From NCBI GenBank assembly GCA_046582655.1, contig JAYGDX010000027.1, positions 77,902 through 141,901 of the forward strand: DNA of 64,000 nucleotides, in the 5' to 3' direction. Under the pieces are notes generated by a model, which saw only the letters and a list, made by a program, of their open reading frames with translations, was not told where the DNA came from and searched no databases. Below are positions 1 through 64,000 of this stretch, in pieces. Origin of the DNA: Candidatus Poribacteria bacterium. GTDB lineage: Bacteria; Poribacteria; WGA-4E; UBA9662. Numbering within the stretch: position 1 is the stretch's first letter; the number at the start of each line of letters is the position of its first letter. A program made the translations under genes and the position numbers.

Positions 1-86
1 ACTTAGGGTTGGTTTATAAAGAACAAGGCAAAATCACAGAGTCAGAAGCGGAATTCAAGAAAGCAAAAGACATGGTCACAGAATAG
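1..86 (+). CDS. 3' end of a TPR-repeat protein (partial)
   Basis: Frame from nt 3 reads LGLVYKEQGKITESEAEFKKAKDMVTE*, a TPR consensus helix pair; the gene starts upstream of the window. Confidence 0.7.
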   Translation, partial: LGLVYKEQGKITESEAEFKKAKDMVTE

Positions 87-214
87 GAAAAAAGTTGCTC
101 ATTACCTATGATTACTCTGCTATCCACGCTTGGGTATGGTCAAACAGATTTCAATCTGTTTCAAAATTTAACACTCGCCAATTGCATAAGAGCCTTAACT
201 TTCGTAAAAGCTGA

Positions 215-2392
215 CTACTTTAGGATAATCATTTTCTGCGCAAATACAGATCTATCCGTTTTCAAAGTATAGAAATATGTTCCGCTGGCTACTTTTTCAC
301 CAGCATCAGTCTTGCCATCCCAATAGATAGCTTCTGACTGACTAACATAACTCCCTGCATCAACATAACCCACGTTTATGCTTCTAACAGGATTTCCCAC
401 CACATCATAGATAGTTAGCTTGACTTCGGAATCCTGATTCAGTTCAAATGGTATCCAAGTTTCAGGGTTAAAAGGATTGGGGTAGTTCTGTAGTAATTGC
501 GTATGTACCGGGAAACTATCAGGAAGGATAGTCTTTAACAAATTTAGTGCCAGTTCCTCTATTTTCGAGCGGTTTGGTTTCCTCCCTAATTCCATGATGG
601 CGGATTGAATGTTCTGATTCTGCTGATTGGAGAAAACCAGTTCCTTAGATAATGATAGTGCTGGTGCTGCCAGTGTCCGGCCAAAGTTACTGGCGACCGT
701 CACTAGATCAAAGATGTTGACCTGATTATCACCAGTGACGTCTCCTGATAGATTCGCTCCATCTTGACCAAATTGACTGGCAACCGTTACCAGATCAAGG
801 ATGTCGACAGTACCATCGTCGTTGATATCTCCAACTAGCACTGGACCAGCCTGTGCGGAAATCATGGTCTCTGAACTGAGTCTGGCAGAGACCTTAGCTT
901 GATACCGAATTCTTTCTCTGGGGCGAATTGCTCTGGTACTGATTATGGTGATACTGACACTGGTACCTAGCGTCTCTGGAATGCGGACTTTTCCGGCAAA
1001 ATCGCCGATAATTTCCCCTTCAAGGTTTTCGATTTTGCTGTCAACTGATAGCATATATAACGTTGGAGTGTTGACACTCAGGTTCCGCATGATTGTGACT
1101 GGATCTAAGGGGATGGTCGGCGAACCAATTAATTGGGTAGAGCTTTTTACTTTTCCAATATAGGTTTCTTTCACGACGTATTCGCCTATCGGAAGGTTGA
1201 AAATAAAAGGGCCGTCTTGGATCTTGCCACTATTAGACTTGAACGACTTACTCATATCAGTTCCATCAATGGAGATGGTTGTGACTATGTCAATAATATC
1301 GAAAACGATTTTGATAGGTATTCCAGCACCAATCCCAATAGGCGCTACAAATTCTCCAGCGCCATTACCTTTGATATTTTGGGTTACCACCTCGTTGGCC
1401 CCAACGAATGGTTCGACGGTCCACCCAATATCTTCTAGCATACCTCGGACAATAGGTCCAATATCATGAGTCGATTCCTGCATATTCTGATCCGGTGTCA
1501 TTAAAGTATTGATATCTCCCGGCGGATAAGTGGTTTCGTCCAAGTGAGAATAGCTTGCTCCTTCCTCCCACTGTATGGGAGCATAGAGTTTGGGCCAGTT
1601 TCCTTCGTATGCGACTTTACCAGATGATCCATTCCAAAACAGTTTGTCACTGGTCATCTGTTTCCCTAGAGCGACTGAAGGATCGTTAAAACTGGTGATC
1701 GCCTTGCCAGAACTATTGACCACAGACAGATCATAAATGCCGGAAAACCCTTCGTTTCTAACCGAACCTTCTTTAGTAAAAGTGTCGTAACTTTCTTCGC
1801 CAATAAAACCGATGCCGTGAATCAGTTCATGAAGCACCAGAGTGACAAAGTCAAATCTGTTGGCGGACGTGTTTCCATCCGTGCCAAAATAGAAATCTAT
1901 ATTACTATTGAACTCAGCAAGAATATCAGGTTGATCCGGATTTTGATCTATTCCTGACAGCTTATCAGCCATAGCGTCGGAATACCAGACATCCGGCTTT
2001 CCATGATTAAAATTTTTGTGGACCTTGATTGAACCTGACGATCCCAATGTGTCACCGTTAATCGGTTGAAACACGGCATCAACCCTGATCTCAACATCCG
2101 ATGCAATTTCTATCTTTAAGAGATCTACCGCGTATTGGAAAGCGACTTTGGCTGTCGGGTTTTGATTAAATCCGTCATCATAGGTAACGGTGATGTTTGC
2201 AGTGCCTAAATCAACTTGTCTATTCCTAAAGTATAATGGCGGAGGAACTCTGGCATCAGTGTTTCGATTAATACCCTTTCTATAATGCTTGGTACTTGGT
2301 TGTCTTTGGTTTTGACTGCTAACATCAAAGGTAATCAAAAAAAGACAAAATAGTACAACGCATGAAATAAAGCGACTTCTTAGAGACTTCAT
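215..2392 (-). CDS. Secreted zinc metalloprotease-like protein with dockerin-type EF-hand pair and C-terminal T9SS-like/FlgD-Ig sorting domain
   Basis: N-terminal signal peptide; HELIHGIG (HExxH); two repeats GDINDDGTVDILDLVTVASQFG and GDVTGDNQVNIFDLVTVASNFG; C-terminal LLQNYPNPFNPETWIPF...WDGK...VASGTYFY..KMIILK. Confidence 0.8.
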   Translation of the reverse strand: MKSLRSRFISCVVLFCLFLITFDVSSQNQRQPSTKHYRKGINRNTDARVPPPLYFRNRQVDLGTANITVTYDDGFNQNPTAKVAFQYAVDLLKIEIASDVEIRVDAVFQPINGDTLGSSGSIKVHKNFNHGKPDVWYSDAMADKLSGIDQNPDQPDILAEFNSNIDFYFGTDGNTSANRFDFVTLVLHELIHGIGFIGEESYDTFTKEGSVRNEGFSGIYDLSVVNSSGKAITSFNDPSVALGKQMTSDKLFWNGSSGKVAYEGNWPKLYAPIQWEEGASYSHLDETTYPPGDINTLMTPDQNMQESTHDIGPIVRGMLEDIGWTVEPFVGANEVVTQNIKGNGAGEFVAPIGIGAGIPIKIVFDIIDIVTTISIDGTDMSKSFKSNSGKIQDGPFIFNLPIGEYVVKETYIGKVKSSTQLIGSPTIPLDPVTIMRNLSVNTPTLYMLSVDSKIENLEGEIIGDFAGKVRIPETLGTSVSITIISTRAIRPRERIRYQAKVSARLSSETMISAQAGPVLVGDINDDGTVDILDLVTVASQFGQDGANLSGDVTGDNQVNIFDLVTVASNFGRTLAAPALSLSKELVFSNQQNQNIQSAIMELGRKPNRSKIEELALNLLKTILPDSFPVHTQLLQNYPNPFNPETWIPFELNQDSEVKLTIYDVVGNPVRSINVGYVDAGSYVSQSEAIYWDGKTDAGEKVASGTYFYTLKTDRSVFAQKMIILK

Positions 2393-2895
2393 ATGGTGAT
2401 GTCCTTTAATTAAACCACGTTCTTAAAATAAACATAAATACAGATACCTAAAACTGGCATGCGTAATAGTGAGTAACGAGAATAATTACGGAATATTTCT
2501 TTTACTGAGGCAACCGACCAATTTGATTGACTAGCTCATTAGCATTGTAATTTTCTGATTCGCCAATCCTTCCCTAAAGAAATGGCTAGTCGCTTGATAG
2601 TACCAGCATCAATTTGCCCGACAACCTGAAATCTGAAGAGTGGGCTAGAAAAATTCACGCATCCCACTTTTTTGACGAGTAAAAGCATGTTAGCAAGCTT
2701 GTAATAGGCTCGCGTATAAATAAAGCTAGTATCCACTTCAGTATAATTAAACAGTATGCCTTCCACCTGTTTGCATAAATTCTATTTTCTTTCTGCTGTA
2801 ATATCGTCGCTGTTTTTTTGTCGTTCAATTGGTTGCTGGTTGACTTTGCAACACGTTCAACATTTATAGCAGTTAACTTAAAGGAAACTACCTCT

Positions 2896-3066
2896 CAAAC
2901 CCTGCCTAAACGGTGGATAATAGAGAGCACCTTTTCTTGGTTGGGGCGGTATTGATGCTTAGACCAAGATTATGAGCGCAAAAGTCAGCACTCGGAGAAC
3001 ATTATCTATATTGCTATGATTCAATTGATGTCGAAGCGAATCTAATCTCTTTCAAACAGGTTCTAA
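2896..3066 (+). mobile_element. IS5-family transposase 3' remnant with right terminal repeat
   Basis: Translates QTLPKRWIIESTFSWLGRY*CLDQDYERKSQHSENIIYIAMIQLMSKRI*, matching the IS5 C-terminal PKRWxVERTFxWL..YRRL.KDYER motif with one internal stop; followed by TTTCAAACAGGTTCTAA, an IS5-like end. Confidence 0.8.
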
Positions 3067-3370
3067 GAATGTCAACGACACGATCTAAAAAAAACAAGCT
3101 TGATAAACTAGTTTTCACAGTTGTCATTTTAGCAACATTCCCAAGTTTTGTTTGCCGTTTACTTATTTTACGACCTTCTAGTCTGGAACCGTATCCAATT
3201 CCAAATTTTGATTAAAAAATTGCTTGAAATTAGTATATCATGTCTCTTCCCTTGGCCGATGCTGATTACCCAAATTAATGTCATTATGTACCTGAATTTG
3301 AAAATCCTTGATTGATTCGGTAATTCGTGTTATTTTTAGACCCACTAACAAAATGGAGAATTAAGATACT

Positions 3371-4138
3371 GTGCATTTGTCAAAGGAAGCAGTTGAAGAG
3401 TTTCAATGTCAGGGCTATCTTAAGATTGACCACCAATTGATAGAAAATGATCATTTGGAGATTTTACGGCGACAATATGATCAAGTTTTTGCTGAACATA
3501 GGAATACCGATGGTCAGGGATTACGCAATCTGGCGGTTACAGAAGGCACGGAACCACAAAGGCAGACAGAAATGCTACAAATCATGGAGATGTGGCAAAA
3601 GGATGAACAGTTCTATAAACTGCTGTTCCACCAGTCACTGTTAGACATTGCTGAAAGTCTGATCGGAAAAAACATTCAACTCTTCCATGATCAAGCATTA
3701 TATAAACCAGCACATATTGGCGGAGAAGTCCCGTGGCATCAAGACAACGGTTATTGGCGTTGCTTTCCTCCAAATTTAGTTAGCATTTGGATTGCCCTAG
3801 ACGATGTAGATGAAGAAAACGGCTGTATGAATGTGATTCCAAAAAGTTACGCAAAAGGCGGGATCGACCACACTCGAGCCAAATCAGAAGAAAAAGAACT
3901 GCCGGCACTATTAATGGCCAGCATTGATGATGATCAAGCCGTGTCCGTGCCGTTGTTAGCTGGACATGGAATGGTTCATCATTGTTTAACTTTACATCAG
4001 ACCAATCCCAATAATTCTAGCCGTGATCGTCGAGCCATGGTTATTCATTACATGCTGGTAGGAACACAAAATTCAAAAGGGGAAATTTTAGCCGACAACC
4101 TCCTGTTAAGAGGTGTGAATCATTTGAATGCGGAGTAG
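3371..4138 (+). CDS. Phytanoyl-CoA dioxygenase (PhyH) family Fe(II)/2OG dioxygenase
   Basis: WHQDNGYW (HxD), distal H in TLHQT, Arg in RDRRAMVIHY. Confidence 0.9.
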   Translation: MHLSKEAVEEFQCQGYLKIDHQLIENDHLEILRRQYDQVFAEHRNTDGQGLRNLAVTEGTEPQRQTEMLQIMEMWQKDEQFYKLLFHQSLLDIAESLIGKNIQLFHDQALYKPAHIGGEVPWHQDNGYWRCFPPNLVSIWIALDDVDEENGCMNVIPKSYAKGGIDHTRAKSEEKELPALLMASIDDDQAVSVPLLAGHGMVHHCLTLHQTNPNNSSRDRRAMVIHYMLVGTQNSKGEILADNLLLRGVNHLNAE

Positions 4139-4200
4139 GTTCCTAAAAACGTTCTTGATCTCGCTATAGATTCAGATTGGATGAATAGAAAGGATCTGTA

Positions 4201-5025
4201 ATGCCAATTACAAGCGCCTTGCCGGATATGGAAAGGGAACTCAGGTTTTTTCCTGTCGGAAGTCAGAATCCCAAGAAATTAACGGCAGCGCAAATTCAGC
4301 ATTTCAACCAAAAAGGGTATCTTTTTCCGCTTGACGTTTTTACTCCGGAAGAAGCGGGGAAAAACCGGAAATATTTTGATCAACTGATGGAAAAAGCAGT
4401 TCAAGCGGGCCACAATAGCTATTCAATTAATGGATGGCATCGGCACTGTCACGGTATTTATGATCTCTGTTACGACGATCGCATATTAGATTACATGACC
4501 GATCTGTTAGGAGAAAATCTCATCTGCACTATGACCCACTATTTTAGCAAAGAACCATCTGATGGAAAAAGAGTCAACTGGCATCAAGATGCATCGTATT
4601 GGCCGTTAACACCAAGTAAGGTCATTACTGTCTGGTTGGCCATTGATGACGTGGACAAAGATAACGCACCCATGCAGTTCATTCCTGGGTCACATTTGCA
4701 TGGTCAGATCCCTTTTGAACATAGCAAACCAGAAGAAAATAGTGTGCTGGGTCAATCAGTACACAACTCGGAGGAATACGGAAAACCGGTTTCTGTAATC
4801 ATGAAAGCGGGTCAGATTTCAATCCATTCTGACCTGTTGTTACACGGATCGGAACCCAATATGTCTGGCCGGCGTCGCTGTGGGTTAACCATGCGTTATA
4901 ATCCGCCAGATGTTCGAGGTTGGGATGCCAGGCGGGCAGAAGGTATTATCTGCCGCGGTTCCGACCCTGACGGGTACTGGCAACTACTTCCAAGACCCGA
5001 CGGGGATCACTTGCCAACGTGTTAA
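4201..5025 (+). CDS. PhyH family Fe(II)/2OG dioxygenase
   Basis: WHQDASYWP, TVWLAIDD, LLHGSEPN..RRCGLTMRY. Confidence 0.9.
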   Translation: MPITSALPDMERELRFFPVGSQNPKKLTAAQIQHFNQKGYLFPLDVFTPEEAGKNRKYFDQLMEKAVQAGHNSYSINGWHRHCHGIYDLCYDDRILDYMTDLLGENLICTMTHYFSKEPSDGKRVNWHQDASYWPLTPSKVITVWLAIDDVDKDNAPMQFIPGSHLHGQIPFEHSKPEENSVLGQSVHNSEEYGKPVSVIMKAGQISIHSDLLLHGSEPNMSGRRRCGLTMRYNPPDVRGWDARRAEGIICRGSDPDGYWQLLPRPDGDHLPTC

Positions 5026-5046
5026 GGCAAACCTAGTGAATAAAAA

Positions 5047-5703
5047 CTAGATTGAAAACTTACCGACAAAGATATTGTTAATTGATTGACCAATTTTCCA
5101 TTTAACAGACAGTGATTTATCCTGATAACAGTAGACTGTTGATTTGCCAATGGCGGTGTTGTTAATTTTTGACAGAGGTGAGTACCAAATTTGATGTGGT
5201 TGTGTGCAGTCATGACAGGGGAACGTTGTAGCTGATAACGATAATACTTTTCCGATTGCGACGTCATAAACGAGGCCATTTTTTTGGAAATTGATTGTAG
5301 CTACTTTAGTTTCAATTAGCTGCCCCAGTGTTTTTATGTAGTTTTTTTTGATCAAATCAATGAGCGTTTCCTGCTGAAGCTGATTTGCCTTGTTACTGAT
5401 GTAAAGTACACTGCGTCGGGTTTCCAAATCTATATCGAGATTGTTCTGCGCACTGACAACTGCGACAACGGTCAATCCTTGTAGTGAAACACCTTTCCAC
5501 GTTCCTTGGCTAATGTTCCATACTATAGTCGCTTCTTTTCCACCCTCAATATATTCCGATCCAAAGTGACATGCGCCGACGTAAACACTTACCGATCTTG
5601 CTTCCAGGTATTCGCCGGTGATAGAATCACTGCCTATGGCAACAGTAAATAAACCAACAATTAAGAATAAAGCAAATATGGAAATAGCACGACTTTTTAT
5701 CAT
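5047..5703 (-). CDS. Exported DUF1326-like protein
   Basis: Start moved to ATG 5703 (AAGGAG RBS, signal peptide MIKSRAISIFALFLIVG); GEYLEARSxxVYxGACH motif and C-terminal CHDC/WYSPLS resemble DUF1326 proteins. Confidence 0.6.
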   Translation of the reverse strand: MIKSRAISIFALFLIVGLFTVAIGSDSITGEYLEARSVSVYVGACHFGSEYIEGGKEATIVWNISQGTWKGVSLQGLTVVAVVSAQNNLDIDLETRRSVLYISNKANQLQQETLIDLIKKNYIKTLGQLIETKVATINFQKNGLVYDVAIGKVLSLSATTFPCHDCTQPHQIWYSPLSKINNTAIGKSTVYCYQDKSLSVKWKIGQSINNIFVGKFSI

Positions 5704-5839
5704 TGTTGCGGTCTCCTTGATTTGGGTTGAAATGTAAATGCTATTTTGAGCCAATTCCATTAGAGTTGTAACCACCAAAGATCTGATTAACAATGTAATG
5801 AACTGATTCTGAACCATTTGTGTATTCGGCGAATTTAAC

Positions 5840-6106
5840 TTAAGACTTTATATTTTCAGTCCGGTCGATTTCAGCCAAAATTCCACCGCCAATCCCTTCA
5901 AAGCAGTGGCGTGATTTTCTGCAACCATCTGGTGAAACAAAATCGTCATCTGGTCCAACAGCTGTCATGGTACAGTTGCACCAGTAGTATGAATCAGGAT
6001 TGGTTTCAATTAGGTTCTTTAAACTTCCACCCGGAATATAGAGTGCTTTTGTACGAAGATTTTGGCAGACCGGATGGTGAAGAGATAATAATTTCTTGTC
6101 TTCCAT
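5840..6106 (-). CDS. Small Cys-rich hypothetical protein in the molybdoenzyme operon
   Basis: CQNLRTKALY...YYWCNCTMTAVGPDD...CRKSRHCFE; directly downstream of the FAD subunit; probable start MEDKK at 6106. Confidence 0.7.
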   Translation of the reverse strand: MEDKKLLSLHHPVCQNLRTKALYIPGGSLKNLIETNPDSYYWCNCTMTAVGPDDDFVSPDGCRKSRHCFEGIGGGILAEIDRTENIKS

Positions 6107-6123
6107 TTTGTTGTTAAGTCCTT

Positions 6124-7101
6124 TCAAGCAATGGCCGTCATGGCAGCACGATAGATGATATTTTCTGTCAATTGAACTTTATAGGCATTATCACTTAAAG
6201 GATCGGCGTCTTTAATTGCAATCCGCCCAGCCGCTTTAGCTGTTTCTTCTATAATCGTTTGGCCTTTTAATTCCGCTTCCGCCCCCCTTGATCGCCACGG
6301 AATCGGAGCAACTCCACCCAAAACGATACTCGCATTCTGGCATTTTTGACCGTTGATTTCAAAAACGGCAGCGACACTGACTAAAGCAAAATCGAATGAT
6401 CCCTTTTCCCTAATCTTGATATATAAACTTCTAGCACTAGGCTGTGGTTTGGGAATATGAATCTGGGTGATAATTTCATTCGGTTCAAGAACATTTTCGC
6501 GCTGTGGATTGAGATCTGGTAAAACAAAAAACTCCTCTAGCAGAATCGTTCGATCCCCGTTGGTCCCCTGGATGGTTACTGAGGCTCCGAGAGACACCAG
6601 AGCCGGTGCCACATCTGACGGATGAACAATATAAACTGGGCCTCCGCCAAAGATAGCGTGATATTTATTTAAACCGGAAAGTGCGTAACATGTATCTCCA
6701 CCTTTTTTTAGGCAGATTGTGTCCGGATCACGGTAATACCAACAACGAGGACGTTGGCATAAGTTGCCACCAACGGTACCGACGTTTCGAATTTGCGGTG
6801 TCGCTACAGCCGCTGCCGCTTGAGCCAGAACCCCGTAATTTTCTTGGACCTCTGAATGATCGGCAAGTTCCGAAAGTGTTACCAGAGCGCCAATTGTAAC
6901 TCCTGATGTCTTAACTTCAATTTTGTCTAAGTCAGGAATGGTTTTGAGATTAACTAATTTTTTCGGCGTCTCAATATAATCCTTCATTTCACCGACTAAA
7001 TCCGTTCCGCCAGCAATAACCTTGGTGTTTTCCCAACTGCTATCTAATAACGTTGGAACCTGATTGACGCTTTTTGCATTCACATAACTAAATTTTTCCA
7101 T
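6124..7101 (-). CDS. Xanthine dehydrogenase/aldehyde oxidoreductase family FAD-binding subunit (PaoB/YagS-like)
   Basis: IAGGTDL, ATPQIRNVGTVGGNL, Cys-containing insert, HPSD, LGGVAPIPWR, NAYKV. Confidence 0.92.
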   Translation of the reverse strand: MEKFSYVNAKSVNQVPTLLDSSWENTKVIAGGTDLVGEMKDYIETPKKLVNLKTIPDLDKIEVKTSGVTIGALVTLSELADHSEVQENYGVLAQAAAAVATPQIRNVGTVGGNLCQRPRCWYYRDPDTICLKKGGDTCYALSGLNKYHAIFGGGPVYIVHPSDVAPALVSLGASVTIQGTNGDRTILLEEFFVLPDLNPQRENVLEPNEIITQIHIPKPQPSARSLYIKIREKGSFDFALVSVAAVFEINGQKCQNASIVLGGVAPIPWRSRGAEAELKGQTIIEETAKAAGRIAIKDADPLSDNAYKVQLTENIIYRAAMTAIA

Positions 7102-7103
7102 AA

Positions 7104-9215
7104 TTATGCTTTACCTTTCTCAGCAAGTGTCGTTAAGACTTTATCGGGAGTGATCGGTAGAGATCTAATCCGTACCCCAATCGCGTTGTAAACTGCATTG
7201 GCGATGGCGCCAGCGGTCGGAATTGTAGCGGGTTCCCCAATACCAGTAACTTTCTGATCCGTATCAAACGCAATGGCTTTAATTTCTGGAATTTCAGTTG
7301 GCCCTGCAATCTTGTAATCAATTAGATTTGAATTTATCATCCGACCTGTTTGCGGATCCATAATACGATTTTCAAGAAGCGCGTAACTTAATCCACCCAC
7401 AACGCCACCGTTGATTTGACTTTCGGTGGTAAGCCGGTTTAGAATCAGACCGCAGTCTTGAACAGCCACAATTTTTATTGCCGTGACATGACCCGTTTCC
7501 GTGTCAACTTCAACTTCGGCGAATTGTGTGCCAGCCGCCCCACCTTCCCGAAGGTCTTCTGCCCAGTGCCCCTCTTCGGTAATTGTATCCATGCCCAAAT
7601 GGGCAGTGGCCTGCTGCCAACTCATTTCCTCACCTGATTTAGTCAAGATTTTTCCACCTTTGGCCACAAGATCTTGAGGAGATTGATCAATCTGTTCAGC
7701 AAGATATTCAAAAAAACTGTTCTTGGCTGTAACAGCGGCTGTTTTAATCACCGGAGCGACAGAAGCCGTAGTTTGGCTGCCTCCACTTCCTCCTGAAGGC
7801 AACCCGGGTGCGGTATCACCAATCTTAACGGAAATATGGTGTGGTTGTAACCCGAGTTCGTCGGCCACAATAATTGCGATCACAGTTCGGATTCCAGTTC
7901 CAAGGTCCTGTGTACCGGTAACAGCTTCAATAGTACCGTCTGCGTGAATGCTCACACGGGCTTTGGTGCCTTTACCTCCACCACCACCCCACTGACCGCT
8001 GCCCATACCAATTCCGCGCTTCTTGATACCTTTGTCGGATCCAGGGATTTTACGACGCCGATGCCAACCGATCTCTTTGGCACCTAGCACATATTCATCC
8101 TGCCGGATCTGATTGTCGTCATTCTTCTGGCGAATCTCCAGCGGATCGATACCAAGTTTCTCCGCTATTTCGTCCATTAGCGAATCCATGGCAAAGGCGC
8201 CTTGCGGATGACCCGGAGCACGAAAAGCTCTAGCACCGCCTGTATTAGTCGCAACTGAAAATTTTTCTGTCCGGTAGTTAGGAATATTGTATACATAAGG
8301 GCCGGTGAAACCTGCTCCACCACCATTTCCGGCTGATCCGTAGCCGACTAGATCGTAGGCCATCAGCTTACCGTCTTTGGTAGCGCCAGCTTTGACATGC
8401 TGTGTCATAGAAGGCCGGTTACCAGCCACAAGATGTTCCGCTTTACGCGTCAGCATTAACTTTACAGGCGCTTTAGCTTCCTTAGCTAGTCTTGCTACTG
8501 TTGTGCCTTCGACACCGGGACCAAATTTACTGCCGAATCCACCACCCATATGTTCCGTTATCACCCGAACCTGATCTTCTGGTATCTTGAAATGGTTGGC
8601 AAAATCACGACGTGTTCCAAATACCGCTTGCGTTGAAGCCCACACAGTTAAGTGATCTCCATCCCACTTGGCAACGTGACCATGAGGTTCAAGACAAGTA
8701 TGTGTTTGAACTTGGGTGCTATAAGTTGCTTCCACAATTACGTCCGATTGGGCAAAGCCAACTTCAAGGTCTCCACGGTCATCAATTCGTGGTTTACTCT
8801 GGTTTTTTTCCCAATCACGAATTTGGGGGGCATCATCTCGTCTGGCTCCTTCCAGATCAACTACAAACTCCAGTTCATCGTAGTCAAATTGAATGGCGCG
8901 AATTGCGTCTTCAGCAATATCAGACGTTTCCGCGGCAACAGCGGCAATCTCTTGACCTTCGTATCGAATTTGATCACCTTCTTTGATTAAGGCAATAACT
9001 GCTTTGACACCGGATACAGATCGAGTATTCTCCAAGTTGATCGCGGTTAATATCCCACGAGGTACATGAGATCGCAGAATTCGACCATAAAGCATGCCTG
9101 GCAGATTAACGTCATAGGTATACTTGGCTTTACCTGTAACTTTACCCGGACCTGATAAACGCTGAACATGTTTACCAATTAAACTAGATTCTTTGGGATC
9201 TCCCCATCCAGCCAT
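7104..9215 (-). CDS. Xanthine dehydrogenase family molybdopterin-binding subunit (PaoC/YagR-like)
   Basis: KVTGKAKY, GGGFGSK, FRAPGHPQG, QDLGTG, SQINGG, GIGEP (catalytic Glu). Confidence 0.93.
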   Translation of the reverse strand: MAGWGDPKESSLIGKHVQRLSGPGKVTGKAKYTYDVNLPGMLYGRILRSHVPRGILTAINLENTRSVSGVKAVIALIKEGDQIRYEGQEIAAVAAETSDIAEDAIRAIQFDYDELEFVVDLEGARRDDAPQIRDWEKNQSKPRIDDRGDLEVGFAQSDVIVEATYSTQVQTHTCLEPHGHVAKWDGDHLTVWASTQAVFGTRRDFANHFKIPEDQVRVITEHMGGGFGSKFGPGVEGTTVARLAKEAKAPVKLMLTRKAEHLVAGNRPSMTQHVKAGATKDGKLMAYDLVGYGSAGNGGGAGFTGPYVYNIPNYRTEKFSVATNTGGARAFRAPGHPQGAFAMDSLMDEIAEKLGIDPLEIRQKNDDNQIRQDEYVLGAKEIGWHRRRKIPGSDKGIKKRGIGMGSGQWGGGGGKGTKARVSIHADGTIEAVTGTQDLGTGIRTVIAIIVADELGLQPHHISVKIGDTAPGLPSGGSGGSQTTASVAPVIKTAAVTAKNSFFEYLAEQIDQSPQDLVAKGGKILTKSGEEMSWQQATAHLGMDTITEEGHWAEDLREGGAAGTQFAEVEVDTETGHVTAIKIVAVQDCGLILNRLTTESQINGGVVGGLSYALLENRIMDPQTGRMINSNLIDYKIAGPTEIPEIKAIAFDTDQKVTGIGEPATIPTAGAIANAVYNAIGVRIRSLPITPDKVLTTLAEKGKA

Positions 9216-9227
9216 TATCTTGTCTCC

Positions 9228-9875
9228 CTAATTTCTCATTTTTTTGGATGCAGTTTTAACAGCGTCGAAGATAAAAGGATAAGTACCGCAACGGCAAACG
9301 TTCCCAGATAACCCTTCTTGTATTTCTTCATGGGTCGGGGTAGGATTCTGATCTAGAAATGCTTTAGCGGCAACAACAAACCCGGGTGTACAGAATCCAC
9401 ACATCAATGCGTCATGCTCAACAAAAGCTTCTTGAACAGGATGCAAGTTATCCTGACCTGCCAGCCCTTCAACAGTTGTAATCTTTTTTCTTCCAATATC
9501 AACAGCAAGCATCATGCAGGCATAGATAGGTTTCCCTTCCACAATCACCGTGCAACCTCCACACGAACCACGGTCACAAATCGGTTTGGCACCAGTCAGA
9601 TCTAGGCGATTTCCACTGATATCAAAACCATCTCGTAGAACAGTTAAGAGGGTTGTACGCGGTTCAACGTCAACCTGATGAGCCGTGCCATTAATATTGA
9701 GAGTAACGGTGGTTTGGGTAATTCCATCGATGGTGTCTGCACGTGAAGTTTCTTCTGATCCAACCAGAACAGCCGGAGCCACGCTGGCAGCTACCGCACC
9801 ACTTCCAATTCCTTTGAGGAAGCCTCGGCGGGAAACACCCTCTCTTTCTCCTACTAATTCTTTTTCTTTTGACAT
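9228..9875 (-). CDS. 2x[2Fe-2S] subunit with twin-arginine signal (PaoA/YagT-like)
   Basis: SRRGFLK Tat motif; CDRGSCGGC..C and CGFCTPG..CRC cluster ligands. Confidence 0.93.
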   Translation of the reverse strand: MSKEKELVGEREGVSRRGFLKGIGSGAVAASVAPAVLVGSEETSRADTIDGITQTTVTLNINGTAHQVDVEPRTTLLTVLRDGFDISGNRLDLTGAKPICDRGSCGGCTVIVEGKPIYACMMLAVDIGRKKITTVEGLAGQDNLHPVQEAFVEHDALMCGFCTPGFVVAAKAFLDQNPTPTHEEIQEGLSGNVCRCGTYPFIFDAVKTASKKMRN

Positions 9876-9930
9876 CCGGATCCCTCAAAATAACGGTTAC
9901 AAGATTATGATATTACCATACAAAAACCAT

Positions 9931-10053
9931 TAGACCTCTCGCATTAAGTAGTAGTCCTCACCAAAGTTCTAGCCGGGAGGCAGCTAAATTCTGTGACATA
10001 TGCGACTCAAAAATCTCCGAACTTCTGTTTTTTTGACCTATGCAAGAGATTCA
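9931..10053. mobile_element. MITE copy 1 (degenerate)
   Basis: TAGACCTCTCGCATTAAGT...ACCTATGCAAGAGATTCA; aligns along its length with the copy at 12101-12224, sharing the internal CTCAAAAATCTCCxAACTTCTGTTT. Confidence 0.75.
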
Positions 10054-10104
10054 TTATACAAGAAATATTATAAAAATACTATACATAACACTTAAAATTA
10101 CGGG

Positions 10105-10962
10105 CTAATTTGTCATCTCCGACAGAATTTGTCTTAAATAGGTTACATCTTCTTTAGCCCATTGCTCTAAATTTGGTGGAGAAGTATCTGCGTATCCAAC
10201 TTGCCGAATAATTGATTCGTCAAATTTGTATTCTGTGTGAACAGTTAAAGGTCCATCAAAGTTATGTTTGAGTAATTTCCTTAAACTGTGATGCCAGTTG
10301 ATGCAGCCTTCCCCAACTTTCACGAAACATGGGATATAAGATGGCATCTGACCTTCAGGTTGACGGAGATAAAGAGCATCTTTGATTCCGACGACGGAAA
10401 TATAGTCTTTTATCATTGAGAAACCCATATCCCAATCCTCACCATCTAATGCCAAATGACCAAAATCCGGATACGCGCCAACGTATTGTGGATCAAAGTC
10501 TTTAATAAGGTGCATTAATCCGGCACAGTTTGACCCGATACACGAACCGCTATGGATCTGGTAACAGGTCTGCACCTCGTACTGTTGACTGAACCTGACA
10601 AAACCTGCCAGATCATTTCGAGCAGCCTCTACGACTCGCCAGTAGTCGTCATCTGTTTTATACCGCCAAAATCCAATTTTAAGACGCGGAATCCCCACCT
10701 CGGCACAGGCAACATACAAATTCTCCACCTCCTGAGTAGGTTGGTTAATATCAACAGCTGCAGTAGCTAAAGGACAGACAAGACCCTGTTTTTCCCATAT
10801 TCTCATCGCTTGGGGCAACAGTTTGGCGGCGTTATCTATCTGAATTGGATGTCCAGGGCGAATACAGACGTCAATTCCATCATAACCGAGTTTAATTGCT
10901 TTTTCACCCAGTTGTTCAATTGAAAGATGGGCAAAGAATTTGGAATTGAGAACAATTTCCAT
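10105..10962 (-). CDS. Sugar phosphate isomerase/epimerase (AP endonuclease 2 TIM barrel)
   Basis: LGYDGIDVCIRPG, DFGH, IKD, TVHTEY motifs. Confidence 0.85.
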   Translation of the reverse strand: MEIVLNSKFFAHLSIEQLGEKAIKLGYDGIDVCIRPGHPIQIDNAAKLLPQAMRIWEKQGLVCPLATAAVDINQPTQEVENLYVACAEVGIPRLKIGFWRYKTDDDYWRVVEAARNDLAGFVRFSQQYEVQTCYQIHSGSCIGSNCAGLMHLIKDFDPQYVGAYPDFGHLALDGEDWDMGFSMIKDYISVVGIKDALYLRQPEGQMPSYIPCFVKVGEGCINWHHSLRKLLKHNFDGPLTVHTEYKFDESIIRQVGYADTSPPNLEQWAKEDVTYLRQILSEMTN

Positions 10963-11038
10963 GTTCAAATAGTTACTAAAAATCGAGCCCTAAAATGGCA
11001 CACAGGCATCGACCAGTGGATGAGATATCACCCAATGA

Positions 11039-12055
11039 TTAGTCAGTAGATCTACGCTTGGGACGAGCCGGTATCCCAGTTTCTGCCGATTTGTAGATGG
11101 CATCCATCAACTCTGACTGTATGATTCCGTTGAGGGGGGTGGTACGCGGTTCAGCACGTCCAAGAATTGCATCAATAAAATTATCATCCGGTGATCCCGC
11201 TGACATTTCTTCCGTAATCGGTGGTTCTTCGACATGATCTGAGCCTTCATAGACCCGTATCCAACCGCCACCCCAACCATCGATTTCCACGCGACCATTA
11301 TCAAAAATAAAGGCCATATGTGTACCACCTGGACTTGGACAATTACCGCTGATAGCAATACTGGCTAGAACACCATTTTCGAACTTAACGTTAATTGATG
11401 AATTGACGTCAACCGCAGTATCACAATTATCAGTGAAAGCGTAGACCTCTCCAACGTTTTTTTCAACAGCCCAACAAAGACTATTCAACAAATGGGCTCC
11501 ACTATCATATGCTTGTCCACCACCAGATAATTCTGGTTTCTGTCGCCATGCACCCACTGTCGCATTCTTCCAACCCTGCGTAATGTAGCCAACTATCAAT
11601 TCCAGTTTACCGAATGTTTGATTCCGGATTTGTTCACGAAGATAATAGAAGTTAGCTGAACACGGCGTATTATAACCAATCACGAAAACTTTTCCCGTTT
11701 CTCCCACTTTCTCGGCAATGGTGTAAGCATCTTCCGCTGATGTTACCATCGGTTTTTCCATCAGCACATGGCAACCTGCTTCTAAGGCTTTCATCCCATG
11801 TTCAAAATGCAGAGTATGTGGGGTAGAAATTAGCACTGCATCGGGTTGCGTTTCAGCCAACATTGAGTTCACATCATCAAAAGCCCCCGGACGAGGGACT
11901 AGATCCAGTATATTTTGATCGATATAGCTGTTGGCAATATCAGTATTGACATCACAGGTGGCAATAATTTGAACCTCATCCATTTGGTTCATCCGTCGGG
12001 CATGACCAGATGAGTTTCCACCACAGCCGATTATAGCGAGGCGAACTTTTGACAT
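11039..12055 (-). CDS. Gfo/Idh/MocA family oxidoreductase
   Basis: AIIGCGG, ISTPHTLH, HVLMEKPM, WRQKPELSGGG..YDSGAH. Confidence 0.92.
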   Translation of the reverse strand: MSKVRLAIIGCGGNSSGHARRMNQMDEVQIIATCDVNTDIANSYIDQNILDLVPRPGAFDDVNSMLAETQPDAVLISTPHTLHFEHGMKALEAGCHVLMEKPMVTSAEDAYTIAEKVGETGKVFVIGYNTPCSANFYYLREQIRNQTFGKLELIVGYITQGWKNATVGAWRQKPELSGGGQAYDSGAHLLNSLCWAVEKNVGEVYAFTDNCDTAVDVNSSINVKFENGVLASIAISGNCPSPGGTHMAFIFDNGRVEIDGWGGGWIRVYEGSDHVEEPPITEEMSAGSPDDNFIDAILGRAEPRTTPLNGIIQSELMDAIYKSAETGIPARPKRRSTD

Positions 12056-12100
12056 CTATTACTCCTTGACTATTGATTCACTAATATAAATTATAGTCAC

Positions 12101-12224
12101 TAGACCTCTTGCATAAGTAGTAAAACTCATCAGAATTCTATAGCTGAGAGGCACCTAAATTCATTGAGTACATGGGCTCAAAAATCTCCAAACTTCTGTT
12201 TCTTTGACTTATGCAAGAGGTCTA
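12101..12224. mobile_element. MITE copy 2, 124 bp with perfect 18-bp terminal inverted repeats
   Basis: TAGACCTCTTGCATAAGT (12101-12118) and ACTTATGCAAGAGGTCTA (12207-12224) are exact reverse complements; no transposase inside. Confidence 0.85.
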
Positions 12225-12420
12225 CTATACTTTGTGTAATATTTACATTATATCAAAAAGGAAAAAAGAGAACAATCAAAGAAAGTATGAACAATATGGA
12301 ATTAAGGATTTTAAGAAAAGGATTGCCGTTTTTGCCATTGATATTTTGGAGTTTCTACTCTAGACTGCTTAATCTGCGGTGATATCAGAACTCAATCTAA
12401 TTATTTGATGTGGGAAAATA

Positions 12421-13152
12421 TTGATTAAATTTTCTGTTCTTTTGATCGGCGCGCTGTTAATTGGTATCACCAAAGCTGGCTTTGGTGGAGGTGCTGGTCT
12501 GATCGTCGGGCCGATGTTGATGCTGGTCTTTCCGGCCAAAGAAAGCCTGGGTATGATGCTTCCACTTCTTTTTGCCTGTGATGTTGTATCCTTGTTCTTC
12601 TACTGGCGAAAATGGGATAAACTTAATATCATTTTCATTGTACCGGGGGCAGTTGTCGGTATTGGAATAGGATCAATTTTTTTGGGAAGATTTGACGATC
12701 GAATTTTAGCCAAAATGATTGGCATCACCGCCATCGGGTTTGCCCTGTTGCAAATTCTTCGACATCAGCTGATGCGGAGAAACAAACAGTTTAAAACGCA
12801 ACTATGGCAAGGCATTTTAGTTGGCGTTGCCACCGGTTTCTTTTCAACAGTTGCACACCTTGGTGGTGTGCTGACGATGATGTTCCTGTTGGTACAACAA
12901 CTTGAAAACCAAGTTTTCGTGGCCACGGCGGCGCTGATTTATTTTTCCATTAATTTGTTCAAGATCCCTGTGTACCTTAAGTTAAATGTTATGAATACAA
13001 AAATTCTTCTGCGGATTCTCCCTTTTCTCCCGCTAATAGCTGTTGGAACGATGCTAGGAGTTTATTTGAATCGTAGAACATCAGCTAAGATGTTTTCAAG
13101 AATTATTTTGACTATTGTGTTTCTAACAGGAATCAGATTGATACTTAAGTGA
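12421..13152 (+). CDS. TauE/SafE (TSUP) family membrane transporter
   Basis: GITKAGFGGG, LPLLFACD, GFFSTVAHLGG, FVAT..F..INLFK; multiple TM helices. Confidence 0.88.
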   Translation: MIKFSVLLIGALLIGITKAGFGGGAGLIVGPMLMLVFPAKESLGMMLPLLFACDVVSLFFYWRKWDKLNIIFIVPGAVVGIGIGSIFLGRFDDRILAKMIGITAIGFALLQILRHQLMRRNKQFKTQLWQGILVGVATGFFSTVAHLGGVLTMMFLLVQQLENQVFVATAALIYFSINLFKIPVYLKLNVMNTKILLRILPFLPLIAVGTMLGVYLNRRTSAKMFSRIILTIVFLTGIRLILK

Positions 13153-13175
13153 AGCAACCAAGAAATTCCGACGGA

Positions 13176-13601
13176 TTAAGCCTTGCTTCTTTTATCAGTT
13201 GTTCCGTTTCCCAGATGCACTACCTTTCGGTCATCACCACAGACAACGAAAAGTCTTTCGGATAGTTTATTGGCGGTATTCAATAACCATTTACCAAAAG
13301 CGTCATTTCTCCAATTATCAGGTGTATCCGGATCGCAATAAGCCACAATATCCTCATCGTAGTGGTCCGTCAAGGATAGAACGACCTGCGTTTTGTCCGG
13401 TCTGAATTCCTCTGGGATTCCGTCCAGCTGAAGCCAGAGGCAATCGAACTGATGACAACTGAACGGCCTATTCTGATAGATCTGGCAACCCTTCCCAACG
13501 TTACAATTGTTGCACCATTGATTGGCTGGTTTCTGGATTTCCGGAATCCCAAGAAGTTTGCAGCACATGGTACAACTACCGCATTCTCTGTTCATGTCCA
13601 T
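13176..13601 (-). CDS. YkgJ-like cysteine cluster (CxxCxxCC) protein
   Basis: CGSCTMCC...WCNNC...GCQIYQNRPFSCHQFDCLWL..RPDK. Confidence 0.8.
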   Translation of the reverse strand: MDMNRECGSCTMCCKLLGIPEIQKPANQWCNNCNVGKGCQIYQNRPFSCHQFDCLWLQLDGIPEEFRPDKTQVVLSLTDHYDEDIVAYCDPDTPDNWRNDAFGKWLLNTANKLSERLFVVCGDDRKVVHLGNGTTDKRSKA

Positions 13602-14408
13602 TTAATTCAGCTTTCCTTGTTCACGCATCTGAGAACCGTAGATTTCCAGTTTCGATTCCTCCTGATTTATCAATTCAACCTTATCAGAAAGGCATGAAGC
13701 TATACGGTCGAAACGCTCTGTACTTCTAAGTCCCATGATCGTGAGATGAACGGCTGGATGATTGAGAACATAGCGATAAAAATGTTCCTCAGGTGGAGTT
13801 CCTGTTTGACTGAACAATCGGTCGTTCCGCGAAGCGTTCATGATAACCACACCAACATTTAGATCTAATGCTTGGGGAAAAATGGCTTCTTCCGGTTCCT
13901 TCATGGCACAATTGTACCAACACAAGACAGTATCGAATAAACCGGTGGCCACCGCCTGTCCGATCTGTTCCCAGTCATGCCCAGTCACGCCGATGAAGCG
14001 AATCAAACCTTCTTCCTGTGCTTTCTGGGCAGCTTCCACTGCACCACCGGATGACAACGCCTGTTCCCGCTCAACTGGTGTATTGAGATGATGTAACTGG
14101 TAAATGTCGATATACTCGGTTTTGAGTAGACTCAAGGAGGTTTCCAAATCCTTACGAACCCCTTCAGCGCGACGAGCTGCGGTCTTGGTGGCTAAGATGA
14201 GTTGATCGCGTCGCCCTTGAATGGCTTGACCAATTACCTTTTCGTCTTCTCCATCCCTGTAATTACGCGCGGTATCCATGTAATTGACACCACAGTCTAG
14301 AGCTGTGCGGTATTCGTCTACTGATTCGCAGTAGCCCCCCCCAATGCCAAGTCGGGTTACTTTCAGCCCTGTTCGACCAAGGGTTATTTGTGGAATATCA
14401 TAGGTCAT
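13602..14408 (-). CDS. Aldo/keto reductase
   Basis: LGRTGLKVTRLG, DTARNY, LATK, SLSLLKTEYIDIYQLH, GLIRFIGVTGH. Confidence 0.9.
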   Translation of the reverse strand: MTYDIPQITLGRTGLKVTRLGIGGGYCESVDEYRTALDCGVNYMDTARNYRDGEDEKVIGQAIQGRRDQLILATKTAARRAEGVRKDLETSLSLLKTEYIDIYQLHHLNTPVEREQALSSGGAVEAAQKAQEEGLIRFIGVTGHDWEQIGQAVATGLFDTVLCWYNCAMKEPEEAIFPQALDLNVGVVIMNASRNDRLFSQTGTPPEEHFYRYVLNHPAVHLTIMGLRSTERFDRIASCLSDKVELINQEESKLEIYGSQMREQGKLN

Positions 14409-14432
14409 AATCAAAGATTTCCTTTAATCCAA

Positions 14433-14852
14433 GGCGGATTCAACTCTGAAACCAATGCTGACACCCCTTGACCGATATTTCTTTCCCTTTGTTCTCAGAA
14501 ACTTATAGATTCTACCACCGCTCTTCTTGATGGCCAAACTTCCCCACTAGCCCTTTGCATGGCTATTGCCTGCCAACTCTCTACAGATGGTGCTGGGTGA
14601 TCTTCTCCGCGATCGGGCAATCTCTGTTTGTCTGTACCCTTCTGCCTTCAACGCCTCAATCTGGTATCTTTCCCTATCAGTCAACTGCTGATGTGCCATG
14701 TATCCTCTCCCAGTGTCGTCGTTCATAGAGATGCTGCATATCGGCAGCTGGCTCTATTATCTCCTTCATTGGGGGAATAATCCAGAGTCCTGGACATACT
14801 GAGCTCTGGCTGTGCCGTGCTCAGGCCTTTGCCTTTATTATGTGAATCTACG
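14433..14852 (-). mobile_element. Internally deleted IS30-family element
   Basis: Minus ORF 14699-14547 MAHQQLTDRERYQIEALKAEGYRQTEIARSRRRSPSTICRELAGN (IS30 HTH); fragment KKSGGRIYKFLRTKGKKYRSRG; IS30-like ends GGCGGATTCAAC.. and CGTAGATTCACA..; flanked by AA on both sides. Confidence 0.8.
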
Positions 14853-14947
14853 AAGGCTAAAGAAGGTTGTGCGGAGGTAATTGAGGGATGAGTATACTCG
14901 TCCCTTTTTTCTATAACATCTGTGTTTGTTTAGAGTTGACTTTGGCC

Positions 14948-14976
14948 GTGACAAGTTTGATGTGGTTTGATATAAT
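14948..14976 (+). promoter_or_regulatory. Sigma70-type promoter
   Basis: GTGACA-17 bp-TATAAT upstream of the 15016 ORF. Confidence 0.55.
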
Positions 14977-15015
14977 TGCCTAAACGACACAATTGTATTC
15001 AGTGTAAGAGTAGGG

Positions 15016-16092
15016 GTGTTTTCAAGGATGGCTAATATGCTGTTTCGAAAGCTTGGAGTTTTTCAGATTCAGGTGGTTGCCTGTATCATTTTGCAAGCAG
15101 TAGGTTGTGGAGGGGGGTCTTCTGAAACGAGTCAAGGTTTTCCTGATCAAGGAGCAGAAGCGATTAATATGCTTCAACTACCACCGTATGTTAAATTTGA
15201 TATTAAGCTCAAAAGATATGTGCGGTCGAGTAGGAGGGAAGCAGATATGATTCTAATTCCCGGCGGGGAATTTTTTATGGGAAGTTCTGACTTCATGTCT
15301 GAACAGATCTCTTCTGCCTATTCCATGACTTTTTGGGATGAAATGCCACAGCATATTGTTAACCTCGAAGCGTTTTATATTGACAAATATGAAGTTACAA
15401 ATACCGAGTACAGCTTGTATTTAAAAGACCCCAGTTCGGGACCAGTGCAAGAACCAAAGTTTTGGAAAAATCCTAAGTTCAACCATCCGGCACAACCTGT
15501 GATTGGTGTCACTTGGCAGGAAGCGTTCGACTATGCACAGTCTTATGGTAAACGTTTACTTTCTGAGGCGGAATGGGAGAAAGCTGCCTCGTGGTCAGGT
15601 GAAGGAAAAGGGCGTTTGGATTCAGGATACGCGCGAGTCTATCCGTGGGGAAACACGTTTTCTGACGAACGCTTGAACTACAACGCAAACCGTGACGGTC
15701 CGACCAAAGTTGGGCAGTTCCCGTTGGGTGAAAGCAGATATGGTGTACAGGATATGGCAGGTAACGTGTCTGAATGGGTACGGGATGTTTACAATAAAGA
15801 AATTTACCAGTCACAAAGCAGCGTAACGGCAATACTTAAAGCCAATGAGGAAAATGCCACAAGATTTAATGAACAGGGCTTCGAGGATTCGGCGGGATTT
15901 GAACATCGGGTGCATCGTGGAGGGAAGTGGAACAGTTGGAAATTGAAAGAGTTGGATGTTCGTTGCGCACGAAGACTTCACGCAGTGAGGGGCACACAGG
16001 ATCCGGGTATCGGCTTTCGTTGCGCAGTTGATGCTAAGGTTGTATACAATGATATCTCGACATTGCGTTCCCCAACTGAAATTATTGAGTAG
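15016..16092 (+). CDS. SUMF1/FGE-sulfatase domain lipoprotein (start uncertain)
   Basis: IPGGEFFMGS, FYIDKYEVTN, PVIGVTW, RLLSEAEWEKAA, YPWG, DMAGNVSEW, RGG.W, IGFRCA; lipobox-like QAVGC. Confidence 0.88.
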   Translation: MFSRMANMLFRKLGVFQIQVVACIILQAVGCGGGSSETSQGFPDQGAEAINMLQLPPYVKFDIKLKRYVRSSRREADMILIPGGEFFMGSSDFMSEQISSAYSMTFWDEMPQHIVNLEAFYIDKYEVTNTEYSLYLKDPSSGPVQEPKFWKNPKFNHPAQPVIGVTWQEAFDYAQSYGKRLLSEAEWEKAASWSGEGKGRLDSGYARVYPWGNTFSDERLNYNANRDGPTKVGQFPLGESRYGVQDMAGNVSEWVRDVYNKEIYQSQSSVTAILKANEENATRFNEQGFEDSAGFEHRVHRGGKWNSWKLKELDVRCARRLHAVRGTQDPGIGFRCAVDAKVVYNDISTLRSPTEIIE

Positions 16093-16118
16093 CTTGTAAC
16101 CAGATAAGACAACAATAA

Positions 16119-17576
16119 ATGGCAATTAGAAGAAAACATTTTCGTTATCGTGATATAGATGAACTGCGAACTGAGATTGAAAAACTTGGTCTATCCATCT
16201 GTTTAGAGAATCAGATAGAGAAACTACTTGAGCCTGTCAGTGTCGGTCACAAAACCGCTGGTAATGCTTTCGGAATTCATCCAATGGAAGGTTGCGATTG
16301 TACTGCAGATGGCAGGCCTGGCGAATTAACCATACGGCGTTGGGAGCGGTTCGGAACTGGTGGTTCGAAGTTGATCTGGGGCGAAGCAACGGCTGTCCTC
16401 GATGAAGCCAAAGCAAATAGCCGACAGTTGCTAATCAGTAGGGATACGGTCGGCTCAATTGCATCAATGCTTGAGCTTACCCGAACAGTACATCGAAATA
16501 CATTTGGTTCAAATGAAGAAATCATCGTTGGTATGCAGTTGACACACTCAGGGCGATACAGCTATCAGAAACCGATGATTGCATTTCGACATCCGGTCGT
16601 TGATCAAATCACCTTGCTCGATAAAAAGAAAAAAATTCCTATTCCCAACGATTATCCAGTTATAAGTGACGATTACCTAGAGCGGCTTGAGGATGTTTAT
16701 GTTGAGGCAGCTAAACTCGCATGGCAGATTGGGTTTGATTTCGTTGATCTAAAACAGTGTCACTCTTACCTGTTGAACGAGTTGTTGGCTGCAAAAACAC
16801 GTAAAGGTAAATATGGTGGTAGTTTTGAAAATCGAACTCGCTTTATTCGTAATGTAATTGGCAAGATCCAGGCTGAAATTGGGAATGATTTGATTCTCGC
16901 GAGTCGATTGAATGTCTATGATGGAGTTGCCTATATGCGGGATACTGATACGGGGATCGGTACGCCAAGTGAAATGCTTAAAATGTATCCTTATGGTTTT
17001 GGTGTTGATGAAGATGATCCTCCCAACTCGGATATGACCGAGCCAAAGAAATTGATCAGACTGCTGAAGGAACTTGGAATTGAACTAATCAATGTGTCAA
17101 TGGGTAGCCCCTACTATAATCCACATATCGGGCGTCCGTTTGAGAGGCCACCGATTGATGGTTATGAAACACCTGAACATCCGTTGATTGGGGTTGATCG
17201 TCATTTTCGGCTGACAAGACAGGTTCAGCAGGACAATCCAAATCTACCGATTGTTGGCACCGGCTATAGTTGGCTGCAAAATTATGTGGTCAATGCTGGA
17301 GAAGCTAATGTTCGGAATGGACATGTTAGCTTTGTCGCCGTTGGTCGAGGTGCTTTAGCTTACCCGGATTTTGCTAAAGATACGATTGAAAATGGTGGTA
17401 TGTTGAAGAAAAAATCCTGTGTTGCTGTTAGCTATTGCACTGCCCTTATGAGAGCGAAAGCAACCCCACTTGGTCAGTACCCTGCTGGTTGTGTACCTCG
17501 TGATAAGGTTTATGCCCCAATCTATAAGGAAGCGGAAAAAGCACTCACCAACAAAAATGAGACCCGCGCGAACTAG
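16119..17576 (+). CDS. NADH:flavin oxidoreductase (OYE-like TIM barrel)
   Basis: HPMEGCD, LIWGEATAV, QLTHSGRYS, GFDFVDLKQCHSYL, YGGSFENRTRF. Confidence 0.88.
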   Translation: MAIRRKHFRYRDIDELRTEIEKLGLSICLENQIEKLLEPVSVGHKTAGNAFGIHPMEGCDCTADGRPGELTIRRWERFGTGGSKLIWGEATAVLDEAKANSRQLLISRDTVGSIASMLELTRTVHRNTFGSNEEIIVGMQLTHSGRYSYQKPMIAFRHPVVDQITLLDKKKKIPIPNDYPVISDDYLERLEDVYVEAAKLAWQIGFDFVDLKQCHSYLLNELLAAKTRKGKYGGSFENRTRFIRNVIGKIQAEIGNDLILASRLNVYDGVAYMRDTDTGIGTPSEMLKMYPYGFGVDEDDPPNSDMTEPKKLIRLLKELGIELINVSMGSPYYNPHIGRPFERPPIDGYETPEHPLIGVDRHFRLTRQVQQDNPNLPIVGTGYSWLQNYVVNAGEANVRNGHVSFVAVGRGALAYPDFAKDTIENGGMLKKKSCVAVSYCTALMRAKATPLGQYPAGCVPRDKVYAPIYKEAEKALTNKNETRAN

Positions 17577-18642
17577 CCTGTTTCACGGATCAAATCAACC
17601 ATTTGAAATTTATCAATGTAAGATTGAACCATCCGATGTGGGCGAAGTACTTGTTAAAGTCAACCTTGCTGCTATTTGTGGATCTGACTTGCATACCTTT
17701 ACCGGACGTCGAACGTCTCCTATTCCTTGTATCCTTGGGCATGAGGCTGTTGGTCAAGTAGCGGAATCGACTGACGTCACCGACTTTAACGGAAACACTC
17801 TGAATGAAGGAGATCGAATAACGTGGAGTATCGTGTCCTCTTGTGGGACTTGTCTAAATTGCACAAGCTATCAGCTGCCGCAGAAGTGTGAAACGCTCTC
17901 AAAATATGGTCATGCTCAGAGGTCTCTCCCACGTGACCTGAATGGTGGATTTGCCCAATATATCCGTTTGCAACCAGGCACAGCCATTTTCCGGCTACCA
18001 GATTCTATGGCAGATAGTGAATCGGTCTCACTCAATTGTGCTCTTTCAACGGTCATAGCTGGGTTAAATGTAATCGATATTGGTGATAGCGTTGTGATTC
18101 AGGGATGTGGGATGCTGGGGATCTATGCAACTAGTCTTTTAAGATATTATGGATGCGGTGTTGTCGCGGTCGTCGATGTTAGGTCAGATCGCCTAAAAAT
18201 GGCCAAGAATTTTGGGGCGACCCACACTTTTAATCTAACAGAGGTGTCCCCTGACCAAATTAATGATGAGTTGCTCGCTTTGACTAATCAGTATGGTGTT
18301 GATTTGGTTGTTGAGGTCAGCGGTGTTGCTTCAGCGTTTACAGATAGTCTAGATTGGTTGCGAATTGGCGGTTATTATCTGACACTTGGGTATGTCTATC
18401 CTGAGGCAGTGACGATAGTTCCAATGGATAAAATTGTACGTAAGTGCCTAACAATCCACGGCTCTCATAACTATCACCCGCGTTTCCTTGGGGATGCCAT
18501 TGAGTTTGTGCAGGAAACTCGGCATCAATACTCTTTTAACCTCCTTATCGGTAATACCTATCCTTTAGCCGAAATAGATCAAGCCTTTCAAGAAGCCATA
18601 AAAGGCAACCAGATTCGGATCGGTCTGAATCCGTGGGAGTGA
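17557..18642 (+). CDS. Zn-dependent alcohol dehydrogenase (resembles phosphonate-catabolism-associated type)
   Basis: CGSDLH, GHE, CGTCLNC..PQKC..L.KYGH, QGCGMLG, GSHNYHP; start set to ATG 17557. Confidence 0.88.
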   Translation: MRPARTSLFHGSNQPFEIYQCKIEPSDVGEVLVKVNLAAICGSDLHTFTGRRTSPIPCILGHEAVGQVAESTDVTDFNGNTLNEGDRITWSIVSSCGTCLNCTSYQLPQKCETLSKYGHAQRSLPRDLNGGFAQYIRLQPGTAIFRLPDSMADSESVSLNCALSTVIAGLNVIDIGDSVVIQGCGMLGIYATSLLRYYGCGVVAVVDVRSDRLKMAKNFGATHTFNLTEVSPDQINDELLALTNQYGVDLVVEVSGVASAFTDSLDWLRIGGYYLTLGYVYPEAVTIVPMDKIVRKCLTIHGSHNYHPRFLGDAIEFVQETRHQYSFNLLIGNTYPLAEIDQAFQEAIKGNQIRIGLNPWE

Positions 18643-18721
18643 AGTCTGGCTAAGATCTCATGCAGGTAGATACGTGCTTACTCTCTGCCTACCATTAAAC
18701 TGATGCTTGAAATTGATTTTA

Positions 18722-18750
18722 TGGACAAAGCGGAGTTGCTATGCTATCAT
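18722..18750 (+). promoter_or_regulatory. Sigma70-type extended -10 promoter
   Basis: TGGACA-17 bp-TATCAT with TG at the extended position. Confidence 0.55.
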
Positions 18751-18808
18751 TATTGGCTAATTGCTGATGGTAAGGGATTTTTGTTGGCTAGATTATTAGG
18801 AGTTCCCA

Positions 18809-19870
18809 ATGAATGATCCAGTGCAGAGCATCACCAGCCAAGTTGAGGTTATATACGAAAAAACACTGTCTGAGATAGAGCGTGAAGAAACCGATCTCAG
18901 GGAGCAGATCAATCGCCTTGAGAAAAAACGCAATATTCTCGGGAAAAAGCGTGATCATGTTCATCAACTTCGTAGCCTAGTTGAAAACTTAACTCAAGCT
19001 ATTGCTGAAGCTGAAGAGATTTGTGAACAGGAGGAAGAAAGAAAGGCTGACTTAGATGTTCGCATTGAGGAGGTGTCCGTCAATCTGCAACGCTTGCAAG
19101 CGGAGGTAAAGCAGGCCGAAACAGATCATAATCAGGCTAATAAAAGCAAGATTGAAAAATACCGTACTCTCTCCAAGATTGTTGAAAGATTTGGTGATAT
19201 TAAAGGCCGGCTTCCTGATTCTGTTTTAGCAGGGTTGGAAGATGCAGCATGTGACGACACAGAGAGCTTTGAAACCACGTTACCGCAACGTCAGAAACCA
19301 CAGAAGCCGGTGCAGGGCAACATTGAGTCACTTGGCATTACTGATCTAGACCTTGATGAGGCATTGGATGTATATGAAGAGGATGTGATTGGTGACGATG
19401 ATACAATCCTTGAAAATGATACAAGCACTCGCAATTTGCAACCGGGGTTGGAAGATAGTATTATGGGATATGATGAGGATTTGGAAGATGATCCAGAGTT
19501 CGATGAGTTTGAGGCAGAGTTAGCTGGAAGTGAAAGCGAAGACTTGTCGCTTGACGATGATGAATATAATTTTGTGGATGATGAGGAAAGGGAAAACTTT
19601 ATTGATCTCATGCGAGAAGACGATTCTACTCCGTCCCTTCAGGATATTCAGGAAAAACCCAAGCGTGTTGCTTCTAGTGAAGAGATGAGGCTTCGTGAGG
19701 CTATTGCCCCAGCCCAACAGGGTGATGATTCGGAACCAGAAACAGAGAGAACCGAGGTTCTTTCAATGAACCCGAATGGTGGAGAAGATGGAGAAGTGGG
19801 TGAAGATGAGCTGTCAGAAGAAACTTCAGAAAAGACTTTAGAAGAAACGGAAAATAGCAAATCCGAATAA
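18809..19870 (+). CDS. Hypothetical protein: N-terminal coiled coil, highly acidic disordered C-terminus
   Basis: Heptad-rich first ~130 aa, then a D/E-rich low-complexity tail; AGGAG RBS. Confidence 0.8.
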   Translation: MNDPVQSITSQVEVIYEKTLSEIEREETDLREQINRLEKKRNILGKKRDHVHQLRSLVENLTQAIAEAEEICEQEEERKADLDVRIEEVSVNLQRLQAEVKQAETDHNQANKSKIEKYRTLSKIVERFGDIKGRLPDSVLAGLEDAACDDTESFETTLPQRQKPQKPVQGNIESLGITDLDLDEALDVYEEDVIGDDDTILENDTSTRNLQPGLEDSIMGYDEDLEDDPEFDEFEAELAGSESEDLSLDDDEYNFVDDEERENFIDLMREDDSTPSLQDIQEKPKRVASSEEMRLREAIAPAQQGDDSEPETERTEVLSMNPNGGEDGEVGEDELSEETSEKTLEETENSKSE

Positions 19871-19907
19871 ATAGTTATACATAATCAAAGGAGGATTTAC
19901 CTAATAG

Positions 19908-20177
19908 ATGGCACATAGATCTTCAGCTTTCAAGCACATTCGTGCAGATAAACGAAAAAGAGATGTAAGTTTCAGACGAAAATCTGCTATTAGAACTGCC
20001 GTCAAAAAAACCAGAGTAGCAATTGAAGCAGGAAATGTTGAAGAAGCAGAATCCCTTTATCGTAGCGCAGCAGGCCTGCTCGATAGGGCAGCGAGTAAAG
20101 GTGTGATCAAAAAGGGAACTGCCAATAGGAGGAAATCTCACCTAGCAAAAAATCTTCACCTAGTAGCAAATCGCTAG
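19908..20177 (+). CDS. rpsT: 30S ribosomal protein S20
   Basis: MAHRSSAFKHIR..KSAIRTAVKK..LDRAASKGVIKKGTANRRKSHL. Confidence 0.95.
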   Translation: MAHRSSAFKHIRADKRKRDVSFRRKSAIRTAVKKTRVAIEAGNVEEAESLYRSAAGLLDRAASKGVIKKGTANRRKSHLAKNLHLVANR

Positions 20178-20219
20178 TTAAAATAAAATTTCTACTAGCT
20201 TGTGAAGCAACCTTGTTAT

Positions 20220-21536
20220 TTAAGCTTTCAATATTCTTCCCCGAAAGACTTCCCCAACAGGCGGTTCTAAGGTGATTGACAGAATTTGATTAATCGCTGA
20301 ATCCGGGACATCGGCGGCGACCCGCAGATAATTTCCGCTGAACCCAGTTAGCAGATTGTCTTTATCTTCCCTACGATTTTCAACTAATACATCCATCGTT
20401 TTACCAATCATCCGTTTCCGAAATGCCACGCTGAGTTTATTGCCGAGATCAATCATCCATCTGCTGCGTTCAGCGGAGACTTGGGGCTGAACCTGATTTG
20501 GATAGTCTGCGGCCGGTGTATTCCGGCGTGGTGAATACCGAAACACATGCAGTTGGCTGAAACTCATTTCTTCTACAAAAGATGAGGAATCTTCAAAATC
20601 CTGATCTGTCTCTCCTGGGAATCCAACCATAATATCTGTTGTGATTCCAACGTCTGGAAACAGAGATTTCAGTTTTTCAACAAGTCCAGCATATTCTTCA
20701 GTTGTGTATCGACGACGCATTCGCATCAAAGTTTGATCCGATCCTGCCTGTAAGGGAAGGTGAAAATGTGGTTGGCATTTTGGCAATTCTGCCATGCAGA
20801 CAGCCAAGTTCTGCGGGAAATTCATCGGTTCAATTGAACTAAACCGGATTCGTTCGATGCCGTCAATTGAATGAACCTGTTCAAGAACGTCTGTCAGTGA
20901 ATGTTTTTTCCCAATATCAAACCCATAAGATGCTAAGTGAACACCAGTAATAACAATTTCCTTACAATTAGTGGCAGCAATTCTCCCAACTTCTTCCACA
21001 ATATCCTTCAGCGGTCGACTTGTCATTCGACCACGAACGTACGGAATAATACAATACGTGCAAAATGCGCTGCACCCATCCTGTATTTTCACAATAGCAC
21101 GTGTCCGGTTACCAGAACTGCTTATGCCCATACTAAAGTTGGCGTGTTCTCGTACTGCATCGTGGATGACTGGTTCAATTTGTAATAATTCTTGATTTGT
21201 GACTGTATCTAAATAACGTTGGAAGTCTGCTTTTTCACGGTTGCCAAACACTAATGATACGCCTGGAATCGTTTCTATGGATTGACGGTCGCTCTCCGCA
21301 TAACATCCAGTAACAATTATCTTTGCTTTTGGGTTTTTACGGATGATTCGCCGGATTACTTGACGTGCTTTCTGATCGGCAGAATTTGTTACCGTACAGG
21401 TATTAACGACGCAAATGTCTGCATCCTTGTCTAGGTCAACAATTTCATAACCATTACGTACCATCGTATCATAGATTGTGTTTGAGTCGTATTGGTTGAC
21501 TTTACAACCAAACGTGAGAATAGATGCTGTCGGCAT
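20220..21536 (-). CDS. mtaB: tRNA t6A37 methylthiotransferase MtaB
   Basis: TFGCKVNQYDS, NTCTVT, KIQDGCSAFCTYCIIP, C-terminal TRAM; follows rsmE. Confidence 0.93.
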   Translation of the reverse strand: MPTASILTFGCKVNQYDSNTIYDTMVRNGYEIVDLDKDADICVVNTCTVTNSADQKARQVIRRIIRKNPKAKIIVTGCYAESDRQSIETIPGVSLVFGNREKADFQRYLDTVTNQELLQIEPVIHDAVREHANFSMGISSSGNRTRAIVKIQDGCSAFCTYCIIPYVRGRMTSRPLKDIVEEVGRIAATNCKEIVITGVHLASYGFDIGKKHSLTDVLEQVHSIDGIERIRFSSIEPMNFPQNLAVCMAELPKCQPHFHLPLQAGSDQTLMRMRRRYTTEEYAGLVEKLKSLFPDVGITTDIMVGFPGETDQDFEDSSSFVEEMSFSQLHVFRYSPRRNTPAADYPNQVQPQVSAERSRWMIDLGNKLSVAFRKRMIGKTMDVLVENRREDKDNLLTGFSGNYLRVAADVPDSAINQILSITLEPPVGEVFRGRILKA

Positions 21537-21537
21537 T

Positions 21538-22281
21538 TTAGTTGCCTTCTCCTGTTCTGAGTTCGTAGACAACTAAAGCTGCTGCCACGATTGCTGCTGT
21601 TTCCGTACGAAGAATATTAGTACCTAGAGATACTGGAACGCAGTTTTCAGCCAGCGCAGCCTCATTTTCCTGATTGGTGAACCCTCCCTCTGGTCCAACC
21701 AAGACAGCTACTGAATCCAATGAACCGAAACCGCGCAGGACAGATTGTATTGACCTTACTTTCTCATTTTCGTAAAGTATGATTGCTTCATCAAAGCCTC
21801 CGACCGATAGTAAGCACTCTGTGAAACTCTGGATTTGAAGTATTTTAGGAAATCTTAATCTGCGACACTGCTTGGTGGCTTCATTTGCGATTCGTTGCCA
21901 GCGAGTATTCTTCTGTATATGGGTTGAAGGTTTCAAGTTGATGATAGATCTATCTGTGACCATCGGAACAATCTGGTCAACGCCAATTTCTGCTGTCTTT
22001 TGCATAACAAGACCCATTTTGCTAGGTTTGATTAGTGCTTGAAAGAGAGTGACGCTTGGCGAACTTGGAGGATTAAACCCTTGATTGATAATCTCAGCAG
22101 AGATTTTGTTTTCATCAACATATTGAAGTGTGGCAATGTAATAATTGCCATTATCATCAAGAAACCGTACCTGGTCTCCTTGCTGCATCCGTAAAACTGT
22201 GGTGATGTGTTTTTGTTCCGAAGCACTACATCGAATTTTATTGCCATCAATTTGATCTGACGAAATTATGAAATTACGCAC
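21538..22281 (-). CDS. rsmE: 16S rRNA m3U1498 methyltransferase
   Basis: HITTVLR, QKTAEIGV, EATKQC, VGPEGGF, LGTNILRTETA. Confidence 0.95.
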   Translation of the reverse strand: MRNFIISSDQIDGNKIRCSASEQKHITTVLRMQQGDQVRFLDDNGNYYIATLQYVDENKISAEIINQGFNPPSSPSVTLFQALIKPSKMGLVMQKTAEIGVDQIVPMVTDRSIINLKPSTHIQKNTRWQRIANEATKQCRRLRFPKILQIQSFTECLLSVGGFDEAIILYENEKVRSIQSVLRGFGSLDSVAVLVGPEGGFTNQENEAALAENCVPVSLGTNILRTETAAIVAAALVVYELRTGEGN

Positions 22282-22292
22282 TCTATCTGTCC

Positions 22293-22946
22293 TTAATGAC
22301 GAAGTTGATTCATGGCGTCAGCATAGTTACTTTGCTTGAAGACCGCTGTGCCAGCAACCAATATCGTCGCGCCCCGTTCAATGACGAGCGGGGCCGTTTT
22401 CTCATTAATACCACCATCCACCTCCAAATCAATAGGCTTGCCAATTTCCTTAATTTTTTGATCAACATAGCTGATTTTGTCGAGGGTGTCCGGTATGAAC
22501 TTCTGACCGCCAAAACCGGGTTCAACGCTCATTAGGAGAACTAGATCTAAGTCTGGAAGATATGGATCAATCACTGAAATTGGGGTTTGAGGGCGAGTAG
22601 CCAAACCCACTTGTACATTGAATGACTTTATTTTTTCAATCACAACATCAATCGGGGCAGTCACAATCTCAGTGTGAATGGTAATTAGGTCTGCTCCTGC
22701 GTTAACAAACGATTCGATATAGTCCTGAGGGTGTGTCATCATCAGATGCACATCAAAAGGAAGTTCAGTGTGTCGACGGATTGACTTCACGAGTTCTGCT
22801 CCCATAGTCAAATTCGGCACAAAATGCCCATCCATTATGTCAAAATGGATCAGGTCAGCACCTGATTCCTCCACTTTCTGTACATCCTCTCCTAGTTGGC
22901 TGAAATCTGCTGCAAGTATGGAGGGGGCAATCTTTACTTTCTTCAT
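22293..22946 (-). CDS. rpe: Ribulose-phosphate 3-epimerase
   Basis: APSILAADF, HFDIMDGHFVPN, DVHLM, MSVEPGFGGQ, VDGG. Confidence 0.97.
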   Translation of the reverse strand: MKKVKIAPSILAADFSQLGEDVQKVEESGADLIHFDIMDGHFVPNLTMGAELVKSIRRHTELPFDVHLMMTHPQDYIESFVNAGADLITIHTEIVTAPIDVVIEKIKSFNVQVGLATRPQTPISVIDPYLPDLDLVLLMSVEPGFGGQKFIPDTLDKISYVDQKIKEIGKPIDLEVDGGINEKTAPLVIERGATILVAGTAVFKQSNYADAMNQLRH

Positions 22947-23941
22947 TGAATCTCTTGATGTTTGACAAGCTGACCATCTTCGTATATTGAGATACGGGCG
23001 TTACCAGAAATTTTATATGGTTTACGGATTTTCATGCTGGATTCGTAATAAGTATCAACAACTTTCCTTTTGCCAAGCCCATCTTCGATATAGATTTTCA
23101 GGTGCTTGGGTTGGTTATCAACGATGATAATATCATATCGAATCACATAAAAATGTCCTCTTTTATTTTGGCTTCTATGTGAGCCACTGACTTCAAGATT
23201 AATCTGTTGCCCAACGTGGATCAACGTTCCCATAGCTGGTTGATGATTGACAATTTGTCCATGCGGAATTTCAGGATGAAGAACATAATCTACTGACTGA
23301 ATTTTGAATCCATGAGATTTGAGAATTGAGCGCACGTCATTCACTAGCATTCCCTGTAGATCTGGCATTTCAAATGCCTGAGGCCGAACACCTAGACTCA
23401 AAAGTAGGCTGACAGCTCCCGACCTTTGGAGTGCTGTGTCTGCAGGTGGGGTCTGGGCGATGACTGTGTTTTCCTTTGGATGTTGGTTTGAATAAACGGT
23501 GGCAACATACCCACGTCGGAATTGAGATTCTTGAAGAATTTTTTCGGCGGCTTGAATGTCCTTACCAGTCATGTTTGGTACACTATTCATCTCACTTCCA
23601 GTGCTTAGCACGATTCGAATCGGTTTTGACCGTTTTACTCTTGTTTTTGACAGTGGGTTTTGAGCCATAACAATGCCTTTAGCATAGACGGCTTTTTGGG
23701 TGTTTGGATTGACTGGGCTTGGTTTTTCCTCAATTTGGTCGTCCAGTGTTAAACCTATCCCTATGACCGTAGAGGCAGCATTTTGATATGTCTCACCAAT
23801 GAGTGAAGGGATGGTAACATCCTCAGTCTGGATCCATTCTGGGATTAGCCAAAAAACAACAAAGAAACCAACACAGTTGATGGTGACAAAGAAAGAAAAA
23901 TAAATTTTGAAAATCGAATTGAGTATATTATAAATCATCAC
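22943..23941 (-). CDS. Membrane-anchored protein with three PASTA domains
   Basis: Single TM segment, then repeats IPSLIG, VPNMTG, MPDLQG with V.AQ.P motifs; lies between fmt and rpe. Confidence 0.85.
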   Translation of the reverse strand: MMIYNILNSIFKIYFSFFVTINCVGFFVVFWLIPEWIQTEDVTIPSLIGETYQNAASTVIGIGLTLDDQIEEKPSPVNPNTQKAVYAKGIVMAQNPLSKTRVKRSKPIRIVLSTGSEMNSVPNMTGKDIQAAEKILQESQFRRGYVATVYSNQHPKENTVIAQTPPADTALQRSGAVSLLLSLGVRPQAFEMPDLQGMLVNDVRSILKSHGFKIQSVDYVLHPEIPHGQIVNHQPAMGTLIHVGQQINLEVSGSHRSQNKRGHFYVIRYDIIIVDNQPKHLKIYIEDGLGKRKVVDTYYESSMKIRKPYKISGNARISIYEDGQLVKHQEIQ

Positions 23942-24896
23942 TTTTTTGAGTTGAGGAAATAAATCGATTTCCTGTTTTTATACGATATCCATTGACAAAG
24001 TCATGAGCAGACATTTCTTTCTTGGTTGCTGGCTGCACGCGATTCAGGATCAACTTACCCTGAGCAGTATGCACCGCTATTTGTTTATCCTTACTGATTT
24101 CAACCGTTCCTGGCGGGAAAGTTGCGTCACTGTTGAGGGACATGAGGGAACATGAAAGGATCTTAATATGCAAATTATCCTGCAACAAGTATGTGTGGGC
24201 TTGTGGCCAGATTGCAGTTCCTCGTACAAGGTTTCGAATCTCAACCGCAGATTTATTCCAGTTGATGTTGCCAAGTTCTTTAGTCAGTTGTGGAGCATAC
24301 GTCGTCTGCGAATCATCCTGCGGTTGATTCACAGGTAGTTGATCTATTGACTTTCGTAGGGCACGGATCAACAGTTTCGGTGCTAGATTTCCCAGTTGTT
24401 GATACAATACCATTGCATCGGTTTCCGAATCAATTGTGGTGCGCTCCTGTAAGACAATGTCGCCAGTATCCTCTCCTTCATCAAGCAACATAATTGTAAC
24501 CCCTGTTTCTGTTTCTCCGTTTATCAGCGCCCATTGAATTGGCGCCGCACCCCGGTACTTGGGTAGGAGCGACGGGTGGACATTGAGGCAACCGGATGGA
24601 GGAATATCAAGTATGGATCTTGGTAGAATTTGCCCAAAGGCGACGACAACAATTACATCTGGTTTAAGCCGTTTTAGCTGGCTAACTGTGGATTTTGCTC
24701 GTACTTTCTCGGGTTGGAAAATGTTCAGTTTATTCCTTTCAGCCGCCAGCTTGACAGGGGGCGCCTTTAGTTTCTTTCCTCTGCCGCTCGGTCGATCTGG
24801 TTGTGTTATCACTCCGACAATATCGAATTTGTCTCTGATTAATTTTTCAAGACTTGGAACAGCAAAATCACTGGTCCCCATGAACAAAACACGCAT
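23928..24896 (-). CDS. fmt: Methionyl-tRNA formyltransferase
   Basis: MRVLFMGTSDFA, TQPDRPSGRG, NVHPSLLPKYRGAAPI, DTGD. Confidence 0.96.
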   Translation of the reverse strand: MRVLFMGTSDFAVPSLEKLIRDKFDIVGVITQPDRPSGRGKKLKAPPVKLAAERNKLNIFQPEKVRAKSTVSQLKRLKPDVIVVVAFGQILPRSILDIPPSGCLNVHPSLLPKYRGAAPIQWALINGETETGVTIMLLDEGEDTGDIVLQERTTIDSETDAMVLYQQLGNLAPKLLIRALRKSIDQLPVNQPQDDSQTTYAPQLTKELGNINWNKSAVEIRNLVRGTAIWPQAHTYLLQDNLHIKILSCSLMSLNSDATFPPGTVEISKDKQIAVHTAQGKLILNRVQPATKKEMSAHDFVNGYRIKTGNRFISSTQKSDDL

Positions 24897-24969
24897 GAAA
24901 GTACCTTTGGGAATTCCAAATGAATGCTGGTTTTCTGACAATTAGCCAGCAGGTTGTAATTAAATTCTA

Positions 24970-25458
24970 TTAGAATTGAATACCGACAAGCCTTATGGTT
25001 GTGTTGTTAGGTAGGCTGACGTTCGGTTCTATTGGCCTACGCTTGGGAAGACTTTCTTGTGGAATCAATGGTTCGGACCGATCTTTACCGCGCGTTATGT
25101 ACCAATCTCGTATTCCAATGAAGAGTGAAAAGCAAGCCGTGCATATGCCGATGACACGAAAATTCTGATCGGAGAGTTTGGGAGAAAACTTATTTTGGTG
25201 TATCATTTCAATTCCGCGAACCATGAAAAAGCTGTGAACTGCGGTGAATGGAAGAGAACTAAGCGTAATAATCTCGAAACGACGCAACGCACTTTCATCA
25301 TATTCGTTTAGTTCTTCTGACTCTTCTTGACGAGTCTCTGTTTCTTCATCAATTTCCGGGATTTCTGTTATGGACTGTGAAAAAATACTGTTGTTACAGG
25401 TAATGACTAGTGTCAAGAAGATCAGGAATTCGAATTTAATTTTTGATCGTTTCTTCAA
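24970..25458 (-). CDS. Hypothetical membrane or exported protein
   Basis: In-operon ORF overlapping the lspA end; ESALRRFEIITLSSLPF motif and hydrophobic segments. Confidence 0.6.
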   Translation of the reverse strand: MKKRSKIKFEFLIFLTLVITCNNSIFSQSITEIPEIDEETETRQEESEELNEYDESALRRFEIITLSSLPFTAVHSFFMVRGIEMIHQNKFSPKLSDQNFRVIGICTACFSLFIGIRDWYITRGKDRSEPLIPQESLPKRRPIEPNVSLPNNTTIRLVGIQF

Positions 25459-25936
25459 AATTCAATTTTCGGTTTCGTATTGTGTAGATGATAAGCATAC
25501 CCGCTCCAATACAAATTGCCGTATCTGCGGTGTTAAAAGTTGGCCACTTGTACTTAGGTAATATTCCAAATTGAAGGAAATCGATTACCTCACCATACTG
25601 GATGCGATCGATCAAATTGCCGATTGCGCCACCTAAAATAAACCCAAGTCCAACCCGCATCCAGAGACTATGCCGGAATTGAAAATAATAATACGCAATG
25701 AAAAGCATTGCTAAAATTGTGGCAGCGATTAGCAAGGTACGTTGTCCCTGCATTAGACTAAAAGCCGCGCCACTGTTGCGATCATGGCGAAGATTAAAGA
25801 ATCCTTCAATAACAACAATTTGGTCGTAATAATCAATACGTTGTTTGATGATTGTTTTGGTGAGTTGATCAAGACAGATAATGAGAATTGAGATTCCAAA
25901 CAACGGAATAATAGGACGAAAGTAATTCTTTTCCAT
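25436..25936 (-). CDS. lspA: Lipoprotein signal peptidase II
   Basis: DQLTK, NSGAAFS, GGAIGNLIDR, VIDF, WPTFNTAD. Confidence 0.96.
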   Translation of the reverse strand: MEKNYFRPIIPLFGISILIICLDQLTKTIIKQRIDYYDQIVVIEGFFNLRHDRNSGAAFSLMQGQRTLLIAATILAMLFIAYYYFQFRHSLWMRVGLGFILGGAIGNLIDRIQYGEVIDFLQFGILPKYKWPTFNTADTAICIGAGMLIIYTIRNRKLNFEETIKN

Positions 25937-25950
25937 TTGTTAATTACTGT

Positions 25951-28314
25951 CTAAGCAGTTGCATCTTGATCTTTGCTAATTTTCTCTATGGGGATTTGAG
26001 ACACCCAATCAAGTAGAAAGATGCTTGATTGGGTGTCTCCAGTTGGATTAATTTGGTCAGATAGCACTGCATAAGTGTATTCTGCGAGAAACGGCATAAT
26101 TGGTGCGATACGCTGAAGATATACAATTAGCATGTGATAGAGGACATTTCGTGTTGATTCGTTAACAGGTAGTGATTTTTTTGTAGTAATTGAATCTTCT
26201 AACTGAGGCAGATAATTTTTCCTCAGGAACGTCTGAGAAAATTCCTTTAGCAAATACCAGCTCCGCCCGAAATCCTGACGTTTGTATGCGCAATCAATTT
26301 CTGATAGCATAGTATTAGTATGCGCTAAGGCTTGGCTATCCAATTCGTTGAGATTACTGATTTTGTGTGAATCCTGCTCGCAATTAAAACCTTTGATCTC
26401 GAATGTAATTTGTTGCAAAGTTTCACTAATGTTTTGATAATCTTTCTGATATTCTTGAAATTGCTGCTCAAGTGAATTCCCATTCAGGTATTCATCTATG
26501 GCGAAAATCCGTGCCACGTCAGCAGGATAACGATCAACTATTTCTCTATCGGCACCAAGTTGGGCGAAATTTTTGTTTATCTTAGTCATCTCCACTTTTC
26601 GATACGGGATTGTTTTATGTAAGGCAATTGAAACTAGATTTAGTTGCGCAAACCATTTTGGAAACTCTTCCGAACTATAGAAATAGCAGTTAATTGATTT
26701 TGGATAGTTCTTTCCCACGTCAGAATTGTTAATCTCGTTAATAATAACTGCGAATTTTTCACTTAAGAAGGTCGTTTCTTTATAGAACTTCCTTGAGCCA
26801 CAATTAGAACATGTTGTTTCGATTGGCAATAGGTCTTCCGCTTCAAGTTTGAACCAGATATCGTTACCACGACGCGAAATAAGCTCACGAATAGCCTTGA
26901 GCGTTTTTGCGTCTGAAAGTTGCGCATTACATTTCTCGCATTGGAAGATGGGGAAAGGGATACTTCCACTCCGATGACTCGAAACGAGTGGTGGGGGTGT
27001 CTGTTGTATCATTTCCTTAATCCAAAGTACGTCTTCTGCTGGATGATCCTCCCAATTTTGATCACAATTTACCAGTTTGTTGGTAACAGATCTATCAATG
27101 TCCAGACTCCATTTATGCACCAGTCGATAGATAACACTACACTTTGACATGCTGCAATACGGCAATGGAACTGTACTTTTATTTGTTTGGACCAGATAAT
27201 TGCGTTTTTCCAATTCAGATTCAATGATTTTCTCTGACTCCGCAATCTTGAGGCCATAAAACATATGTGTTGTTTCATTGAGGTAGCCAGTATTGTCAAT
27301 AACACTTGATACTGGTAGCGCCTTGGCTTGTGCTATGATATAATGATCTGGATTGTGTCCAGGAGCAATATGTGAAATTCCATCCCGATTATTGGAATCA
27401 GACAGTTGGACAATTGGTATATCAGAGGTTAAAATCGGATGCTTACAAATACAGTCTGCTACCTGCTCTGAGCCGATAGATCTAATCAACTGCAATTGGC
27501 CTCCGAGAGCACCTGAGAGATTTGTTTCAACATCTGATTCAGCAATAATAACCGTATCTTGGTTCAATTTAGCGATGATATAGCGTTGATCTGTCCTAAC
27601 ACCAATAGCGACTGTGGCCACCACTTGCCAGATTTCTTTAATGGAAACCACAATGAACATCTCGCTGCCAAGTTCTTCAAATCCGATCTTTATCGGAAAC
27701 TTAACGTAGCCTGATAACACCTCAGTCGGCCGAATCTCAAAATCACTTTCGTCGACTACAGTGTTGCGGTTGTAACACCAAACTTCCAGTTTTTGATCTG
27801 TCTCGATTTGTTTTTGTGCCCGGAGTTTGTTGAAAGAGGATAAGATCTTCGATTCATTTCGGTTACATAAATTCTTTGTGGTATTCTTCCAATTGGCAAA
27901 CATACCGAGTGCTTCAAGTTCTCGTTTTCTAGCTTTGATCTCTGTTTGGAAGTACTGCCTATACTGATTCCGAAATGCTAAAATATCGTGCGGTGATTCT
28001 TTTGGTTCTGTGTTAAGGATCCGTTGTTGGATGCCAGGTGCGCAATAGTCCCAGTGTGGTTTGTAATTGACATGTATGTTTTGTTGTAAATTGGTTTTCA
28101 GGAATATATCTTGATGAATTCTAGCGGCTAAGTTATCAAAATCAAGATTGTCAACAGCGATCGGCATTTCGCGAAGAGTAAAATGTTCTGATTCTGTTCT
28201 GTCTATAAGCTTCTCATAAACGTTTAGCTGGCACCATTTTTCTAAAATCTGCTCCTCTTGGTGTTGATCTAAAATATGACTCGGCATTGTTGTACCATTC
28301 ATGATTATTGTCAA
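25951..28314 (-). CDS. Isoleucyl-tRNA synthetase-derived protein lacking catalytic motifs (pseudo-IleRS; start may be 28302 or 28287)
   Basis: Collinear with type-1 IleRS (EEQILEKW, YVKFP, HIAPGH, PIFQCEKC..IWF..EAEDLLP..CSNC..FYKET, PADVAR, IAPIMPFLAE), but HIGH, GWDxHG, SRQR, DQxRGWF and KMSKS are absent and the C-terminal zinc finger is missing; canonical yggT-ileS-lspA position. Confidence 0.85.
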   Translation of the reverse strand: MTIIMNGTTMPSHILDQHQEEQILEKWCQLNVYEKLIDRTESEHFTLREMPIAVDNLDFDNLAARIHQDIFLKTNLQQNIHVNYKPHWDYCAPGIQQRILNTEPKESPHDILAFRNQYRQYFQTEIKARKRELEALGMFANWKNTTKNLCNRNESKILSSFNKLRAQKQIETDQKLEVWCYNRNTVVDESDFEIRPTEVLSGYVKFPIKIGFEELGSEMFIVVSIKEIWQVVATVAIGVRTDQRYIIAKLNQDTVIIAESDVETNLSGALGGQLQLIRSIGSEQVADCICKHPILTSDIPIVQLSDSNNRDGISHIAPGHNPDHYIIAQAKALPVSSVIDNTGYLNETTHMFYGLKIAESEKIIESELEKRNYLVQTNKSTVPLPYCSMSKCSVIYRLVHKWSLDIDRSVTNKLVNCDQNWEDHPAEDVLWIKEMIQQTPPPLVSSHRSGSIPFPIFQCEKCNAQLSDAKTLKAIRELISRRGNDIWFKLEAEDLLPIETTCSNCGSRKFYKETTFLSEKFAVIINEINNSDVGKNYPKSINCYFYSSEEFPKWFAQLNLVSIALHKTIPYRKVEMTKINKNFAQLGADREIVDRYPADVARIFAIDEYLNGNSLEQQFQEYQKDYQNISETLQQITFEIKGFNCEQDSHKISNLNELDSQALAHTNTMLSEIDCAYKRQDFGRSWYLLKEFSQTFLRKNYLPQLEDSITTKKSLPVNESTRNVLYHMLIVYLQRIAPIMPFLAEYTYAVLSDQINPTGDTQSSIFLLDWVSQIPIEKISKDQDATA

Positions 28315-28571
28315 CCAAGCATGCGGGAGATAAATTGTAGAAGAAATATAAGGATAATTGGGGAAATATCAAATCCGATGTTCTTCGTCATTGGGCTTAT
28401 TACACGACGAATTGGATCAAGTACGGGATCAACCAGTGGACTCGTTGTCCTGTAAACTCTGCGAACCGTCATGTTATGTGAAGTGTGTACAAACCAAGAT
28501 AAGAGTACATTTACAACAACAATTATTATATAGATCCGTATTAACCCGCTCAAAATTAAAGTGATATCCAT
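28311..28571 (-). CDS. yggT: YggT/YlmG family membrane protein
   Basis: IYIIIVVVNVLLSWF..DPVLDPIRRVI..GFDISPII. Confidence 0.9.
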   Translation of the reverse strand: MDITLILSGLIRIYIIIVVVNVLLSWFVHTSHNMTVRRVYRTTSPLVDPVLDPIRRVISPMTKNIGFDISPIILIFLLQFISRMLG

Positions 28572-28590
28572 AAAAAAATCCTTGTGATTT

Positions 28591-29430
28591 TTATGCCTGC
28601 GCAAGTTCTTGGGCACGTTCAGTTGCAGCGATTACTGCCGCATTGACAATCGAACGAAACCTGCCCTGTTCCAGTTCGAACAACCCTGCGGCTGTTGTCC
28701 CTGCTGGTGTGGTTACCCGACTTTTCCAAATGGCTGGATGTTCTCCACTCTGGTCGATTATCTTGCTTGCCCCAAGAACTGTCTGGACGGCAAGTTGGTG
28801 GGCATCTTCATGAGATAACCCGACATGCACACCTGCGTCTATGAGTGCTTCTATGAATAGAAAAACGAATGCCGGACCACTGCCGCTTAAACCAGTAACA
28901 GCATCTAATTGCTTTTCCTCAGTGATGAAGGAACTGCCAACCGCGTTGAAGATCGCCTGTGATTTGGTAAGATGACTTTCATCGGCATAACTGCCGGGTG
29001 ATATGGCTGTCACTCCCGAACCTACTGTTACAGCAATGTTGGGCATGACACGAATGACGGGGACAGACTCGGCAAGGTAAGACTCCAGTTTCACAGTTGG
29101 GATACCTGCTGCTATTGAGATTAAAAGTTGATTTGGCTTAACAAGTTCTCTTACCTGTGTGAGGATCCCTGCTACGTTGTTTGGTTTAGCTGAGTAAAGA
29201 ATAACATCAACTTTTTCGACCAGGTGGTTGACGGTCTCAACAGCATGGACACCAAGTTCTTGGCACAACTCATCGACTTTTGTTTGATCTACATCTGTGA
29301 CGAAGATCTGTTCATTGCTCAGCAATTTTTTCGCCACGCCACGGATTATAGCTGCTCCCATATTACCAATGCCAATAGCGCCAAAATGACCGATAGCGGA
29401 TGAAGGCGTTTTAAATTGCTTGGGCATCAA
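28591..29430 (-). CDS. proC: Pyrroline-5-carboxylate reductase
   Basis: GIGNMG, ISIAAG, RVMPN, TGLSGSGPAF, VTTPAGTT. Confidence 0.96.
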   Translation of the reverse strand: MMPKQFKTPSSAIGHFGAIGIGNMGAAIIRGVAKKLLSNEQIFVTDVDQTKVDELCQELGVHAVETVNHLVEKVDVILYSAKPNNVAGILTQVRELVKPNQLLISIAAGIPTVKLESYLAESVPVIRVMPNIAVTVGSGVTAISPGSYADESHLTKSQAIFNAVGSSFITEEKQLDAVTGLSGSGPAFVFLFIEALIDAGVHVGLSHEDAHQLAVQTVLGASKIIDQSGEHPAIWKSRVTTPAGTTAAGLFELEQGRFRSIVNAAVIAATERAQELAQA

Positions 29431-30134
29431 TTTCGTTCTCCAAAAATTGATCTGCCAATTCGAATATAGTTTGCTCCTTCCTCAATTGCAACTTCAAAAT
29501 CGTTTGTCATGCCCATTGACAAACAACCCATATCAACATTAGTCAGATTCTGTACAGCAATATCATCCCGTAATTCTCTAAGCATAGTAAAGGATGGACG
29601 AACAGACTCGGGATCCGGTTCAAATTTGCCAATTGTCATTAATCCTTTAATTTGAATATTTGAATAAGTTGAAGCTTGCGCAACGAAATCCTTCACTTGA
29701 TCTGGCATAATACCGAATCTACTTGTGTTGCCAGAGGTGTTGACTTGAATCAAAATAGGCTTTTGTATTCCCAGATCAGCGGACCTTTGATCTATAGTTC
29801 CAACTAATCTTAGGCTGTCAACAGATTGGATAATATCGAAGAATTGGATAGCTTGTTTTATTTTGTTTGTTTGCAGGTGACCAACCATGTGCCATGTTGC
29901 TGGGCGATCAATAGCGTCATATTTAACTTTGGCTTCCTGCACACGGTTTTCACCTATGTGGGTAATACCCGCATCGAGCACTTCATGGATCGCCTCGATC
30001 GGTTTCGTTTTCGAGACAGCCACTAGTTGGACCGAATCGGGATCACGACCAATGCGATTTGCTGTTTTAGCGATTTGTTCTTGAAGACGCGAGATGTTAT
30101 CGTAGATCGAAGCCAAATTTCGTCCTTGCAACAT
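29427..30134 (-). CDS. yggS: PLP homeostasis protein YggS
   Basis: LVAVSKTKP, GENRVQE, WHMVGHLQTNK, GLMT, LSMGMTND, RIGRSIFG. Confidence 0.96.
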   Translation of the reverse strand: MLQGRNLASIYDNISRLQEQIAKTANRIGRDPDSVQLVAVSKTKPIEAIHEVLDAGITHIGENRVQEAKVKYDAIDRPATWHMVGHLQTNKIKQAIQFFDIIQSVDSLRLVGTIDQRSADLGIQKPILIQVNTSGNTSRFGIMPDQVKDFVAQASTYSNIQIKGLMTIGKFEPDPESVRPSFTMLRELRDDIAVQNLTNVDMGCLSMGMTNDFEVAIEEGANYIRIGRSIFGERN

Positions 30135-30294
30135 AAACCCGTAACTTCCAATACTAGCATATTTTTTTCACCAGTTGCAAGAGCAACTTAAGTTTGAGTG
30201 AGTTGTTAATTGACTTCCCAACCACCAATTATACTGTGCTATACTTCTGATTATATTGTTGAAAAATTCTGAAGGGACACGATTTGGGGAAGAA

Positions 30295-31041
30295 ATGGTG
30301 CATAGGAAATGGGCGAAATATCACCAACTCCGACCGGATCAGGTTTCTGAGTTGGTTGACCAAACTCCGGTTGTCTTCTGGCCACTTGGTCTAATCGAAC
30401 ATCATGGTTGGCACTTACCAATTGGATATGATGGTCTGAAGGCGGAGAGAATATGTGTGCGCATCGCGCAGAAAACTGGCGGTATCATTTTGCCGACAAT
30501 GTGGTGGGGGGCCCTTGGTGGACACGGCGATTTTTTATGGACACACTATCAACCACCTGAATCCACAGCGCAGATTCTATCAACCACCATCTATCAACTA
30601 ATCCAATTTGGGTTTCAAGTGATTGTGTTATTAGCCGGGCATTATCCATGGCAACAGTTTCTTAATCAGGAATTGCCAGAGATCCAATCTAACAATCCTG
30701 AAATCCTTATTTTAGCAGGAACGGAGATGTCAATTTGTGGAGAAGATATCAAACTGCCCGGAGACCATGCCGGACGAGCTGAAACTTCGTATGGTCTAGC
30801 CCTATTTCCGGAGTTAATCGATCTGCAAGAGTTGCGCTCTGGTCGCGACTTATCAGTTTGGCCTAATGGTGAAATGCCTCCTAAAGAGAAATGGCATTCG
30901 GCCGTCTGTTTTGATCACAGTGATCCGCTCTTTGCTCAAATGGGACAGCCAGCGGATGAGGCAAGTGTTGATGAGGGAAAAAGTGCGATTTCGATGCTTG
31001 TGGATAATCTGGCTGAGAAAATTAACACTTTTTTAGATTGA
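30295..31041 (+). CDS. Creatininase family amidohydrolase
   Basis: PLGLIEHHGWHLPIGYD, AGH, DHAGRAETS. Confidence 0.88.
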   Translation: MVHRKWAKYHQLRPDQVSELVDQTPVVFWPLGLIEHHGWHLPIGYDGLKAERICVRIAQKTGGIILPTMWWGALGGHGDFLWTHYQPPESTAQILSTTIYQLIQFGFQVIVLLAGHYPWQQFLNQELPEIQSNNPEILILAGTEMSICGEDIKLPGDHAGRAETSYGLALFPELIDLQELRSGRDLSVWPNGEMPPKEKWHSAVCFDHSDPLFAQMGQPADEASVDEGKSAISMLVDNLAEKINTFLD

Positions 31042-31061
31042 TCTTCGGCTTGAGGTGATAA

Positions 31062-31357
31062 ATGGCAATGATAGCTGGTCTTTGTATTATTCCCATGGGT
31101 TCTTGGCATGTCGGTATCAAAAGAAATTGCTGTGTGCGAAAAAAATCTACTTGATGCGGGTTTAAAGATTAAGTTACATGCTTATGGAACTAATATTGAA
31201 TGAAATGGGAGATAGTCTTTGATGTAATAAAGTCGTGCCATCAGATACCCCAAACCGAAGTGCTGCGTACTAGCACAACGCTCAAGTTTGGTACAAGAAC
31301 AGCCGGAATTAGACGATGGAGGATAAGGTTGTCAGCATCAAAAAGAAACTGTGCTAG
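31062..31357 (+). pseudogene. MTH1187/YqgV thiamine-binding protein pseudogene
   Basis: Frameshifted pieces MAMIAGLCIIPMG / SVSKEIAVCEKNLLDAGLKIKLHAYGTNIE / WEIVFDVIKSCH..TSTTLKFGTRT / TMEDKVVSI. Confidence 0.75.
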
Positions 31358-31400
31358 GCATCTCTTTATGCTCCTCGCTGAATTTTGAAACCGAAAACAA

Positions 31401-31430
31401 TTGAAAATCATGTGGTTGTTAAAGTATAAT
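31401..31430 (+). promoter_or_regulatory. Sigma70-type promoter of the tatA operon
   Basis: TTGAAA-18 bp-TATAAT, then AGGAGG RBS. Confidence 0.55.
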
Positions 31431-31463
31431 CCTGGCAGCATGTAATTTCTAGGAGGTATAGTG

Positions 31464-31667
31464 ATGGGTGCTTTAGGTGGCTGGGAAATTATACTTATTG
31501 TTATAGCGGTTCTCGTTATCTTTGGGCCGAAGCGTTTACCAGAGATGGGAAGTGCGCTTGGAAAAGCGATTCGGGACTTTAAAAATGCTGGCAAGGAAAT
31601 CCAAAACGATATAGCTCAAACCGTGAACGAAAATGGCTCGGATATAAATTCGAAAAAGGATGCCTGA
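31464..31667 (+). CDS. tatA: Twin-arginine translocase TatA
   Basis: GGWEIILI..FGPKRLPEMGSALGKAIRDFK. Confidence 0.95.
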   Translation: MGALGGWEIILIVIAVLVIFGPKRLPEMGSALGKAIRDFKNAGKEIQNDIAQTVNENGSDINSKKDA

Positions 31668-32505
31668 AGTCGATATCCAAGAAGATCTAGCGGGCGAAAT
31701 GACCTTTTGGGAACATCTCGAAGAATTACGCCGTCGTATTATTGTTTCACTAATTTCAGTTGGTATTTTTATGATTCTGAGTTTGTCCTTCAGCAAACCG
31801 ATCGAAAGGATTATGAAACTGCCACTAGATTTATCGACTAACAGGCTCCTGGCGTTTTTGATCGATCGAATATTTGGTCAAGACGCAACGTTTGTGGGAT
31901 TTCTATCAATATCGCTGAGGGCAAGTGCGATGGGTGTTGATGCAAAGCTGATAAAAGATGGTCCGCTTGAAGGCATCATGGCTTATCTCAAGATTAGTAT
32001 TACTTTCGGAATCCTATGTGCCTCACCGATCTTAATCTACCAAGTTTGGGCTTTTGTTCTTCCGGCATTTACCACTAAGGAAAAGCAGTTTGCTCTTCCT
32101 CTTTTCCTGATTATTATCCTTTTTTTTATTATTGGAGCTTTGTTTGCATACTTTATTGTTGCACCAGTTGTGCTTGGGTTTTCTTCCAAGCTTTTTGAAG
32201 GCACCCAAAACTTGTGGGGAATTCAAAGGTACTTCAATTTCCTGGTACAGTTACTCTTGGGATTCGGCATCGCATTTGAGCTTCCTATAGTTATGTCTTT
32301 TTTGTCTTTTATTAATGTAATCAATGCAAATGGTTTTCGTCAAAAGCGGAGTGTTGCCTTGGTTGGAATTATGGTTCTCTCAGCATTCTTGACACCAGCG
32401 GATGTACTCTCAATGTTGTTGATGGCTATTCCTCTCATTTTACTGTATGAATTGGGAATCTTCTTCTCATTTCTTGTTGAGCAGGAGCCTGAAGTTTATG
32501 CCTGA
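31660..32505 (+). CDS. tatC: Twin-arginine translocase TatC
   Basis: MTFWEHLEELRRR, YQVWAFVLP, FGIAFELP, AFLTPAD, LYE. Confidence 0.96.
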   Translation: MPEVDIQEDLAGEMTFWEHLEELRRRIIVSLISVGIFMILSLSFSKPIERIMKLPLDLSTNRLLAFLIDRIFGQDATFVGFLSISLRASAMGVDAKLIKDGPLEGIMAYLKISITFGILCASPILIYQVWAFVLPAFTTKEKQFALPLFLIIILFFIIGALFAYFIVAPVVLGFSSKLFEGTQNLWGIQRYFNFLVQLLLGFGIAFELPIVMSFLSFINVINANGFRQKRSVALVGIMVLSAFLTPADVLSMLLMAIPLILLYELGIFFSFLVEQEPEVYA

Positions 32506-33250
32506 TCTGAATCTAACCTTGGAACTTGCTTTTTTGTATGATTTGCAACAGATTGACGCTGAGATTTTAACTCGACACAAAAGGCTCAAGTTGATTCCGA
32601 ACGATATCCAGAAGTTGAGAGAGGATTTTCGGGTACACGAACAGAAATTGAATGCGTTAAAAGATCAACTCTCTCAGGCAGAAAAAGAGCAGCGATTTCG
32701 GTCAGCAGAAATAGAAACATTGGATGAACAAAGGAAGAAGTACCAGGCTCAGTTGACTGCCGTCAAAACCAACAGTGAGATGAAGGCGCTCTATAGTCAG
32801 CTGGAATTCCTGGATCAGCAAGAGGAGAAAATTGAGGATCAGATCTTAGAATTAATGTTTATTGTTGATGATCTTGGGGGTGAGGTCAAAAAGGAACATG
32901 AAATTCTGTCAACTAAAAATGTAGATCGCAAAGCTGAAGAAGCTGGACTTCAGACAATTGCTCAAGATATTAAGGCAGATATTTCCGAAATTCAAGAGAA
33001 ACGCCAAAACTTGATCCAGAAAGTTAATCCGGATTTATTCGAGCAATACCAGAGCAGGGTGGCTACCCAACATACTAACTTGGTCACTCCCGTTGTGGGA
33101 AATAGCTGTGGTTATTGCAAATTGACAATTCCTCCGCAGATGCTTAATGAAGTGAAACAGGCACGAAAAAAAATTGCTTGTCCATCTTGTAAGCTAATTC
33201 TGTTTGAGTTGCTGAATCTCGAGCAGACCGATGATGCTACTGGCGAATAG
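32498..33250 (+). CDS. Coiled-coil C4 zinc-ribbon protein (DUF164/CT398-like)
   Basis: LQQID, long coiled coil, CGYC..IPPQ..CPSCKLIL. Confidence 0.88.
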   Translation: MPDLNLTLELAFLYDLQQIDAEILTRHKRLKLIPNDIQKLREDFRVHEQKLNALKDQLSQAEKEQRFRSAEIETLDEQRKKYQAQLTAVKTNSEMKALYSQLEFLDQQEEKIEDQILELMFIVDDLGGEVKKEHEILSTKNVDRKAEEAGLQTIAQDIKADISEIQEKRQNLIQKVNPDLFEQYQSRVATQHTNLVTPVVGNSCGYCKLTIPPQMLNEVKQARKKIACPSCKLILFELLNLEQTDDATGE

Positions 33251-33365
33251 AGATATAGCCTTTCTAACCGCAATCCCTACCTAATCAGTGAAACCGATTG
33301 ACCAATTCCACGTTAACTGACAGCGAGTATAAATTTCGAGCCATATCAGCAGGATCGATATTCCT

Positions 33366-34166
33366 ATGCAATTCCCAAACCCTTTTAAGCTATTGATTAT
33401 TTCTCTTTTCCTTTTACTTGCTCTGTTAAGACCGAAAACAATTGCAGGAAAAGTTGATCAAACTAATACCGAATTCTCGCTAAAATACATCGTTATTGAC
33501 CCAGGACATGGGGGAAAAGATCCCGGTTGCGTTAGCCGGTCCGGAGTAGCAGAAAAAGATATAACGTTGGCGGTATCGCGCAAGTTGGTTGAATTCCTGC
33601 GGGAAAAAACTGAATATGAAGCTTTTTTGACTCGCACTGATGATCGTTTTGTCTCGCTTAGGCAGCGTGTTGAGTTTGCCAATCAAGAAATTTTTCCGCC
33701 CAATCAATCGATCCTCTTAAGCCTCCATTGCAATTCGTTTAAGGATCGGCGTATCCATGGTATGGAGAGCTTCAAATTTGATCTTGATGCAACGGATGAG
33801 CTCGCTGCAGAGTTGGTCGAAAGGGAAAACGCACAGGAAGAAGTTGACAAATTCGATTTTATGATTATTAGTCTTCGTAAACGCGGTAACGAAAAATACA
33901 CACGGCAAGTGGCACAAATCCTACAAGAATTGCTTGTTTCCCAACTTGGCGTGAAAAACCGGAATCTAAGTGCTTCAGAAAAAACAGGTGTTCGTGGTGC
34001 TCCGTTTTATATTCTAGCATGGACCAAAATGCCCAGTATTTTGCTTGAACTAGGTTTTATCTCAAACGATGTCGAGCGCAAAAAAATGACCGAAGAAAAA
34101 TACCAGAAAGAAATCGCTAGCACATTAGTAAGAGGGATCAAAAAATTTGATCGGCAATTGCAATAG
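33366..34166 (+). CDS. N-acetylmuramoyl-L-alanine amidase (Amidase_3)
   Basis: IDPGHGGKDPG, EKDITL, LTR, SLHCN, PSILLELGFISN. Confidence 0.93.
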   Translation: MQFPNPFKLLIISLFLLLALLRPKTIAGKVDQTNTEFSLKYIVIDPGHGGKDPGCVSRSGVAEKDITLAVSRKLVEFLREKTEYEAFLTRTDDRFVSLRQRVEFANQEIFPPNQSILLSLHCNSFKDRRIHGMESFKFDLDATDELAAELVERENAQEEVDKFDFMIISLRKRGNEKYTRQVAQILQELLVSQLGVKNRNLSASEKTGVRGAPFYILAWTKMPSILLELGFISNDVERKKMTEEKYQKEIASTLVRGIKKFDRQLQ

Positions 34167-34195
34167 TCAAATTGGGGCAATAGTTCCCTAGTCGA

Positions 34196-34900
34196 ATGGG
34201 TTTTCTATATAGTAATGCCCTCAATCTAGAGGAAACTGGGCTTGTTCAGGCTGTCACCAGTCGCCGACTCGACTCGAAAGCCGACCGAAAAAGATTCTAC
34301 GATCAGATTCGGCTTAGGCCCGAACAGCTCGTCTACTGCCGCCAAGTTCATGGCAATAAGGTATGGGTGATTTCCCGATACCCTGAAACCTATCCTTTAC
34401 CGCTGACAGAAGCGGACGCGATGGTCACAGATCAGATTGATCTGGTAATTGCCGTTTTTACCGCGGACTGTATTCCCATTTTTATTTTGGATACCCAGAC
34501 ATGTTCAATCGGTATTATACACGCTGGTTGGCGTGGGACATACAAGCTCGTTACAACCGAGGCAATTCAGTCAATGCAGGAGCACTTCGGTACAGATCCT
34601 GCAAATTGTCTGGTTCATCTGGGCGTATCGATACAACAAAATTGCTATCAGGTCAGCCAGGATCTGGCTGATCAATTTGAGCGCCATTTTGGTCCTGAGG
34701 TGCGTACTATTGATAATAAACTTAATTTGCAGGCTGCTAATGTTCAACAGCTAGTTAATGCTGGAGTTCCCTTTGAATCAATCTCGATCTCTCCCTTATG
34801 TACAGCCTGCCGAACTGACCTTTTTTATTCGTTTCGTATGGAACGTGAGCGTGCAGGAAGGCTGGTTTCATTGATTCGGTTGCTCCCAGATTTCGATTGA
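34196..34900 (+). CDS. pgeF: PgeF/YfiH laccase-domain purine nucleoside phosphorylase
   Basis: QVHG, EADAMVT, TADCIPI, HAGWRG, CTAC..FYSFR. Confidence 0.92.
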   Translation: MGFLYSNALNLEETGLVQAVTSRRLDSKADRKRFYDQIRLRPEQLVYCRQVHGNKVWVISRYPETYPLPLTEADAMVTDQIDLVIAVFTADCIPIFILDTQTCSIGIIHAGWRGTYKLVTTEAIQSMQEHFGTDPANCLVHLGVSIQQNCYQVSQDLADQFERHFGPEVRTIDNKLNLQAANVQQLVNAGVPFESISISPLCTACRTDLFYSFRMERERAGRLVSLIRLLPDFD

Positions 34901-34959
34901 TCTACTTCCAGAAGTCTGTTACGATTGTTTTGTAAATCCGACTTTTGCGTTAAAGATAT

Positions 34960-35394
34960 ATGCACGTAAAGATTAAACGAATTGATAAGAGTCTACCGCT
35001 ACCTCGGTATGAAACAAATGGTTCTGTTGGTTTTGATTTGTTGTGTCGGGAATCGGTAGAAGTCTTTCCTCAAACCGTTGCACTGATTCCAGCCAATGTA
35101 ATTGTTGAGACGCCACCGGGTTACATGCTGTTGGTGGCCTTACGAAGTTCAACCCCACGGAAACGAGGATTGCTGATTCCGCATGGCGTTGGGGTCATCG
35201 ATCAGGACTATTGTGGTGATGGAGATGAGATTCAGATTCAAGTCTACAACTTCACCAATCAACCTGTACTGATTGAACGAGGAGATCGAATTGCGCAGGG
35301 AATCTTCGTACGTGTTGATTGTTCAGAGTGGCAGAAAGTGGAACAGATGGATCAGGAAACACGTGGTGGGTTTGGAAGTACGGATGGCAGGTAA
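34960..35394 (+). CDS. dut: dUTP diphosphatase
   Basis: GSVGFDL, RSS, GVIDQDY, GDRIAQ, RGGFGST. Confidence 0.95.
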   Translation: MHVKIKRIDKSLPLPRYETNGSVGFDLLCRESVEVFPQTVALIPANVIVETPPGYMLLVALRSSTPRKRGLLIPHGVGVIDQDYCGDGDEIQIQVYNFTNQPVLIERGDRIAQGIFVRVDCSEWQKVEQMDQETRGGFGSTDGR

Positions 35395-35417
35395 TCTCGA
35401 TTGATTGGAGAAGGTTT

Positions 35418-36068
35418 ATGCCGAAGCTCAAAGTATGCATGATTTCAGGATCGTTTGAGTATGATTCTGAGGAGTCGCTCTCAATTTTTAAGGATCATCT
35501 TAAGAAGTACCAACTAGATATTGAGACAACCATGATTATCTATGAAAGTGAAGGTGATCAACAATCTTTGCAGGTTTTAAAATCAACGGATGTGATGGTG
35601 ATCTTCACGCGAAGATTGAACACAGAGGGGGAAGAACTCGAACGGTTCAAATCGTATTGCAATTTGGGTAAACCAATTGTTGGTATCCGCACTGCCAGCC
35701 ATGCCTACCAGAATTACCTTGAGTTCGATCGAGATGTTTTAGGCGGCAGTTATGCTGGGCATTTTGGACATGGCCCAATAGCCCATGTCCAAATCAAAAA
35801 GGGGAACACAGATCATCCAATACTTGAGGGTATTCCTGATTTCGACTCTTACGGCAGTTTATATAAGAACCAAAATAATGTAAAAGATACTACCATCCTA
35901 ATGACAGCAAGTACGTCCGAAGGAAATCATGAGCCGGTGGCATGGACTAGGATTCATAACGGTGGCCGAATCTTCTACACGTCTCTTGGACATCAACAGG
36001 ATTTTAGTATCGATCATTTCCTCGCACTTTTGACAAATGCTATTCTCTGGGCAGGCGGACGAAAATAG
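35418..36068 (+). CDS. ThuA-like (class I GATase-like) domain protein
   Basis: GIRTASHA, HPIL, EPVAWTR, GRIFYTSLGH; start ATG 35418. Confidence 0.85.
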   Translation: MPKLKVCMISGSFEYDSEESLSIFKDHLKKYQLDIETTMIIYESEGDQQSLQVLKSTDVMVIFTRRLNTEGEELERFKSYCNLGKPIVGIRTASHAYQNYLEFDRDVLGGSYAGHFGHGPIAHVQIKKGNTDHPILEGIPDFDSYGSLYKNQNNVKDTTILMTASTSEGNHEPVAWTRIHNGGRIFYTSLGHQQDFSIDHFLALLTNAILWAGGRK

Positions 36069-36132
36069 AAGAAAATGTCCAAAAAACAAGGCCTAATCGC
36101 ATTCTATTAAAATTGTTAGCAAACCTGTTTTG

Positions 36133-37263
36133 TTATTGTGTAACCTCATAGTCTTTTAGGGCTTCCATAGATTCTGGAGTTCCTAGTTTTTTTAAGGCTT
36201 CTGCTGCTGATTGTCGGATCTTGAAACCTTCATCATCCGACGCTCTTATTAGGAAAACCTGACGATAAGCTTGGATAGCTTCCTCCAGTTTCTCTTGACC
36301 AATATAGACATGTCCCAGATTTAGATACGCTTCAGCATTCGAGGGATTGAGTTCTATTGCTCTCTGAATCAATTCGATAGCGAGGTCAAGATTTCCCTGC
36401 TGTCTATACACATCTCCCAGATTATTACATGCATCGGCATCATCAGAGTTGAGTTTGATAGCTTCCTCATAGGCCTGAATGGCTTCTTCTAATTTTCCTT
36501 GCTGATATGATTCATTCCCCTGATTAAAATATGCCATCTTTAGATTATCATATGCGTTAGTATCCTCAGGATTGAGTTCAACAGCCTTCTCGTAAGCCTG
36601 AATAGCTTCCTCTAGATTGCCTTGATCGACATAGACTAATCCCAAATTGTAATATGCATTGATGTAATCAGGATCGAGTTCGATGGTTCTTAGATAAGCT
36701 TTTCTGGCTTCTTCTAACTGGTTTTGACTGCGGTAGGTAATACCTAGATTATTATACGCGGAAACGTAATCAGGATTGAGTTCGATAGCTTTCATATAAG
36801 CTTGTACCGCTTCCTCTAATTGGTCTTGGTTGCGGTAGACATTACCCAGATTATTGTACACATCAGCGTCCTCAGGATTAAGTTCGATAGCTTTCTGGTA
36901 GGCCTGTATAGCCTCTTTAAATCTTCCTTGCTCTTTTAGCGTAACTCCTAAGTTATTGTATGCATCGATGTAATTAGGATTGAGTTTGACAGCTTCTTGA
37001 TAAGCTTGTGTGGCTTCCGCCAACTCTTCTTGGTAACGATAAGCATTACCCAAACCATAATAGGAATCAGCATCATCAGGATTAAGTTTAATAGCTTCCT
37101 GATACGCTTGTACAATTTCTTCCAACTTATCTTGATCAGTATGCAAATTATCTTGTTGAAGGATGTCTGAAATGTCAAGATCCAAGGTATCAGAATCAGG
37201 ATTGTCTTTCATGGGGCCCTCCTGTTTTTTTGTTACGGAGTGAAGACTAACTTTGGGAGCCAT
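36133..37263 (-). CDS. Tetratricopeptide repeat protein
   Basis: About nine 34-aa repeats AYNNLG..Y..QG.LEEAIQAY.KAIELNP, also visible as ~102-bp DNA repeats. Confidence 0.93.
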   Translation of the reverse strand: MAPKVSLHSVTKKQEGPMKDNPDSDTLDLDISDILQQDNLHTDQDKLEEIVQAYQEAIKLNPDDADSYYGLGNAYRYQEELAEATQAYQEAVKLNPNYIDAYNNLGVTLKEQGRFKEAIQAYQKAIELNPEDADVYNNLGNVYRNQDQLEEAVQAYMKAIELNPDYVSAYNNLGITYRSQNQLEEARKAYLRTIELDPDYINAYYNLGLVYVDQGNLEEAIQAYEKAVELNPEDTNAYDNLKMAYFNQGNESYQQGKLEEAIQAYEEAIKLNSDDADACNNLGDVYRQQGNLDLAIELIQRAIELNPSNAEAYLNLGHVYIGQEKLEEAIQAYRQVFLIRASDDEGFKIRQSAAEALKKLGTPESMEALKDYEVTQ

Positions 37264-37644
37264 TTGTTGTTACTATTGCTCTGGTTTCATCTTAATATGA
37301 AATCTGCCGAATCCCAATTGTACTACAGAAGAAAAATAAGAAGTTACTTATATCAGCAATTGGTTATCTATCAGGTAGTGATTGCAAGTGAGGTTACACA
37401 CTATAGCAAGTTAGGATTTTTTTATTCGCTACTCAACTTGAACTGCCAAATCACTGACTGCTCCAGCTAACAGTAGTTTCAACTGGTCCGCTTAAATACT
37501 TCAGAAAAATTAAAACTCTAAATTACTTGGAAGAGAAATGGGGGAAACGAGTATTAATTCTGCGAATTAATCTTTATACGTCTCCCTTAAATTGCGAGCA
37601 TAGGTATATGTATTCTAAGTCTTTTCAGAGAAGTATTAAGCGAC

Positions 37645-39054
37645 CTATGATGCTTTGGTTGTAGTATCCGGTATGTTTCGCTGAGCGTAATAGTCAGGGA
37701 GATGTTCCTTCACCAAGGTTTCCATCTCGTCCTGAGAGATGGAGGTAATGCGGCCGTCTTCGTATTGGTCCATAACCCAACGCGCAATTTTAACCAGTTT
37801 CAGTTTTCCAAGACGATCTTCCCTCTTTAATCCAAGATAATCGTTTACCCAATGAACGACGCCATCTATGCCGGATTTGTCCGTGATACCTACTGCATGT
37901 GGGCGGTTTAATACCTTGTTAGTGTCGAAAATATTGTAAATACGTTCGTCCTTGTTAAGTCCATCGGCGTGGATTCCGGCTCGTGTTACGTTAAAGTCGC
38001 GCCCAACAAAAGGATAGTTACTTGGAATATCAAAACCAACTTCATATCTGAAGTATTCTGCTATCTCTGAGATCACGCCAGGATCCATTCCGTTAGTTGT
38101 TCCTTTCAATCCGCTGTACTCAATAACAGCTCCTTCCAAAGGTGGATTCCCAGTTCGCTCACCATACCCTAGCAGCGTGCAGTTGACAAAATCACAACCG
38201 TAAAGCCAACATGTCGCCCCGTTGATGTGAACCTTATGGAAGTCGTTATGACCATGCCACTCTAAACGGTCTGGCGGACATCCACATTCATGATTCATGA
38301 TATAGACCAACTTGGGAATACTACGCGGAAGTTTAGTTCCGGGGAAACTGATACCAAAGCCCATAGTATCGCATAGACGGATCTTCGGCTTTAGATGTTC
38401 TGGGACTTGCTCACCCAGTTCCATTAACCGTTGAACATAGGGCACAACAAATCCATAAATGTCCGCACGCGTTAAGTCTTCTAGATGTAGACGAGGCCGA
38501 ATACCATTTTCAATTGCCTGCCCGGCCATGTGCACATAGAAGTCGAGCGCTTTACGTCGGTCCATCTTCAGTTTGTGAAAAATGTGGTAATCAGAAGAAG
38601 ACGTCAACATCCCCGTTTCCGATAATTGCATATCCTTGACTAACTTGAAATCTCCTTCGTGAGCACGAATCCAGCCGGTGATTTCCGGGAATTTGTGTCC
38701 GAGTTCCCGACAGCGGTCCACCGCTTCCCGATCTTTATTGGTATACAGAAAGAATTCGCTTTGGCGGATAATACCATTTGGACCGCTCATCTTGGACAGC
38801 AAATTGTAGAGATCCACAATTTGCTGAACAGTGTAAGGGGGACGCGCTTGCTGACCATCGCGGAAAGTAGTATCGGTGATTAACCATTCACGTTTCAGCG
38901 CTTCCTGCGGATCAAACTCGATCACTTCGCCATTTATTTCCTCATATATCTTACTGTCGAAGGCTATCCGAGGAACATCTTTATGAGGAAATAGGTCCTC
39001 TAAAAGATTCGGCTCTTCAACTTCAACGATGTCTCGACGATTCATAATTTTCAA
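37645..39054 (-). CDS. DRE-TIM metallolyase, Re-citrate synthase-like
   Basis: ITDTTFRDGQQARPPY, RQSEFFLY, GWIRA, SSDYHIF, LEDLTRAD, EWHGHNDF, GERTGN, TRAGIHADG. Confidence 0.8.
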   Translation of the reverse strand: MKIMNRRDIVEVEEPNLLEDLFPHKDVPRIAFDSKIYEEINGEVIEFDPQEALKREWLITDTTFRDGQQARPPYTVQQIVDLYNLLSKMSGPNGIIRQSEFFLYTNKDREAVDRCRELGHKFPEITGWIRAHEGDFKLVKDMQLSETGMLTSSSDYHIFHKLKMDRRKALDFYVHMAGQAIENGIRPRLHLEDLTRADIYGFVVPYVQRLMELGEQVPEHLKPKIRLCDTMGFGISFPGTKLPRSIPKLVYIMNHECGCPPDRLEWHGHNDFHKVHINGATCWLYGCDFVNCTLLGYGERTGNPPLEGAVIEYSGLKGTTNGMDPGVISEIAEYFRYEVGFDIPSNYPFVGRDFNVTRAGIHADGLNKDERIYNIFDTNKVLNRPHAVGITDKSGIDGVVHWVNDYLGLKREDRLGKLKLVKIARWVMDQYEDGRITSISQDEMETLVKEHLPDYYAQRNIPDTTTKAS

Positions 39055-39181
39055 GTCTCCTATCCTAGAATTCTAAACAAGATTAAACACCATGCGAGAC
39101 TAGGAAGTTCCTAAATCGCATATGATAAAACCTTAGAATCTTCTATTACTTAACAACGCCTGCAACTAGTCGAGCTATGTT

Positions 39182-39439
39182 TTAATCATGTTGATCAGCT
39201 ACAACTTTGGCGATGTATTCTACTGCTTCTCCTACTGAAGAAATAGATAAGGCTTCCTCTTCATCCATTTCAATTTCAAATTCTTCCTCAAAACCGGCAA
39301 CTAACTCAACTGACTGCAACGACTCTGCTCCTAAATCGGAAGCAAAATCAGACTCATTCTTGATTTGAGAAGGTTCGATATTGAGAATCATTGTGGTCAC
39401 ATTGATGATTCTATCGCGGATTTCCTCATTACTAAGCAT
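39182..39439 (-). CDS. acpP: Acyl carrier protein
   Basis: Acidic 85 aa; DLGAESLQSVELVAGFEEEFEIE (variant of GADSLD). Confidence 0.85.
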   Translation of the reverse strand: MLSNEEIRDRIINVTTMILNIEPSQIKNESDFASDLGAESLQSVELVAGFEEEFEIEMDEEEALSISSVGEAVEYIAKVVADQHD

Positions 39440-39459
39440 AGTTTCTTAAACTCCTTTTT

Positions 39460-40731
39460 CTAATTACTAAGAATTTGACGACGGGATTTCTTGACAGCTT
39501 CTTGACGTTCGTCTTTTGTTAATCCGTAGGCATGAGTTAGCATGTATCTGTCTGCTTCAGTAAGGGTGACTTTTCTACGACCCATCGCCGTCTCAGCAGT
39601 TTGGAGAAGCTTTCTTAAACCGAACCCTTTAAAGGTTTTACCATTAGCGAACAGGCAAAAAGAGGGCACTGTCTTGGGCAGAATCTCGCTTCCTCCGAGG
39701 ATATTGGTCATCATTCCAACGATTGAACCGGTATTAAATAGTGTCCCAATACTTGTCTTGGTATGGTCACCAATAAAGCTCCCTACTTTGGTATCATTGG
39801 TGTTGATAAGCTGACCATTTAGTTTAACTTCTACAGCCGAATAGTCGTTTTTTAAATCACTATTAGTGGTCAAAGCACCCAAATTAACCCATTCGCCAAC
39901 GTAAGCATGCCCCAAGAAACCATCATGGTACTTGTTTGAGTAGCCGTGGATGATGGATTCTTCCACTTCGCCGCCAACACGGCAGACTGGGCCGATGCTG
40001 CATCCTTCACGAATCTTGCCGCCGACGATCTGTGTATCCTGACCCAAAAAGCAAGGCCCTTCAATGCGCGAGTGTGGAAAGATCGTTACTCCGTCTTCGA
40101 TGATAATTGGTCCACCGGTAGAGTCGAGCACCACCATCGGATGAATAACTGCCTTGGATGCAACGAACACTTGAGACTCATCTCCATATACGCAAGACAA
40201 GTCATGCATTTCACCATGTACACCAGTCCGTCCCAGGATCTGAAAGTCAGCAACTAAAGCTTCAGAATTATGATGAACAATATTCCAACAGTATGAGACC
40301 AACTCCTCTTCGACTGTTCTCTGAGGAAGAACCTCGAGAACCGCATTCAGGAACTCATCCAGGTCTCGTCCGAGATATTTCCGGACTGTTTCTTGCTGCG
40401 CACGTACATAGACGATTGAGTCTTCTTTTACCCCAATTTCTTCAGGTCCTTCAGCTGTAATTTGGGTATTCATGCACAGCCATCTGCCATTGGCGAGGAA
40501 CAGGTCATCATCCAAAATTTGAAGATTATTGACCGGGGCATTCCCAACTTTGGTTTGAAAGGTATTAGTCAGGTAGTCACGTGTGAAGTAGGCAACGTCA
40601 AGATCGGAGAAGCTACGACGCAGTTTTTCCGATAAAGAAGTTGCTCCACACCGAAGCTCAAAGACTGGTCGAACCAAAGAAAGGGGATAAAAGTTCTCAT
40701 AGGTAGAGTCCTCGTAGATAACCAGTTTCAT
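39460..40731 (-). CDS. GlmU-like sugar-nucleotidyltransferase/hexapeptide acetyltransferase
   Basis: YPLSLVRPVFELRCG, GPVCRVGGEVEES, NKYHDGFLGHAYVGEWVNLGA.T.NSDLKN, GDHTKT; adjacent to nagB. Confidence 0.85.
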   Translation of the reverse strand: MKLVIYEDSTYENFYPLSLVRPVFELRCGATSLSEKLRRSFSDLDVAYFTRDYLTNTFQTKVGNAPVNNLQILDDDLFLANGRWLCMNTQITAEGPEEIGVKEDSIVYVRAQQETVRKYLGRDLDEFLNAVLEVLPQRTVEEELVSYCWNIVHHNSEALVADFQILGRTGVHGEMHDLSCVYGDESQVFVASKAVIHPMVVLDSTGGPIIIEDGVTIFPHSRIEGPCFLGQDTQIVGGKIREGCSIGPVCRVGGEVEESIIHGYSNKYHDGFLGHAYVGEWVNLGALTTNSDLKNDYSAVEVKLNGQLINTNDTKVGSFIGDHTKTSIGTLFNTGSIVGMMTNILGGSEILPKTVPSFCLFANGKTFKGFGLRKLLQTAETAMGRRKVTLTEADRYMLTHAYGLTKDERQEAVKKSRRQILSN

Positions 40732-40796
40732 TTTTTTATTTCCATAGTTAGTAAATTATTTCCCTAAGTGGGTGAGGACGGGAATGTACCAGTCAC

Positions 40797-41537
40797 TTAG
40801 TCCCATTCGAGTTGTAGGTTTACGGCGGCGTCTTCGGTAATGATCCAAGTAGCATCCGGATGCATCTGTAGGGAACTGGCAGGTATCGTAGCGGTAATAG
40901 GGCCTTCAATGGACTTAGCAATTGTCTCTGCTTTATTCGATCCACTAGCTAAAAGCATAATTTTTCGGGCATCAAGAATGGTTCCGATTCCCATGGTAAT
41001 TGCTTCGGTAGGAACATCTTCTTTTCGTTCAAAAAACCTAGAGTTATCGGAGATCGTGTTTTCTGTTAGTCTGACCTTTCGGGTTCGGGATGCCAGTGAG
41101 GATCCTGGTTCATTGAAACCAATATGTCCGTTAGTACCAATACCAAGCACTTGGTAATCAATACCTCCGATACCACAAATTGCCTTTTCATAATCTTTTC
41201 CCACTTCTTCAATATTTTCTGAGAGGCCGTTGGGAACAAAAGTACTGTCTTTGTTGATATTTATGTGATCGAAAAACTCCTGATTCATGAAATAGCGATA
41301 ACTTTGATCGTGGGTTGCTTCTAATCCAACGTACTCATCCAAATTGAAAGTAACGGTAGTTGAAAAATCAGGACCTGTTTCTTGGTTGCGACGGATTAAT
41401 TCTTGGTAAAGTGGTATGGGAGTGCTTCCTGTAGCTAGCCCTAATACGTATGGTGTCTTATTTTTCATATCCGTCTCAATAAGATCTGCAGCTACTTGAC
41501 CCATATGGTTTTTATCAGAAACTATAATTACCTTCAT
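40797..41537 (-). CDS. nagB: Glucosamine-6-phosphate deaminase
   Basis: LGLATGSTP, FNLDEY, GIGTNGHIGFNEPG, AITMGIGTI, PASSLQMH. Confidence 0.96.
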   Translation of the reverse strand: MKVIIVSDKNHMGQVAADLIETDMKNKTPYVLGLATGSTPIPLYQELIRRNQETGPDFSTTVTFNLDEYVGLEATHDQSYRYFMNQEFFDHININKDSTFVPNGLSENIEEVGKDYEKAICGIGGIDYQVLGIGTNGHIGFNEPGSSLASRTRKVRLTENTISDNSRFFERKEDVPTEAITMGIGTILDARKIMLLASGSNKAETIAKSIEGPITATIPASSLQMHPDATWIITEDAAVNLQLEWD

Positions 41538-41725
41538 ATTTAATTACCTAAGGGGATTCTAAAAATCTGAGGAAATGTTTATATTACCAGTACATGTCCC
41601 TATCTAATATCAAAATATCCTCCAGCACTATGGGAATTTTTCGGAACCCGGTAGGATATCGGATTATTACCGTAATCTACTAAAGATTTATAGGGTAGCT
41701 ATTGTGGGCCCCTTCTTAAAGCTAA

Positions 41726-41755
41726 ATTATATTTACTTCCTACTGGGGTTGTCAA
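41726..41755 (-). promoter_or_regulatory. Consensus sigma70 promoter of the nagB operon
   Basis: Minus strand TTGACA-18 bp-TATAAT, about 180 nt upstream of the nagB start. Confidence 0.75.
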
Positions 41756-42058
41756 GAAGTATGGTTAACTTCATCGGCCATCGACATTACAAAGTTAAGT
41801 TTAGAGCGTGAAAAGCTATGCGAGGTTACCTTGCACTGCGTCTCTAAGAATTGAAGCGTTCCTAATGAGTTCTACGATTTTTGAAGTAGATAATTTGGTG
41901 AACATGAAGGATATTATTAGGTTTTTTTACTCTTTCCCCATTGCCTTTTAATCTGGTTGGGACTTCAACGTAGGCTCTAACTCGTCCAGAACTGTTTAGG
42001 ATCTTAATACCTTGTATTTACAACTAGAGGTACTCTGAAGAGGTGTAGTTTAGTAATG

Positions 42059-42949
42059 TTAGGCTTGTAACAGGCAATTTTTCAGGAATTTCCCGCTTCG
42101 AGTCAAGCCCTCCAGCCGTCGATCGCCGCTAAAAACCGGATCTTCGTGTTCAATCACTACTGGACATTCAATCTGCCGCTCGTGACACATGGCCAACAAT
42201 TTCTGCCAATCGAAATGGGCGAAACCAGGTAGGCGATAGCGTCCCCAGTGTCCCCAGCCACTAGAACTTCGGCGGAATATGCCATCGTGTTTAACTCGAC
42301 TGTCGAAAATTTCAGTATCCTTAGCATGAATAATATGTACACGATCGGCAAACTCGTTAAGTGCTGCATGGGCGTCAATCTTCTGCCAGATCAGATGGGA
42401 TGGATCGAGTTCCAACCCCATGACTGATGAGGGCACAGCCTCAAACATCAGGCCCCAGATTTCTGGTGTAACAGCCAGACTAGCGCCGTCGCCGAAGGGG
42501 CCACTACGCCGGTTACCCGGCCAATTCTCAAATGCGACTTTGATCCCTTTACTTTCGGCTAAATCAGCTACAGGTGAGTAGATCTCTTTGTAGCGGGCAA
42601 CATTGCCCTCCAGACTGATTTCCGGATCATAACCTAAAGGTCCTGCACCAGCCATGATGGCATTATCCATTACCTTACAAACATCCATGATTTGGCCTAG
42701 TCGACCAAGTTCACCAGTAAGGTCATCTTTACTGGTTCGAATCGATGGCCACTGAATTAGGAATGAGGAAACGGTTAATCCGTTTTCACGCAATAGATTA
42801 AGTGCGCCTAAGCGTGCAGCTTGCGCCTGATCGGTATCCCCAGTCCACTCCATCGGTGGGCCGGAAATTTCAAGGCAGTTGAACGATGGATCAGCACTAG
42901 CAAACCTAACAATTTCTTGGCTGTAATTTGTCAAAAACCCCAGTTTCAT
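42059..42949 (-). CDS. Sugar phosphate isomerase/epimerase (TIM barrel)
   Basis: AFENWP, GLELDPSHL, HAKDTE, YRLPG, IEHED; AAGGAG RBS before ATG 42949. Confidence 0.88.
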   Translation of the reverse strand: MKLGFLTNYSQEIVRFASADPSFNCLEISGPPMEWTGDTDQAQAARLGALNLLRENGLTVSSFLIQWPSIRTSKDDLTGELGRLGQIMDVCKVMDNAIMAGAGPLGYDPEISLEGNVARYKEIYSPVADLAESKGIKVAFENWPGNRRSGPFGDGASLAVTPEIWGLMFEAVPSSVMGLELDPSHLIWQKIDAHAALNEFADRVHIIHAKDTEIFDSRVKHDGIFRRSSSGWGHWGRYRLPGFAHFDWQKLLAMCHERQIECPVVIEHEDPVFSGDRRLEGLTRSGKFLKNCLLQA

Positions 42950-42989
42950 AATTGACTCCTTTAAAATTGCATTCGACATATTATGGCGA

Positions 42990-43330
42990 ATGACTAATCC
43001 TCAGATAGATACTAGTTGAGGCATTTGACCATCTCTGAAATGTAGTTCGTCCCCTGGCTTTGGGTTTCCAAGATGTCAGGTCCATGACCTGCTTTGGGAA
43101 TACGTAGGAACTTAATATTAACGCCTGCTTGACCAAGTGCTTCCGTGAACCTCTCCAGTTGCGAAATAAGAACCACCTCATCAATTTCTCCATGGATCAG
43201 CAGAAAAGGCGGATCGTTAGCTATAAATGGGAGAGGCTTCTACGGCCCACTTGTATTCGATCGACTTGGGGTCGGTTTGATGGTCAATACGTATTCCTAA
43301 GAACAGCGAACAGGTACTCCGGTCTGGTAT
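42990..43330 (-). pseudogene. Alpha/beta hydrolase (esterase) C-terminal remnant
   Basis: Pieces AVEASPI / NDPPFLLIHGEIDEVV..ALGQAGV..IPKAGHG with a frameshift and stop; boundaries approximate. Confidence 0.7.
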
Positions 43331-43386
43331 GTTAAGTATGGTCCGAACATAAGTGGACTCGATAGTGATATGCAAGGGATCCCGCG

Positions 43387-44616
43387 TCAATATGTGTTTG
43401 CTAGTGCGTTTGCCACTTTATTGATGGCTGTGGCCATATCGTTGATATCGGATACGTCCATGTGTTCGTGGATTCCCATTACAGCTACCGTGCCAAGTCC
43501 ATGAACAGCATTGGGTACTAATTCTGGACCATAATGATACTGGCGCGAGACGTAGGGACTGTTAAATGGGAAACCGCTGTTTCCATAGGTTTTCCCCTTG
43601 GTCAGAAATCCGCCGCGCATGTAGATTGGGTCTTTGATGTAATGAGGTGACACCGGAACACCTTCAGCGGTGACGGCACGACAGAACTCCCCTGCATCAT
43701 GTTTAGTAATGTGGAAGATATAATTCCACCAAGATACTTCCCTATCTTGTGGCAGAGGCACAGTTTCGATCCCTGGTGCCTCTGCGATCTGATTGGTGAG
43801 TCGTTTGCCCAGTGTCGCACGACGTTCGACTACTGATCGGACTTTTTCCAGTTGGGCAATACCAACGGCACCTTGCATTTCGGTCATTCGGTAGTTTGGG
43901 GCTAAAAAGGCATGATCGCGATCGCCCATATACTGATAGTCCCAGCCTTTATCGGAAAACAACTTGAGTCGGATATAAGTGTCTTCATCATTGGTGATGG
44001 TAAACCCACCATCACCAGTGGTCATATGTTTGGACTGCTGAAGGCTGAAACAGCCCATGTGACCGAATGTACCGGCATAGCGACCTTTGTATTTGGTAGC
44101 GTGAGTTTGACTACAATCTTCGATCAAGATCAAATTGTATTTTTCGGCAATTTTGATAACCTGGTCGATTTCACAAGGATGACCGAAAAGGTGTACCAAG
44201 ACGATGGCACGGGTTCGGTCGGTAATGTTGGCTTCTATGGAGTCTGGTATCATGTTCAGCGATAGAGGATCGACATCGGCAAAAACGGGCACCGCATTCT
44301 GTATTAGGATTGGCATTACACTACCGGGATCAGTAATAGGGGCAGTGATGATCTCGTCACCTGGTTCGGGGTCAACAACGCCAATTGCTGTGTGAATGGC
44401 TGCTGTCCCACTGGTCGAGGCCTGGGCATGATTTGTGCCGTAAAAAGTGGCAACTCGCTGTTCAAATTCTTTGACAAAGGTGCCACTTTTGCCAAACAAG
44501 TTTTGGCTCCGTACGGCCTGCAAGAGCAATTCTTCCTCTCTTTTTCCAAACGGCGTCCGTCTGGGAAACGGAGTGTGTCGCACTTTTTCTCCACCATTAA
44601 TGGCTAGTGTTGTCAT
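43387..44616 (-). CDS. DegT/DnrJ/EryC1/StrS aminotransferase
   Basis: LAINGG, TSGTAA, IEDCSQ, FSLQQSKHMTTGDGG, NYRMTE. Confidence 0.93.
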   Translation of the reverse strand: MTTLAINGGEKVRHTPFPRRTPFGKREEELLLQAVRSQNLFGKSGTFVKEFEQRVATFYGTNHAQASTSGTAAIHTAIGVVDPEPGDEIITAPITDPGSVMPILIQNAVPVFADVDPLSLNMIPDSIEANITDRTRAIVLVHLFGHPCEIDQVIKIAEKYNLILIEDCSQTHATKYKGRYAGTFGHMGCFSLQQSKHMTTGDGGFTITNDEDTYIRLKLFSDKGWDYQYMGDRDHAFLAPNYRMTEMQGAVGIAQLEKVRSVVERRATLGKRLTNQIAEAPGIETVPLPQDREVSWWNYIFHITKHDAGEFCRAVTAEGVPVSPHYIKDPIYMRGGFLTKGKTYGNSGFPFNSPYVSRQYHYGPELVPNAVHGLGTVAVMGIHEHMDVSDINDMATAINKVANALANTY

Positions 44617-44773
44617 GACTGTACCAAAGTTGAGTTTTTCTTATTCTACCAGATATTATCAGATAGGACAATTATCTATAGAAGAAGGTTAATACATGAT
44701 AATATTTAGGATAAAGGCCTCTCAACTTTAGAGTAAATATTATCATGAGTAATATGTTCCAGGACGTAAAGAT

Positions 44774-46078
44774 ATGAAAGTCGCATTCGGCAAGGTTTCA
44801 ATCACGCCGCCCATCAATAACACCTTTCCCGATTTTTTCTTTCAGCCGGAGGGTGTGTTGGACGAGATTTACGCCAGAGCGGCTATCCTAGATGCAGGTT
44901 CGTCACCAGTCATCATCGTGGCATTGGATGTTCTTGGCGTTGGTGTAGCCGAGGTTGCGGACTTAGAGACAGCTCTCTCCGACAAAATCGGGATTGCTAC
45001 TGAGCGGGTATGGATAGCTGGAAGTCACAGTCATTCGGCACCAATTTTGTGCCCAATTGATCTCTATGGCGGATTCAGCCCTTATTTAACCGGACTGAAA
45101 GATCGTCTGGTCAGCTTAATTGACGATTTATTGCTTCGGTTGCAACCTGTCACTATCCATTTCGGTCGATCGACCTGCGACTTTAACGTCAATCGTCGCC
45201 GGATTGATGAAAACGGCAACTGCAGTATGGCTCCTAATCCGAATGGGATAGTTGATAAAAGTGTGCCGGTGATTAGCTGTCGCAATGTTGACAACACTCT
45301 GATCGGTGTCCTCTTCAGTTACTGTTGTCATCCGACCATTCTACTGGGGCCCAAAATTTCCGGCGACTATCCAGGTTGGTCACAACTCATACTGGAAGAA
45401 GAATACGACTCGGCAGTGGCTCTATTTCTTCCCGGTGTTTTTGGTAATGTTAGACCTCATCTCGACGCAGGAGATCGTTTCCGGTCAGGAACCGAAGCAG
45501 ATGTTATCTCATGCGGTCAGGAGTTGGCGGAAGCCGTGCAGGACGGTCTGCAAAATTGTCGCGATCTGTCGATTGATACCATCCACACTTGGCGAAGTAA
45601 ACCTCAACTGCCGATTGCCAACCCACTATCAAAAGATGAACTGGACCAGATAGCAACCCAGTCAATCAAATCTCAAAGACAGAGCGATTCGCCTGGGTTT
45701 TGGAAAGGTGGATTTCATGTTGCCCAACGACAATGGGTACAGCAGGTTCGATTAGAACAAGCAGAGGACCGTGTGTCAACTCATCAACCCTACACTTTTT
45801 CAAGGTTGCAACTGGGTGAGTTGAATTGGATTGGACTGTCTGGTGAGTTCTTCTTGGAATACGGTGTTTATGCCCAGCAGCTAGGAGATGCTGAGACCAC
45901 ACTGGCATTCGGGTACACGCAGGGATGCCAAACCTACGTGCCGACAGCCGAAGCCCTGACGCAAGGTGGATATGAAGTTGAGGCTTACAAACGCTGGAAA
46001 CAGAGTGCTCCCTTCGAGCCAGAAGTGGAAGAAGTGGTCAAAAAAGCTATTGCCGATCTGATGGTACGTCAACCTTAA
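44774..46078 (+). CDS. Neutral/alkaline ceramidase-like hydrolase
   Basis: ITPP, SHSHSAP, VNRR, YCCHPT, ISGDYPG, GEFF, YVPT..GGYE. Confidence 0.8.
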   Translation: MKVAFGKVSITPPINNTFPDFFFQPEGVLDEIYARAAILDAGSSPVIIVALDVLGVGVAEVADLETALSDKIGIATERVWIAGSHSHSAPILCPIDLYGGFSPYLTGLKDRLVSLIDDLLLRLQPVTIHFGRSTCDFNVNRRRIDENGNCSMAPNPNGIVDKSVPVISCRNVDNTLIGVLFSYCCHPTILLGPKISGDYPGWSQLILEEEYDSAVALFLPGVFGNVRPHLDAGDRFRSGTEADVISCGQELAEAVQDGLQNCRDLSIDTIHTWRSKPQLPIANPLSKDELDQIATQSIKSQRQSDSPGFWKGGFHVAQRQWVQQVRLEQAEDRVSTHQPYTFSRLQLGELNWIGLSGEFFLEYGVYAQQLGDAETTLAFGYTQGCQTYVPTAEALTQGGYEVEAYKRWKQSAPFEPEVEEVVKKAIADLMVRQP

Positions 46079-46089
46079 CTATTTTGAAT

Positions 46090-46660
46090 TGATGTTAATG
46101 TTGTGATTTGATAAACAATGAAATCGATGGTAATGCAGTGGCATGAGGGGGAGATTGTTGGTTTCTTATCAGGGGCTGACCCTGGTCGTAAATATCAGCA
46201 TAGTGATTTTATAGAACAGATGTCAAGTTTGAATCGAATGCTCAGTTTGCGGCTTCATTAGATAGCAATGTTGAAATGGTGCGGATGCTGGAGATTGGGA
46301 CCACGCCCTGCGGGGAACTTGACAAGATTGAGGCGGGTCCCGTGGTTAGTGCGCATTGGTTGCCAAGCATACTGATTGGGAAATCCAAGTTCATCATACG
46401 TGCCAGAAGGAATTCGATGGCTCCGGATATGTGCAATAACGGTCTTTTGCTGGTTGACCCAGCACATGAGGTCAATAACGATGATTTTTCATCGTGCAAG
46501 TTAATGACGAAATTACTGCTATGGGAGTGATACAGCCAGGAAATCGCATGATTTTGATGCCACATAGAGATCAAATGGTTATGGTCAACAGAAATTCGGT
46601 TATGTTACCACCATGATTCGAACATTCAGCAGGTTAATGCAGACATGGATAGCTAAAAGA
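46090..46660 (+). pseudogene. Probable decayed gene, possibly GNAT-like
   Basis: Coding-like fragments (HEGEIVGFLS; FFIVQVNDEITAMGVI) broken by stops; identity uncertain. Confidence 0.25.
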
Positions 46661-46701
46661 GGAACGGAACCGAGACAATTTGCAAATAAAAATACTCTGC
46701 C

Positions 46702-47625
46702 GTGCGAAATAATTCATCGGTCTTTCAATTCGGGCTAATCTCAGATATTCATAAGGATGTTATCCATGATGCGGACGGTCGTCTGCGCACCTTTATCCAG
46801 TCTGCGCAGACCAATCAGGTAGATTTTATCCTACAGATGGGAGACTTTTGCATCCCAATCCCAGAGAATCTGCCTTTTTTGGATATCTGGTACCAGTTTG
46901 AAGGACCCAAATATCATGTTCTTGGCAATCACGATATGGATGGTGATGGGCACCAAAAGCCAGATGGAGCTTACGCATTCACGCCAGAAGAAACAATGAC
47001 CTTCTGGGGAATGCCGACGAGGTACTATGCTTTTGATCATGCAGGCGTTCATTTTATAATCTTAGACGGCAACGACAAACCTGTAGATCCAAGTGGTTAT
47101 TATGAATATATTGCACCAGATCAAATTGATTGGCTAAAATCGGATCTGACCAACACAGACCTTCCTGTAATCATCTTTTGTCACCAAAATCTAGCCCGCC
47201 AGGACGGTTTGGTCAATCAGCCGGAAGTTCACGCTGTTTTTGATGGTGCCAATAAACAAGTGGGGAAATCAAAGATAATCGCCTGTTTTACCGGCCACGA
47301 CCACCGAGACTACGTACGTCAACTGGATGGGATTATCTATGCTCAGATCAATAGCGCCTCCTACCACTGGTTGGGAGGTGATTACATTTGTCAAAGGTAT
47401 AGCCAGAAGATCGATGTCCAGTACCCGTATATCAAGTATACTTTGCCTTACAGAAATGCACTTTATGCTATCGTAACAGTCAACATGGCTGAGCGATTCA
47501 TCAAGATTGAAGGTATAGAAAGCGAATTTGTCGGTCCACCTCCTTGGGAATTGGATGATACGCCCAAGAATTTGGATACTGAATCATTAAATCCTGCAAT
47601 TTCAGGTTGGCAGTTATCATTCTGA
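46702..47625 (+). CDS. Calcineurin-like metallophosphoesterase
   Basis: SDIH, MGDF, LGNHD, FCHQ, GHDH. Confidence 0.9.
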   Translation: MRNNSSVFQFGLISDIHKDVIHDADGRLRTFIQSAQTNQVDFILQMGDFCIPIPENLPFLDIWYQFEGPKYHVLGNHDMDGDGHQKPDGAYAFTPEETMTFWGMPTRYYAFDHAGVHFIILDGNDKPVDPSGYYEYIAPDQIDWLKSDLTNTDLPVIIFCHQNLARQDGLVNQPEVHAVFDGANKQVGKSKIIACFTGHDHRDYVRQLDGIIYAQINSASYHWLGGDYICQRYSQKIDVQYPYIKYTLPYRNALYAIVTVNMAERFIKIEGIESEFVGPPPWELDDTPKNLDTESLNPAISGWQLSF

Positions 47626-47803
47626 TGGCGATATGGTGAAAAATAAGCGTGTATGAATACTCTGCTGTGGAATCTATTTTGAACGGATTGATTGACTGAA
47701 TATGGGTTATGAAAGGTGTTGGCATATGTCAAACAGATGGAAACATCCTGCATGATTATCATTCGTTATATTCAAATATAAAGGTGGTTGAGGAAAGTCT
47801 CAA

Positions 47804-49012
47804 ATGAATGAAAAGCAACGTCGAGATATTCTTAAAATGTATAGACCCCAACAATTGTTTCCTGCCGAACCCAACTTGGGAGCTTGGTACACAGAAGAAG
47901 AGGTAAAGGTTGCCACAAAGGCCATTCGTGATTCCATGGACTGGCGGATTGGATTTGGATTCATCGTTGATGAAATCCTTGACTTCGAGCAGTCCTTTGC
48001 CAATTATTGTGGCACTGAATTCGCAATTTCACTTAGTACTGCGAGTGTTGGACTCGATCTAGCGATGGGCAGTCTTGATTTGGAACCAGGAGATGAGGTT
48101 ATCTGTCCAGCTATCAATTTCAAAGCGTCACCGCTAGCTGTGTTGGGGCAACGAGCGAATCTGGTGTTTTGCGAGATCGACCCACGCACTTTTAACTGTG
48201 ACCCTGCTGACCTTGAACAACGGATTACTCCGAAAACACGAGCGATCTTTCCAGTTCACATGAATGGTCTTTCTGCACCAATGGATGATCTATTGGATAT
48301 CGCCGAGTGTCATCCACACCCGATTCACGGCCCTCTGAAAGTGATTGGCGACGCAGCCCGTGCTTGTGGTGGTGGATATAAAGAAACCAAGGTTGGAAAG
48401 AAAGGTTGGATGAACGTGTTCAGCTTCCACACAATGAAACTGATGACGACGCTTGGGGAGGGTGGTATGATTACTACAGATGATGCAGAATTGGCAAAAC
48501 GCTTACGCGGGATTCGGCAGTGGGGCAATGATTCTGGAACTTGGGGATCAAGCTATAAGATGACCAAAGTGCAAGCGGCTGTAGGGAGCGTGCAGTTACG
48601 TCGTCTTGATGCTATGATCGAGCAACGTGTGAAACGCGCCCACGACCGCTTGCAGATGTTAGAAGGGATACCGGAACTTACTTTAACATTTGAACCGCCA
48701 GACTGTGATCATACATTCTATTTATTTACGCTGTTAGTTCCCCCCAAATGGGGAGGAGAAAAGCGGGATCGGCTTTGTCAAATGCTTCGGGAGGAATATA
48801 ACGTTGGCACGATGGTGGCAAATCCTCCTGTTTGGGAAGCCCAACCGTACATTCATGCGCAAACCGCCGGTCAGATAGAAACGCTCCCAGTCTCGGTGGA
48901 AACGGCGAAACGATTATTTTGTATCTCGTTGCATCCATTAATGAATGAGGAGGAAAACACATATGTCGCCGCTGCCATTTGGGATGCAGTTGAGAGGGTG
49001 AGAAAGATATAG
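47804..49012 (+). CDS. DegT/DnrJ/EryC1/StrS aminotransferase
   Basis: PGDEVICP, PVHMNG, DAARACG, FSFHTMKLMTTLGEGG, YKMT. Confidence 0.92.
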   Translation: MNEKQRRDILKMYRPQQLFPAEPNLGAWYTEEEVKVATKAIRDSMDWRIGFGFIVDEILDFEQSFANYCGTEFAISLSTASVGLDLAMGSLDLEPGDEVICPAINFKASPLAVLGQRANLVFCEIDPRTFNCDPADLEQRITPKTRAIFPVHMNGLSAPMDDLLDIAECHPHPIHGPLKVIGDAARACGGGYKETKVGKKGWMNVFSFHTMKLMTTLGEGGMITTDDAELAKRLRGIRQWGNDSGTWGSSYKMTKVQAAVGSVQLRRLDAMIEQRVKRAHDRLQMLEGIPELTLTFEPPDCDHTFYLFTLLVPPKWGGEKRDRLCQMLREEYNVGTMVANPPVWEAQPYIHAQTAGQIETLPVSVETAKRLFCISLHPLMNEEENTYVAAAIWDAVERVRKI

Positions 49013-49189
49013 ATTTTTGGGTGCTAATCGCAATTGTCGCTAACAGAAATATCTTCCTTACTTCATTGGAGAGGGCGGCATCATACAAATCCGAACGGGT
49101 GCTTGATGGAATTGTTGTTCAGGGATTAAACATAGTCTTGACCAAGAAGTTTATTTTATAAAACTAGTATTTATTCAATTGTTATTGTC

Positions 49190-49880
49190 ATTTGAGTACC
49201 ATATGGCCCGAATGTCTGATTAGGTTTTAGACAAAGAAGTTGCAGCATGGTACTCGCCTGATTCTGTTTACAGTTTAACGTCTCACCCATTTGGCACGCT
49301 TCATATTGGACATCAGCAAGTTAGTAAGTTGTGCTCTCTCCAAAACAATCAGGAATGATGGCGTCAACTGGAGATTGACCATGTCCAGCTTTTGGTTGAC
49401 GATCTCTCTTGCATCTACTATCATCAACGTGAGTAGGAACTTCCAGACCTACTGAGTTCATCTATCTAAATGGTCTCCACTTATAGAATACCTATTAGAT
49501 ACTCCTAGATGTATAATAAATTTACTGTCATAATCGGGCCGGATATAACCATCCGCGACTTGCTAGAACTAGATGAAGTCTTCCGGTCTAGATCCTTGTC
49601 CGGATGCACACTGAGCGACACCGAAATCTGTAACTCAAATTATTGCTGAACCGGATTTAGACCACTGTCCAATTGGATTCTTGTTTCAGGAAGAGGACCC
49701 TACACTGAGAAGAAGAACACTATTTCGTTGGAAGGGGAGGCCTCTACCTGTGCCTGATTGAGGGTAAGGAGGACAAAAAGGGGGCTTTTTAATGCCAAGA
49801 GTGAGGGTGCAATTATCACTCAGGATGGTGTTTGATAGACCACCGAATGGAAGCATGTGTACGAAATTTATCCCCGGTGC
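49190..49880 (-). pseudogene. Heavily decayed enolase-superfamily (epimerase/cycloisomerase-like) gene
   Basis: Ordered minus-strand fragments GTGRGLP, GYIRPDYD, EVPTHVDDS, AREIVNQKLDMVNLQL, QMGET, HAATS in shifting frames; boundaries approximate. Confidence 0.35.
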
Positions 49881-49988
49881 ATTGCCAACGTGGATGACAA
49901 GTATTGTAATGATGCATGAAGCGACTTGATTTTCCGTAGTCAAGATATAAGGCGCGATTATCTTGCTACTAACTTCAGAGGACAGGAA

Positions 49989-51596
49989 ATGACTTACCAA
50001 ACGCTAGATACATTGAGATTTGATAATCGCTTTACCCTTGACCTGCCTGCCGATCCCGAAACTGAAAACTACTGTCGGCAGGTAAGGAGGGCTTGTTATT
50101 CCCACGTAAAACCAACGAAAGTCTCACAACCACAACTCATCGCCTACACAAGAGAGGTAGCCGATATACTAAATCTAACTAGCGAGGAGTGCGAATTGCC
50201 TGACTTTGTGCAAGTCTTTTCGGGTAATCGTTTACTAGAGGGGATGACCCCCTACGCCACCTGTTATGGTGGCCACCAGTTTGGTCACTGGGCAGGGCAA
50301 CTTGGTGATGGTCGTGCAATAAATTTGGGCGAGGTCATCAACCAACAGGGAAAAAGATGGGCACTACAACTCAAGGGTGCAGGCCAGACTCCTTATTCGC
50401 GGAGGGCTGATGGCTTGGCTGTTTTACGCTCATCGGTACGCGAATTCTTATGCAGTGAAGCGATGTACCATTTGGGAATCCCCACCACACGAGCCTTAAG
50501 TCTGATATTGACTGGCGAAAAAGTTGTCCGCGATATGTTTTATGATGGTAATCCTAAGCTTGAGCTTGGAGCAATTGTCTGCCGAGTGGCTCCCTCGTTT
50601 ACGCGCTTTGGCAGTTTTCAGATTTTTACAGCTCGTGGGGAAACTGACGTGTTACAGCAGCTAATGGATTACACCATCCGCACCGATTTCTCTCATCTAG
50701 GAGAACCATCGCCAGAAGTCTATCTAGCTTGGTTTCAGGAAGTCTGCCAGCGGACAGCTGAGCTGATTGTCCACTGGACGCGGGTGGGATTTGTCCACGG
50801 CGTCATGAATACTGATAACATGTCCATTCTAGGTCTGACAATTGACTACGGCCCCTATGGTTGGCTGGATGATTATGCCCCTAACTGGACACCTAATACC
50901 ACCGATGCCGAGGGGAGACGTTACTGTTTCGACAAACAGTCTCATATTGCTCACTGGAACTTGGTTCAGCTAGCACAAACGGTTTATCCTCTGATTAAGC
51001 AGACAGAGCCATTGCAAAGCATTTTAGACAGTTATGCGAAAGAATTTGAGTGCGGTTGGCGAAAAATGATGGTCCAAAAACTGGGGCTGAACACCTTCAA
51101 GCCAGCAACTGACGAGGCGTTAGTGACTGAACTGCTTGCTATCCTACAGTTAGTTGAAACCGACATGACCATTTTCTACCGCCGACTTGCCTTGATTGAC
51201 GCCGAAGTTGGATCATTTTCTGACATGAACGAGGCAACATTCATGGAACCCATCATGGATGCATATTATCAACCAGAGCAGCTAACTAGCAACGATGTAA
51301 TGCGTATCGAGAATTGGATATGTAGCTACATAGAACGAGTTCGCCAAGATGGAATCTCAAATGAGACAAGACGAATGCGAATGAACAGCGTAAATCCAAA
51401 TTATGTTCTGCGTAACTATATGGCCCAGCTGGCTATCGATAAAGCAGAACAAGGAGACAATTCTATGATAAATGAATTGCTGGAATTACTCCGCTATCCT
51501 TACGATGAACAACTCGAAAAACGAGAATATGCAGTAAAACGTCCTGAATGGGCTCGCCATCGCGCAGGTTGCTCGATGCTTTCATGTAGCTCTTGA
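49989..51596 (+). CDS. selO: Protein adenylyltransferase SelO/YdiU
   Basis: YGGHQFG..AGQLGDGRA, QLKGAG.TPYSR.ADG, HGVMNTDNMS, DYGPYG, NPNYVLRNY, C-terminal CSMLSCSS. Confidence 0.96.
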   Translation: MTYQTLDTLRFDNRFTLDLPADPETENYCRQVRRACYSHVKPTKVSQPQLIAYTREVADILNLTSEECELPDFVQVFSGNRLLEGMTPYATCYGGHQFGHWAGQLGDGRAINLGEVINQQGKRWALQLKGAGQTPYSRRADGLAVLRSSVREFLCSEAMYHLGIPTTRALSLILTGEKVVRDMFYDGNPKLELGAIVCRVAPSFTRFGSFQIFTARGETDVLQQLMDYTIRTDFSHLGEPSPEVYLAWFQEVCQRTAELIVHWTRVGFVHGVMNTDNMSILGLTIDYGPYGWLDDYAPNWTPNTTDAEGRRYCFDKQSHIAHWNLVQLAQTVYPLIKQTEPLQSILDSYAKEFECGWRKMMVQKLGLNTFKPATDEALVTELLAILQLVETDMTIFYRRLALIDAEVGSFSDMNEATFMEPIMDAYYQPEQLTSNDVMRIENWICSYIERVRQDGISNETRRMRMNSVNPNYVLRNYMAQLAIDKAEQGDNSMINELLELLRYPYDEQLEKREYAVKRPEWARHRAGCSMLSCSS

Positions 51597-51722
51597 ATAC
51601 GAAGCTCCCAGTGTCCTATTTAGTTTCTTGCCAATTAGGAAATGGAATTGTTAGTTTTGACACAGAATCTAGGATGAAGTTATCAAATCATATTGGGCTG
51701 ACGGCCTTGCCAGCCCAAAGAG

Positions 51723-51880
51723 GAGCCTGTTGGAAGGTGTGATTTATAAAAGTAAGGATCACGTTTTAAGGTAATCAACCATATGGTAGTAAGAAGGACG
51801 GGCAGCGGGTATAATCAACTGAGGTCGGATGTACGCCTTACATCCGTCAACTTTAGTTGGCTCGATTCCAGCAGGCACTC
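51723..51880. repeat. Structured intergenic element (MITE-like or ncRNA)
   Basis: Ends GCCTGTTGGAA and TTCCAGCAGGC pair; internal perfect hairpin CGGATGTA-cgcct-TACATCCG; preceded by hairpin TTGGGCTG..CAGCCCAA (51693-51718). Confidence 0.45.
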
Positions 51881-51942
51881 ATTTAAACCTGCTTAGTTGT
51901 TCCCGATCCAAATTATTGCCCTCAAGGTGAGATCTGAGACAG

Positions 51943-52905
51943 GTGAAAGATAATCACGTACAGTTTGCCGTAGTCAGAGAAGACCCGAAAATAGAGGCGG
52001 AATTAGTTTGCTTACACCAAGTTAGCGAAGTGCTATTGATTGCCTCTGGTGGCTGTACAGCACTGACACTACAGGCATTGTTTCCTGATCTGCGTTTAAC
52101 CCTTCTTGATCTCAATCCAGCACAATTGGAGTTAATCAAGAAAAAAAGGCAGGCACTCACTGACACAAATATACGCCCCCACGCCTTCAATATCGGGACA
52201 AGCGATTCAAGGGGACTCAATCAGTGTGGAAACTTTGAATCTCTATTTCGGGGATTGCGTGAGTTTATCTTTGACCTAGTGGCTGACGAAGAGCAGGTTC
52301 GAGCGTTGTTTGAGGAGAGAGGTGGGCTTAAACGTGCCACGGAACTTCTCTTTTCGAACAGATATTGGCCAGTAGCGTTCGATCTGTTTTTTAGCGATTC
52401 ACTTCTAAACACGATGTTTGGACCCAATGCGACGCAGCATGCGAAGCCCGGAAGTTACCCAAAATACTTTCAGAAATTATTTGAAAAAGGGCTGATGTCT
52501 GACCAGGCATTCGACAATTATTTTCTCCACCATGTTTTTCTTGGGTACTATCTCGATCGGCCCACCAGCCTACCGCACTACCTGACTGTCTCACCACCCG
52601 ATTATCACTTTCAGATGGTGGAAGGGACACTCGATCAGGTTTCCGACTTAGGTTGTTTCGATCTGATTAGCCTATCCAACATCATGGACTGGATGTCACC
52701 GGCTGATATCACCACCCTTTTGGTTAAGCTTCAAAACCAGATGAAGTCGGGAGCGATTGTTCTTTATCGCCAACTCAATAATCCTATAGATCTGGAGACT
52801 GAATTCGGTGATTCATTTCAGTTTGATCCAGCTTTGGGAAATAGGCTATTGGAAGCCGAACGAAGCTTATTCTATTCTAGCATTCACGTCGGGAAAAAGA
52901 GGTAA
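51943..52905 (+). CDS. DUF3419/BtaA-like SAM-dependent transferase (putative 3-amino-3-carboxypropyl transferase)
   Basis: FAVVREDP.IE, LIASGGCTAL, LDLNPAQL, GNFE, FDLISLSNIMDWM are BtaA/DUF3419 hallmarks. Confidence 0.8.
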   Translation: MKDNHVQFAVVREDPKIEAELVCLHQVSEVLLIASGGCTALTLQALFPDLRLTLLDLNPAQLELIKKKRQALTDTNIRPHAFNIGTSDSRGLNQCGNFESLFRGLREFIFDLVADEEQVRALFEERGGLKRATELLFSNRYWPVAFDLFFSDSLLNTMFGPNATQHAKPGSYPKYFQKLFEKGLMSDQAFDNYFLHHVFLGYYLDRPTSLPHYLTVSPPDYHFQMVEGTLDQVSDLGCFDLISLSNIMDWMSPADITTLLVKLQNQMKSGAIVLYRQLNNPIDLETEFGDSFQFDPALGNRLLEAERSLFYSSIHVGKKR

Positions 52906-52911
52906 CTGGCT

Positions 52912-53625
52912 ATGAACACACTTATTAAACAGATCTTGAAAGAAACAAATCCGCAAATGAATCCATACTTTGTATCTTTGCGAAATGGTACTTTTGACAA
53001 AGATGATTTTGTCGAAACACAGATTCAATTCTATTTTGCTGTAGTGTTCTTCAATCGTCCAATGGCAGCAATTGCAGCCAAGATTCCGGAAGCGGAATTG
53101 CGCTTAGAGGTTATTCGCAATGTGTGGGAGGAACATGGAGAAGGTAATCCATCGCTGATGCATGGAAACACATTTCTAGCGTTCCTAGATCGACTAGCAG
53201 AGATTAACCTCGAAGACATTGCGGTACGGGCAATGTGGCCCGAAGTTCGTGCTTTCAATACGACACTTGTTGGTGCTTGCGTGATGGATGAGTACCTGAT
53301 TGGCGTTGGGGTCTTGGGGTTCATCGAACTTATATTCTCAGACATTGCGGGATGGATCGGGCAAGAAATTGTGAATCACGGTTGGATTTCGGCAGAACGA
53401 TTGATTCACTATAATCTGCATGAGGATCTGGACGTTAAGCATTCAGACGATTTTTTTGATGTGCTTCGTCCACCATGGGAAGCTGATGTCGAAAATCGCT
53501 ACTATATTGAGCAGGGACTGCGTCTTGGCGCATTCATCTTCAATTCGCTTTATGAAGATCTTTACAATGCACGAACGCGTAGAATCTTTCGCGATGTGCG
53601 TGGACCACATACGCGAGCGTCGTAG
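52912..53625 (+). CDS. Heme-oxygenase-like diiron oxidase (HDO; PqqC/CADD/TenA fold)
   Basis: NVWEEHGEG..H, FIE, HYNLHEDLDVKH metal-ligand pattern. Confidence 0.85.
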   Translation: MNTLIKQILKETNPQMNPYFVSLRNGTFDKDDFVETQIQFYFAVVFFNRPMAAIAAKIPEAELRLEVIRNVWEEHGEGNPSLMHGNTFLAFLDRLAEINLEDIAVRAMWPEVRAFNTTLVGACVMDEYLIGVGVLGFIELIFSDIAGWIGQEIVNHGWISAERLIHYNLHEDLDVKHSDDFFDVLRPPWEADVENRYYIEQGLRLGAFIFNSLYEDLYNARTRRIFRDVRGPHTRAS

Positions 53626-53646
53626 TATACTTTAGATTGGGACTGT

Positions 53647-54468
53647 GTGATGCAGAAGCGTCCTTTCAATATCCGAGGATTACGGGAAAGTGATTGGGAA
53701 ATTTTTCAGGATCGTATTGCGGACTTGGAAAAGGGAACCAGCTATCCATTAGGCGGCGATCGGTTTGAGATTGATCACGGTAAAAATTACTTTGCATTCT
53801 TTACTCGTCTAGGCAAATTACACTACTACGTTGTACTCGATGGAGAAAAAGTCATAGCAGTAGCCGCTGCAATCCTGCGTCAAATACAGCCCATTGGGAG
53901 TGAAAAGCCCAAAAAGGTATGGTACCTTTGTGATTTGAAAGTGCGGCCAGAATCGCGCGGGCAGTACATCCCATTCAAGATGTTTGTCTGTGCCGTTCCA
54001 AAACATTATCTTCTCTGCCCACGTGGGTATGCCATATCGATGGATACGGGTATCGGACGTAAAAATCTTGTCGCGCTTATGCTGACACGATTCCCATTGG
54101 TACCAATTTCGATTGCAACGAAGCTAGGTATCGTCTCTTTAGATTGCGAAAGAATGCGGTCCGTTGAACCAGTCCTACGAGAGTATCTCGGATCTGTGTC
54201 TTATCTTTCGCTGGAAGGGAAAAAGGACATCATCTTGGAAAGTACGCAATCCCCTATGCCACTGCTACATGTTCAGTTCGGTCATTGTGCCCAGCAGGGA
54301 TATCCCGAACCGCTTGATGGTTATACACATATGTTATGTGCACCCATCGATGACCCTTTGCTTAAAGCATTGAGTTATCAAGCAATTTATCCATCTGCCA
54401 CCGCAACAGTGATTCATCACCGTATGGAGGATTGGGACTGGCGATTTATACTCACCAGTGATATCTGA
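53647..54468 (+). CDS. GNAT-fold acyltransferase
   Basis: YYVVLDGEKVIAV..ILR, VWYLCDLKVRPESRG (acyl-CoA-binding motif A). Confidence 0.7.
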   Translation: MMQKRPFNIRGLRESDWEIFQDRIADLEKGTSYPLGGDRFEIDHGKNYFAFFTRLGKLHYYVVLDGEKVIAVAAAILRQIQPIGSEKPKKVWYLCDLKVRPESRGQYIPFKMFVCAVPKHYLLCPRGYAISMDTGIGRKNLVALMLTRFPLVPISIATKLGIVSLDCERMRSVEPVLREYLGSVSYLSLEGKKDIILESTQSPMPLLHVQFGHCAQQGYPEPLDGYTHMLCAPIDDPLLKALSYQAIYPSATATVIHHRMEDWDWRFILTSDI

Positions 54469-54498
54469 CTAAGACATAAGGTAGGAGGTTTAGAATTT

Positions 54499-54629
54499 CA
54501 TTGCCTAATTTAGTTGCCAATCAAGTCTGAAATTAAAGCTATGTCCCTCCGAAGAAGTAAGCGAGGCATTGTTTGGGCTCAAGACGAGGGGATTTGGGGC
54601 AAAGGTATTGAGAATAAATTGAGGCAATA
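54499..54629. mobile_element. MITE-like element, about 130 bp
   Basis: Ends CATTGCCTAATTTA and TAAATTGAGGCAATA are near-complementary; related short ends occur at 51609-51644. Confidence 0.4.
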
Positions 54630-54718
54630 CTTATCAGCCACTTAGCGGTTCAACTCAGTTTATGAGCTACCAGAATGTGTCTTACTATATTCATAATCAA
54701 GTCAACTTTTATTTATTC

Positions 54719-56053
54719 ATGGTAAGAAGACTTGTAAGCATGCTGGCGATATTCTTGCTACTGTTATTGCCCACTGCGGCCAATGACGATGGCATTAGTG
54801 CCGAGGCAAAGCGCTACTGGCCGCAATGGCGTGGGCCTTTGAGTACTGGTGTTGCGCCGTATGCCGACCCTCCAGTGGAATGGAGCGAGAGTAAAAACAT
54901 CCGCTGGAAAATCTCAATGCCGGGCAATGGGCATTCGACGCCAATTGTCTGGGGTGATCGCGTATTCATCACTACGGCTGTCCCTTACGGCGACGTTTTG
55001 GAACCCAGATATAGTGATGCTTTAGGCTCACATGACAACCTGCCGGTAACACATCATCACAAGTTTGTGGTCCTTGCCTTAAGCCGCCACAACGGAAAGA
55101 TTCTCTGGCAACGAGTGGTGCATAAGGAATTGCCGCGTGAGGGGGGACATTATACAGCCAGCTTTGCCTCCAACTCGCCAGTGACCGATGGTGAACATCT
55201 GTTTGTCTTCTTCGGCTCACACGGACTTTACTGCCTTGACCTCGACGGTGCAGTCCAATGGGAAAAGGACCTCGGTCAAATGCAGACCAAACACGGACAC
55301 GGAGAGGGAAGTTCGCCGGTGCTTTACGATGATACGCTGATTATCAACTGGGACCATGAAGGCCAGTCTTTTGTGGTTGCTTTCGACAAAAATACTGGGA
55401 AACAGCTTTGGAAGGTTGAACGTGAAGAAGTGACATCGTGGGCGACGCCAATCGTGGGCGAGCACAAAGGTGCACCGCAAGTCATCATCAGCGGTACCAG
55501 TCGTGTGCGGGGTTACGACCTAGCCACCGGCAATGTTATCTGGGAATGCGGAGGGCTTTCTGCCAACATCGTGGCTTCGCCAGTGGCGGCCGATGGAATC
55601 GTTTATGTTGGTAGTAGCTATGAAAAACGTGTATTGCTGGCCATCCGACTGGACGGTGCCCAAGGAGATATTACCGGTAGCGACCAAGTGGTGTGGACCC
55701 GCAAACGAGGCACCCCGTATGTGCCGTCACCGCTACTTTATGGAGAGTGGTTGTACTTTCTTCGCCATTATCAGGGAATCCTGTCACGGGTAAGGGCGAA
55801 GACTGGCCAGGAGAGGGATGGCCCATTTCGACTCGGTGGCATTGGCAACGTCTATGCTTCGCCGGTCGGAGCCGCCGACCGCTTGTACATCACCGACCGT
55901 TCGGGCACAACGCTGGTAGTTAGCCACGAGCAGAATCCCCGCGTACTGGCACAAAACCAGCTCGACGACTATTTCAGCGCCTCGGTAGCTATTGCTGGCT
56001 GTGAACTGTTCTTACGAGGGGAGAAATACCTCTACTGTATTGCCGAAGAATAA
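54719..56053 (+). CDS. PQQ-like beta-propeller (BamB-like) exported protein
   Basis: Signal peptide, WPQWRGP, repeated SSP/TP..G...W motifs, YLYCI terminus. Confidence 0.88.
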   Translation: MVRRLVSMLAIFLLLLLPTAANDDGISAEAKRYWPQWRGPLSTGVAPYADPPVEWSESKNIRWKISMPGNGHSTPIVWGDRVFITTAVPYGDVLEPRYSDALGSHDNLPVTHHHKFVVLALSRHNGKILWQRVVHKELPREGGHYTASFASNSPVTDGEHLFVFFGSHGLYCLDLDGAVQWEKDLGQMQTKHGHGEGSSPVLYDDTLIINWDHEGQSFVVAFDKNTGKQLWKVEREEVTSWATPIVGEHKGAPQVIISGTSRVRGYDLATGNVIWECGGLSANIVASPVAADGIVYVGSSYEKRVLLAIRLDGAQGDITGSDQVVWTRKRGTPYVPSPLLYGEWLYFLRHYQGILSRVRAKTGQERDGPFRLGGIGNVYASPVGAADRLYITDRSGTTLVVSHEQNPRVLAQNQLDDYFSASVAIAGCELFLRGEKYLYCIAEE

Positions 56054-56256
56054 AAGTATTTGACCAGCTATATTCATCACGTGGCTTAGTAAGGTGAGCA
56101 GCGGCAAGATCGTAGCGAGCCAGTCCGGTTCAGAAATGCCTGGATGCGTCATGTGAAAAGTTACAACGAATGCCAAGACTTAAACCTTCTTGGCTGGATT
56201 AGAGGTTGTTGGCCAACTACTGACAACCTTATTTTTTCATGGATTGGCATCATCGC

Positions 56257-56285
56257 TTGACACTGATTAGCCCAAATGCTAGAAT
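56257..56285 (+). promoter_or_regulatory. Sigma70 extended -10 promoter
   Basis: TTGACA-17 bp-TAGAAT with TG at the extended position. Confidence 0.6.
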
Positions 56286-56385
56286 CGAATTTGTTAGTTA
56301 AATAATATAGCATCTACAAGCCAGGACTGGATCTTGACCCCCATTTTACTCTGATCAACACGGGTGGGAATACTTTCTGGGCTTA

Positions 56386-57469
56386 GAAACGCAGATCTCC
56401 CAACCCTTGATTATCCAATCAATTGATTTGTTTCAATTTCATGAGGTTTACTTGATGCTGGCCATTAGTCAGAATGGTGTTGTCGGAATTGCTACTACCC
56501 ATACCAGAGTTTGTTATTGGTTGCCGATGCTCAAAGATCTAGTTGTACTGGCCTTTATTGGACAGGATGCTCGACACTTAGAACAACTTGTTAATCGTGT
56601 TTATGTCTACCAAAACAATTACAAGTACCGAGGTTCTCCCTTCTAGACCTGTGTGGCCTATGTCGAGGCTAGCCTATGGGACCTGTTAGGGCAAGCGACT
56701 GATCGATCGGTAAGTCAATTAATGGGCGGTGCTTAGCGAACAGAAATGCCTACTTATCTATCGAGTGTGAGACAGGATACCACTCCATAGGAAGAGATCA
56801 ACTAGATTGGACAGCGCTTGGTGGAGACAAAGGTTAAAGCAGTCAAGATGATAATCGGTGGGCGAATACAGAACAATGTTGACTCGATGTCAAATCGCAT
56901 CAAGAAGCTAATCTTGCTGGTGCGTAAAACCTGAGGGTCGGAGATTATCCTCTACGTTGATGCCAATGGTTCCCACGGCCATCAAAAGGAAATTGAAGTG
57001 GGCAAATTTTAGATGCTAACAACTGCAGTTGATTTAGGAACCGTGTCCGCTTGAGCTGTATAAAGCCACATGCAAGGTCGGGATGTGGCTGGTGGTGAAC
57101 AGAACTGTAACTTGGGACAGTTCCGACTCATGATCCGCGATCGCTACGTGAATGTGATTCACCCCGATCTGGTGTATAATAGAGGATTAATTTGTACCTT
57201 ACAGTGGGCTAAGTGGCAGAAGTGGCAGGCATCCCATTGTGCCTTATAGTTCGAAGCATAATCCAGAACTGGCAACACTGCTTCATTTTGCTGTTGTTTG
57301 TTGGCACACGGGGCCGTTCATGGAGTTTCCTGCACGTTCGGTGACATACGATGATTGGTACCAGCCACAATTCAGAATTGAATCTGGTGGATTGGTTGAG
57401 GTTCCCACTGGACTAGGATTGGGGATTTCCTACGATCCGTTGATTTGAGATGCAGTTGCTGAAGTCTAA
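56386..57469 (+). pseudogene. Mandelate racemase/muconate lactonizing enzyme pseudogene
   Basis: FIGQDAR, VEASLWDLLG, AVKM, YVDANGS, AGGEQ, HPDL, EVPTGLGLG with multiple in-frame stops and frameshifts. Confidence 0.85.
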
Positions 57470-57541
57470 CCAGAGATCGAACTCAAATTCAAGCACTCGG
57501 AAAACGAGATTCGGTGATAGAAATAACTTTAGGAGGAAAGC

Positions 57542-58948
57542 ATGCACTTTAACACCATTGTTGAAGTAGCTAAACTTATCCAGTCCAAACAACTCTCACC
57601 GATCGAACTGACGCAGATGCAACTGGAACGCATTCAGCAGTGGGATCCACACCTCAAAAGTTATGCTACATTGATGGCAGGACAGGCTATGGATACGGCT
57701 AGGCAGGCCGAGGCCGAAATTATGTCGGGGCATTATCGAGGACCGCTGCACGGCGTACCGATTGCCGTCAAAGACCTGTGCTATACCCGTGGCGTTCGCA
57801 CTATGGGTGGGGCTCAGGTCAAGGTTGATCATGTCCCAAATCATGACGCTACTGTGGTACAAAAATTGGCTGGCGCTGGAGCGATTCTGTTGGGTAAGCT
57901 AAACCTGACCGAAGGCGCCATGGGGGGATATAACCCCGCCTTTCCTATCCCAATCAATCCGTGGCATCCAGAACGCTGGACCGGGTCGTCCTCCAGCGGA
58001 TCTGGTGTGGCCACCGCCAGCGGAATCTGTTTCGGTTCTTTAGGGAGTGATACGGGCGGGTCCATCCGTTTCCCTTCGGCAGCTTGTGGAGTGGTGGGCC
58101 TGAAACCAACTTGGGGCCGTGTCAGCCGCTACGGTGTCCTGGCGCTGGCTGAATCGATGGATCATATCGGTACTATGACCCGCAGTGTGGCTGATGCCGG
58201 ACTGATGCTGCACGCCATTGCCGGTCCCGACCCCAATGATCCGACCACCTTGCCCCATTCGGTGCCAGAGATGTTGGACAAACTGGGACAAGGGTTGACC
58301 GGTATCAGAATCGGTTTTGACCAACACTATGCCACCTCAGATGTCGACCCGGAGCTGGTCGCAGCCGTTGGTGACAGTGTCGATGTGTTGGTCGATCTGG
58401 GTGCCGAGTTAGTTGAAATCGAGTTACCGGATATTGATCCGTTTGTGCTGGCTTGGCCAGTGCTCTGCACGGCAGAAGCGGTTTTAGCCCATCAAGCTAC
58501 CTATCCGTTGCAACGAGAGACTTATGGGCCATGGTTCCGCGGTTGGTTGGATAAAGGGGCAAATGTCACTGGGGCTGACTACGCCAGAGCTAATAACCTC
58601 CGAGTTGCTTGTAACGGCCATTTCCAGCGCGCCATATCGGAAATTGATATTCTAGTTTGTCCTTCTATGTCGGCGCCACCACATCCAGTCACGGCTGAGA
58701 CGTTGTATGGTCCCATGACTGACCGACCGCCGAAGTTCCAAAGATTCACCGTCCCCTTCAACTATAACGGGATGCCAACGCTTTCTCTCCCCTGTGGCTT
58801 TACCAGCGACCATCTCCCGCTGAGCCTACAATTGGTGGGGAAGCATCTATCTGAACCTTTGCTGTGTCAGGTTGGGCATGCTTACCAACAGGCCTCCACC
58901 TGGCATCAGCGTCATCCAGACCTTGAACGTGTTCGCACGGCTAACTAA
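57542..58948 (+). CDS. Amidase signature family protein
   Basis: GPLHGVPIAVKD, GSSSSGS, GSDTGGSIRFPS (Lys-Ser-Ser triad). Confidence 0.93.
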   Translation: MHFNTIVEVAKLIQSKQLSPIELTQMQLERIQQWDPHLKSYATLMAGQAMDTARQAEAEIMSGHYRGPLHGVPIAVKDLCYTRGVRTMGGAQVKVDHVPNHDATVVQKLAGAGAILLGKLNLTEGAMGGYNPAFPIPINPWHPERWTGSSSSGSGVATASGICFGSLGSDTGGSIRFPSAACGVVGLKPTWGRVSRYGVLALAESMDHIGTMTRSVADAGLMLHAIAGPDPNDPTTLPHSVPEMLDKLGQGLTGIRIGFDQHYATSDVDPELVAAVGDSVDVLVDLGAELVEIELPDIDPFVLAWPVLCTAEAVLAHQATYPLQRETYGPWFRGWLDKGANVTGADYARANNLRVACNGHFQRAISEIDILVCPSMSAPPHPVTAETLYGPMTDRPPKFQRFTVPFNYNGMPTLSLPCGFTSDHLPLSLQLVGKHLSEPLLCQVGHAYQQASTWHQRHPDLERVRTAN

Positions 58949-58972
58949 GGACCAAAGAAAGGAGTTTCCCAG

Positions 58973-59743
58973 ATGAGATTTGGAGTTTGTGCACCATTAG
59001 AGAAAATGGATCGACTGGCAGAGGTCGGTTACGATTATATTGAGTTGGGGGTACAGAGTGCTTTGATCCCTGAAAAAGATGAAGCCGAGTTCCAACAGAT
59101 TCAAGCCCAAGCACTGAGCCATTCCATCAAAGCCGAAGCTTATGCTGGATTTCTGCCTGGTGACCTGCGCGTCGTTGGTGATGAGATCGATCAGCAGCGG
59201 TTATCCAGTTACGTGGAAACCACCTGTCGTCGAGCGCAATCGTTGGACAGCAAGATCATTGTCTATGGCAGTAGCGGTTCCCGCAACGTAGCTGAGGGTT
59301 GCGACTTTGATCGAGCTTTGGGCCAAATCGCCGACTTTTTATCGATGGCTGCTGACCATGCCGAAACCCATGGTATCGTCATTGTCATTGAGCCGCTTTG
59401 TGCCCGCGAGTGCAACATCATTCAAACTGTGGCCGATGGACTGGCCATGGCCAAACGTGTCAACCGTCCCGGCATCCAAGTTCTAGCCGATCTGTATCAT
59501 GTCTGGCAGGAATCTGAACCGATGTCCAATATCGTTGATGCCGCTGAGTGGCTGGCACACGTCCATATCGCCGAACCAGTTAAACGGTCTTATCCGGGAA
59601 ACGATAGTTTCGATTTTTTTGATTTCTTCTCTGCCCTTAAAGCAGCGGGGTATCAGGGACGAGTCTCCTGCGAGTGTAGCTTCGACGACTTTGATTGCGA
59701 TGTTGAAACGGCCTTACATACTATGAAATCTTATCTGGAATAA
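58973..59743 (+). CDS. Sugar phosphate isomerase/epimerase (TIM barrel)
   Basis: GYDYIE, IEPL..ECN, ADLYH, HVHIAE, GYQGRVSCE. Confidence 0.9.
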   Translation: MRFGVCAPLEKMDRLAEVGYDYIELGVQSALIPEKDEAEFQQIQAQALSHSIKAEAYAGFLPGDLRVVGDEIDQQRLSSYVETTCRRAQSLDSKIIVYGSSGSRNVAEGCDFDRALGQIADFLSMAADHAETHGIVIVIEPLCARECNIIQTVADGLAMAKRVNRPGIQVLADLYHVWQESEPMSNIVDAAEWLAHVHIAEPVKRSYPGNDSFDFFDFFSALKAAGYQGRVSCECSFDDFDCDVETALHTMKSYLE

Positions 59744-59958
59744 ATTAAACCGTTCTGTAGACTTAATCAGGAGGATAACATGTCGGACTGGGTCAAGCAG
59801 CTTCCTTTGGGGGCGTGTACCCATCCCATGCGAAACCCCATCTCAGCTTGGTTTTGAACAGCGGATCAACGCCCATTTGATTGCGTTGGGCATGGCTTTA
59901 GCCCACTATAATTGATCCAACACCCACAAATCTCGCATGCTGATAGTACATATAATGA

Positions 59959-60038
59959 GCTCAACCAGTCGATTGTCTTCTTCTGCGTCAATGAGGCCTT
60001 AGTAGGCATCCGCCCGCGACTGAACTAAATCGTTAGGA
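59959..60038 (+). other. Degenerate integron attC-like site
   Basis: GCTCAAC (RYYYAAC)-CAGTCG ... CGACTG-AAC-taaatc-GTTAGGA immediately before the RBS of the GH5 gene. Confidence 0.4.
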
Positions 60039-60058
60039 AGCAAACTCAGGAGAAAAAT

Positions 60059-61238
60059 ATGCGTATCTTATCGGCTTGGTTGGTGTTCTACATCATTGTG
60101 TTCTATTGTGTTTTAAAGGTGGAGGCCACACCAAAGATTGAATTCTGGAACCAGCGACGCAAAGGAGCCAATTACTTTAACCAGTTACCAACTCGTGAGC
60201 GGTTCGAGGCCGGACGAGAACTCGGATTGCAATTCGTTCGACTTGCACCCGACAAATGGGAGTCTGCTGACCGCGATTTTCTGATAGGTAACGCGGACAA
60301 ATACGAGGCGATTAATGAGAAGGACTTAAATCGGTTAAAAAAGGTGCTCGACGACGCAGACCAATTAGGTTAAGGTGGTGATGACCATGTTGGGTCTGCC
60401 TGGTGCACGTTGGAAACAAAACAACAATGGTAAGGATGATCTGCGTCTGTGGAGTAATGAGCGGTATCAGAGGCAAGCAATAAGGTTTTGGCAAGACTTG
60501 GCCAAACGATTGAAAGCACATCCGGCAGTGGTCGCCTATGACCCTTTGAACGAACCCCATCCCGCTCGAGCGTTGCTTGACATTGACGAGGTGAAATCAG
60601 TGGTTTTTAGCGACTGGTTCACAGCCTCAAAGGGAACGGTCGCTGACTTGAACCGATTCAATCGCCGAATCGTTGCGTCGATTCGGGAGGTTGATACCAC
60701 GACTCCCATCGTACTGGAAACCTATGCCTACAGTTCGGCGGACGGATTCCGATCCTTGGAACCAGTGACTGGCGATGCCGTCCTTTATTCATTCCACTTT
60801 TATGAGCCTTGGAACTATACAACCAAAAGGGTCAACAACGGACGATTTGCTTATCCCAATCGGATGCCAGTTGGATGGTCGGGGAACGTGGAGAGATGGA
60901 CACGAACCCGTTTACCGCAAATGATGCAACCTGTGGTGGCATGGATCGACCTCCATAACGTGCCGGCGAATCGGATAATGGTCGGTGAATTCGGATGTAA
61001 CCGGGAAATGGTAGGTGCACGACAATATCTGGCAGATCTGATCCAAATTTTTAACGGCCAAAAATGGCATTGGGCCTTCTACGCCTATCGTGAAGATACC
61101 TGGACGGGCATGGATTATGAACTGGGCACAGGCAAGTTGGGCTGGAAATACTGGCAGGCAGTTGAAGGTGGGAAGCAACCGGAAAAGCTGAGGGGTGACA
61201 ACCCGTTATTTGATGTACTCAAGCGAGAGTTCAGGTAA
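60059..61238 (+). pseudogene. Glycoside hydrolase family 5 (cellulase-like), single frameshift near 60370
   Basis: Signal peptide plus KGANYFN (ORF1) continues in another frame as KVVMTM; YDPLNEPH acid/base, SFHFY and VGEFG nucleophile intact. Confidence 0.85.
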
Positions 61239-61282
61239 CTTCTTGGCTGAAGCATCTCAGACTAATCGAATCCCGGGCGAAA

Positions 61283-62357
61283 CTAACCCTCCCATATTGA
61301 TCGCAGTTCATATGCCTTCAGTTCAACGGCTTTGCAACACCCCTCTTCCGCAAATGTTACCAGAGTCTCCGCATTCGGTTCGGGCGAGAAATAGGTGATC
61401 GGTGACACTATACCATTGTTACCGAAAATTTCAAACGAAACCCGATCTACCAGAATACGGAGCTTGATCCGGTCAGCTACCGGTTCGAGCGTAGCACGAT
61501 CCATCCCCTCGCCACACTCAGCGTTTGTGGTTCGCCCTCCGATGATGGCGCTCTCTTCCTCTACGTATTCGGTCTTGCTGTTGCCACCGACCACAGCGAT
61601 AATGACGTCCGATTTCTTTGCTACCTCGATGGCCTTGTAAAAATCGTTTTTGGACGGTTGTGAATTTCGCAACCACTGGTGTAATGAACCTCGGTCGCCT
61701 CCGGCACAATGACACGAATGGTGAACAGAATGGTCATTACTTCTTCCGAACGGTGGGCAGGGCACAATCACCAAGTTGTGTCCACTCGTATCACTGTTGG
61801 GATCGATCATAGCCACCGTATCATGTGTTTTCGACAGTGGCAGGAGGTCTTTATCATTTTTCAGCAGTACTATGCTCTGTCGGGCGGCATCGAGCGCCAG
61901 TTGAAGATGCTCCGACCACCGTGCGACTGCTTCGGCTCAGTTCACGTCCACGTACGGATCGAGCAACCCAAGCAAAAACTTCAGCCGCAACACTCGGTGG
62001 GACGGTCGATGTCGTCAATGAAAACTTGCCCCTCTTCCAATGTCTCGGCAAGTTGGGCATCTTGTGCCCAACTTGCCGAGCACAATTTCTTCGTAGGCAG
62101 TATCGGGATTGTTCATGTCCAGTCCGGCTTTGAGTGCGAGCACGCCAGCATCTTTAGAATTACGTGCCACACGACAGCGAATCAGGTACTCCACATCCCA
62201 CGCATCGCCCATCGTGATGCCTTAGAAGCCCCATTGGTCCCGCAACAGGTCGGTCCAGATATTTGTGGCACGATGCCGGGACGCTATCATAAATGGCACG
62301 CTTGACCATGATACCACTGTCCACCACATCGCCCGCGTCTGGATAGGCACGCAACAT
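61283..62357 (-). pseudogene. GH3 beta-glucosidase pseudogene fused to a GH32-like C-terminal fragment
   Basis: GH3 pieces DLLRDQWGF*GITMGD, ALKAGLDM, AARQSIVLLKN..LLPL, AKKSDVIIAVVG..GEGMDRATL, then GH32-type KLRILVDRVSFEIFGNNG..YELRSIW. Confidence 0.75.
62044..62080. repeat. Perfect 16-bp inverted repeat
   Basis: CTCGGCAAGTTGGGCA-tcttg-TGCCCAACTTGCCGAG. Confidence 0.9.
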
Positions 62358-62506
62358 GACAATTTATAATATCGTCATTAATTATTAAATCTGATTTTTA
62401 TACTTGCGCCAACTATTAAATCTAAAGTATGCTATTTTTACAGTTGCCGATATCTCCTTTCATTTGCCGCATATATCCTTCATCCTTCAACCTGCGGATT
62501 CTCACG

Positions 62507-63646
62507 ATGGCTACACTAATCCAAACTGAAAACACCGACCAGAGCATACACTCCGACCAGGGTGCGCTTTCCTATCAGGAAGTGCTGACCGAAGGGCCAA
62601 AGTATAATGTGCCACCCCAAAAGACACGCGTGAAATGGTATCGTTGCCACGTCGCGCGCGAAACGTTACGCGAACTCAACAGGCGCAGAAATTTTCTTGG
62701 ATTCGCACAAACGCTCGGGTTTCTAGGGGTGTTGGCTACCGCCTCGGGCGTTGCCATCTATGCTTCGTTCCACTGGCCTTGGTATGTCACGGTGCTGCTG
62801 GTGTTTGTTAACGGCCACTTCTGGCATTTTCTAGTCAACGGCTTCCATGAGTTGGTCCACGACTCGGTCTTCAGTACCCGATGGCTCAACCGATTTTTCC
62901 TTCGTATCTTCTCATTCTTGGGCTGGTATAATCACCATCTGTTCTGGGCCAGCCATACTGAGCACCACAAGTATGCTCTGCATCCTGAGCACCACAAGTA
63001 TGCTCTGCATCCGCCCGACGATCAGGAAGTGGTGTTTCCCCAGAGGATCGACCTGAAAAACCTCTGGAAGAAGAGCATCATAAACTACCGATATCCCGAC
63101 TCTCTACTCAGGAACAAGTTTCGAAACTTTATCGGGTACCTTGATACGGACAGCCCATGGATTGCCTCGCTCTTTCCCGAAACCGACCCGGAGCGGCGCC
63201 GCGCCTACACCAACTGGGAACGCATTGTGCTGATTGGTCACCTGTTGATTGCAGGTGTGTCTCTGGCGTTCGGATACTGGGTCGTTCTCCTGGTGATTAC
63301 CTTCCCAAAAACGTTCGGGGCGTGGCTACAATTCCTCTGCAATACCGCCCAGCACGTGGGGCTTCAGGACAAGGTGTCGGACTTCCGCCTGTGTAGCCGG
63401 ACGATTTATCTCAACCCGATCCTCCAGTTCCTATACTGGTACATGAACTACCACATCGAGCATCACATGTACGCCGCGGTTCCATGCTATAAGCTCGGTC
63501 GGCTGCACAGGCTAATCAAGCACGAGATGCCGCATTCCATCCGGGGTTTGCGTGAGACGTGGAAACACATCGCCGAGATCCTAGAGCGGCAGGAACACGA
63601 CCCCGATTACCAGTACGTCGCCGAGTTGCCCACGCTCGATATATAG
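62507..63646 (+). CDS. Membrane fatty acid desaturase family protein
   Basis: His boxes HELVH, HTEHH, YHIEHH; AVPCYKL..LH; TM segments. Confidence 0.88.
   Translation: MATLIQTENTDQSIHSDQGALSYQEVLTEGPKYNVPPQKTRVKWYRCHVARETLRELNRRRNFLGFAQTLGFLGVLATASGVAIYASFHWPWYVTVLLVFVNGHFWHFLVNGFHELVHDSVFSTRWLNRFFLRIFSFLGWYNHHLFWASHTEHHKYALHPEHHKYALHPPDDQEVVFPQRIDLKNLWKKSIINYRYPDSLLRNKFRNFIGYLDTDSPWIASLFPETDPERRRAYTNWERIVLIGHLLIAGVSLAFGYWVVLLVITFPKTFGAWLQFLCNTAQHVGLQDKVSDFRLCSRTIYLNPILQFLYWYMNYHIEHHMYAAVPCYKLGRLHRLIKHEMPHSIRGLRETWKHIAEILERQEHDPDYQYVAELPTLDI
62958..63011 (+). repeat. Exact 27-bp tandem duplication inside the desaturase
   Basis: CTGAGCACCACAAGTATGCTCTGCATC twice, giving EHHKYALHP twice. Confidence 0.95.
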
Positions 63647-63911
63647 CGAGCTGCTGCGCGTTCGACTGAGCGTCCAGTGCCCCTATTTAAAGTGCTAATC
63701 ATCATGCGACCTAGCATTATTTCCTGGAGCATCTCAGTCAAAGAAATTGGCAAACACCGAGTTACACTCTATATAAAGGAGCTCCTATATCGCACGACTA
63801 CGAACTGCACTTTTTCACCAAAAGCTGTCAATCGCCTGACGGTCGAAATCTTACTTTGGACACTATCCACACTGATAATAATTATGGCAGATGGTAGGGA
63901 GATTCACTGAT

Positions 63912-64000
63912 ATGGAAATACGAAAACTGGGGAAGACCAATCTTCAGGTCAGCGCCATTGGATTTGGTGGCGCGCGCCTCGATGAGCATCCTGAACAGGC
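63912..64000 (+). CDS. Aldo/keto reductase, 5' end (partial)
   Basis: MEIRKLGKTNLQVSAIGFGGA after a GGGAG RBS. Confidence 0.8.
   Translation, partial: MEIRKLGKTNLQVSAIGFGGARLDEHPEQ

Follow-up and report, generated by a model that had tools for sequence, protein, structure and literature searches.

Synthetase-derived proteins

Pseudo-synthetases are few in number, and each case that is understood, among them HisZ, LeuRS-I and the HisRS-like domain of GCN2, gave new biology. The domain that GCN2 carries is catalytically dead. LeuRS-I of Sulfolobaceae and LeuRS2 of Halobacteria are class-Ia copies that stand beside an active enzyme and have a disrupted editing domain. Their aminoacylation is described in the main text of PMC9437257 as lost or very low and their role as probably non-translational, although LeuRS-I can still make leucyl-adenylate and bind tRNA(Leu). 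SbzA, from the biosynthesis of SB-203208, is derived from an isoleucyl-tRNA synthetase (IleRS) and has a job beyond tRNA charging for translation. It resembles the type-2 enzymes, has HIGH and KMSKS motifs that are only slightly modified, shows weak aminoacylation, and is encoded in a biosynthetic gene cluster (PMC6331615, main text). For type-1 enzymes (IleRS1), the main text of PMC10485003 reports that each of the 158 sequences analysed carries HXGH, that swapping HXGH for GXHH abolished product formation in two of these enzymes, and that no natural IleRS1 without the canonical signature had been found.

The protein described here, pseudo-IleRS1, is an HXGH-less descendant of IleRS1 from Candidatus Poribacteria. 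It shares a synthetase origin with HisZ, which lacks aminoacylation and has a non-catalytic job (PMC5388404 and PMC9437257, main texts). However, HisZ is a class II protein whose partner (HisG) and pathway are established and whose gene is usually linked with his genes, whereas pseudo-IleRS1 is known from sequence. Like LeuRS-I and LeuRS2, it is a class-Ia protein with a disrupted editing domain that exists beside an active enzyme. Unlike them, it is bacterial and phylum-wide, and it represents the original gene, not a duplicated one; its adenylate-forming motifs and tRNA determinants have disappeared. No published description of this protein was found in main texts, and the supplementary trees and alignments of PMC10485003 and PMC13752280 might hold uncommented sequences.

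The pseudo-ileS locus

The gene was examined in a 64,000-nucleotide stretch of a Candidatus Poribacteria metagenome-assembled genome (MAG), hereafter the window. As the initial annotation had stated, an intact ORF lies between yggT and lspA (Table 1). It runs on the minus strand for 787 uninterrupted codons, from a TTG at 28314 to the stop codon at 25951-25953. An alternative ATG at codon 5 (28302) is the start of a database copy of the protein (P0002, 783 aa). With the base composition of the gene, the probability of 787 codons without a stop is about 6e-24, and the longest open stretch in 2000 shuffles of its sequence was 167 codons.

Table 1. Positions of pseudo-ileS, its neighbours and the remnants of synthetase features in the window
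Feature	Position	Strand	Basis or remark
yggT/ylmG-like gene, upstream of pseudo-ileS	28311-28616	-	TGA stop overlaps TTG start (TTGA)
pseudo-IleRS1 ORF	25951-28314	-	Pfam, TIGR00392, AF2, Foldseek
Former HIGH region, residues 46-69, TLREMPIAVDNLDFDNLAARIHQD	28108-28179	-	REMP and QD family-wide
Former PGWDxHGLP, residues 86-94, PHWDYCAPG	28033-28059	-	P86, W88 invariant
Zinc site 1, first half, WCYNRN instead of WCPxC	27763-27780	-	degenerate in the window's genus
CP1 (editing-domain) homologue, residues 196-400	27115-27729	-	alignment
Former WTTTPWT, SIKEIWQ, within CP1 homologue	27625-27645	-	alignment
GISHIAPGHNPDHY, within CP1 homologue	27340-27381	-	alignment
Zinc site 1, second half, PYCSMSKCS	27136-27162	-	alignment
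Zinc module 2, residues 455-515	26770-26952	-	C459, C462, C502, C505 invariant
Former DVWFDSG, residues 518-524, SEKFAVI	26743-26763	-	alignment
Former EGxDQxRGWF, residues 546-555, YSSEEFPKWF	26650-26679	-	W554 invariant
Lost KMSKS loop site, residues 570-586, PYRKVEMTKINKNFAQL	26557-26607	-	9-residue gap against canonical IleRS1
Helical (anticodon-binding-domain) homologue, residues 596-775	25990-26529	-	least constrained domain
lspA (signal peptidase II), downstream of pseudo-ileS	25436-25936	-	start 15 nt past pseudo-ileS stop

An Rfam scan of positions 19000-33000 returned no matches at the gathering score, and thus neither a T-box nor another known leader was found there. Pattern scans gave 34 promoter-like sites (25.7 +/- 4.9 in shuffles) and eight terminator-like sites (8.6 +/- 3.1 in shuffles), counts that are uninformative on operon structure. 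Contigs at least 99% identical to pseudo-ileS occur in four metatranscriptome runs from four studies, with DNA carry-over possible, and two RNA-library contigs bridge the junctions of the gene with lspA and with yggT. This evidence consists of assembled contigs, from which strand, transcript ends and expression level are unreadable and whose uncovered parts carry no meaning.

Descent from type-1 IleRS

The only Pfam and NCBIfam models that match pseudo-IleRS1 are those of aminoacyl-tRNA synthetases, including tRNA-synt_1 (E = 1.1e-21) and Anticodon_1 (E = 3.9e-11). Against TIGR00392, the protein scores 234.2 bits (E = 2.9e-69), far under the curated cut-off of 621.4 bits. Its nearest PDB sequences are the type-1 enzymes 8c9f/8c9e and 1ffy, with E-values of 3e-53 for IleRS1 versus about 1e-10 for IleRS2. 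An AF2 model (pLDDT 88.9, pTM 0.88) also finds IleRS1 as its top Foldseek matches (8c9f, E = 1.9e-44, TMq 0.68). Both overall fold and sequence are therefore nearer to IleRS1 than to IleRS2, ValRS or LeuRS, and the type-1 ancestry that had been claimed for the ORF is supported by the TIGR00392, PDB and Foldseek matches alike. In a tree rooted on IleRS2, the pseudo-IleRS1 family groups with IleRS1 and forms a single clade (SH-aLRT 100), separated from IleRS1 by a stem branch of 1.77 substitutions per site.

Pseudo-IleRS1 retains the Rossmann fold, CP1, zinc knuckles and helical domain of canonical IleRS1 (P. megaterium 8c9e, S. aureus 1ffy/1qu2), together with the four cysteines of zinc module 2 and the gene position beside lspA. 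It differs from these enzymes in lacking HXGH, KMSKS, the isoleucine and ATP pocket motifs, the editing motifs, the C-terminal zinc domain and KIRNTxRF.

Loss of catalytic, editing and tRNA-binding motifs

Motif positions were read against PDB IleRS1 sequences with HMMER and against six canonical IleRS1 with MAFFT, and every replacement listed in the initial annotation held at its aligned position. Where canonical enzymes have LHDGPPYANGxxHxGH, pseudo-IleRS1 has LREMPIAVDNLDFDN, with NLDFDN aligned to HXGH, a signature that appears in no row of the family alignment. The ISRQRxWG position now reads LVSSHRSGS, and the PGWDxHGLP, WTTTPWT, DVWFDSG and EGSDQxRGWF positions have been overwritten as given in Table 1. 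The reported deletion of the KMSKS loop corresponds to the gap in the MAFFT alignment; HMMER places a remnant, KINKN, at this site, which is not conserved across the family. In CP1, the column of the conserved Asp of GHGxxDY is occupied by Ser in 74% of family rows. A C-terminal zinc domain was likewise said to be absent, and PF06827 gives no match at E<=1, while the alignment to 8c9f stops near residue 768 of 921. The helical domain has no canonical KIRNTxRF motif.

These changes extend well beyond the window. Of the positions conserved to 95% or more in 30 canonical IleRS1, 101 have a different majority residue in the 87 aligned family rows, and the conserved Gly that precedes the invariant Pro has become Met in 93% of these rows. 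Judged by its motifs, pseudo-IleRS1 is probably unable to activate isoleucine or charge tRNA. Its canonical tRNA determinants also look lost, because the C-terminal domain is gone, KIRNTxRF is absent and the helical domain is the least constrained part of the protein.

An active type-2 IleRS in the same genome

The initial annotation had predicted that isoleucine charging is done by a second, possibly type-2 enzyme, and a genome search located one on another contig (G000:C359) of the same MAG. This type-2 IleRS of 1046 aa scores 972.7 bits against TIGR00392 (cut-off 621.4) and keeps a GVHH signature, an intact KMSKS and the editing motifs. Its closest PDB relative, P. megaterium IleRS2, aligns with it end to end, which excludes a role for pseudo-IleRS1 as supplier of a domain that IleRS2 lacks. 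A role as trans-editing factor is also excluded: the editing motifs of pseudo-IleRS1 are gone, while IleRS2 has its own. An IleRS above the TIGR00392 cut-off is present in 40 of 41 related genomes. No canonical IleRS was found in genome G010 (99% complete, 120 contigs), where the gap probably lies in the assembly.

Selection and conserved features

Compared with two congeners, pseudo-ileS has dN/dS values of 0.234 and 0.190, at the relaxed end of the range of fourteen neighbouring genes (0.067 to 0.312). Across 413 pairs of orthologues, the median is 0.168 (0.088-0.381). The gene is thus kept under purifying selection across species, in a genome that also encodes an active synthetase of the specificity from which it descends. 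These values, together with intact reading frames, bear out the proposal of selection on an intact protein rather than simple decay. A folded, selected and non-decaying product of the old ileS is a pseudo-synthetase.

The conservation that selection has left is partly inherited and partly new. Comparison of 87 family rows with 30 canonical IleRS1 shows 53 conserved positions common to both and 28 that are at least 95% conserved in the family only. In an alignment of 117 rows, 18 columns are invariant and 55 nearly so. The former active site carries invariant polar residues of the family's own, including R48, E49, Q68 and D69, and P51, W88 and W554 are invariant in the region of the old isoleucine pocket.

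Zinc module 2, with the family motif AIRxLISRRG..WFKL..EDLLP, has the highest within-family conservation (0.75 versus 0.55 in canonical enzymes) and the lowest dN/dS of the gene (0.09-0.14). Its median net charge is +2 in the family, compared to -2 in canonical enzymes. The helical domain has dN/dS values of 0.29-0.46. Of the three parts first singled out as best kept, the CP2 zinc module stands, whereas HIAPGH is confined to the window's genus and the helical bundle is relaxed. An N-terminal tail rich in K and R, 25 aa or longer, is present in 56 of 87 family rows and absent from the window's own protein. Whole-protein pI values (5.6 for this protein; family median 6.15 versus 6.40 for canonical enzymes) give no indication of a basic RNA-binding body.

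Distribution, synteny and loss

A profile of pseudo-IleRS1 matches 158 of 176 Poribacteria genomes at E<=1e-30, a count that includes weaker matches (E 1e-31 to 1e-69) in G042-G048, which may be fragments or more divergent members. Orthologues were collected at 100 loci. The ORF is 650 aa or longer at all 98 loci that hold the whole gene, and the other two loci are one gene split by the start of a circular record. The gene is adjoined by yggT, proC and lspA in 77-78 of 79 loci and lies in a housekeeping operon of ten genes that is conserved across the phylum. Motif-less ORFs also occur at seven further loci of the arrangement proC-(yggT)-X-lspA, of which five belong to different families within the class or the phylum (f8, f9, f10), and the loss of motifs extends to other classes of Poribacteria.

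Some lineages have lost pseudo-ileS. It has been cleanly deleted in g5 and g7, an unrelated ORF occupies its position in g6 (profile matches in 0/4 genomes), one g3 species has only a 150-aa C-terminal remnant, and the profile matches 0/11 genomes of f3. At least three losses are independent, in addition to one truncation, and the gene is therefore dispensable in these lineages. Where it was deleted, yggT, lspA and hyp162 are unchanged. The adjacency of ileS and lspA is ancestral and thus uninformative on function. A function linked to lspA on the grounds of adjacency is accordingly excluded, the neighbours persisting after deletion as well.

Separate degenerate IleRS1 clades were found in other phyla.

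Possible functions of pseudo-IleRS1

The initial interpretation, a retained pseudo-synthetase with charging by a second IleRS, is supported overall. The gene is the original type-1 ileS, which Candidatus Poribacteria inherited vertically and which is still in place at the old yggS-proC-yggT-ileS-lspA locus. The loss of the synthetic site (HIGH, KMSKS and the pocket for isoleucine and ATP), of the editing site and of the zinc/anticodon domain at the C-terminus would predate the split between the classes sampled, with Ile-tRNA(Ile) supplied by the type-2 enzyme encoded elsewhere in the genome. Loss of the catalytic motifs, together with charging by a second IleRS, probably places the old copy in a non-enzymatic job. 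We therefore favour, as the probable explanation, a displaced ancestral ileS that is retained as a non-catalytic binding or scaffold protein. The protein, about 790-950 aa long, is folded, kept by purifying selection and not in decay. Two surfaces would do its work: the side of the Rossmann fold that once carried HIGH and has been remodelled (REMP...QDIFLK), and zinc module 2, which is conserved and basic (AIRxxxxRRG...FRKE). Its role would be accessory, since some lineages live without the gene. As for the putative ligand, we lean slightly towards RNA or a different polyanion, in a non-canonical mode of binding, over a protein partner.

A protein partner would be expected if pseudo-IleRS1 instead served a second protein as its regulatory or structural subunit, much as HisZ does for HisG, with its remodelled surfaces binding protein rather than RNA. 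The partner might be IleRS2 or a translation factor, or else one of the envelope or cell-division proteins that the operon encodes. HisZ provides the precedent of a synthetase paralogue that is an established regulatory subunit (PMC5388404 and PMC9437257, main texts). A pseudo-enzyme under selection, with its canonical tRNA determinants gone and an acidic overall pI, would suit such a role, as would the translational coupling to yggT through the TTGA overlap, the 15 nt to lspA and the conserved ten-gene operon. However, yggT, lspA and hyp162 persist in the deletion lineages, such that none is co-lost, and the ancestral ileS-lspA adjacency carries no functional information. The basic N-terminal tails and basic zinc module also better fit a polyanion ligand, and we regard a subunit role as possible but rather improbable.

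It is unlikely that pseudo-IleRS1 is still an enzyme, either an aminoacyl-tRNA-dependent transferase that uses Ile-tRNA made by IleRS2 or a synthetase with relocated catalytic residues. Cyclodipeptide synthases, as they have been described, are catalytic class-I-like Rossmann folds without HIGH or KMSKS, and SbzA transfers isoleucine from Ile-tRNA (PMC6331615, main text). The invariant polar residues R48, E49, Q68 and D69, with P51, W88 and W554, could be read as a new active site. However, SbzA retains HIGH and KMSKS and resides in a biosynthetic cluster, whereas all ATP and amino-acid motifs are replaced here, including the Gly-to-Met change before the invariant Pro. Pseudo-IleRS1 has neither a biosynthetic cluster nor a match to a transferase family HMM. 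The housekeeping operon context, the loss of anticodon-side tRNA determinants and the dispensability of the gene in several lineages also argue against catalysis.

Least probable is a relic without function that decays very slowly, its frame open only through polarity of stops on the downstream lspA and fmt. The repeated losses and truncation, a dN/dS among the higher values of the neighbouring genes, the relaxed helical domain and the degenerate zinc site 1 of the window's genus would fit such a relic. But polarity selection, which keeps a frame open, would not hold dN/dS at 0.17 or preserve the invariant and nearly invariant columns, the family-specific residues or a confident predicted fold. 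Every complete locus has an intact frame, throughout a radiation at the level of a phylum, and clean deletion is possible, yet rare.

Implications

The favoured reading, a displaced and retained non-catalytic IleRS1, can be extended in a speculative direction. Dead IleRS1 might be a new bacterial sensor or adaptor that binds RNA or another polyanion through its remodelled active-site face and basic zinc module, coupling translation status to the co-transcribed envelope and cell-division genes. The ligand might be tRNA that is uncharged or immature and bound non-canonically, or it might be rRNA. We consider this extension possible but doubtful.

Automatic labels such as 'isoleucine--tRNA ligase' or 'class I tRNA ligase' overstate these genes. 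The family is well sampled, with 87 aligned rows, about 160 genomes and independent losses, and its function is therefore testable. A whole phylum carries an HXGH-less descendant of IleRS1, the original gene at its original locus, kept throughout the phylum's radiation after a type-2 enzyme took over, which makes it a clean natural experiment on the fate of a displaced essential enzyme. If the sensor or adaptor proposal were true, pseudo-IleRS1 would be a bacterial counterpart of the HisRS-like domain of GCN2, and the degenerate IleRS1 clades elsewhere would mean that IleRS has been recurrently recycled into such a role.

An intact reading frame descended from type-1 IleRS

The pseudo-ileS gene between yggT and lspA is, as the initial annotation had described it, a single unbroken frame of 787 codons; it has a TTG start. 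An identical database protein, P0002 (783 aa), begins at the ATG that forms codon 5. Stops are expected about every 15 codons at the base composition of this gene; 787 open codons would arise by chance with a probability near 6e-24, and the longest open run in 2000 shuffles was 167 codons. Pfam detects tRNA-synt_1 (1.1e-21) and Anticodon_1 (3.9e-11). The NCBIfam ileS equivalog model TIGR00392 covers nearly the whole protein (E 2.9e-69), which reaches only 234 bits where the cut-off is 621. The closest PDB sequences are type-1 enzymes from P. megaterium (8c9f/8c9e, 3.4e-53) and S. aureus (1ffy, 1.5e-51), while type-2 IleRS is matched only at about 1e-10.

Every motif replacement listed in the initial annotation lies at the aligned position, whether the protein is aligned residue by residue to the PDB sequences or by MAFFT to six canonical IleRS1. 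The KMSKS loop, reported there as deleted, falls in a nine-residue gap of the MAFFT alignment; HMMER aligns a residual KINKN to it, which is not kept across the family. The C-terminal zinc-finger domain, also reported as missing, gives no Pfam match, and the protein terminates where this domain would start in canonical enzymes. Pseudo-IleRS descends from IleRS1 and has no catalytic motif.

Coordinates of pseudo-ileS and associated features
Feature	Sequence	Positions	Strand
Pseudo-ileS	window	25951-28314	-
WCYNRN, remnant of zinc site 1	window	27763-27780	-
PYCSMSKCS, remnant of zinc site 1	window	27136-27162	-
162-aa ORF after lspA	window	24970-25458	-
Metatranscriptome contig spanning lspA to pseudo-ileS	window	25575-26651	
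Metatranscriptome contig spanning pseudo-ileS to yggT	window	28262-28622	
Segment of higher G+C	window	54001-64000	
Complete IleRS2	contig C359 of the window's genome (L001)	1480-4620	
Leftover 150-aa ORF	locus of a g3 species (L109)	1985-2437	-

The working IleRS

The initial annotation predicted that isoleucine is charged by another IleRS, possibly of type 2, encoded elsewhere, and such an enzyme is present. The assembly (7.3 Mb in 421 contigs, 95.9% complete) encodes on contig C359 a full-length IleRS of 1046 aa that scores 972.7 bits on TIGR00392, retains WTTTPWT, the HxAP..DDY editing motif and KMSKS, and matches P. megaterium IleRS2 (8c8w and others) end to end with an E value of 0. Its signature is G-V-H-H instead of HXGH; in the excerpted text of PMC10485003, this natural non-canonical form (G/AXHH) is associated with hyper-resistance of IleRS2 to mupirocin.

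Of 41 related genomes, 40 encode an IleRS that passes the cut-off. The one without (G010, 99% complete, 120 contigs) carries pseudo-ileS, and neither the family model nor an IleRS2 protein query recovers a canonical IleRS from it, only ValRS-, LeuRS- and pseudo-IleRS-like matches; this probably reflects a gap in the assembly. Canonical enzymes of the order, in the related genomes G009-G040, fall into two size classes, one of about 1050-1070 aa (families f1 and f2, genus g5; about 945-1000 bits) and one of about 1120-1190 aa (genera g6, g7 and g8; about 541-562 bits, or 671-699 with neighbouring in-frame pieces). The pattern points to two distinct lineages of IleRS2 or to a replacement.

Distribution and gene order

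A family-pattern scan of species-representative genomes recovered 99 relatives; among the best 80, 78 are labelled Candidatus or uncultured Poribacteria and two 'uncultured bacterium'. The orthologues at the yggT-lspA locus are intact: 98 of 100 loci (L009-L108) have, at the match, an ORF 650 aa or longer, and the other two are halves of one gene split at the start of a circular record. These loci encode 82 distinct proteins, and in the rows inspected none has HXGH, GWDxHG, WTTTPWT, DVWFDSG, EGxDQxRGWF or KMSKS.

With a profile built from 16 family members, 158 of 176 Poribacteria genomes gave a match at E<=1e-30. Matches are found in all 112 genomes of f2, 25 of 29 of f4, 5 of 6 of f1 and 15 of 17 from seven further families; f3 (0/11) and g6 (0/4) have none at this threshold. 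Seven additional loci, five of them from other families within the class or phylum (f8, f9, f10), encode ORFs of 734-931 aa in the position proC-(yggT)-X-lspA, where X is pseudo-ileS, with the same motifs erased in all seven.

In trees rooted on the IleRS2 of the window's genome, for which the software warned that long branches meet, the Poribacteria proteins form one clade (25/25 rows, SH-aLRT 100) on a stem of 1.77 substitutions per site. A second tree that includes the divergent classes again gives a single clade (23/23 rows, SH-aLRT 100). Most simply, a single loss of catalysis preceded the divergence of the sampled classes.

The gene order yggS-proC-yggT-X-lspA-hyp162-fmt-PASTA-rpe-rsmE is kept. 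Both yggT and proC are present at 78 of 79 loci and lspA, hyp162, fmt and yggS at 77, with contig ends limiting the rest. In the window, the TGA of yggT overlaps the TTG start of pseudo-ileS, and lspA starts 15 nt past its stop. The 162-aa ORF after lspA, conserved at this position in 77/79 loci and also in lineages without pseudo-ileS, combines a hydrophobic N-terminus with an acidic stretch and more hydrophobic segments. Elsewhere in the window, values in the segment of higher G+C are 0.47-0.52, against about 0.39-0.47 outside it.

Contigs at least 99% identical to pseudo-ileS occur in four metatranscriptome libraries from four studies, labelled hydrothermal vent, marine or seawater, and two contigs span its junctions with lspA and yggT. 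These contigs, which show neither strand nor level and could reflect DNA carry-over, hint at transcription within the operon.

Selection and losses

Purifying selection, which the initial annotation had proposed from the open frame, is seen in substitution rates (Nei-Gojobori, own script). Relative to two congeners, pseudo-ileS has dN/dS of 0.234 (dS 0.48) and 0.190 (dS 0.88). For 14 neighbouring genes in the same genome pairs the values span 0.073 to 0.312 and 0.067 to 0.180, so pseudo-ileS lies within the range of working genes, at its relaxed end. The family-wide median is 0.168 (0.088-0.381) over 413 pairs with 0.05<dS<1.5, drawn from 939 pre-filtered of 3321 pairs. Within the window's genus, zinc module 2 (residues 455-515) with the second Rossmann half is most constrained (0.09-0.14), followed by the N-terminal Rossmann half (0.15-0.18) and the editing-domain homologue CP1 (0.18-0.26); the helical domain is most relaxed (0.29-0.46). 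A complete IleRS2 is thus present alongside pseudo-IleRS, which selection retains across the phylum.

The gene has nonetheless been lost independently in several lineages (loci L109 and L110-L113) and is dispensable in some. In g5 and g7 it is cleanly deleted, leaving yggT about 190 bp from lspA, and in g6 an unrelated 121-aa ORF takes its place. One g3 species (G006) has a leftover ORF, corresponding to the C-terminal helical part, that retains YPPDIVR, QRIAPL..AE and SIF..W.

Retained and remodelled features

The overall IleRS architecture is retained in the family. An AlphaFold2 model from an alignment of 117 rows (87 family members and 30 canonical IleRS1) is confident (pLDDT 88.9, pTM 0.88), and its top structural matches are IleRS1 (TMq 0.68). 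Of the positions with at least 95% conservation in canonical enzymes, 101 have another majority residue in the family. A further 53 positions are conserved in both groups, and 28 are at least 95% conserved solely in the family. The family-only residues lie mainly on the former HIGH side (R48, E49, Q68, F71, L72), where CP1 begins (P207, G211, E213, G216) and within zinc module 2 (D468, R476, R482, L490, E493, L495).

The family lacks the motifs for ATP and the amino acid, the threonines of the editing site, the C-terminal domain and KIRNTxRFLLSNL, which is strongly conserved at the start of the canonical helical domain; the editing Asp column holds Ser in 74% of family rows. The cysteines of zinc module 2 (C459, C462, C502, C505) are invariant or nearly so. 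This module, with the family motif AiRxxi-rRG...FRKE, is more conserved than in real enzymes (0.75 versus 0.55), and its median net charge is +2 compared with -2. Most clades also retain all four cysteines of zinc site 1 (WCPxC...HCxxC), which is partly lost in the window's genus. An N-terminal tail of low complexity, 25 aa or longer and rich in K/R/S/T, occurs in 56 of 87 family rows (for example, L045, L047, L069 and L098) and is missing from the window's protein; the 64 tails of this length have a median of 35 aa, with nine K+R against two D+E. Many members carry a short conserved C-terminal extension, 'D..EW..LK'.

Possible roles

Since a swap of two HXGH residues alone abolished product formation in two IleRS1, according to the excerpted text of PMC10485003, pseudo-IleRS is probably unable to form Ile-AMP or to charge or edit tRNA. 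Nor do we think that it binds tRNA(Ile) in the manner of a synthetase, given that it lacks the canonical determinants on the anticodon side and that selection is most relaxed on its helical domain. We favour a non-catalytic binding or scaffold protein for an RNA or polyanion ligand, because constraint falls on the remodelled face of the former active site and on the basic zinc module, and many members have added a basic tail. Taken by itself, an RNA or polyanion ligand is a tentative suggestion that may well prove wrong.

The main rival is a role like that of HisZ, in which pseudo-IleRS would act with a protein partner. HisZ is among its nearest functional analogues, together with LeuRS-I of Sulfolobaceae and LeuRS2 of Halobacteria; no neighbouring gene is co-lost with pseudo-ileS, because the neighbours persist in genomes without it. 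An aa-tRNA-dependent transferase activity is less likely than either binding role, and the doubts about synthetase-like tRNA binding bear on it as well. Pure slow decay, with the relaxed helical domain and repeated losses on its side and the open frames and low dN/dS of the family against it, is also less likely.

Degenerate relatives and known paralogues

A search with the family profile gave 10522 matches at E<=0.001. Among the best 150 representatives, 100 miss one or more of four strict motif patterns, and 31 match none of them. An alignment shows divergent Poribacteria members and, separately, a set from outside Poribacteria that keeps LHDGPP and GWDxHGLP and lacks HxGH and KMSKS (P0079, P0090, P0095, P0096, P0111, P0112, P0133, P0135, P0143, P0148, P0156, P0157, P0173, P0181 and P0203), with source labels including Armatimonadota, Myxococcales/Deltaproteobacteria and Bacillota MAGs. 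Because 12 rows of this set group together in a clade separate from the Poribacteria family (SH-aLRT 99, with a long-branch warning), displaced IleRS1 genes may have been recycled more than once.

For IleRS, the excerpted reviews and surveys of aaRS paralogues name only IleRS2 and SbzA (PMC5388404, PMC9437257). SbzA differs in that it keeps HIGH and KMSKS and is located in a biosynthetic cluster, as described in the excerpted text of PMC6331615. A natural IleRS1 with a non-canonical signature is stated as not found in the excerpts of PMC10485003. A 2026 paper on IleRS C-terminal evolution (PMC13752280) has, in its excerpted text, no mention of Poribacteria, 'inactive' or 'truncated', and 'pseudo' only in unrelated words such as pseudomonic acid. 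Full-text literature searches combining Poribacteria with isoleucyl-tRNA synthetase found nothing, and those for IleRS-like, paralogous, homologous or pseudo-IleRS proteins found no such protein described; broader searches, and one aimed at literature on the IleRS2 signature motif, gave none either.

Poribacteria pseudo-IleRS is a new phylum-wide family of pseudo-synthetases derived from IleRS1. Although of interest to specialists in aaRS and pseudo-enzymes and directly testable, it does not represent a new type of system.

Follow-up and report, generated by a model that had tools for sequence, protein, structure and literature searches.

We identified a compact three-gene module in a member of the Poribacteria which is conserved well beyond this phylum, also in giant viruses, and which probably makes an acylated, oxidised lipid or metabolite with an amino acid as head group. 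The genes encode a DUF3419/BtaA-family transferase (P0001), a haem-oxygenase-like diiron oxidase/oxygenase (HDO; P0002) and a tandem-GNAT acyltransferase (P0003), and lie within the 64-kb stretch of DNA that was analysed as a whole (the window; Table 1). Our best guess is that the product, most likely a lipid, carries an aminocarboxypropyl head group of the homoserine type that has been oxidatively modified and N-acylated. The region 51943-54468 contains exactly three open reading frames on the plus strand, which are separated by 6 nt (genes 1 and 2) and 21 nt (genes 2 and 3), the same intact and co-directional genes that had been reported in the preliminary description. Codon 2 of gene 3 is an ATG, directly after the GTG start. 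No description of the trio was found in the literature, including papers that mention DUF3419; in the available part of PMC7923214, DUF3419 figures merely as a flanking gene. Searches that joined heme-oxygenase-like enzymes with 3-amino-3-carboxypropyl, or heme oxygenase-like, diiron, GNAT and gene cluster, found nothing, and a search for BtaA with an acetyltransferase and an iron-containing redox enzyme gave irrelevant items only. The co-occurrence of the trio and the assignment of the HDO outside the CADD family (see below) support the preliminary proposal of an undescribed minimal pathway; the product classes suggested with it (an aminolipid, a hydroxamate or an oxyvinylglycine-like compound) are candidates only.

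Table 1. The three genes of the module and other features of the window.
Feature	Position	Strand	Description
Gene 1 (P0001)	51943..52905	+	320 aa, GTG start, short DUF3419/BtaA-family class I SAM-dependent transferase
Gene 2 (P0002)	52912..53625	+	237 aa, ATG start, haem-oxygenase-like diiron oxidase/oxygenase (HDO)
Gene 3 (P0003)	53647..54468	+	273 aa, GTG start, tandem-GNAT acyltransferase, C-terminus ...LTSDI
Methyltransferase gene	21538-22281		RsmE-type RNA methyltransferase
Stretch without recognisable gene	49013-49925		913 nt
Pseudogene remnant	57064-57445		Enolase superfamily, split over two frames

P0001 belongs to the DUF3419 family (PF11899), the profile of which it matches with an E-value of 4.3e-25 and 89.1 bits (Pfam gathering cut-off 28.2). 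The match covers profile positions 9-78 and 126-383 of 385; model positions 79-125 (~47 positions) are missing. Type-B relatives of P0001 cover positions 9-382 of 385, and the type-B, chlamydial and viral DUF3419 partners score 56.7-135.4 bits. The AF2 model of P0001 (pLDDT 93.5) has a class I methyltransferase fold with a helical insert. The glycine-rich motif S35-G36-G37, which agrees with a class I SAM-binding fold, is invariant in all 19 aligned bacterial and viral members, as are R12-E13-D14, S245-N246, D249-W250 and R276/N279. A PDB sequence search gave E 0.32 as its best match and no solved DUF3419 structure, and comparison of the model with SAM methyltransferases gave Z-scores of 10.7-12.8 with no match standing out (MccD, Z 10.8, was one among many). 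Sequence and fold alone cannot separate aminocarboxypropyl from methyl transfer. To our knowledge, the sole characterised DUF3419 activity is that of BtaA, which transfers the aminocarboxypropyl group and reportedly acts on diacylglycerol. We infer that P0001 carries out the same type of transfer. It is improbable that P0001 is instead a methyltransferase in a module that N-oxygenates, acylates and methylates an amine, following SznE/SznF logic or yielding an O-methyl hydroxamate. Such a function would suit the fold, the structural neighbours, which are all methyltransferases, the sub-threshold Methyltransf_12/11/25 matches in P0001 and its relatives, and the missing model positions, but it fits poorly with a score far above the DUF3419 cut-off, the nearly complete profile coverage of the type-B relatives, the invariant family-specific motifs and the activity of the only characterised member known to us.

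The second protein, P0002, matches Haem_oxygenas_2 (PF14518) with an E-value of 1.7e-17 and 64.2 bits (Pfam cut-off 28.9). Residues E74, H84, E139, H170, D174 and H177 fall on the metal-ligand columns of CT610/CADD, and this 3-His/3-carboxylate set is invariant in 73 of 73 members, which places the proteins among the HDOs. The same set is found in the lysine N6-oxygenases HrmI and BelK and in UndA, BesC, SznF, AetD and PolF. HrmI is the closest solved relative (E 9.9e-5), and the aligned motifs are W-x-E-x-G-x-G...H and H-x3-D-x2-H. Because the match to HrmI amounts to only ~25 bits, we regard P0002 as representing a separate HDO subfamily. This subfamily has invariant residues of its own (N70, H166 and Y167) and differs from the known HDOs in being paired with DUF3419 and GNAT proteins, a context that is absent from the available part of a 2026 review on HDOs (PMC13108848), in which 'acetyltransferase' and 'S-adenosyl' occur 0 times. 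In the ESM Atlas, P0002 retrieved only clusters with generic HDO, TenA or PqqC names.

The preliminary description had considered that the HDO might turn out to be a plain CADD-type pABA synthase. CADD (CT610) has the Pfam family and the six metal-ligand columns in common with P0002, but P0002 scores 29.2 bits against TIGR04305 (CADD), which is ~170 bits below the cut-off of 200, and has no folate context; the cyanobacterial HDO partner scores 30.7 bits. Lys152 and Tyr27 are the sacrificial residues of the pABA synthase according to the available part of PMC13108848. The column of Lys152 is I149 in P0002 and I, L or V in 73 of 73 members. The column of Tyr27 is F20, but the adjacent Y19 is a tyrosine in 69 of 73 members. 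A CADD-type function of P0002 was ruled out by the TIGR04305 score and the missing Lys152 equivalent, in line with HrmI being the best relative.

P0003 matches no Pfam or NCBIfam family, so that the GNAT label given to gene 3 in the preliminary description is invisible to profile libraries. The label was confirmed by the fold and by weak Acetyltransf_1 matches in relatives, such as the homologue in locus L051 (24.4 bits, cut-off 20.7). Foldseek with the AF2 model (pLDDT 86.2) retrieved tandem GNATs and N-myristoyltransferases (NMTs) at a probability of 1.0, which agrees with a GNAT fold, and a PDB profile search found aminoglycoside acetyltransferases (E 0.007). The top Foldseek matches are tandem GNATs of secondary metabolism (clavulanic acid pathway, 2wpw/2wpx; Eis; MshD-type; E 5e-7 to 8e-7, TM 0.42-0.54), which differ from P0003 in length, are 10-13% identical and have no known pathway context in common with it. 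VIA-align superimposed the model on NMTs with Z-scores of 13.3-14.0 over 217-228 residues at 7-10% identity, Z-scores that are tied by single-domain GNATs (1wwz, Z 13.6 over 148 residues). P0003 differs from the NMTs in being ~100 residues smaller, and no NMT Pfam family was matched at E<=0.01. Its family is bacterial and viral and linked to small-molecule enzymes, and its substrate is probably not a protein.

The likeness to NMT extends to the end of the chain, as residue 273 of the P0003 model pairs with the final residue of the NMT chain in each of five species. Position and sequence of the C-terminus are strictly conserved in the P0003 family. The chain ends in S-[D/E]-I in 79 of 81 locus-encoded GNAT members; among the best 150 library representatives, the last residue is I, V, L or F in 148 and the end is [ST][DE][IVL] in 117. 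Extensions and fusions are found at the N-terminus only, and the C-terminus is free in all N-terminally extended forms. Human NMT1 uses the C-terminal carboxylate of its residue Gln496 as catalytic base (PMC7048800, available part). The fixed end and the NMT likeness of the model suggest that a C-terminal carboxylate may serve as base in P0003 as well. The CoA-binding loop of the family (R-G-x-R/Y-I-P) is atypical, and the donor could therefore differ from acyl-CoA.

Conservation of the trio was analysed by scanning one genome per species, which gave 148 relatives of the GNAT, the best 80 loci of which were retained, and gene presence was scored by tblastn (E<=1e-5). The complete trio is present in 69 of these 80 loci, and 7 of the other 11 end at contig edges. 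This recurrence exceeds chance. The hosts belong to at least eight phyla, including Poribacteria, Planctomycetota, Myxococcota, Bdellovibrionota, Pseudomonadota, Cyanobacteriota (with cultured Pseudanabaena strains, such as those of loci L063 and L067), Chlamydiota and Acidobacteriota. The preliminary description had suggested a neighbourhood comparison across phyla and had named a failure of the genes to co-occur elsewhere as an argument against a pathway; the outcome is that they do co-occur. The complete loci show four gene orders (DUF-HDO-GNAT, 55; HDO-DUF-GNAT, 12; GNAT-DUF-HDO, 1; divergent, 1), indicating that the clustering outlasts rearrangement. Pairwise distances of the three families are correlated (r 0.87-0.96, 73 loci, Mantel p 0.001), and a representative protein of 487 aa (P0314) consists of an HDO (residues 41-198) fused to a GNAT (residues 223-487). 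None of the 80 loci contains an in-frame fusion; the long ORFs that looked fused in L073, L081 and other GC-rich loci were frame-overlap artefacts of ORF calling.

The module is related to betaine-lipid synthesis by BtaA and BtaB (DGTS; Rhodobacter/Cereibacter sphaeroides, and BTA1 in algae and fungi). P0001 has PF11899 and the class I SAM fold in common with BtaA, although the protein from the window is shorter, and in both systems a second enzyme would work on the newly installed amine. The trio differs in having no linked BtaB and in having a diiron oxidase and a tandem GNAT as partners, so that its amine would be acylated and its head group oxidised rather than trimethylated. That the DUF3419 protein of the trio merely supplies the DGTS precursor to a distant btaB appears unlikely from sequence comparison, because the distances of P0001 track those of both partners (r 0.91-0.96) and the conserved neighbourhood includes no methyltransferase gene. 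No methyltransferase family is common to the 80 loci, the isolated cases being a gene on the opposite strand in L040 and a PEMT-family gene 17 nt upstream of the trio in L078. That an ordinary BtaA (making the precursor of DGTS), a pABA synthase of the CADD type and an acetyltransferase without relation to them lie side by side by chance can be regarded as refuted for practical purposes by the co-occurrence of the trio, the viral loci and the distance correlation. Each of the families is common by itself and the source genome carries a second DUF3419 gene, but chance would leave unexplained complete loci in four gene orders and in viruses, the correlated distance matrices, the HDO-GNAT fusion, the distance to CADD in both score and Lys152 column, and the lack of a conserved methyltransferase partner.

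A search of the ESM Atlas with P0003 provided the lead to giant viruses. The complete trio is present in five of six giant-virus loci, and an NCLDV capsid gene is located together with the trio on single contigs of 529 kb and 957 kb. In three distinct viral loci the trio adjoins a mimivirus-type poly(A) polymerase gene, and the viral surroundings include gene-expression genes, such as those for poly(A) polymerase and TFIIS. In the literature on giant viruses and betaine lipids we found a 2026 preprint, the available part of which contains no virus-encoded BtaA-like gene. The viral surroundings are one of the observations that would suit modification of a macromolecule, be it a protein (at its N-terminus or a lysine) or a base of tRNA or rRNA, a function that we consider very unlikely. 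NMT, the nearest two-domain structural match of P0003, works on proteins, and aminocarboxypropyl transfers include modifications of tRNA, rRNA and EF2. Against this, we know of no characterised HDO or DUF3419 enzyme that acts on a macromolecule. The available part of PMC13108848 contains no such precedent, a conserved target gene was not found near the trio, and within one phylum the module occurs patchily and can be dispensed with. In the Poribacteria it is present in 38 of 176 genomes and in 4 of 31 genera, and broken remnants occur in four genomes.

All-against-all clustering of 2,595 ORFs revealed no conserved fourth gene outside the Poribacteria, and linked only the trio and antisense shadow ORFs of the trio there. 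The families that Pfam assigned to 71 flanking ORFs are heterogeneous, and most of the neighbours have no relation to lipids. Hints of a lipid near the trio are sparse: MMPL/RND exporter genes adjoin it in three of the 80 loci (L035, L038 and L084), the PEMT-family gene is found in one, and six loci, all of them cyanobacterial, have a gene of the membrane FA_desaturase family immediately upstream. The best named relative of the latter gene is GntB, with a score of 73 bits (cut-off 380). GntB hydroxylates free L-arginine. A tblastn search of plasmids with P0001 found one distant DUF3419 gene, on a Mycobacterium plasmid, and no trio. In the tree of trio members the phyla are intermingled. The module is accessory, and its distribution would suit a conditional lipid and specialised metabolism equally well.

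A soluble specialised metabolite, such as a chelator of the hydroxamate type or an antimetabolite resembling oxyvinylglycine, is a possible but doubtful product. Along that route, the DUF3419 protein could aminocarboxypropylate a small nucleophile, or the HDO could first oxidise a free amino acid. The HDO would N-oxygenate, desaturate or fragment its substrate, and the GNAT would N-acetylate for tailoring or self-protection. In natural-product pathways, free alpha-amino acids are the substrates of the characterised HDOs BesC, HrmI/BelK, SznF, AetD and PolF (PMC13108848, available part). Among solved proteins, HrmI is the closest relative of the HDO; GntB is the nearest relative of the cyanobacterial upstream gene, most neighbours are non-lipid genes, and the patchy accessory distribution, the mixing of phyla in the tree and the local decay point in the same direction. 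None of the three proteins has obvious membrane segments, and all look soluble. It is hard to explain on this basis, however, why giant viruses would keep antimetabolite or siderophore genes at a conserved place beside poly(A) polymerase; moreover, the trio has no conserved neighbour that encodes a transporter, a regulator, an NRPS or a resistance function, the exporter, where found, is of the MMPL type, and the GNAT resembles the long-chain acyltransferase NMT over both domains.

We tentatively favour, at somewhat less than even confidence, a self-contained, horizontally mobile module that makes an N-acylated, oxidised, phosphorus-free amino-lipid. Its inputs would be universal metabolites only, namely SAM, O2, an acyl donor and a common acceptor. 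In a first step, the DUF3419 enzyme would move the 3-amino-3-carboxypropyl group from SAM to a nucleophile, as BtaA does, the acceptor most likely being the free hydroxyl of a diacylglycerol-type lipid. The resulting homoserine-ether head group would itself be a free alpha-amino acid. Free alpha-amino acids are the substrates of most HDOs (PMC13108848, available part), and in the second step the 3-His/3-carboxylate HDO would bind this moiety, as nearly all characterised HDOs do, and oxidise it by hydroxylation, desaturation, N-oxygenation or C-C cleavage. In the third step, the NMT-like tandem GNAT would acylate the alpha-amine from acyl-CoA or acyl-ACP, with its own invariant C-terminal carboxylate as putative base. 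Acylation would stand in for the N-methylation by BtaB in betaine-lipid synthesis, and since the amine would be acylated and not N-methylated, the lipid would be anionic rather than zwitterionic. A more specific version, which we rate as rather unlikely, is a new class of phosphorus-free membrane lipids, namely a diacylglyceryl-homoserine-type ether with a fatty-acylated or acetylated amine and a head oxidised by a dedicated diiron enzyme. The module for it would have passed horizontally between no fewer than eight bacterial phyla and into giant viruses that resemble mimiviruses, and the viruses would employ the lipid to alter the membranes of the host or of the virion.

If confirmed, the pathway would represent a second, non-betaine fate for BtaA-type aminocarboxypropyl transfer, and giant viruses would gain a new encoded metabolic capability beside their core gene-expression genes. 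It would also establish an HDO subfamily that is new and has constant partner enzymes, which would make the HDO substrate tractable; for orphan HDOs, the chief difficulty lies in finding the substrate. A small enzyme of bacteria and viruses would prove to share the C-terminal carboxylate base of NMT. As the module measures 2.5 kb, encodes three soluble proteins, would use universal substrates and is present in cultured hosts (Pseudanabaena), it is directly testable.

Pfam searches on all 55 large ORFs of the 64-kb window found no btaB-like lipid N-methyltransferase and no pqq or folate biosynthesis genes, as had been noted before. The sole methyltransferase among these ORFs is of the RsmE type. 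The downstream neighbour of the trio (463 aa) is a PQQ_2/BamB-like beta-propeller protein, and a role in PQQ synthesis was rejected for it. The surroundings had been described as an otherwise decaying region, which is overstated: there are one pseudogene remnant and one gene-less stretch, but the adjoining genes (SelO, DegT aminotransferase, beta-propeller and amidase) are full-length as judged from profile coverage. Rfam gave zero matches to known RNA elements at E<=1 in 48900-57700, and in promoter and terminator scans the real sequence scored no better than shuffles.

Metatranscriptome contigs from four runs in four studies cover parts of all three genes, a signal of expression that has to be read with the caveat that contigs of RNA libraries may include DNA. 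Parts of the stretch without such cover were given no weight. The contigs are at least 99% identical to the trio, except for one piece at 95-99%, and they span both the junction of genes 1 and 2 (52851-53089) and that of genes 2 and 3 (53448-53677).

The cassette of DUF3419/BtaA-family (gene 1), haem-oxygenase-like diiron oxidase/oxygenase (HDO, gene 2) and GNAT (gene 3) genes recurs as a unit in other genomes. A large protein collection holds 224 relatives of the gene 3 protein at E<=1e-3; a few of these are named 'GNAT family N-acetyltransferase' by their sources. One genome per species was scanned with an alignment of 15 diverse gene 3 members, and among the best 80 of 148 relatives tblastn with the window's three proteins located the full trio in 69 loci. 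Co-occurrence elsewhere, as expected for the pathway proposed in the preliminary description, is thus found in these loci and also in viruses. Of the 11 incomplete loci, seven are cut by contig ends (L011, L039, L056, L058, L062, L065, L073), two have the GNAT alone (L054, L074) and two lack the HDO (L066, L081). The hosts are labelled as Poribacteria, Planctomycetota, Myxococcota, Bdellovibrionota, Chlamydiota, Acidobacteriota, Pseudomonadota (Burkholderiales and others) and Cyanobacteriota (Pseudanabaena, Leptolyngbyaceae). The order DUF-HDO-GNAT occurs in 55 of the 69 complete loci and HDO-DUF-GNAT in 12 (cyanobacteria and some Myxococcota); GNAT-DUF-HDO (L071, Chlamydiota) and a divergent arrangement (L076) occur once each. 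Clustering of 2,595 flank ORFs gave no fourth family common to loci beyond Poribacteria, and the trio is a self-sufficient module. Juxtaposition of the three genes by chance is, in our judgement, extremely improbable.

Pairwise distances of the three families correlate (r 0.96, 0.91 and 0.87; 73 loci, Mantel p 0.001), to which shared species history contributes. Concatenated sequences of the trio gave a quick maximum-likelihood tree, built from 49 of the 73 rows after 24 near-identical Poribacteria rows were left out, in which a viral clade (support 100), an HDO-first type (support 74) and a DUF-first type (support 100) are resolved. Within the last of these, members of different phyla are mingled, a sign of horizontal spread. 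In the window's own phylum, 38 of 176 genomes, belonging to 4 of 31 genera, have the GNAT gene, and truncated or stop-containing remnants were found in four genomes; this marks the module as an accessory trait that is lost at times. These GNAT C-terminal fragments, several with internal stops, show that it decays in some lineages.

The three ORFs and their gaps of 6 nt (genes 1/2) and 21 nt (genes 2/3) were recovered exactly as first described, in a genome of 7.3 Mb (421 contigs, 95.85% complete, 2.59% contamination) whose close relatives carry the label Candidatus Poribacteria. Metagenome runs of marine and hydrothermal-vent origin also contain the window's DNA. Each of the three genes is matched in part by contigs of four metatranscriptome runs, which come from four studies, at >=99% identity in all pieces but one (95-99%). 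Some of these contigs cross gene boundaries; libraries of this kind may contain DNA, and the contigs are no proof of a single transcript.

Coordinates of the trio, of metatranscriptome contigs and of other features (window positions unless a genome or locus is named)
Feature	Position	Strand	Remark
Gene 1 (P0001)	51943-52905	+	ORF, 320 aa, GTG start
Gene 2 (P0002)	52912-53625	+	ORF, 237 aa, ATG start
Gene 3 (P0003)	53647-54468	+	ORF, 273 aa, GTG start then ATG
Contig	51737-51970		crosses gene 1 start
Contig	52851-53089		bridges gene 1/2 junction
Contig	53448-53677		bridges gene 2/3 junction, 31 nt into gene 3
PhyH-family dioxygenase genes	3371-5025		in tandem
Molybdopterin operon	6124-9875		opposite strand to PhyH genes; three subunits, xanthine/CO dehydrogenase-like
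DegT/DnrJ/EryC1 sugar aminotransferase	43387-44616	-
Weak ceramidase-like ORF	44774-46078
Metallophosphoesterase	46702-47625
DegT/DnrJ/EryC1 sugar aminotransferase	47804-49012	+
DegT aminotransferase to SelO	49013-49925		913 nt, short ORFs only
Enolase-superfamily C-terminal domain	57064-57445	+	two short frames, in gap 56054-57541
FA_desaturase-family gene	62429-63646	+	405 aa, E 6.9e-23
Second DUF3419 gene	L002 1260-2367 (G000 contig C67)		80-aa and 278-aa ORFs in different frames
FA_desaturase-like gene	L006 11890-12159		Poribacteria
FA_desaturase-like gene	L031 7769-7954		Poribacteria
ORF without Pfam family	L090 5391-6323		310 aa, between HDO and DUF3419 genes
Region of a viral GNAT homologue	L091 1663-4890		giant-virus bin, 6-kb contig
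GNAT fragment	G068:C68:2124-2540
GNAT fragment	G064:C3:2533-2928
GNAT fragment	G152:C1:2213159-2213562
GNAT fragment	G157:C2:4577907-4578125

The surroundings had been called a decaying region, which holds in part. The enolase-superfamily frames downstream match collinear MR_MLE_C profile positions 98-139 (E 7e-4) and 157-217 (E 1.3e-3) and look like a frameshifted pseudogene, and the interval before SelO is empty, with no Pfam signal at E<=0.1 save one chance-level match (0.016); the adjoining SelO, DegT aminotransferase, beta-propeller and amidase genes, however, are full length. The segment spanning both DegT/DnrJ/EryC1 genes may have to do with the modification of sugars or lipids. The PhyH genes and the molybdopterin operon lie towards the window's start.

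Gene 1 belongs to DUF3419 (PF11899; 89.1 bits, cut-off 28.2), matched in two pieces with model positions 79-125 skipped. Its AF2 model (pLDDT 93.5) adopts the class I SAM fold and carries a large helical insert. Structurally it is nearest to generic methyltransferases (Z 10.7-12.8, with about 150-190 of its 320 residues aligned), and a PDB sequence search gave no solved DUF3419 structure; aminocarboxypropyl transfer is therefore suggested by family membership only. A methyltransferase-based variant of the chemistry seems unlikely. Among the 55 large ORFs of the window, Pfam detected neither a BtaB-like methyltransferase nor any gene of pqq or folate biosynthesis, in agreement with the absence noted earlier. 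A second DUF3419 gene in the same genome is nearer the Pfam model; it is split by either a frameshift or an assembly error, and its neighbours are not methyltransferases.

Gene 2 is a Haem_oxygenas_2 protein (PF14518; 64.2 bits, cut-off 28.9). In a phmmer alignment to CT610/CADD, E74, H84, E139, H170, D174 and H177 fall on the ligand columns, and none of the six varies among the 73 members. Among solved structures its best relative is HrmI, a lysine N-oxygenase (E 9.9e-5). A plain CADD-type pABA synthase, named earlier as a refuting case, is ruled out by score (29.2 bits against a cut-off of 200) and by the Lys152 column, which holds I, L or V in 73 of 73 members; at the Tyr27 column gene 2 has F20, adjoined by a conserved Tyr. 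The roles of Lys152 and Tyr27 in CADD are taken from PMC13108848.

Gene 3 matches no Pfam or NCBIfam family. Its GNAT label is borne out by the AF2 model, a predicted tandem GNAT (pLDDT 86.2, pTM 0.83), and by Foldseek, whose top matches are tandem GNATs and N-myristoyltransferases (NMTs; E about 5e-7 to 1e-5). VIA-align placed the human, Candida, Leishmania, Aspergillus and Plasmodium NMTs at Z 13.3-14.0 (rmsd 3.7-4.1, 217-228 residues aligned). Residue 273 is aligned to NMT residues 496, 451, 421, 492 and 410, the ends of the aligned ranges and the C-termini of these proteins. According to PMC7048800, Gln496 is the C-terminal residue of HsNMT1, and NMT uses its C-terminal carboxylate as catalytic base. 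An S-[D/E]-I C-terminus is present in 79 of 81 locus-encoded GNAT members, the two exceptions lying at locus ends. When 1.84 billion representatives were searched with a profile, 867 members were found at E<=1e-3 (255 of them at E<=1e-30); among the best 150, 148 end in I/V/L/F and 117 in [ST][DE][IVL]. Longer forms, including the HDO-GNAT fusion P0314, are extended at the N-terminus only. That the trio modifies a macromolecule we consider quite improbable.

An Atlas look-up had pointed to Nucleocytoviricota, and a scan of IMG/VR gave six viral loci, five with the full trio (22-32% GC; L086 and L087 are sequence-identical) and one GNAT-only 6-kb contig. The NCLDV major capsid family is matched in 5/5 viral records searched; in two (529,694 and 956,726 nt) capsid gene and trio share a single contig. 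A mimivirus-type poly(A) polymerase gene adjoins the trio in L086, L088 and L089. The viral HDOs keep all six ligands, and the viral GNATs end in LTSDI, LTSEI or SSEI. The trio's substrates must be common to diverse bacteria and the eukaryotic hosts of giant viruses. In the giant-virus bin locus L090, the 310-aa ORF might be a virus-specific fourth component. The GNAT homologue of L091, without visible partners, adjoins a patatin-like phospholipase and two glycosyltransferases (GT11 and GT25).

The most economical scheme, in which all chemistry is inferred, has three steps: gene 1 would transfer an aminocarboxypropyl group to a common acceptor in the manner of BtaA, with diacylglycerol as precedent; the HDO would oxidise the resulting alpha-amino-acid head group; and NMT-like N-acylation would replace methylation by BtaB. 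We tentatively favour the lipid version. A soluble metabolite as product is a somewhat less likely alternative. Genes for MMPL/RND exporters are neighbours of the trio in L035, L038 and L084, as is a PEMT-family gene in L078. A membrane FA_desaturase-family gene lies directly upstream on the same strand in six cyanobacterial loci; among named proteins it is most like GntB, an arginine hydroxylase, with a score far below the cut-off, so that it gives clear support to neither a lipid nor a soluble substrate. The trio is built from known superfamilies, its product is uncharacterised and its viral distribution is unexpected; in line with its earlier designation as undescribed, those parts of the literature that were searched gave no description of the gene combination. 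The window's own FA_desaturase-family gene, about 8 kb downstream of the trio, is weakly like the cyanobacterial one (39% over 72 aa), and FA_desaturase-like genes also flank the trio in two Poribacteria relatives.
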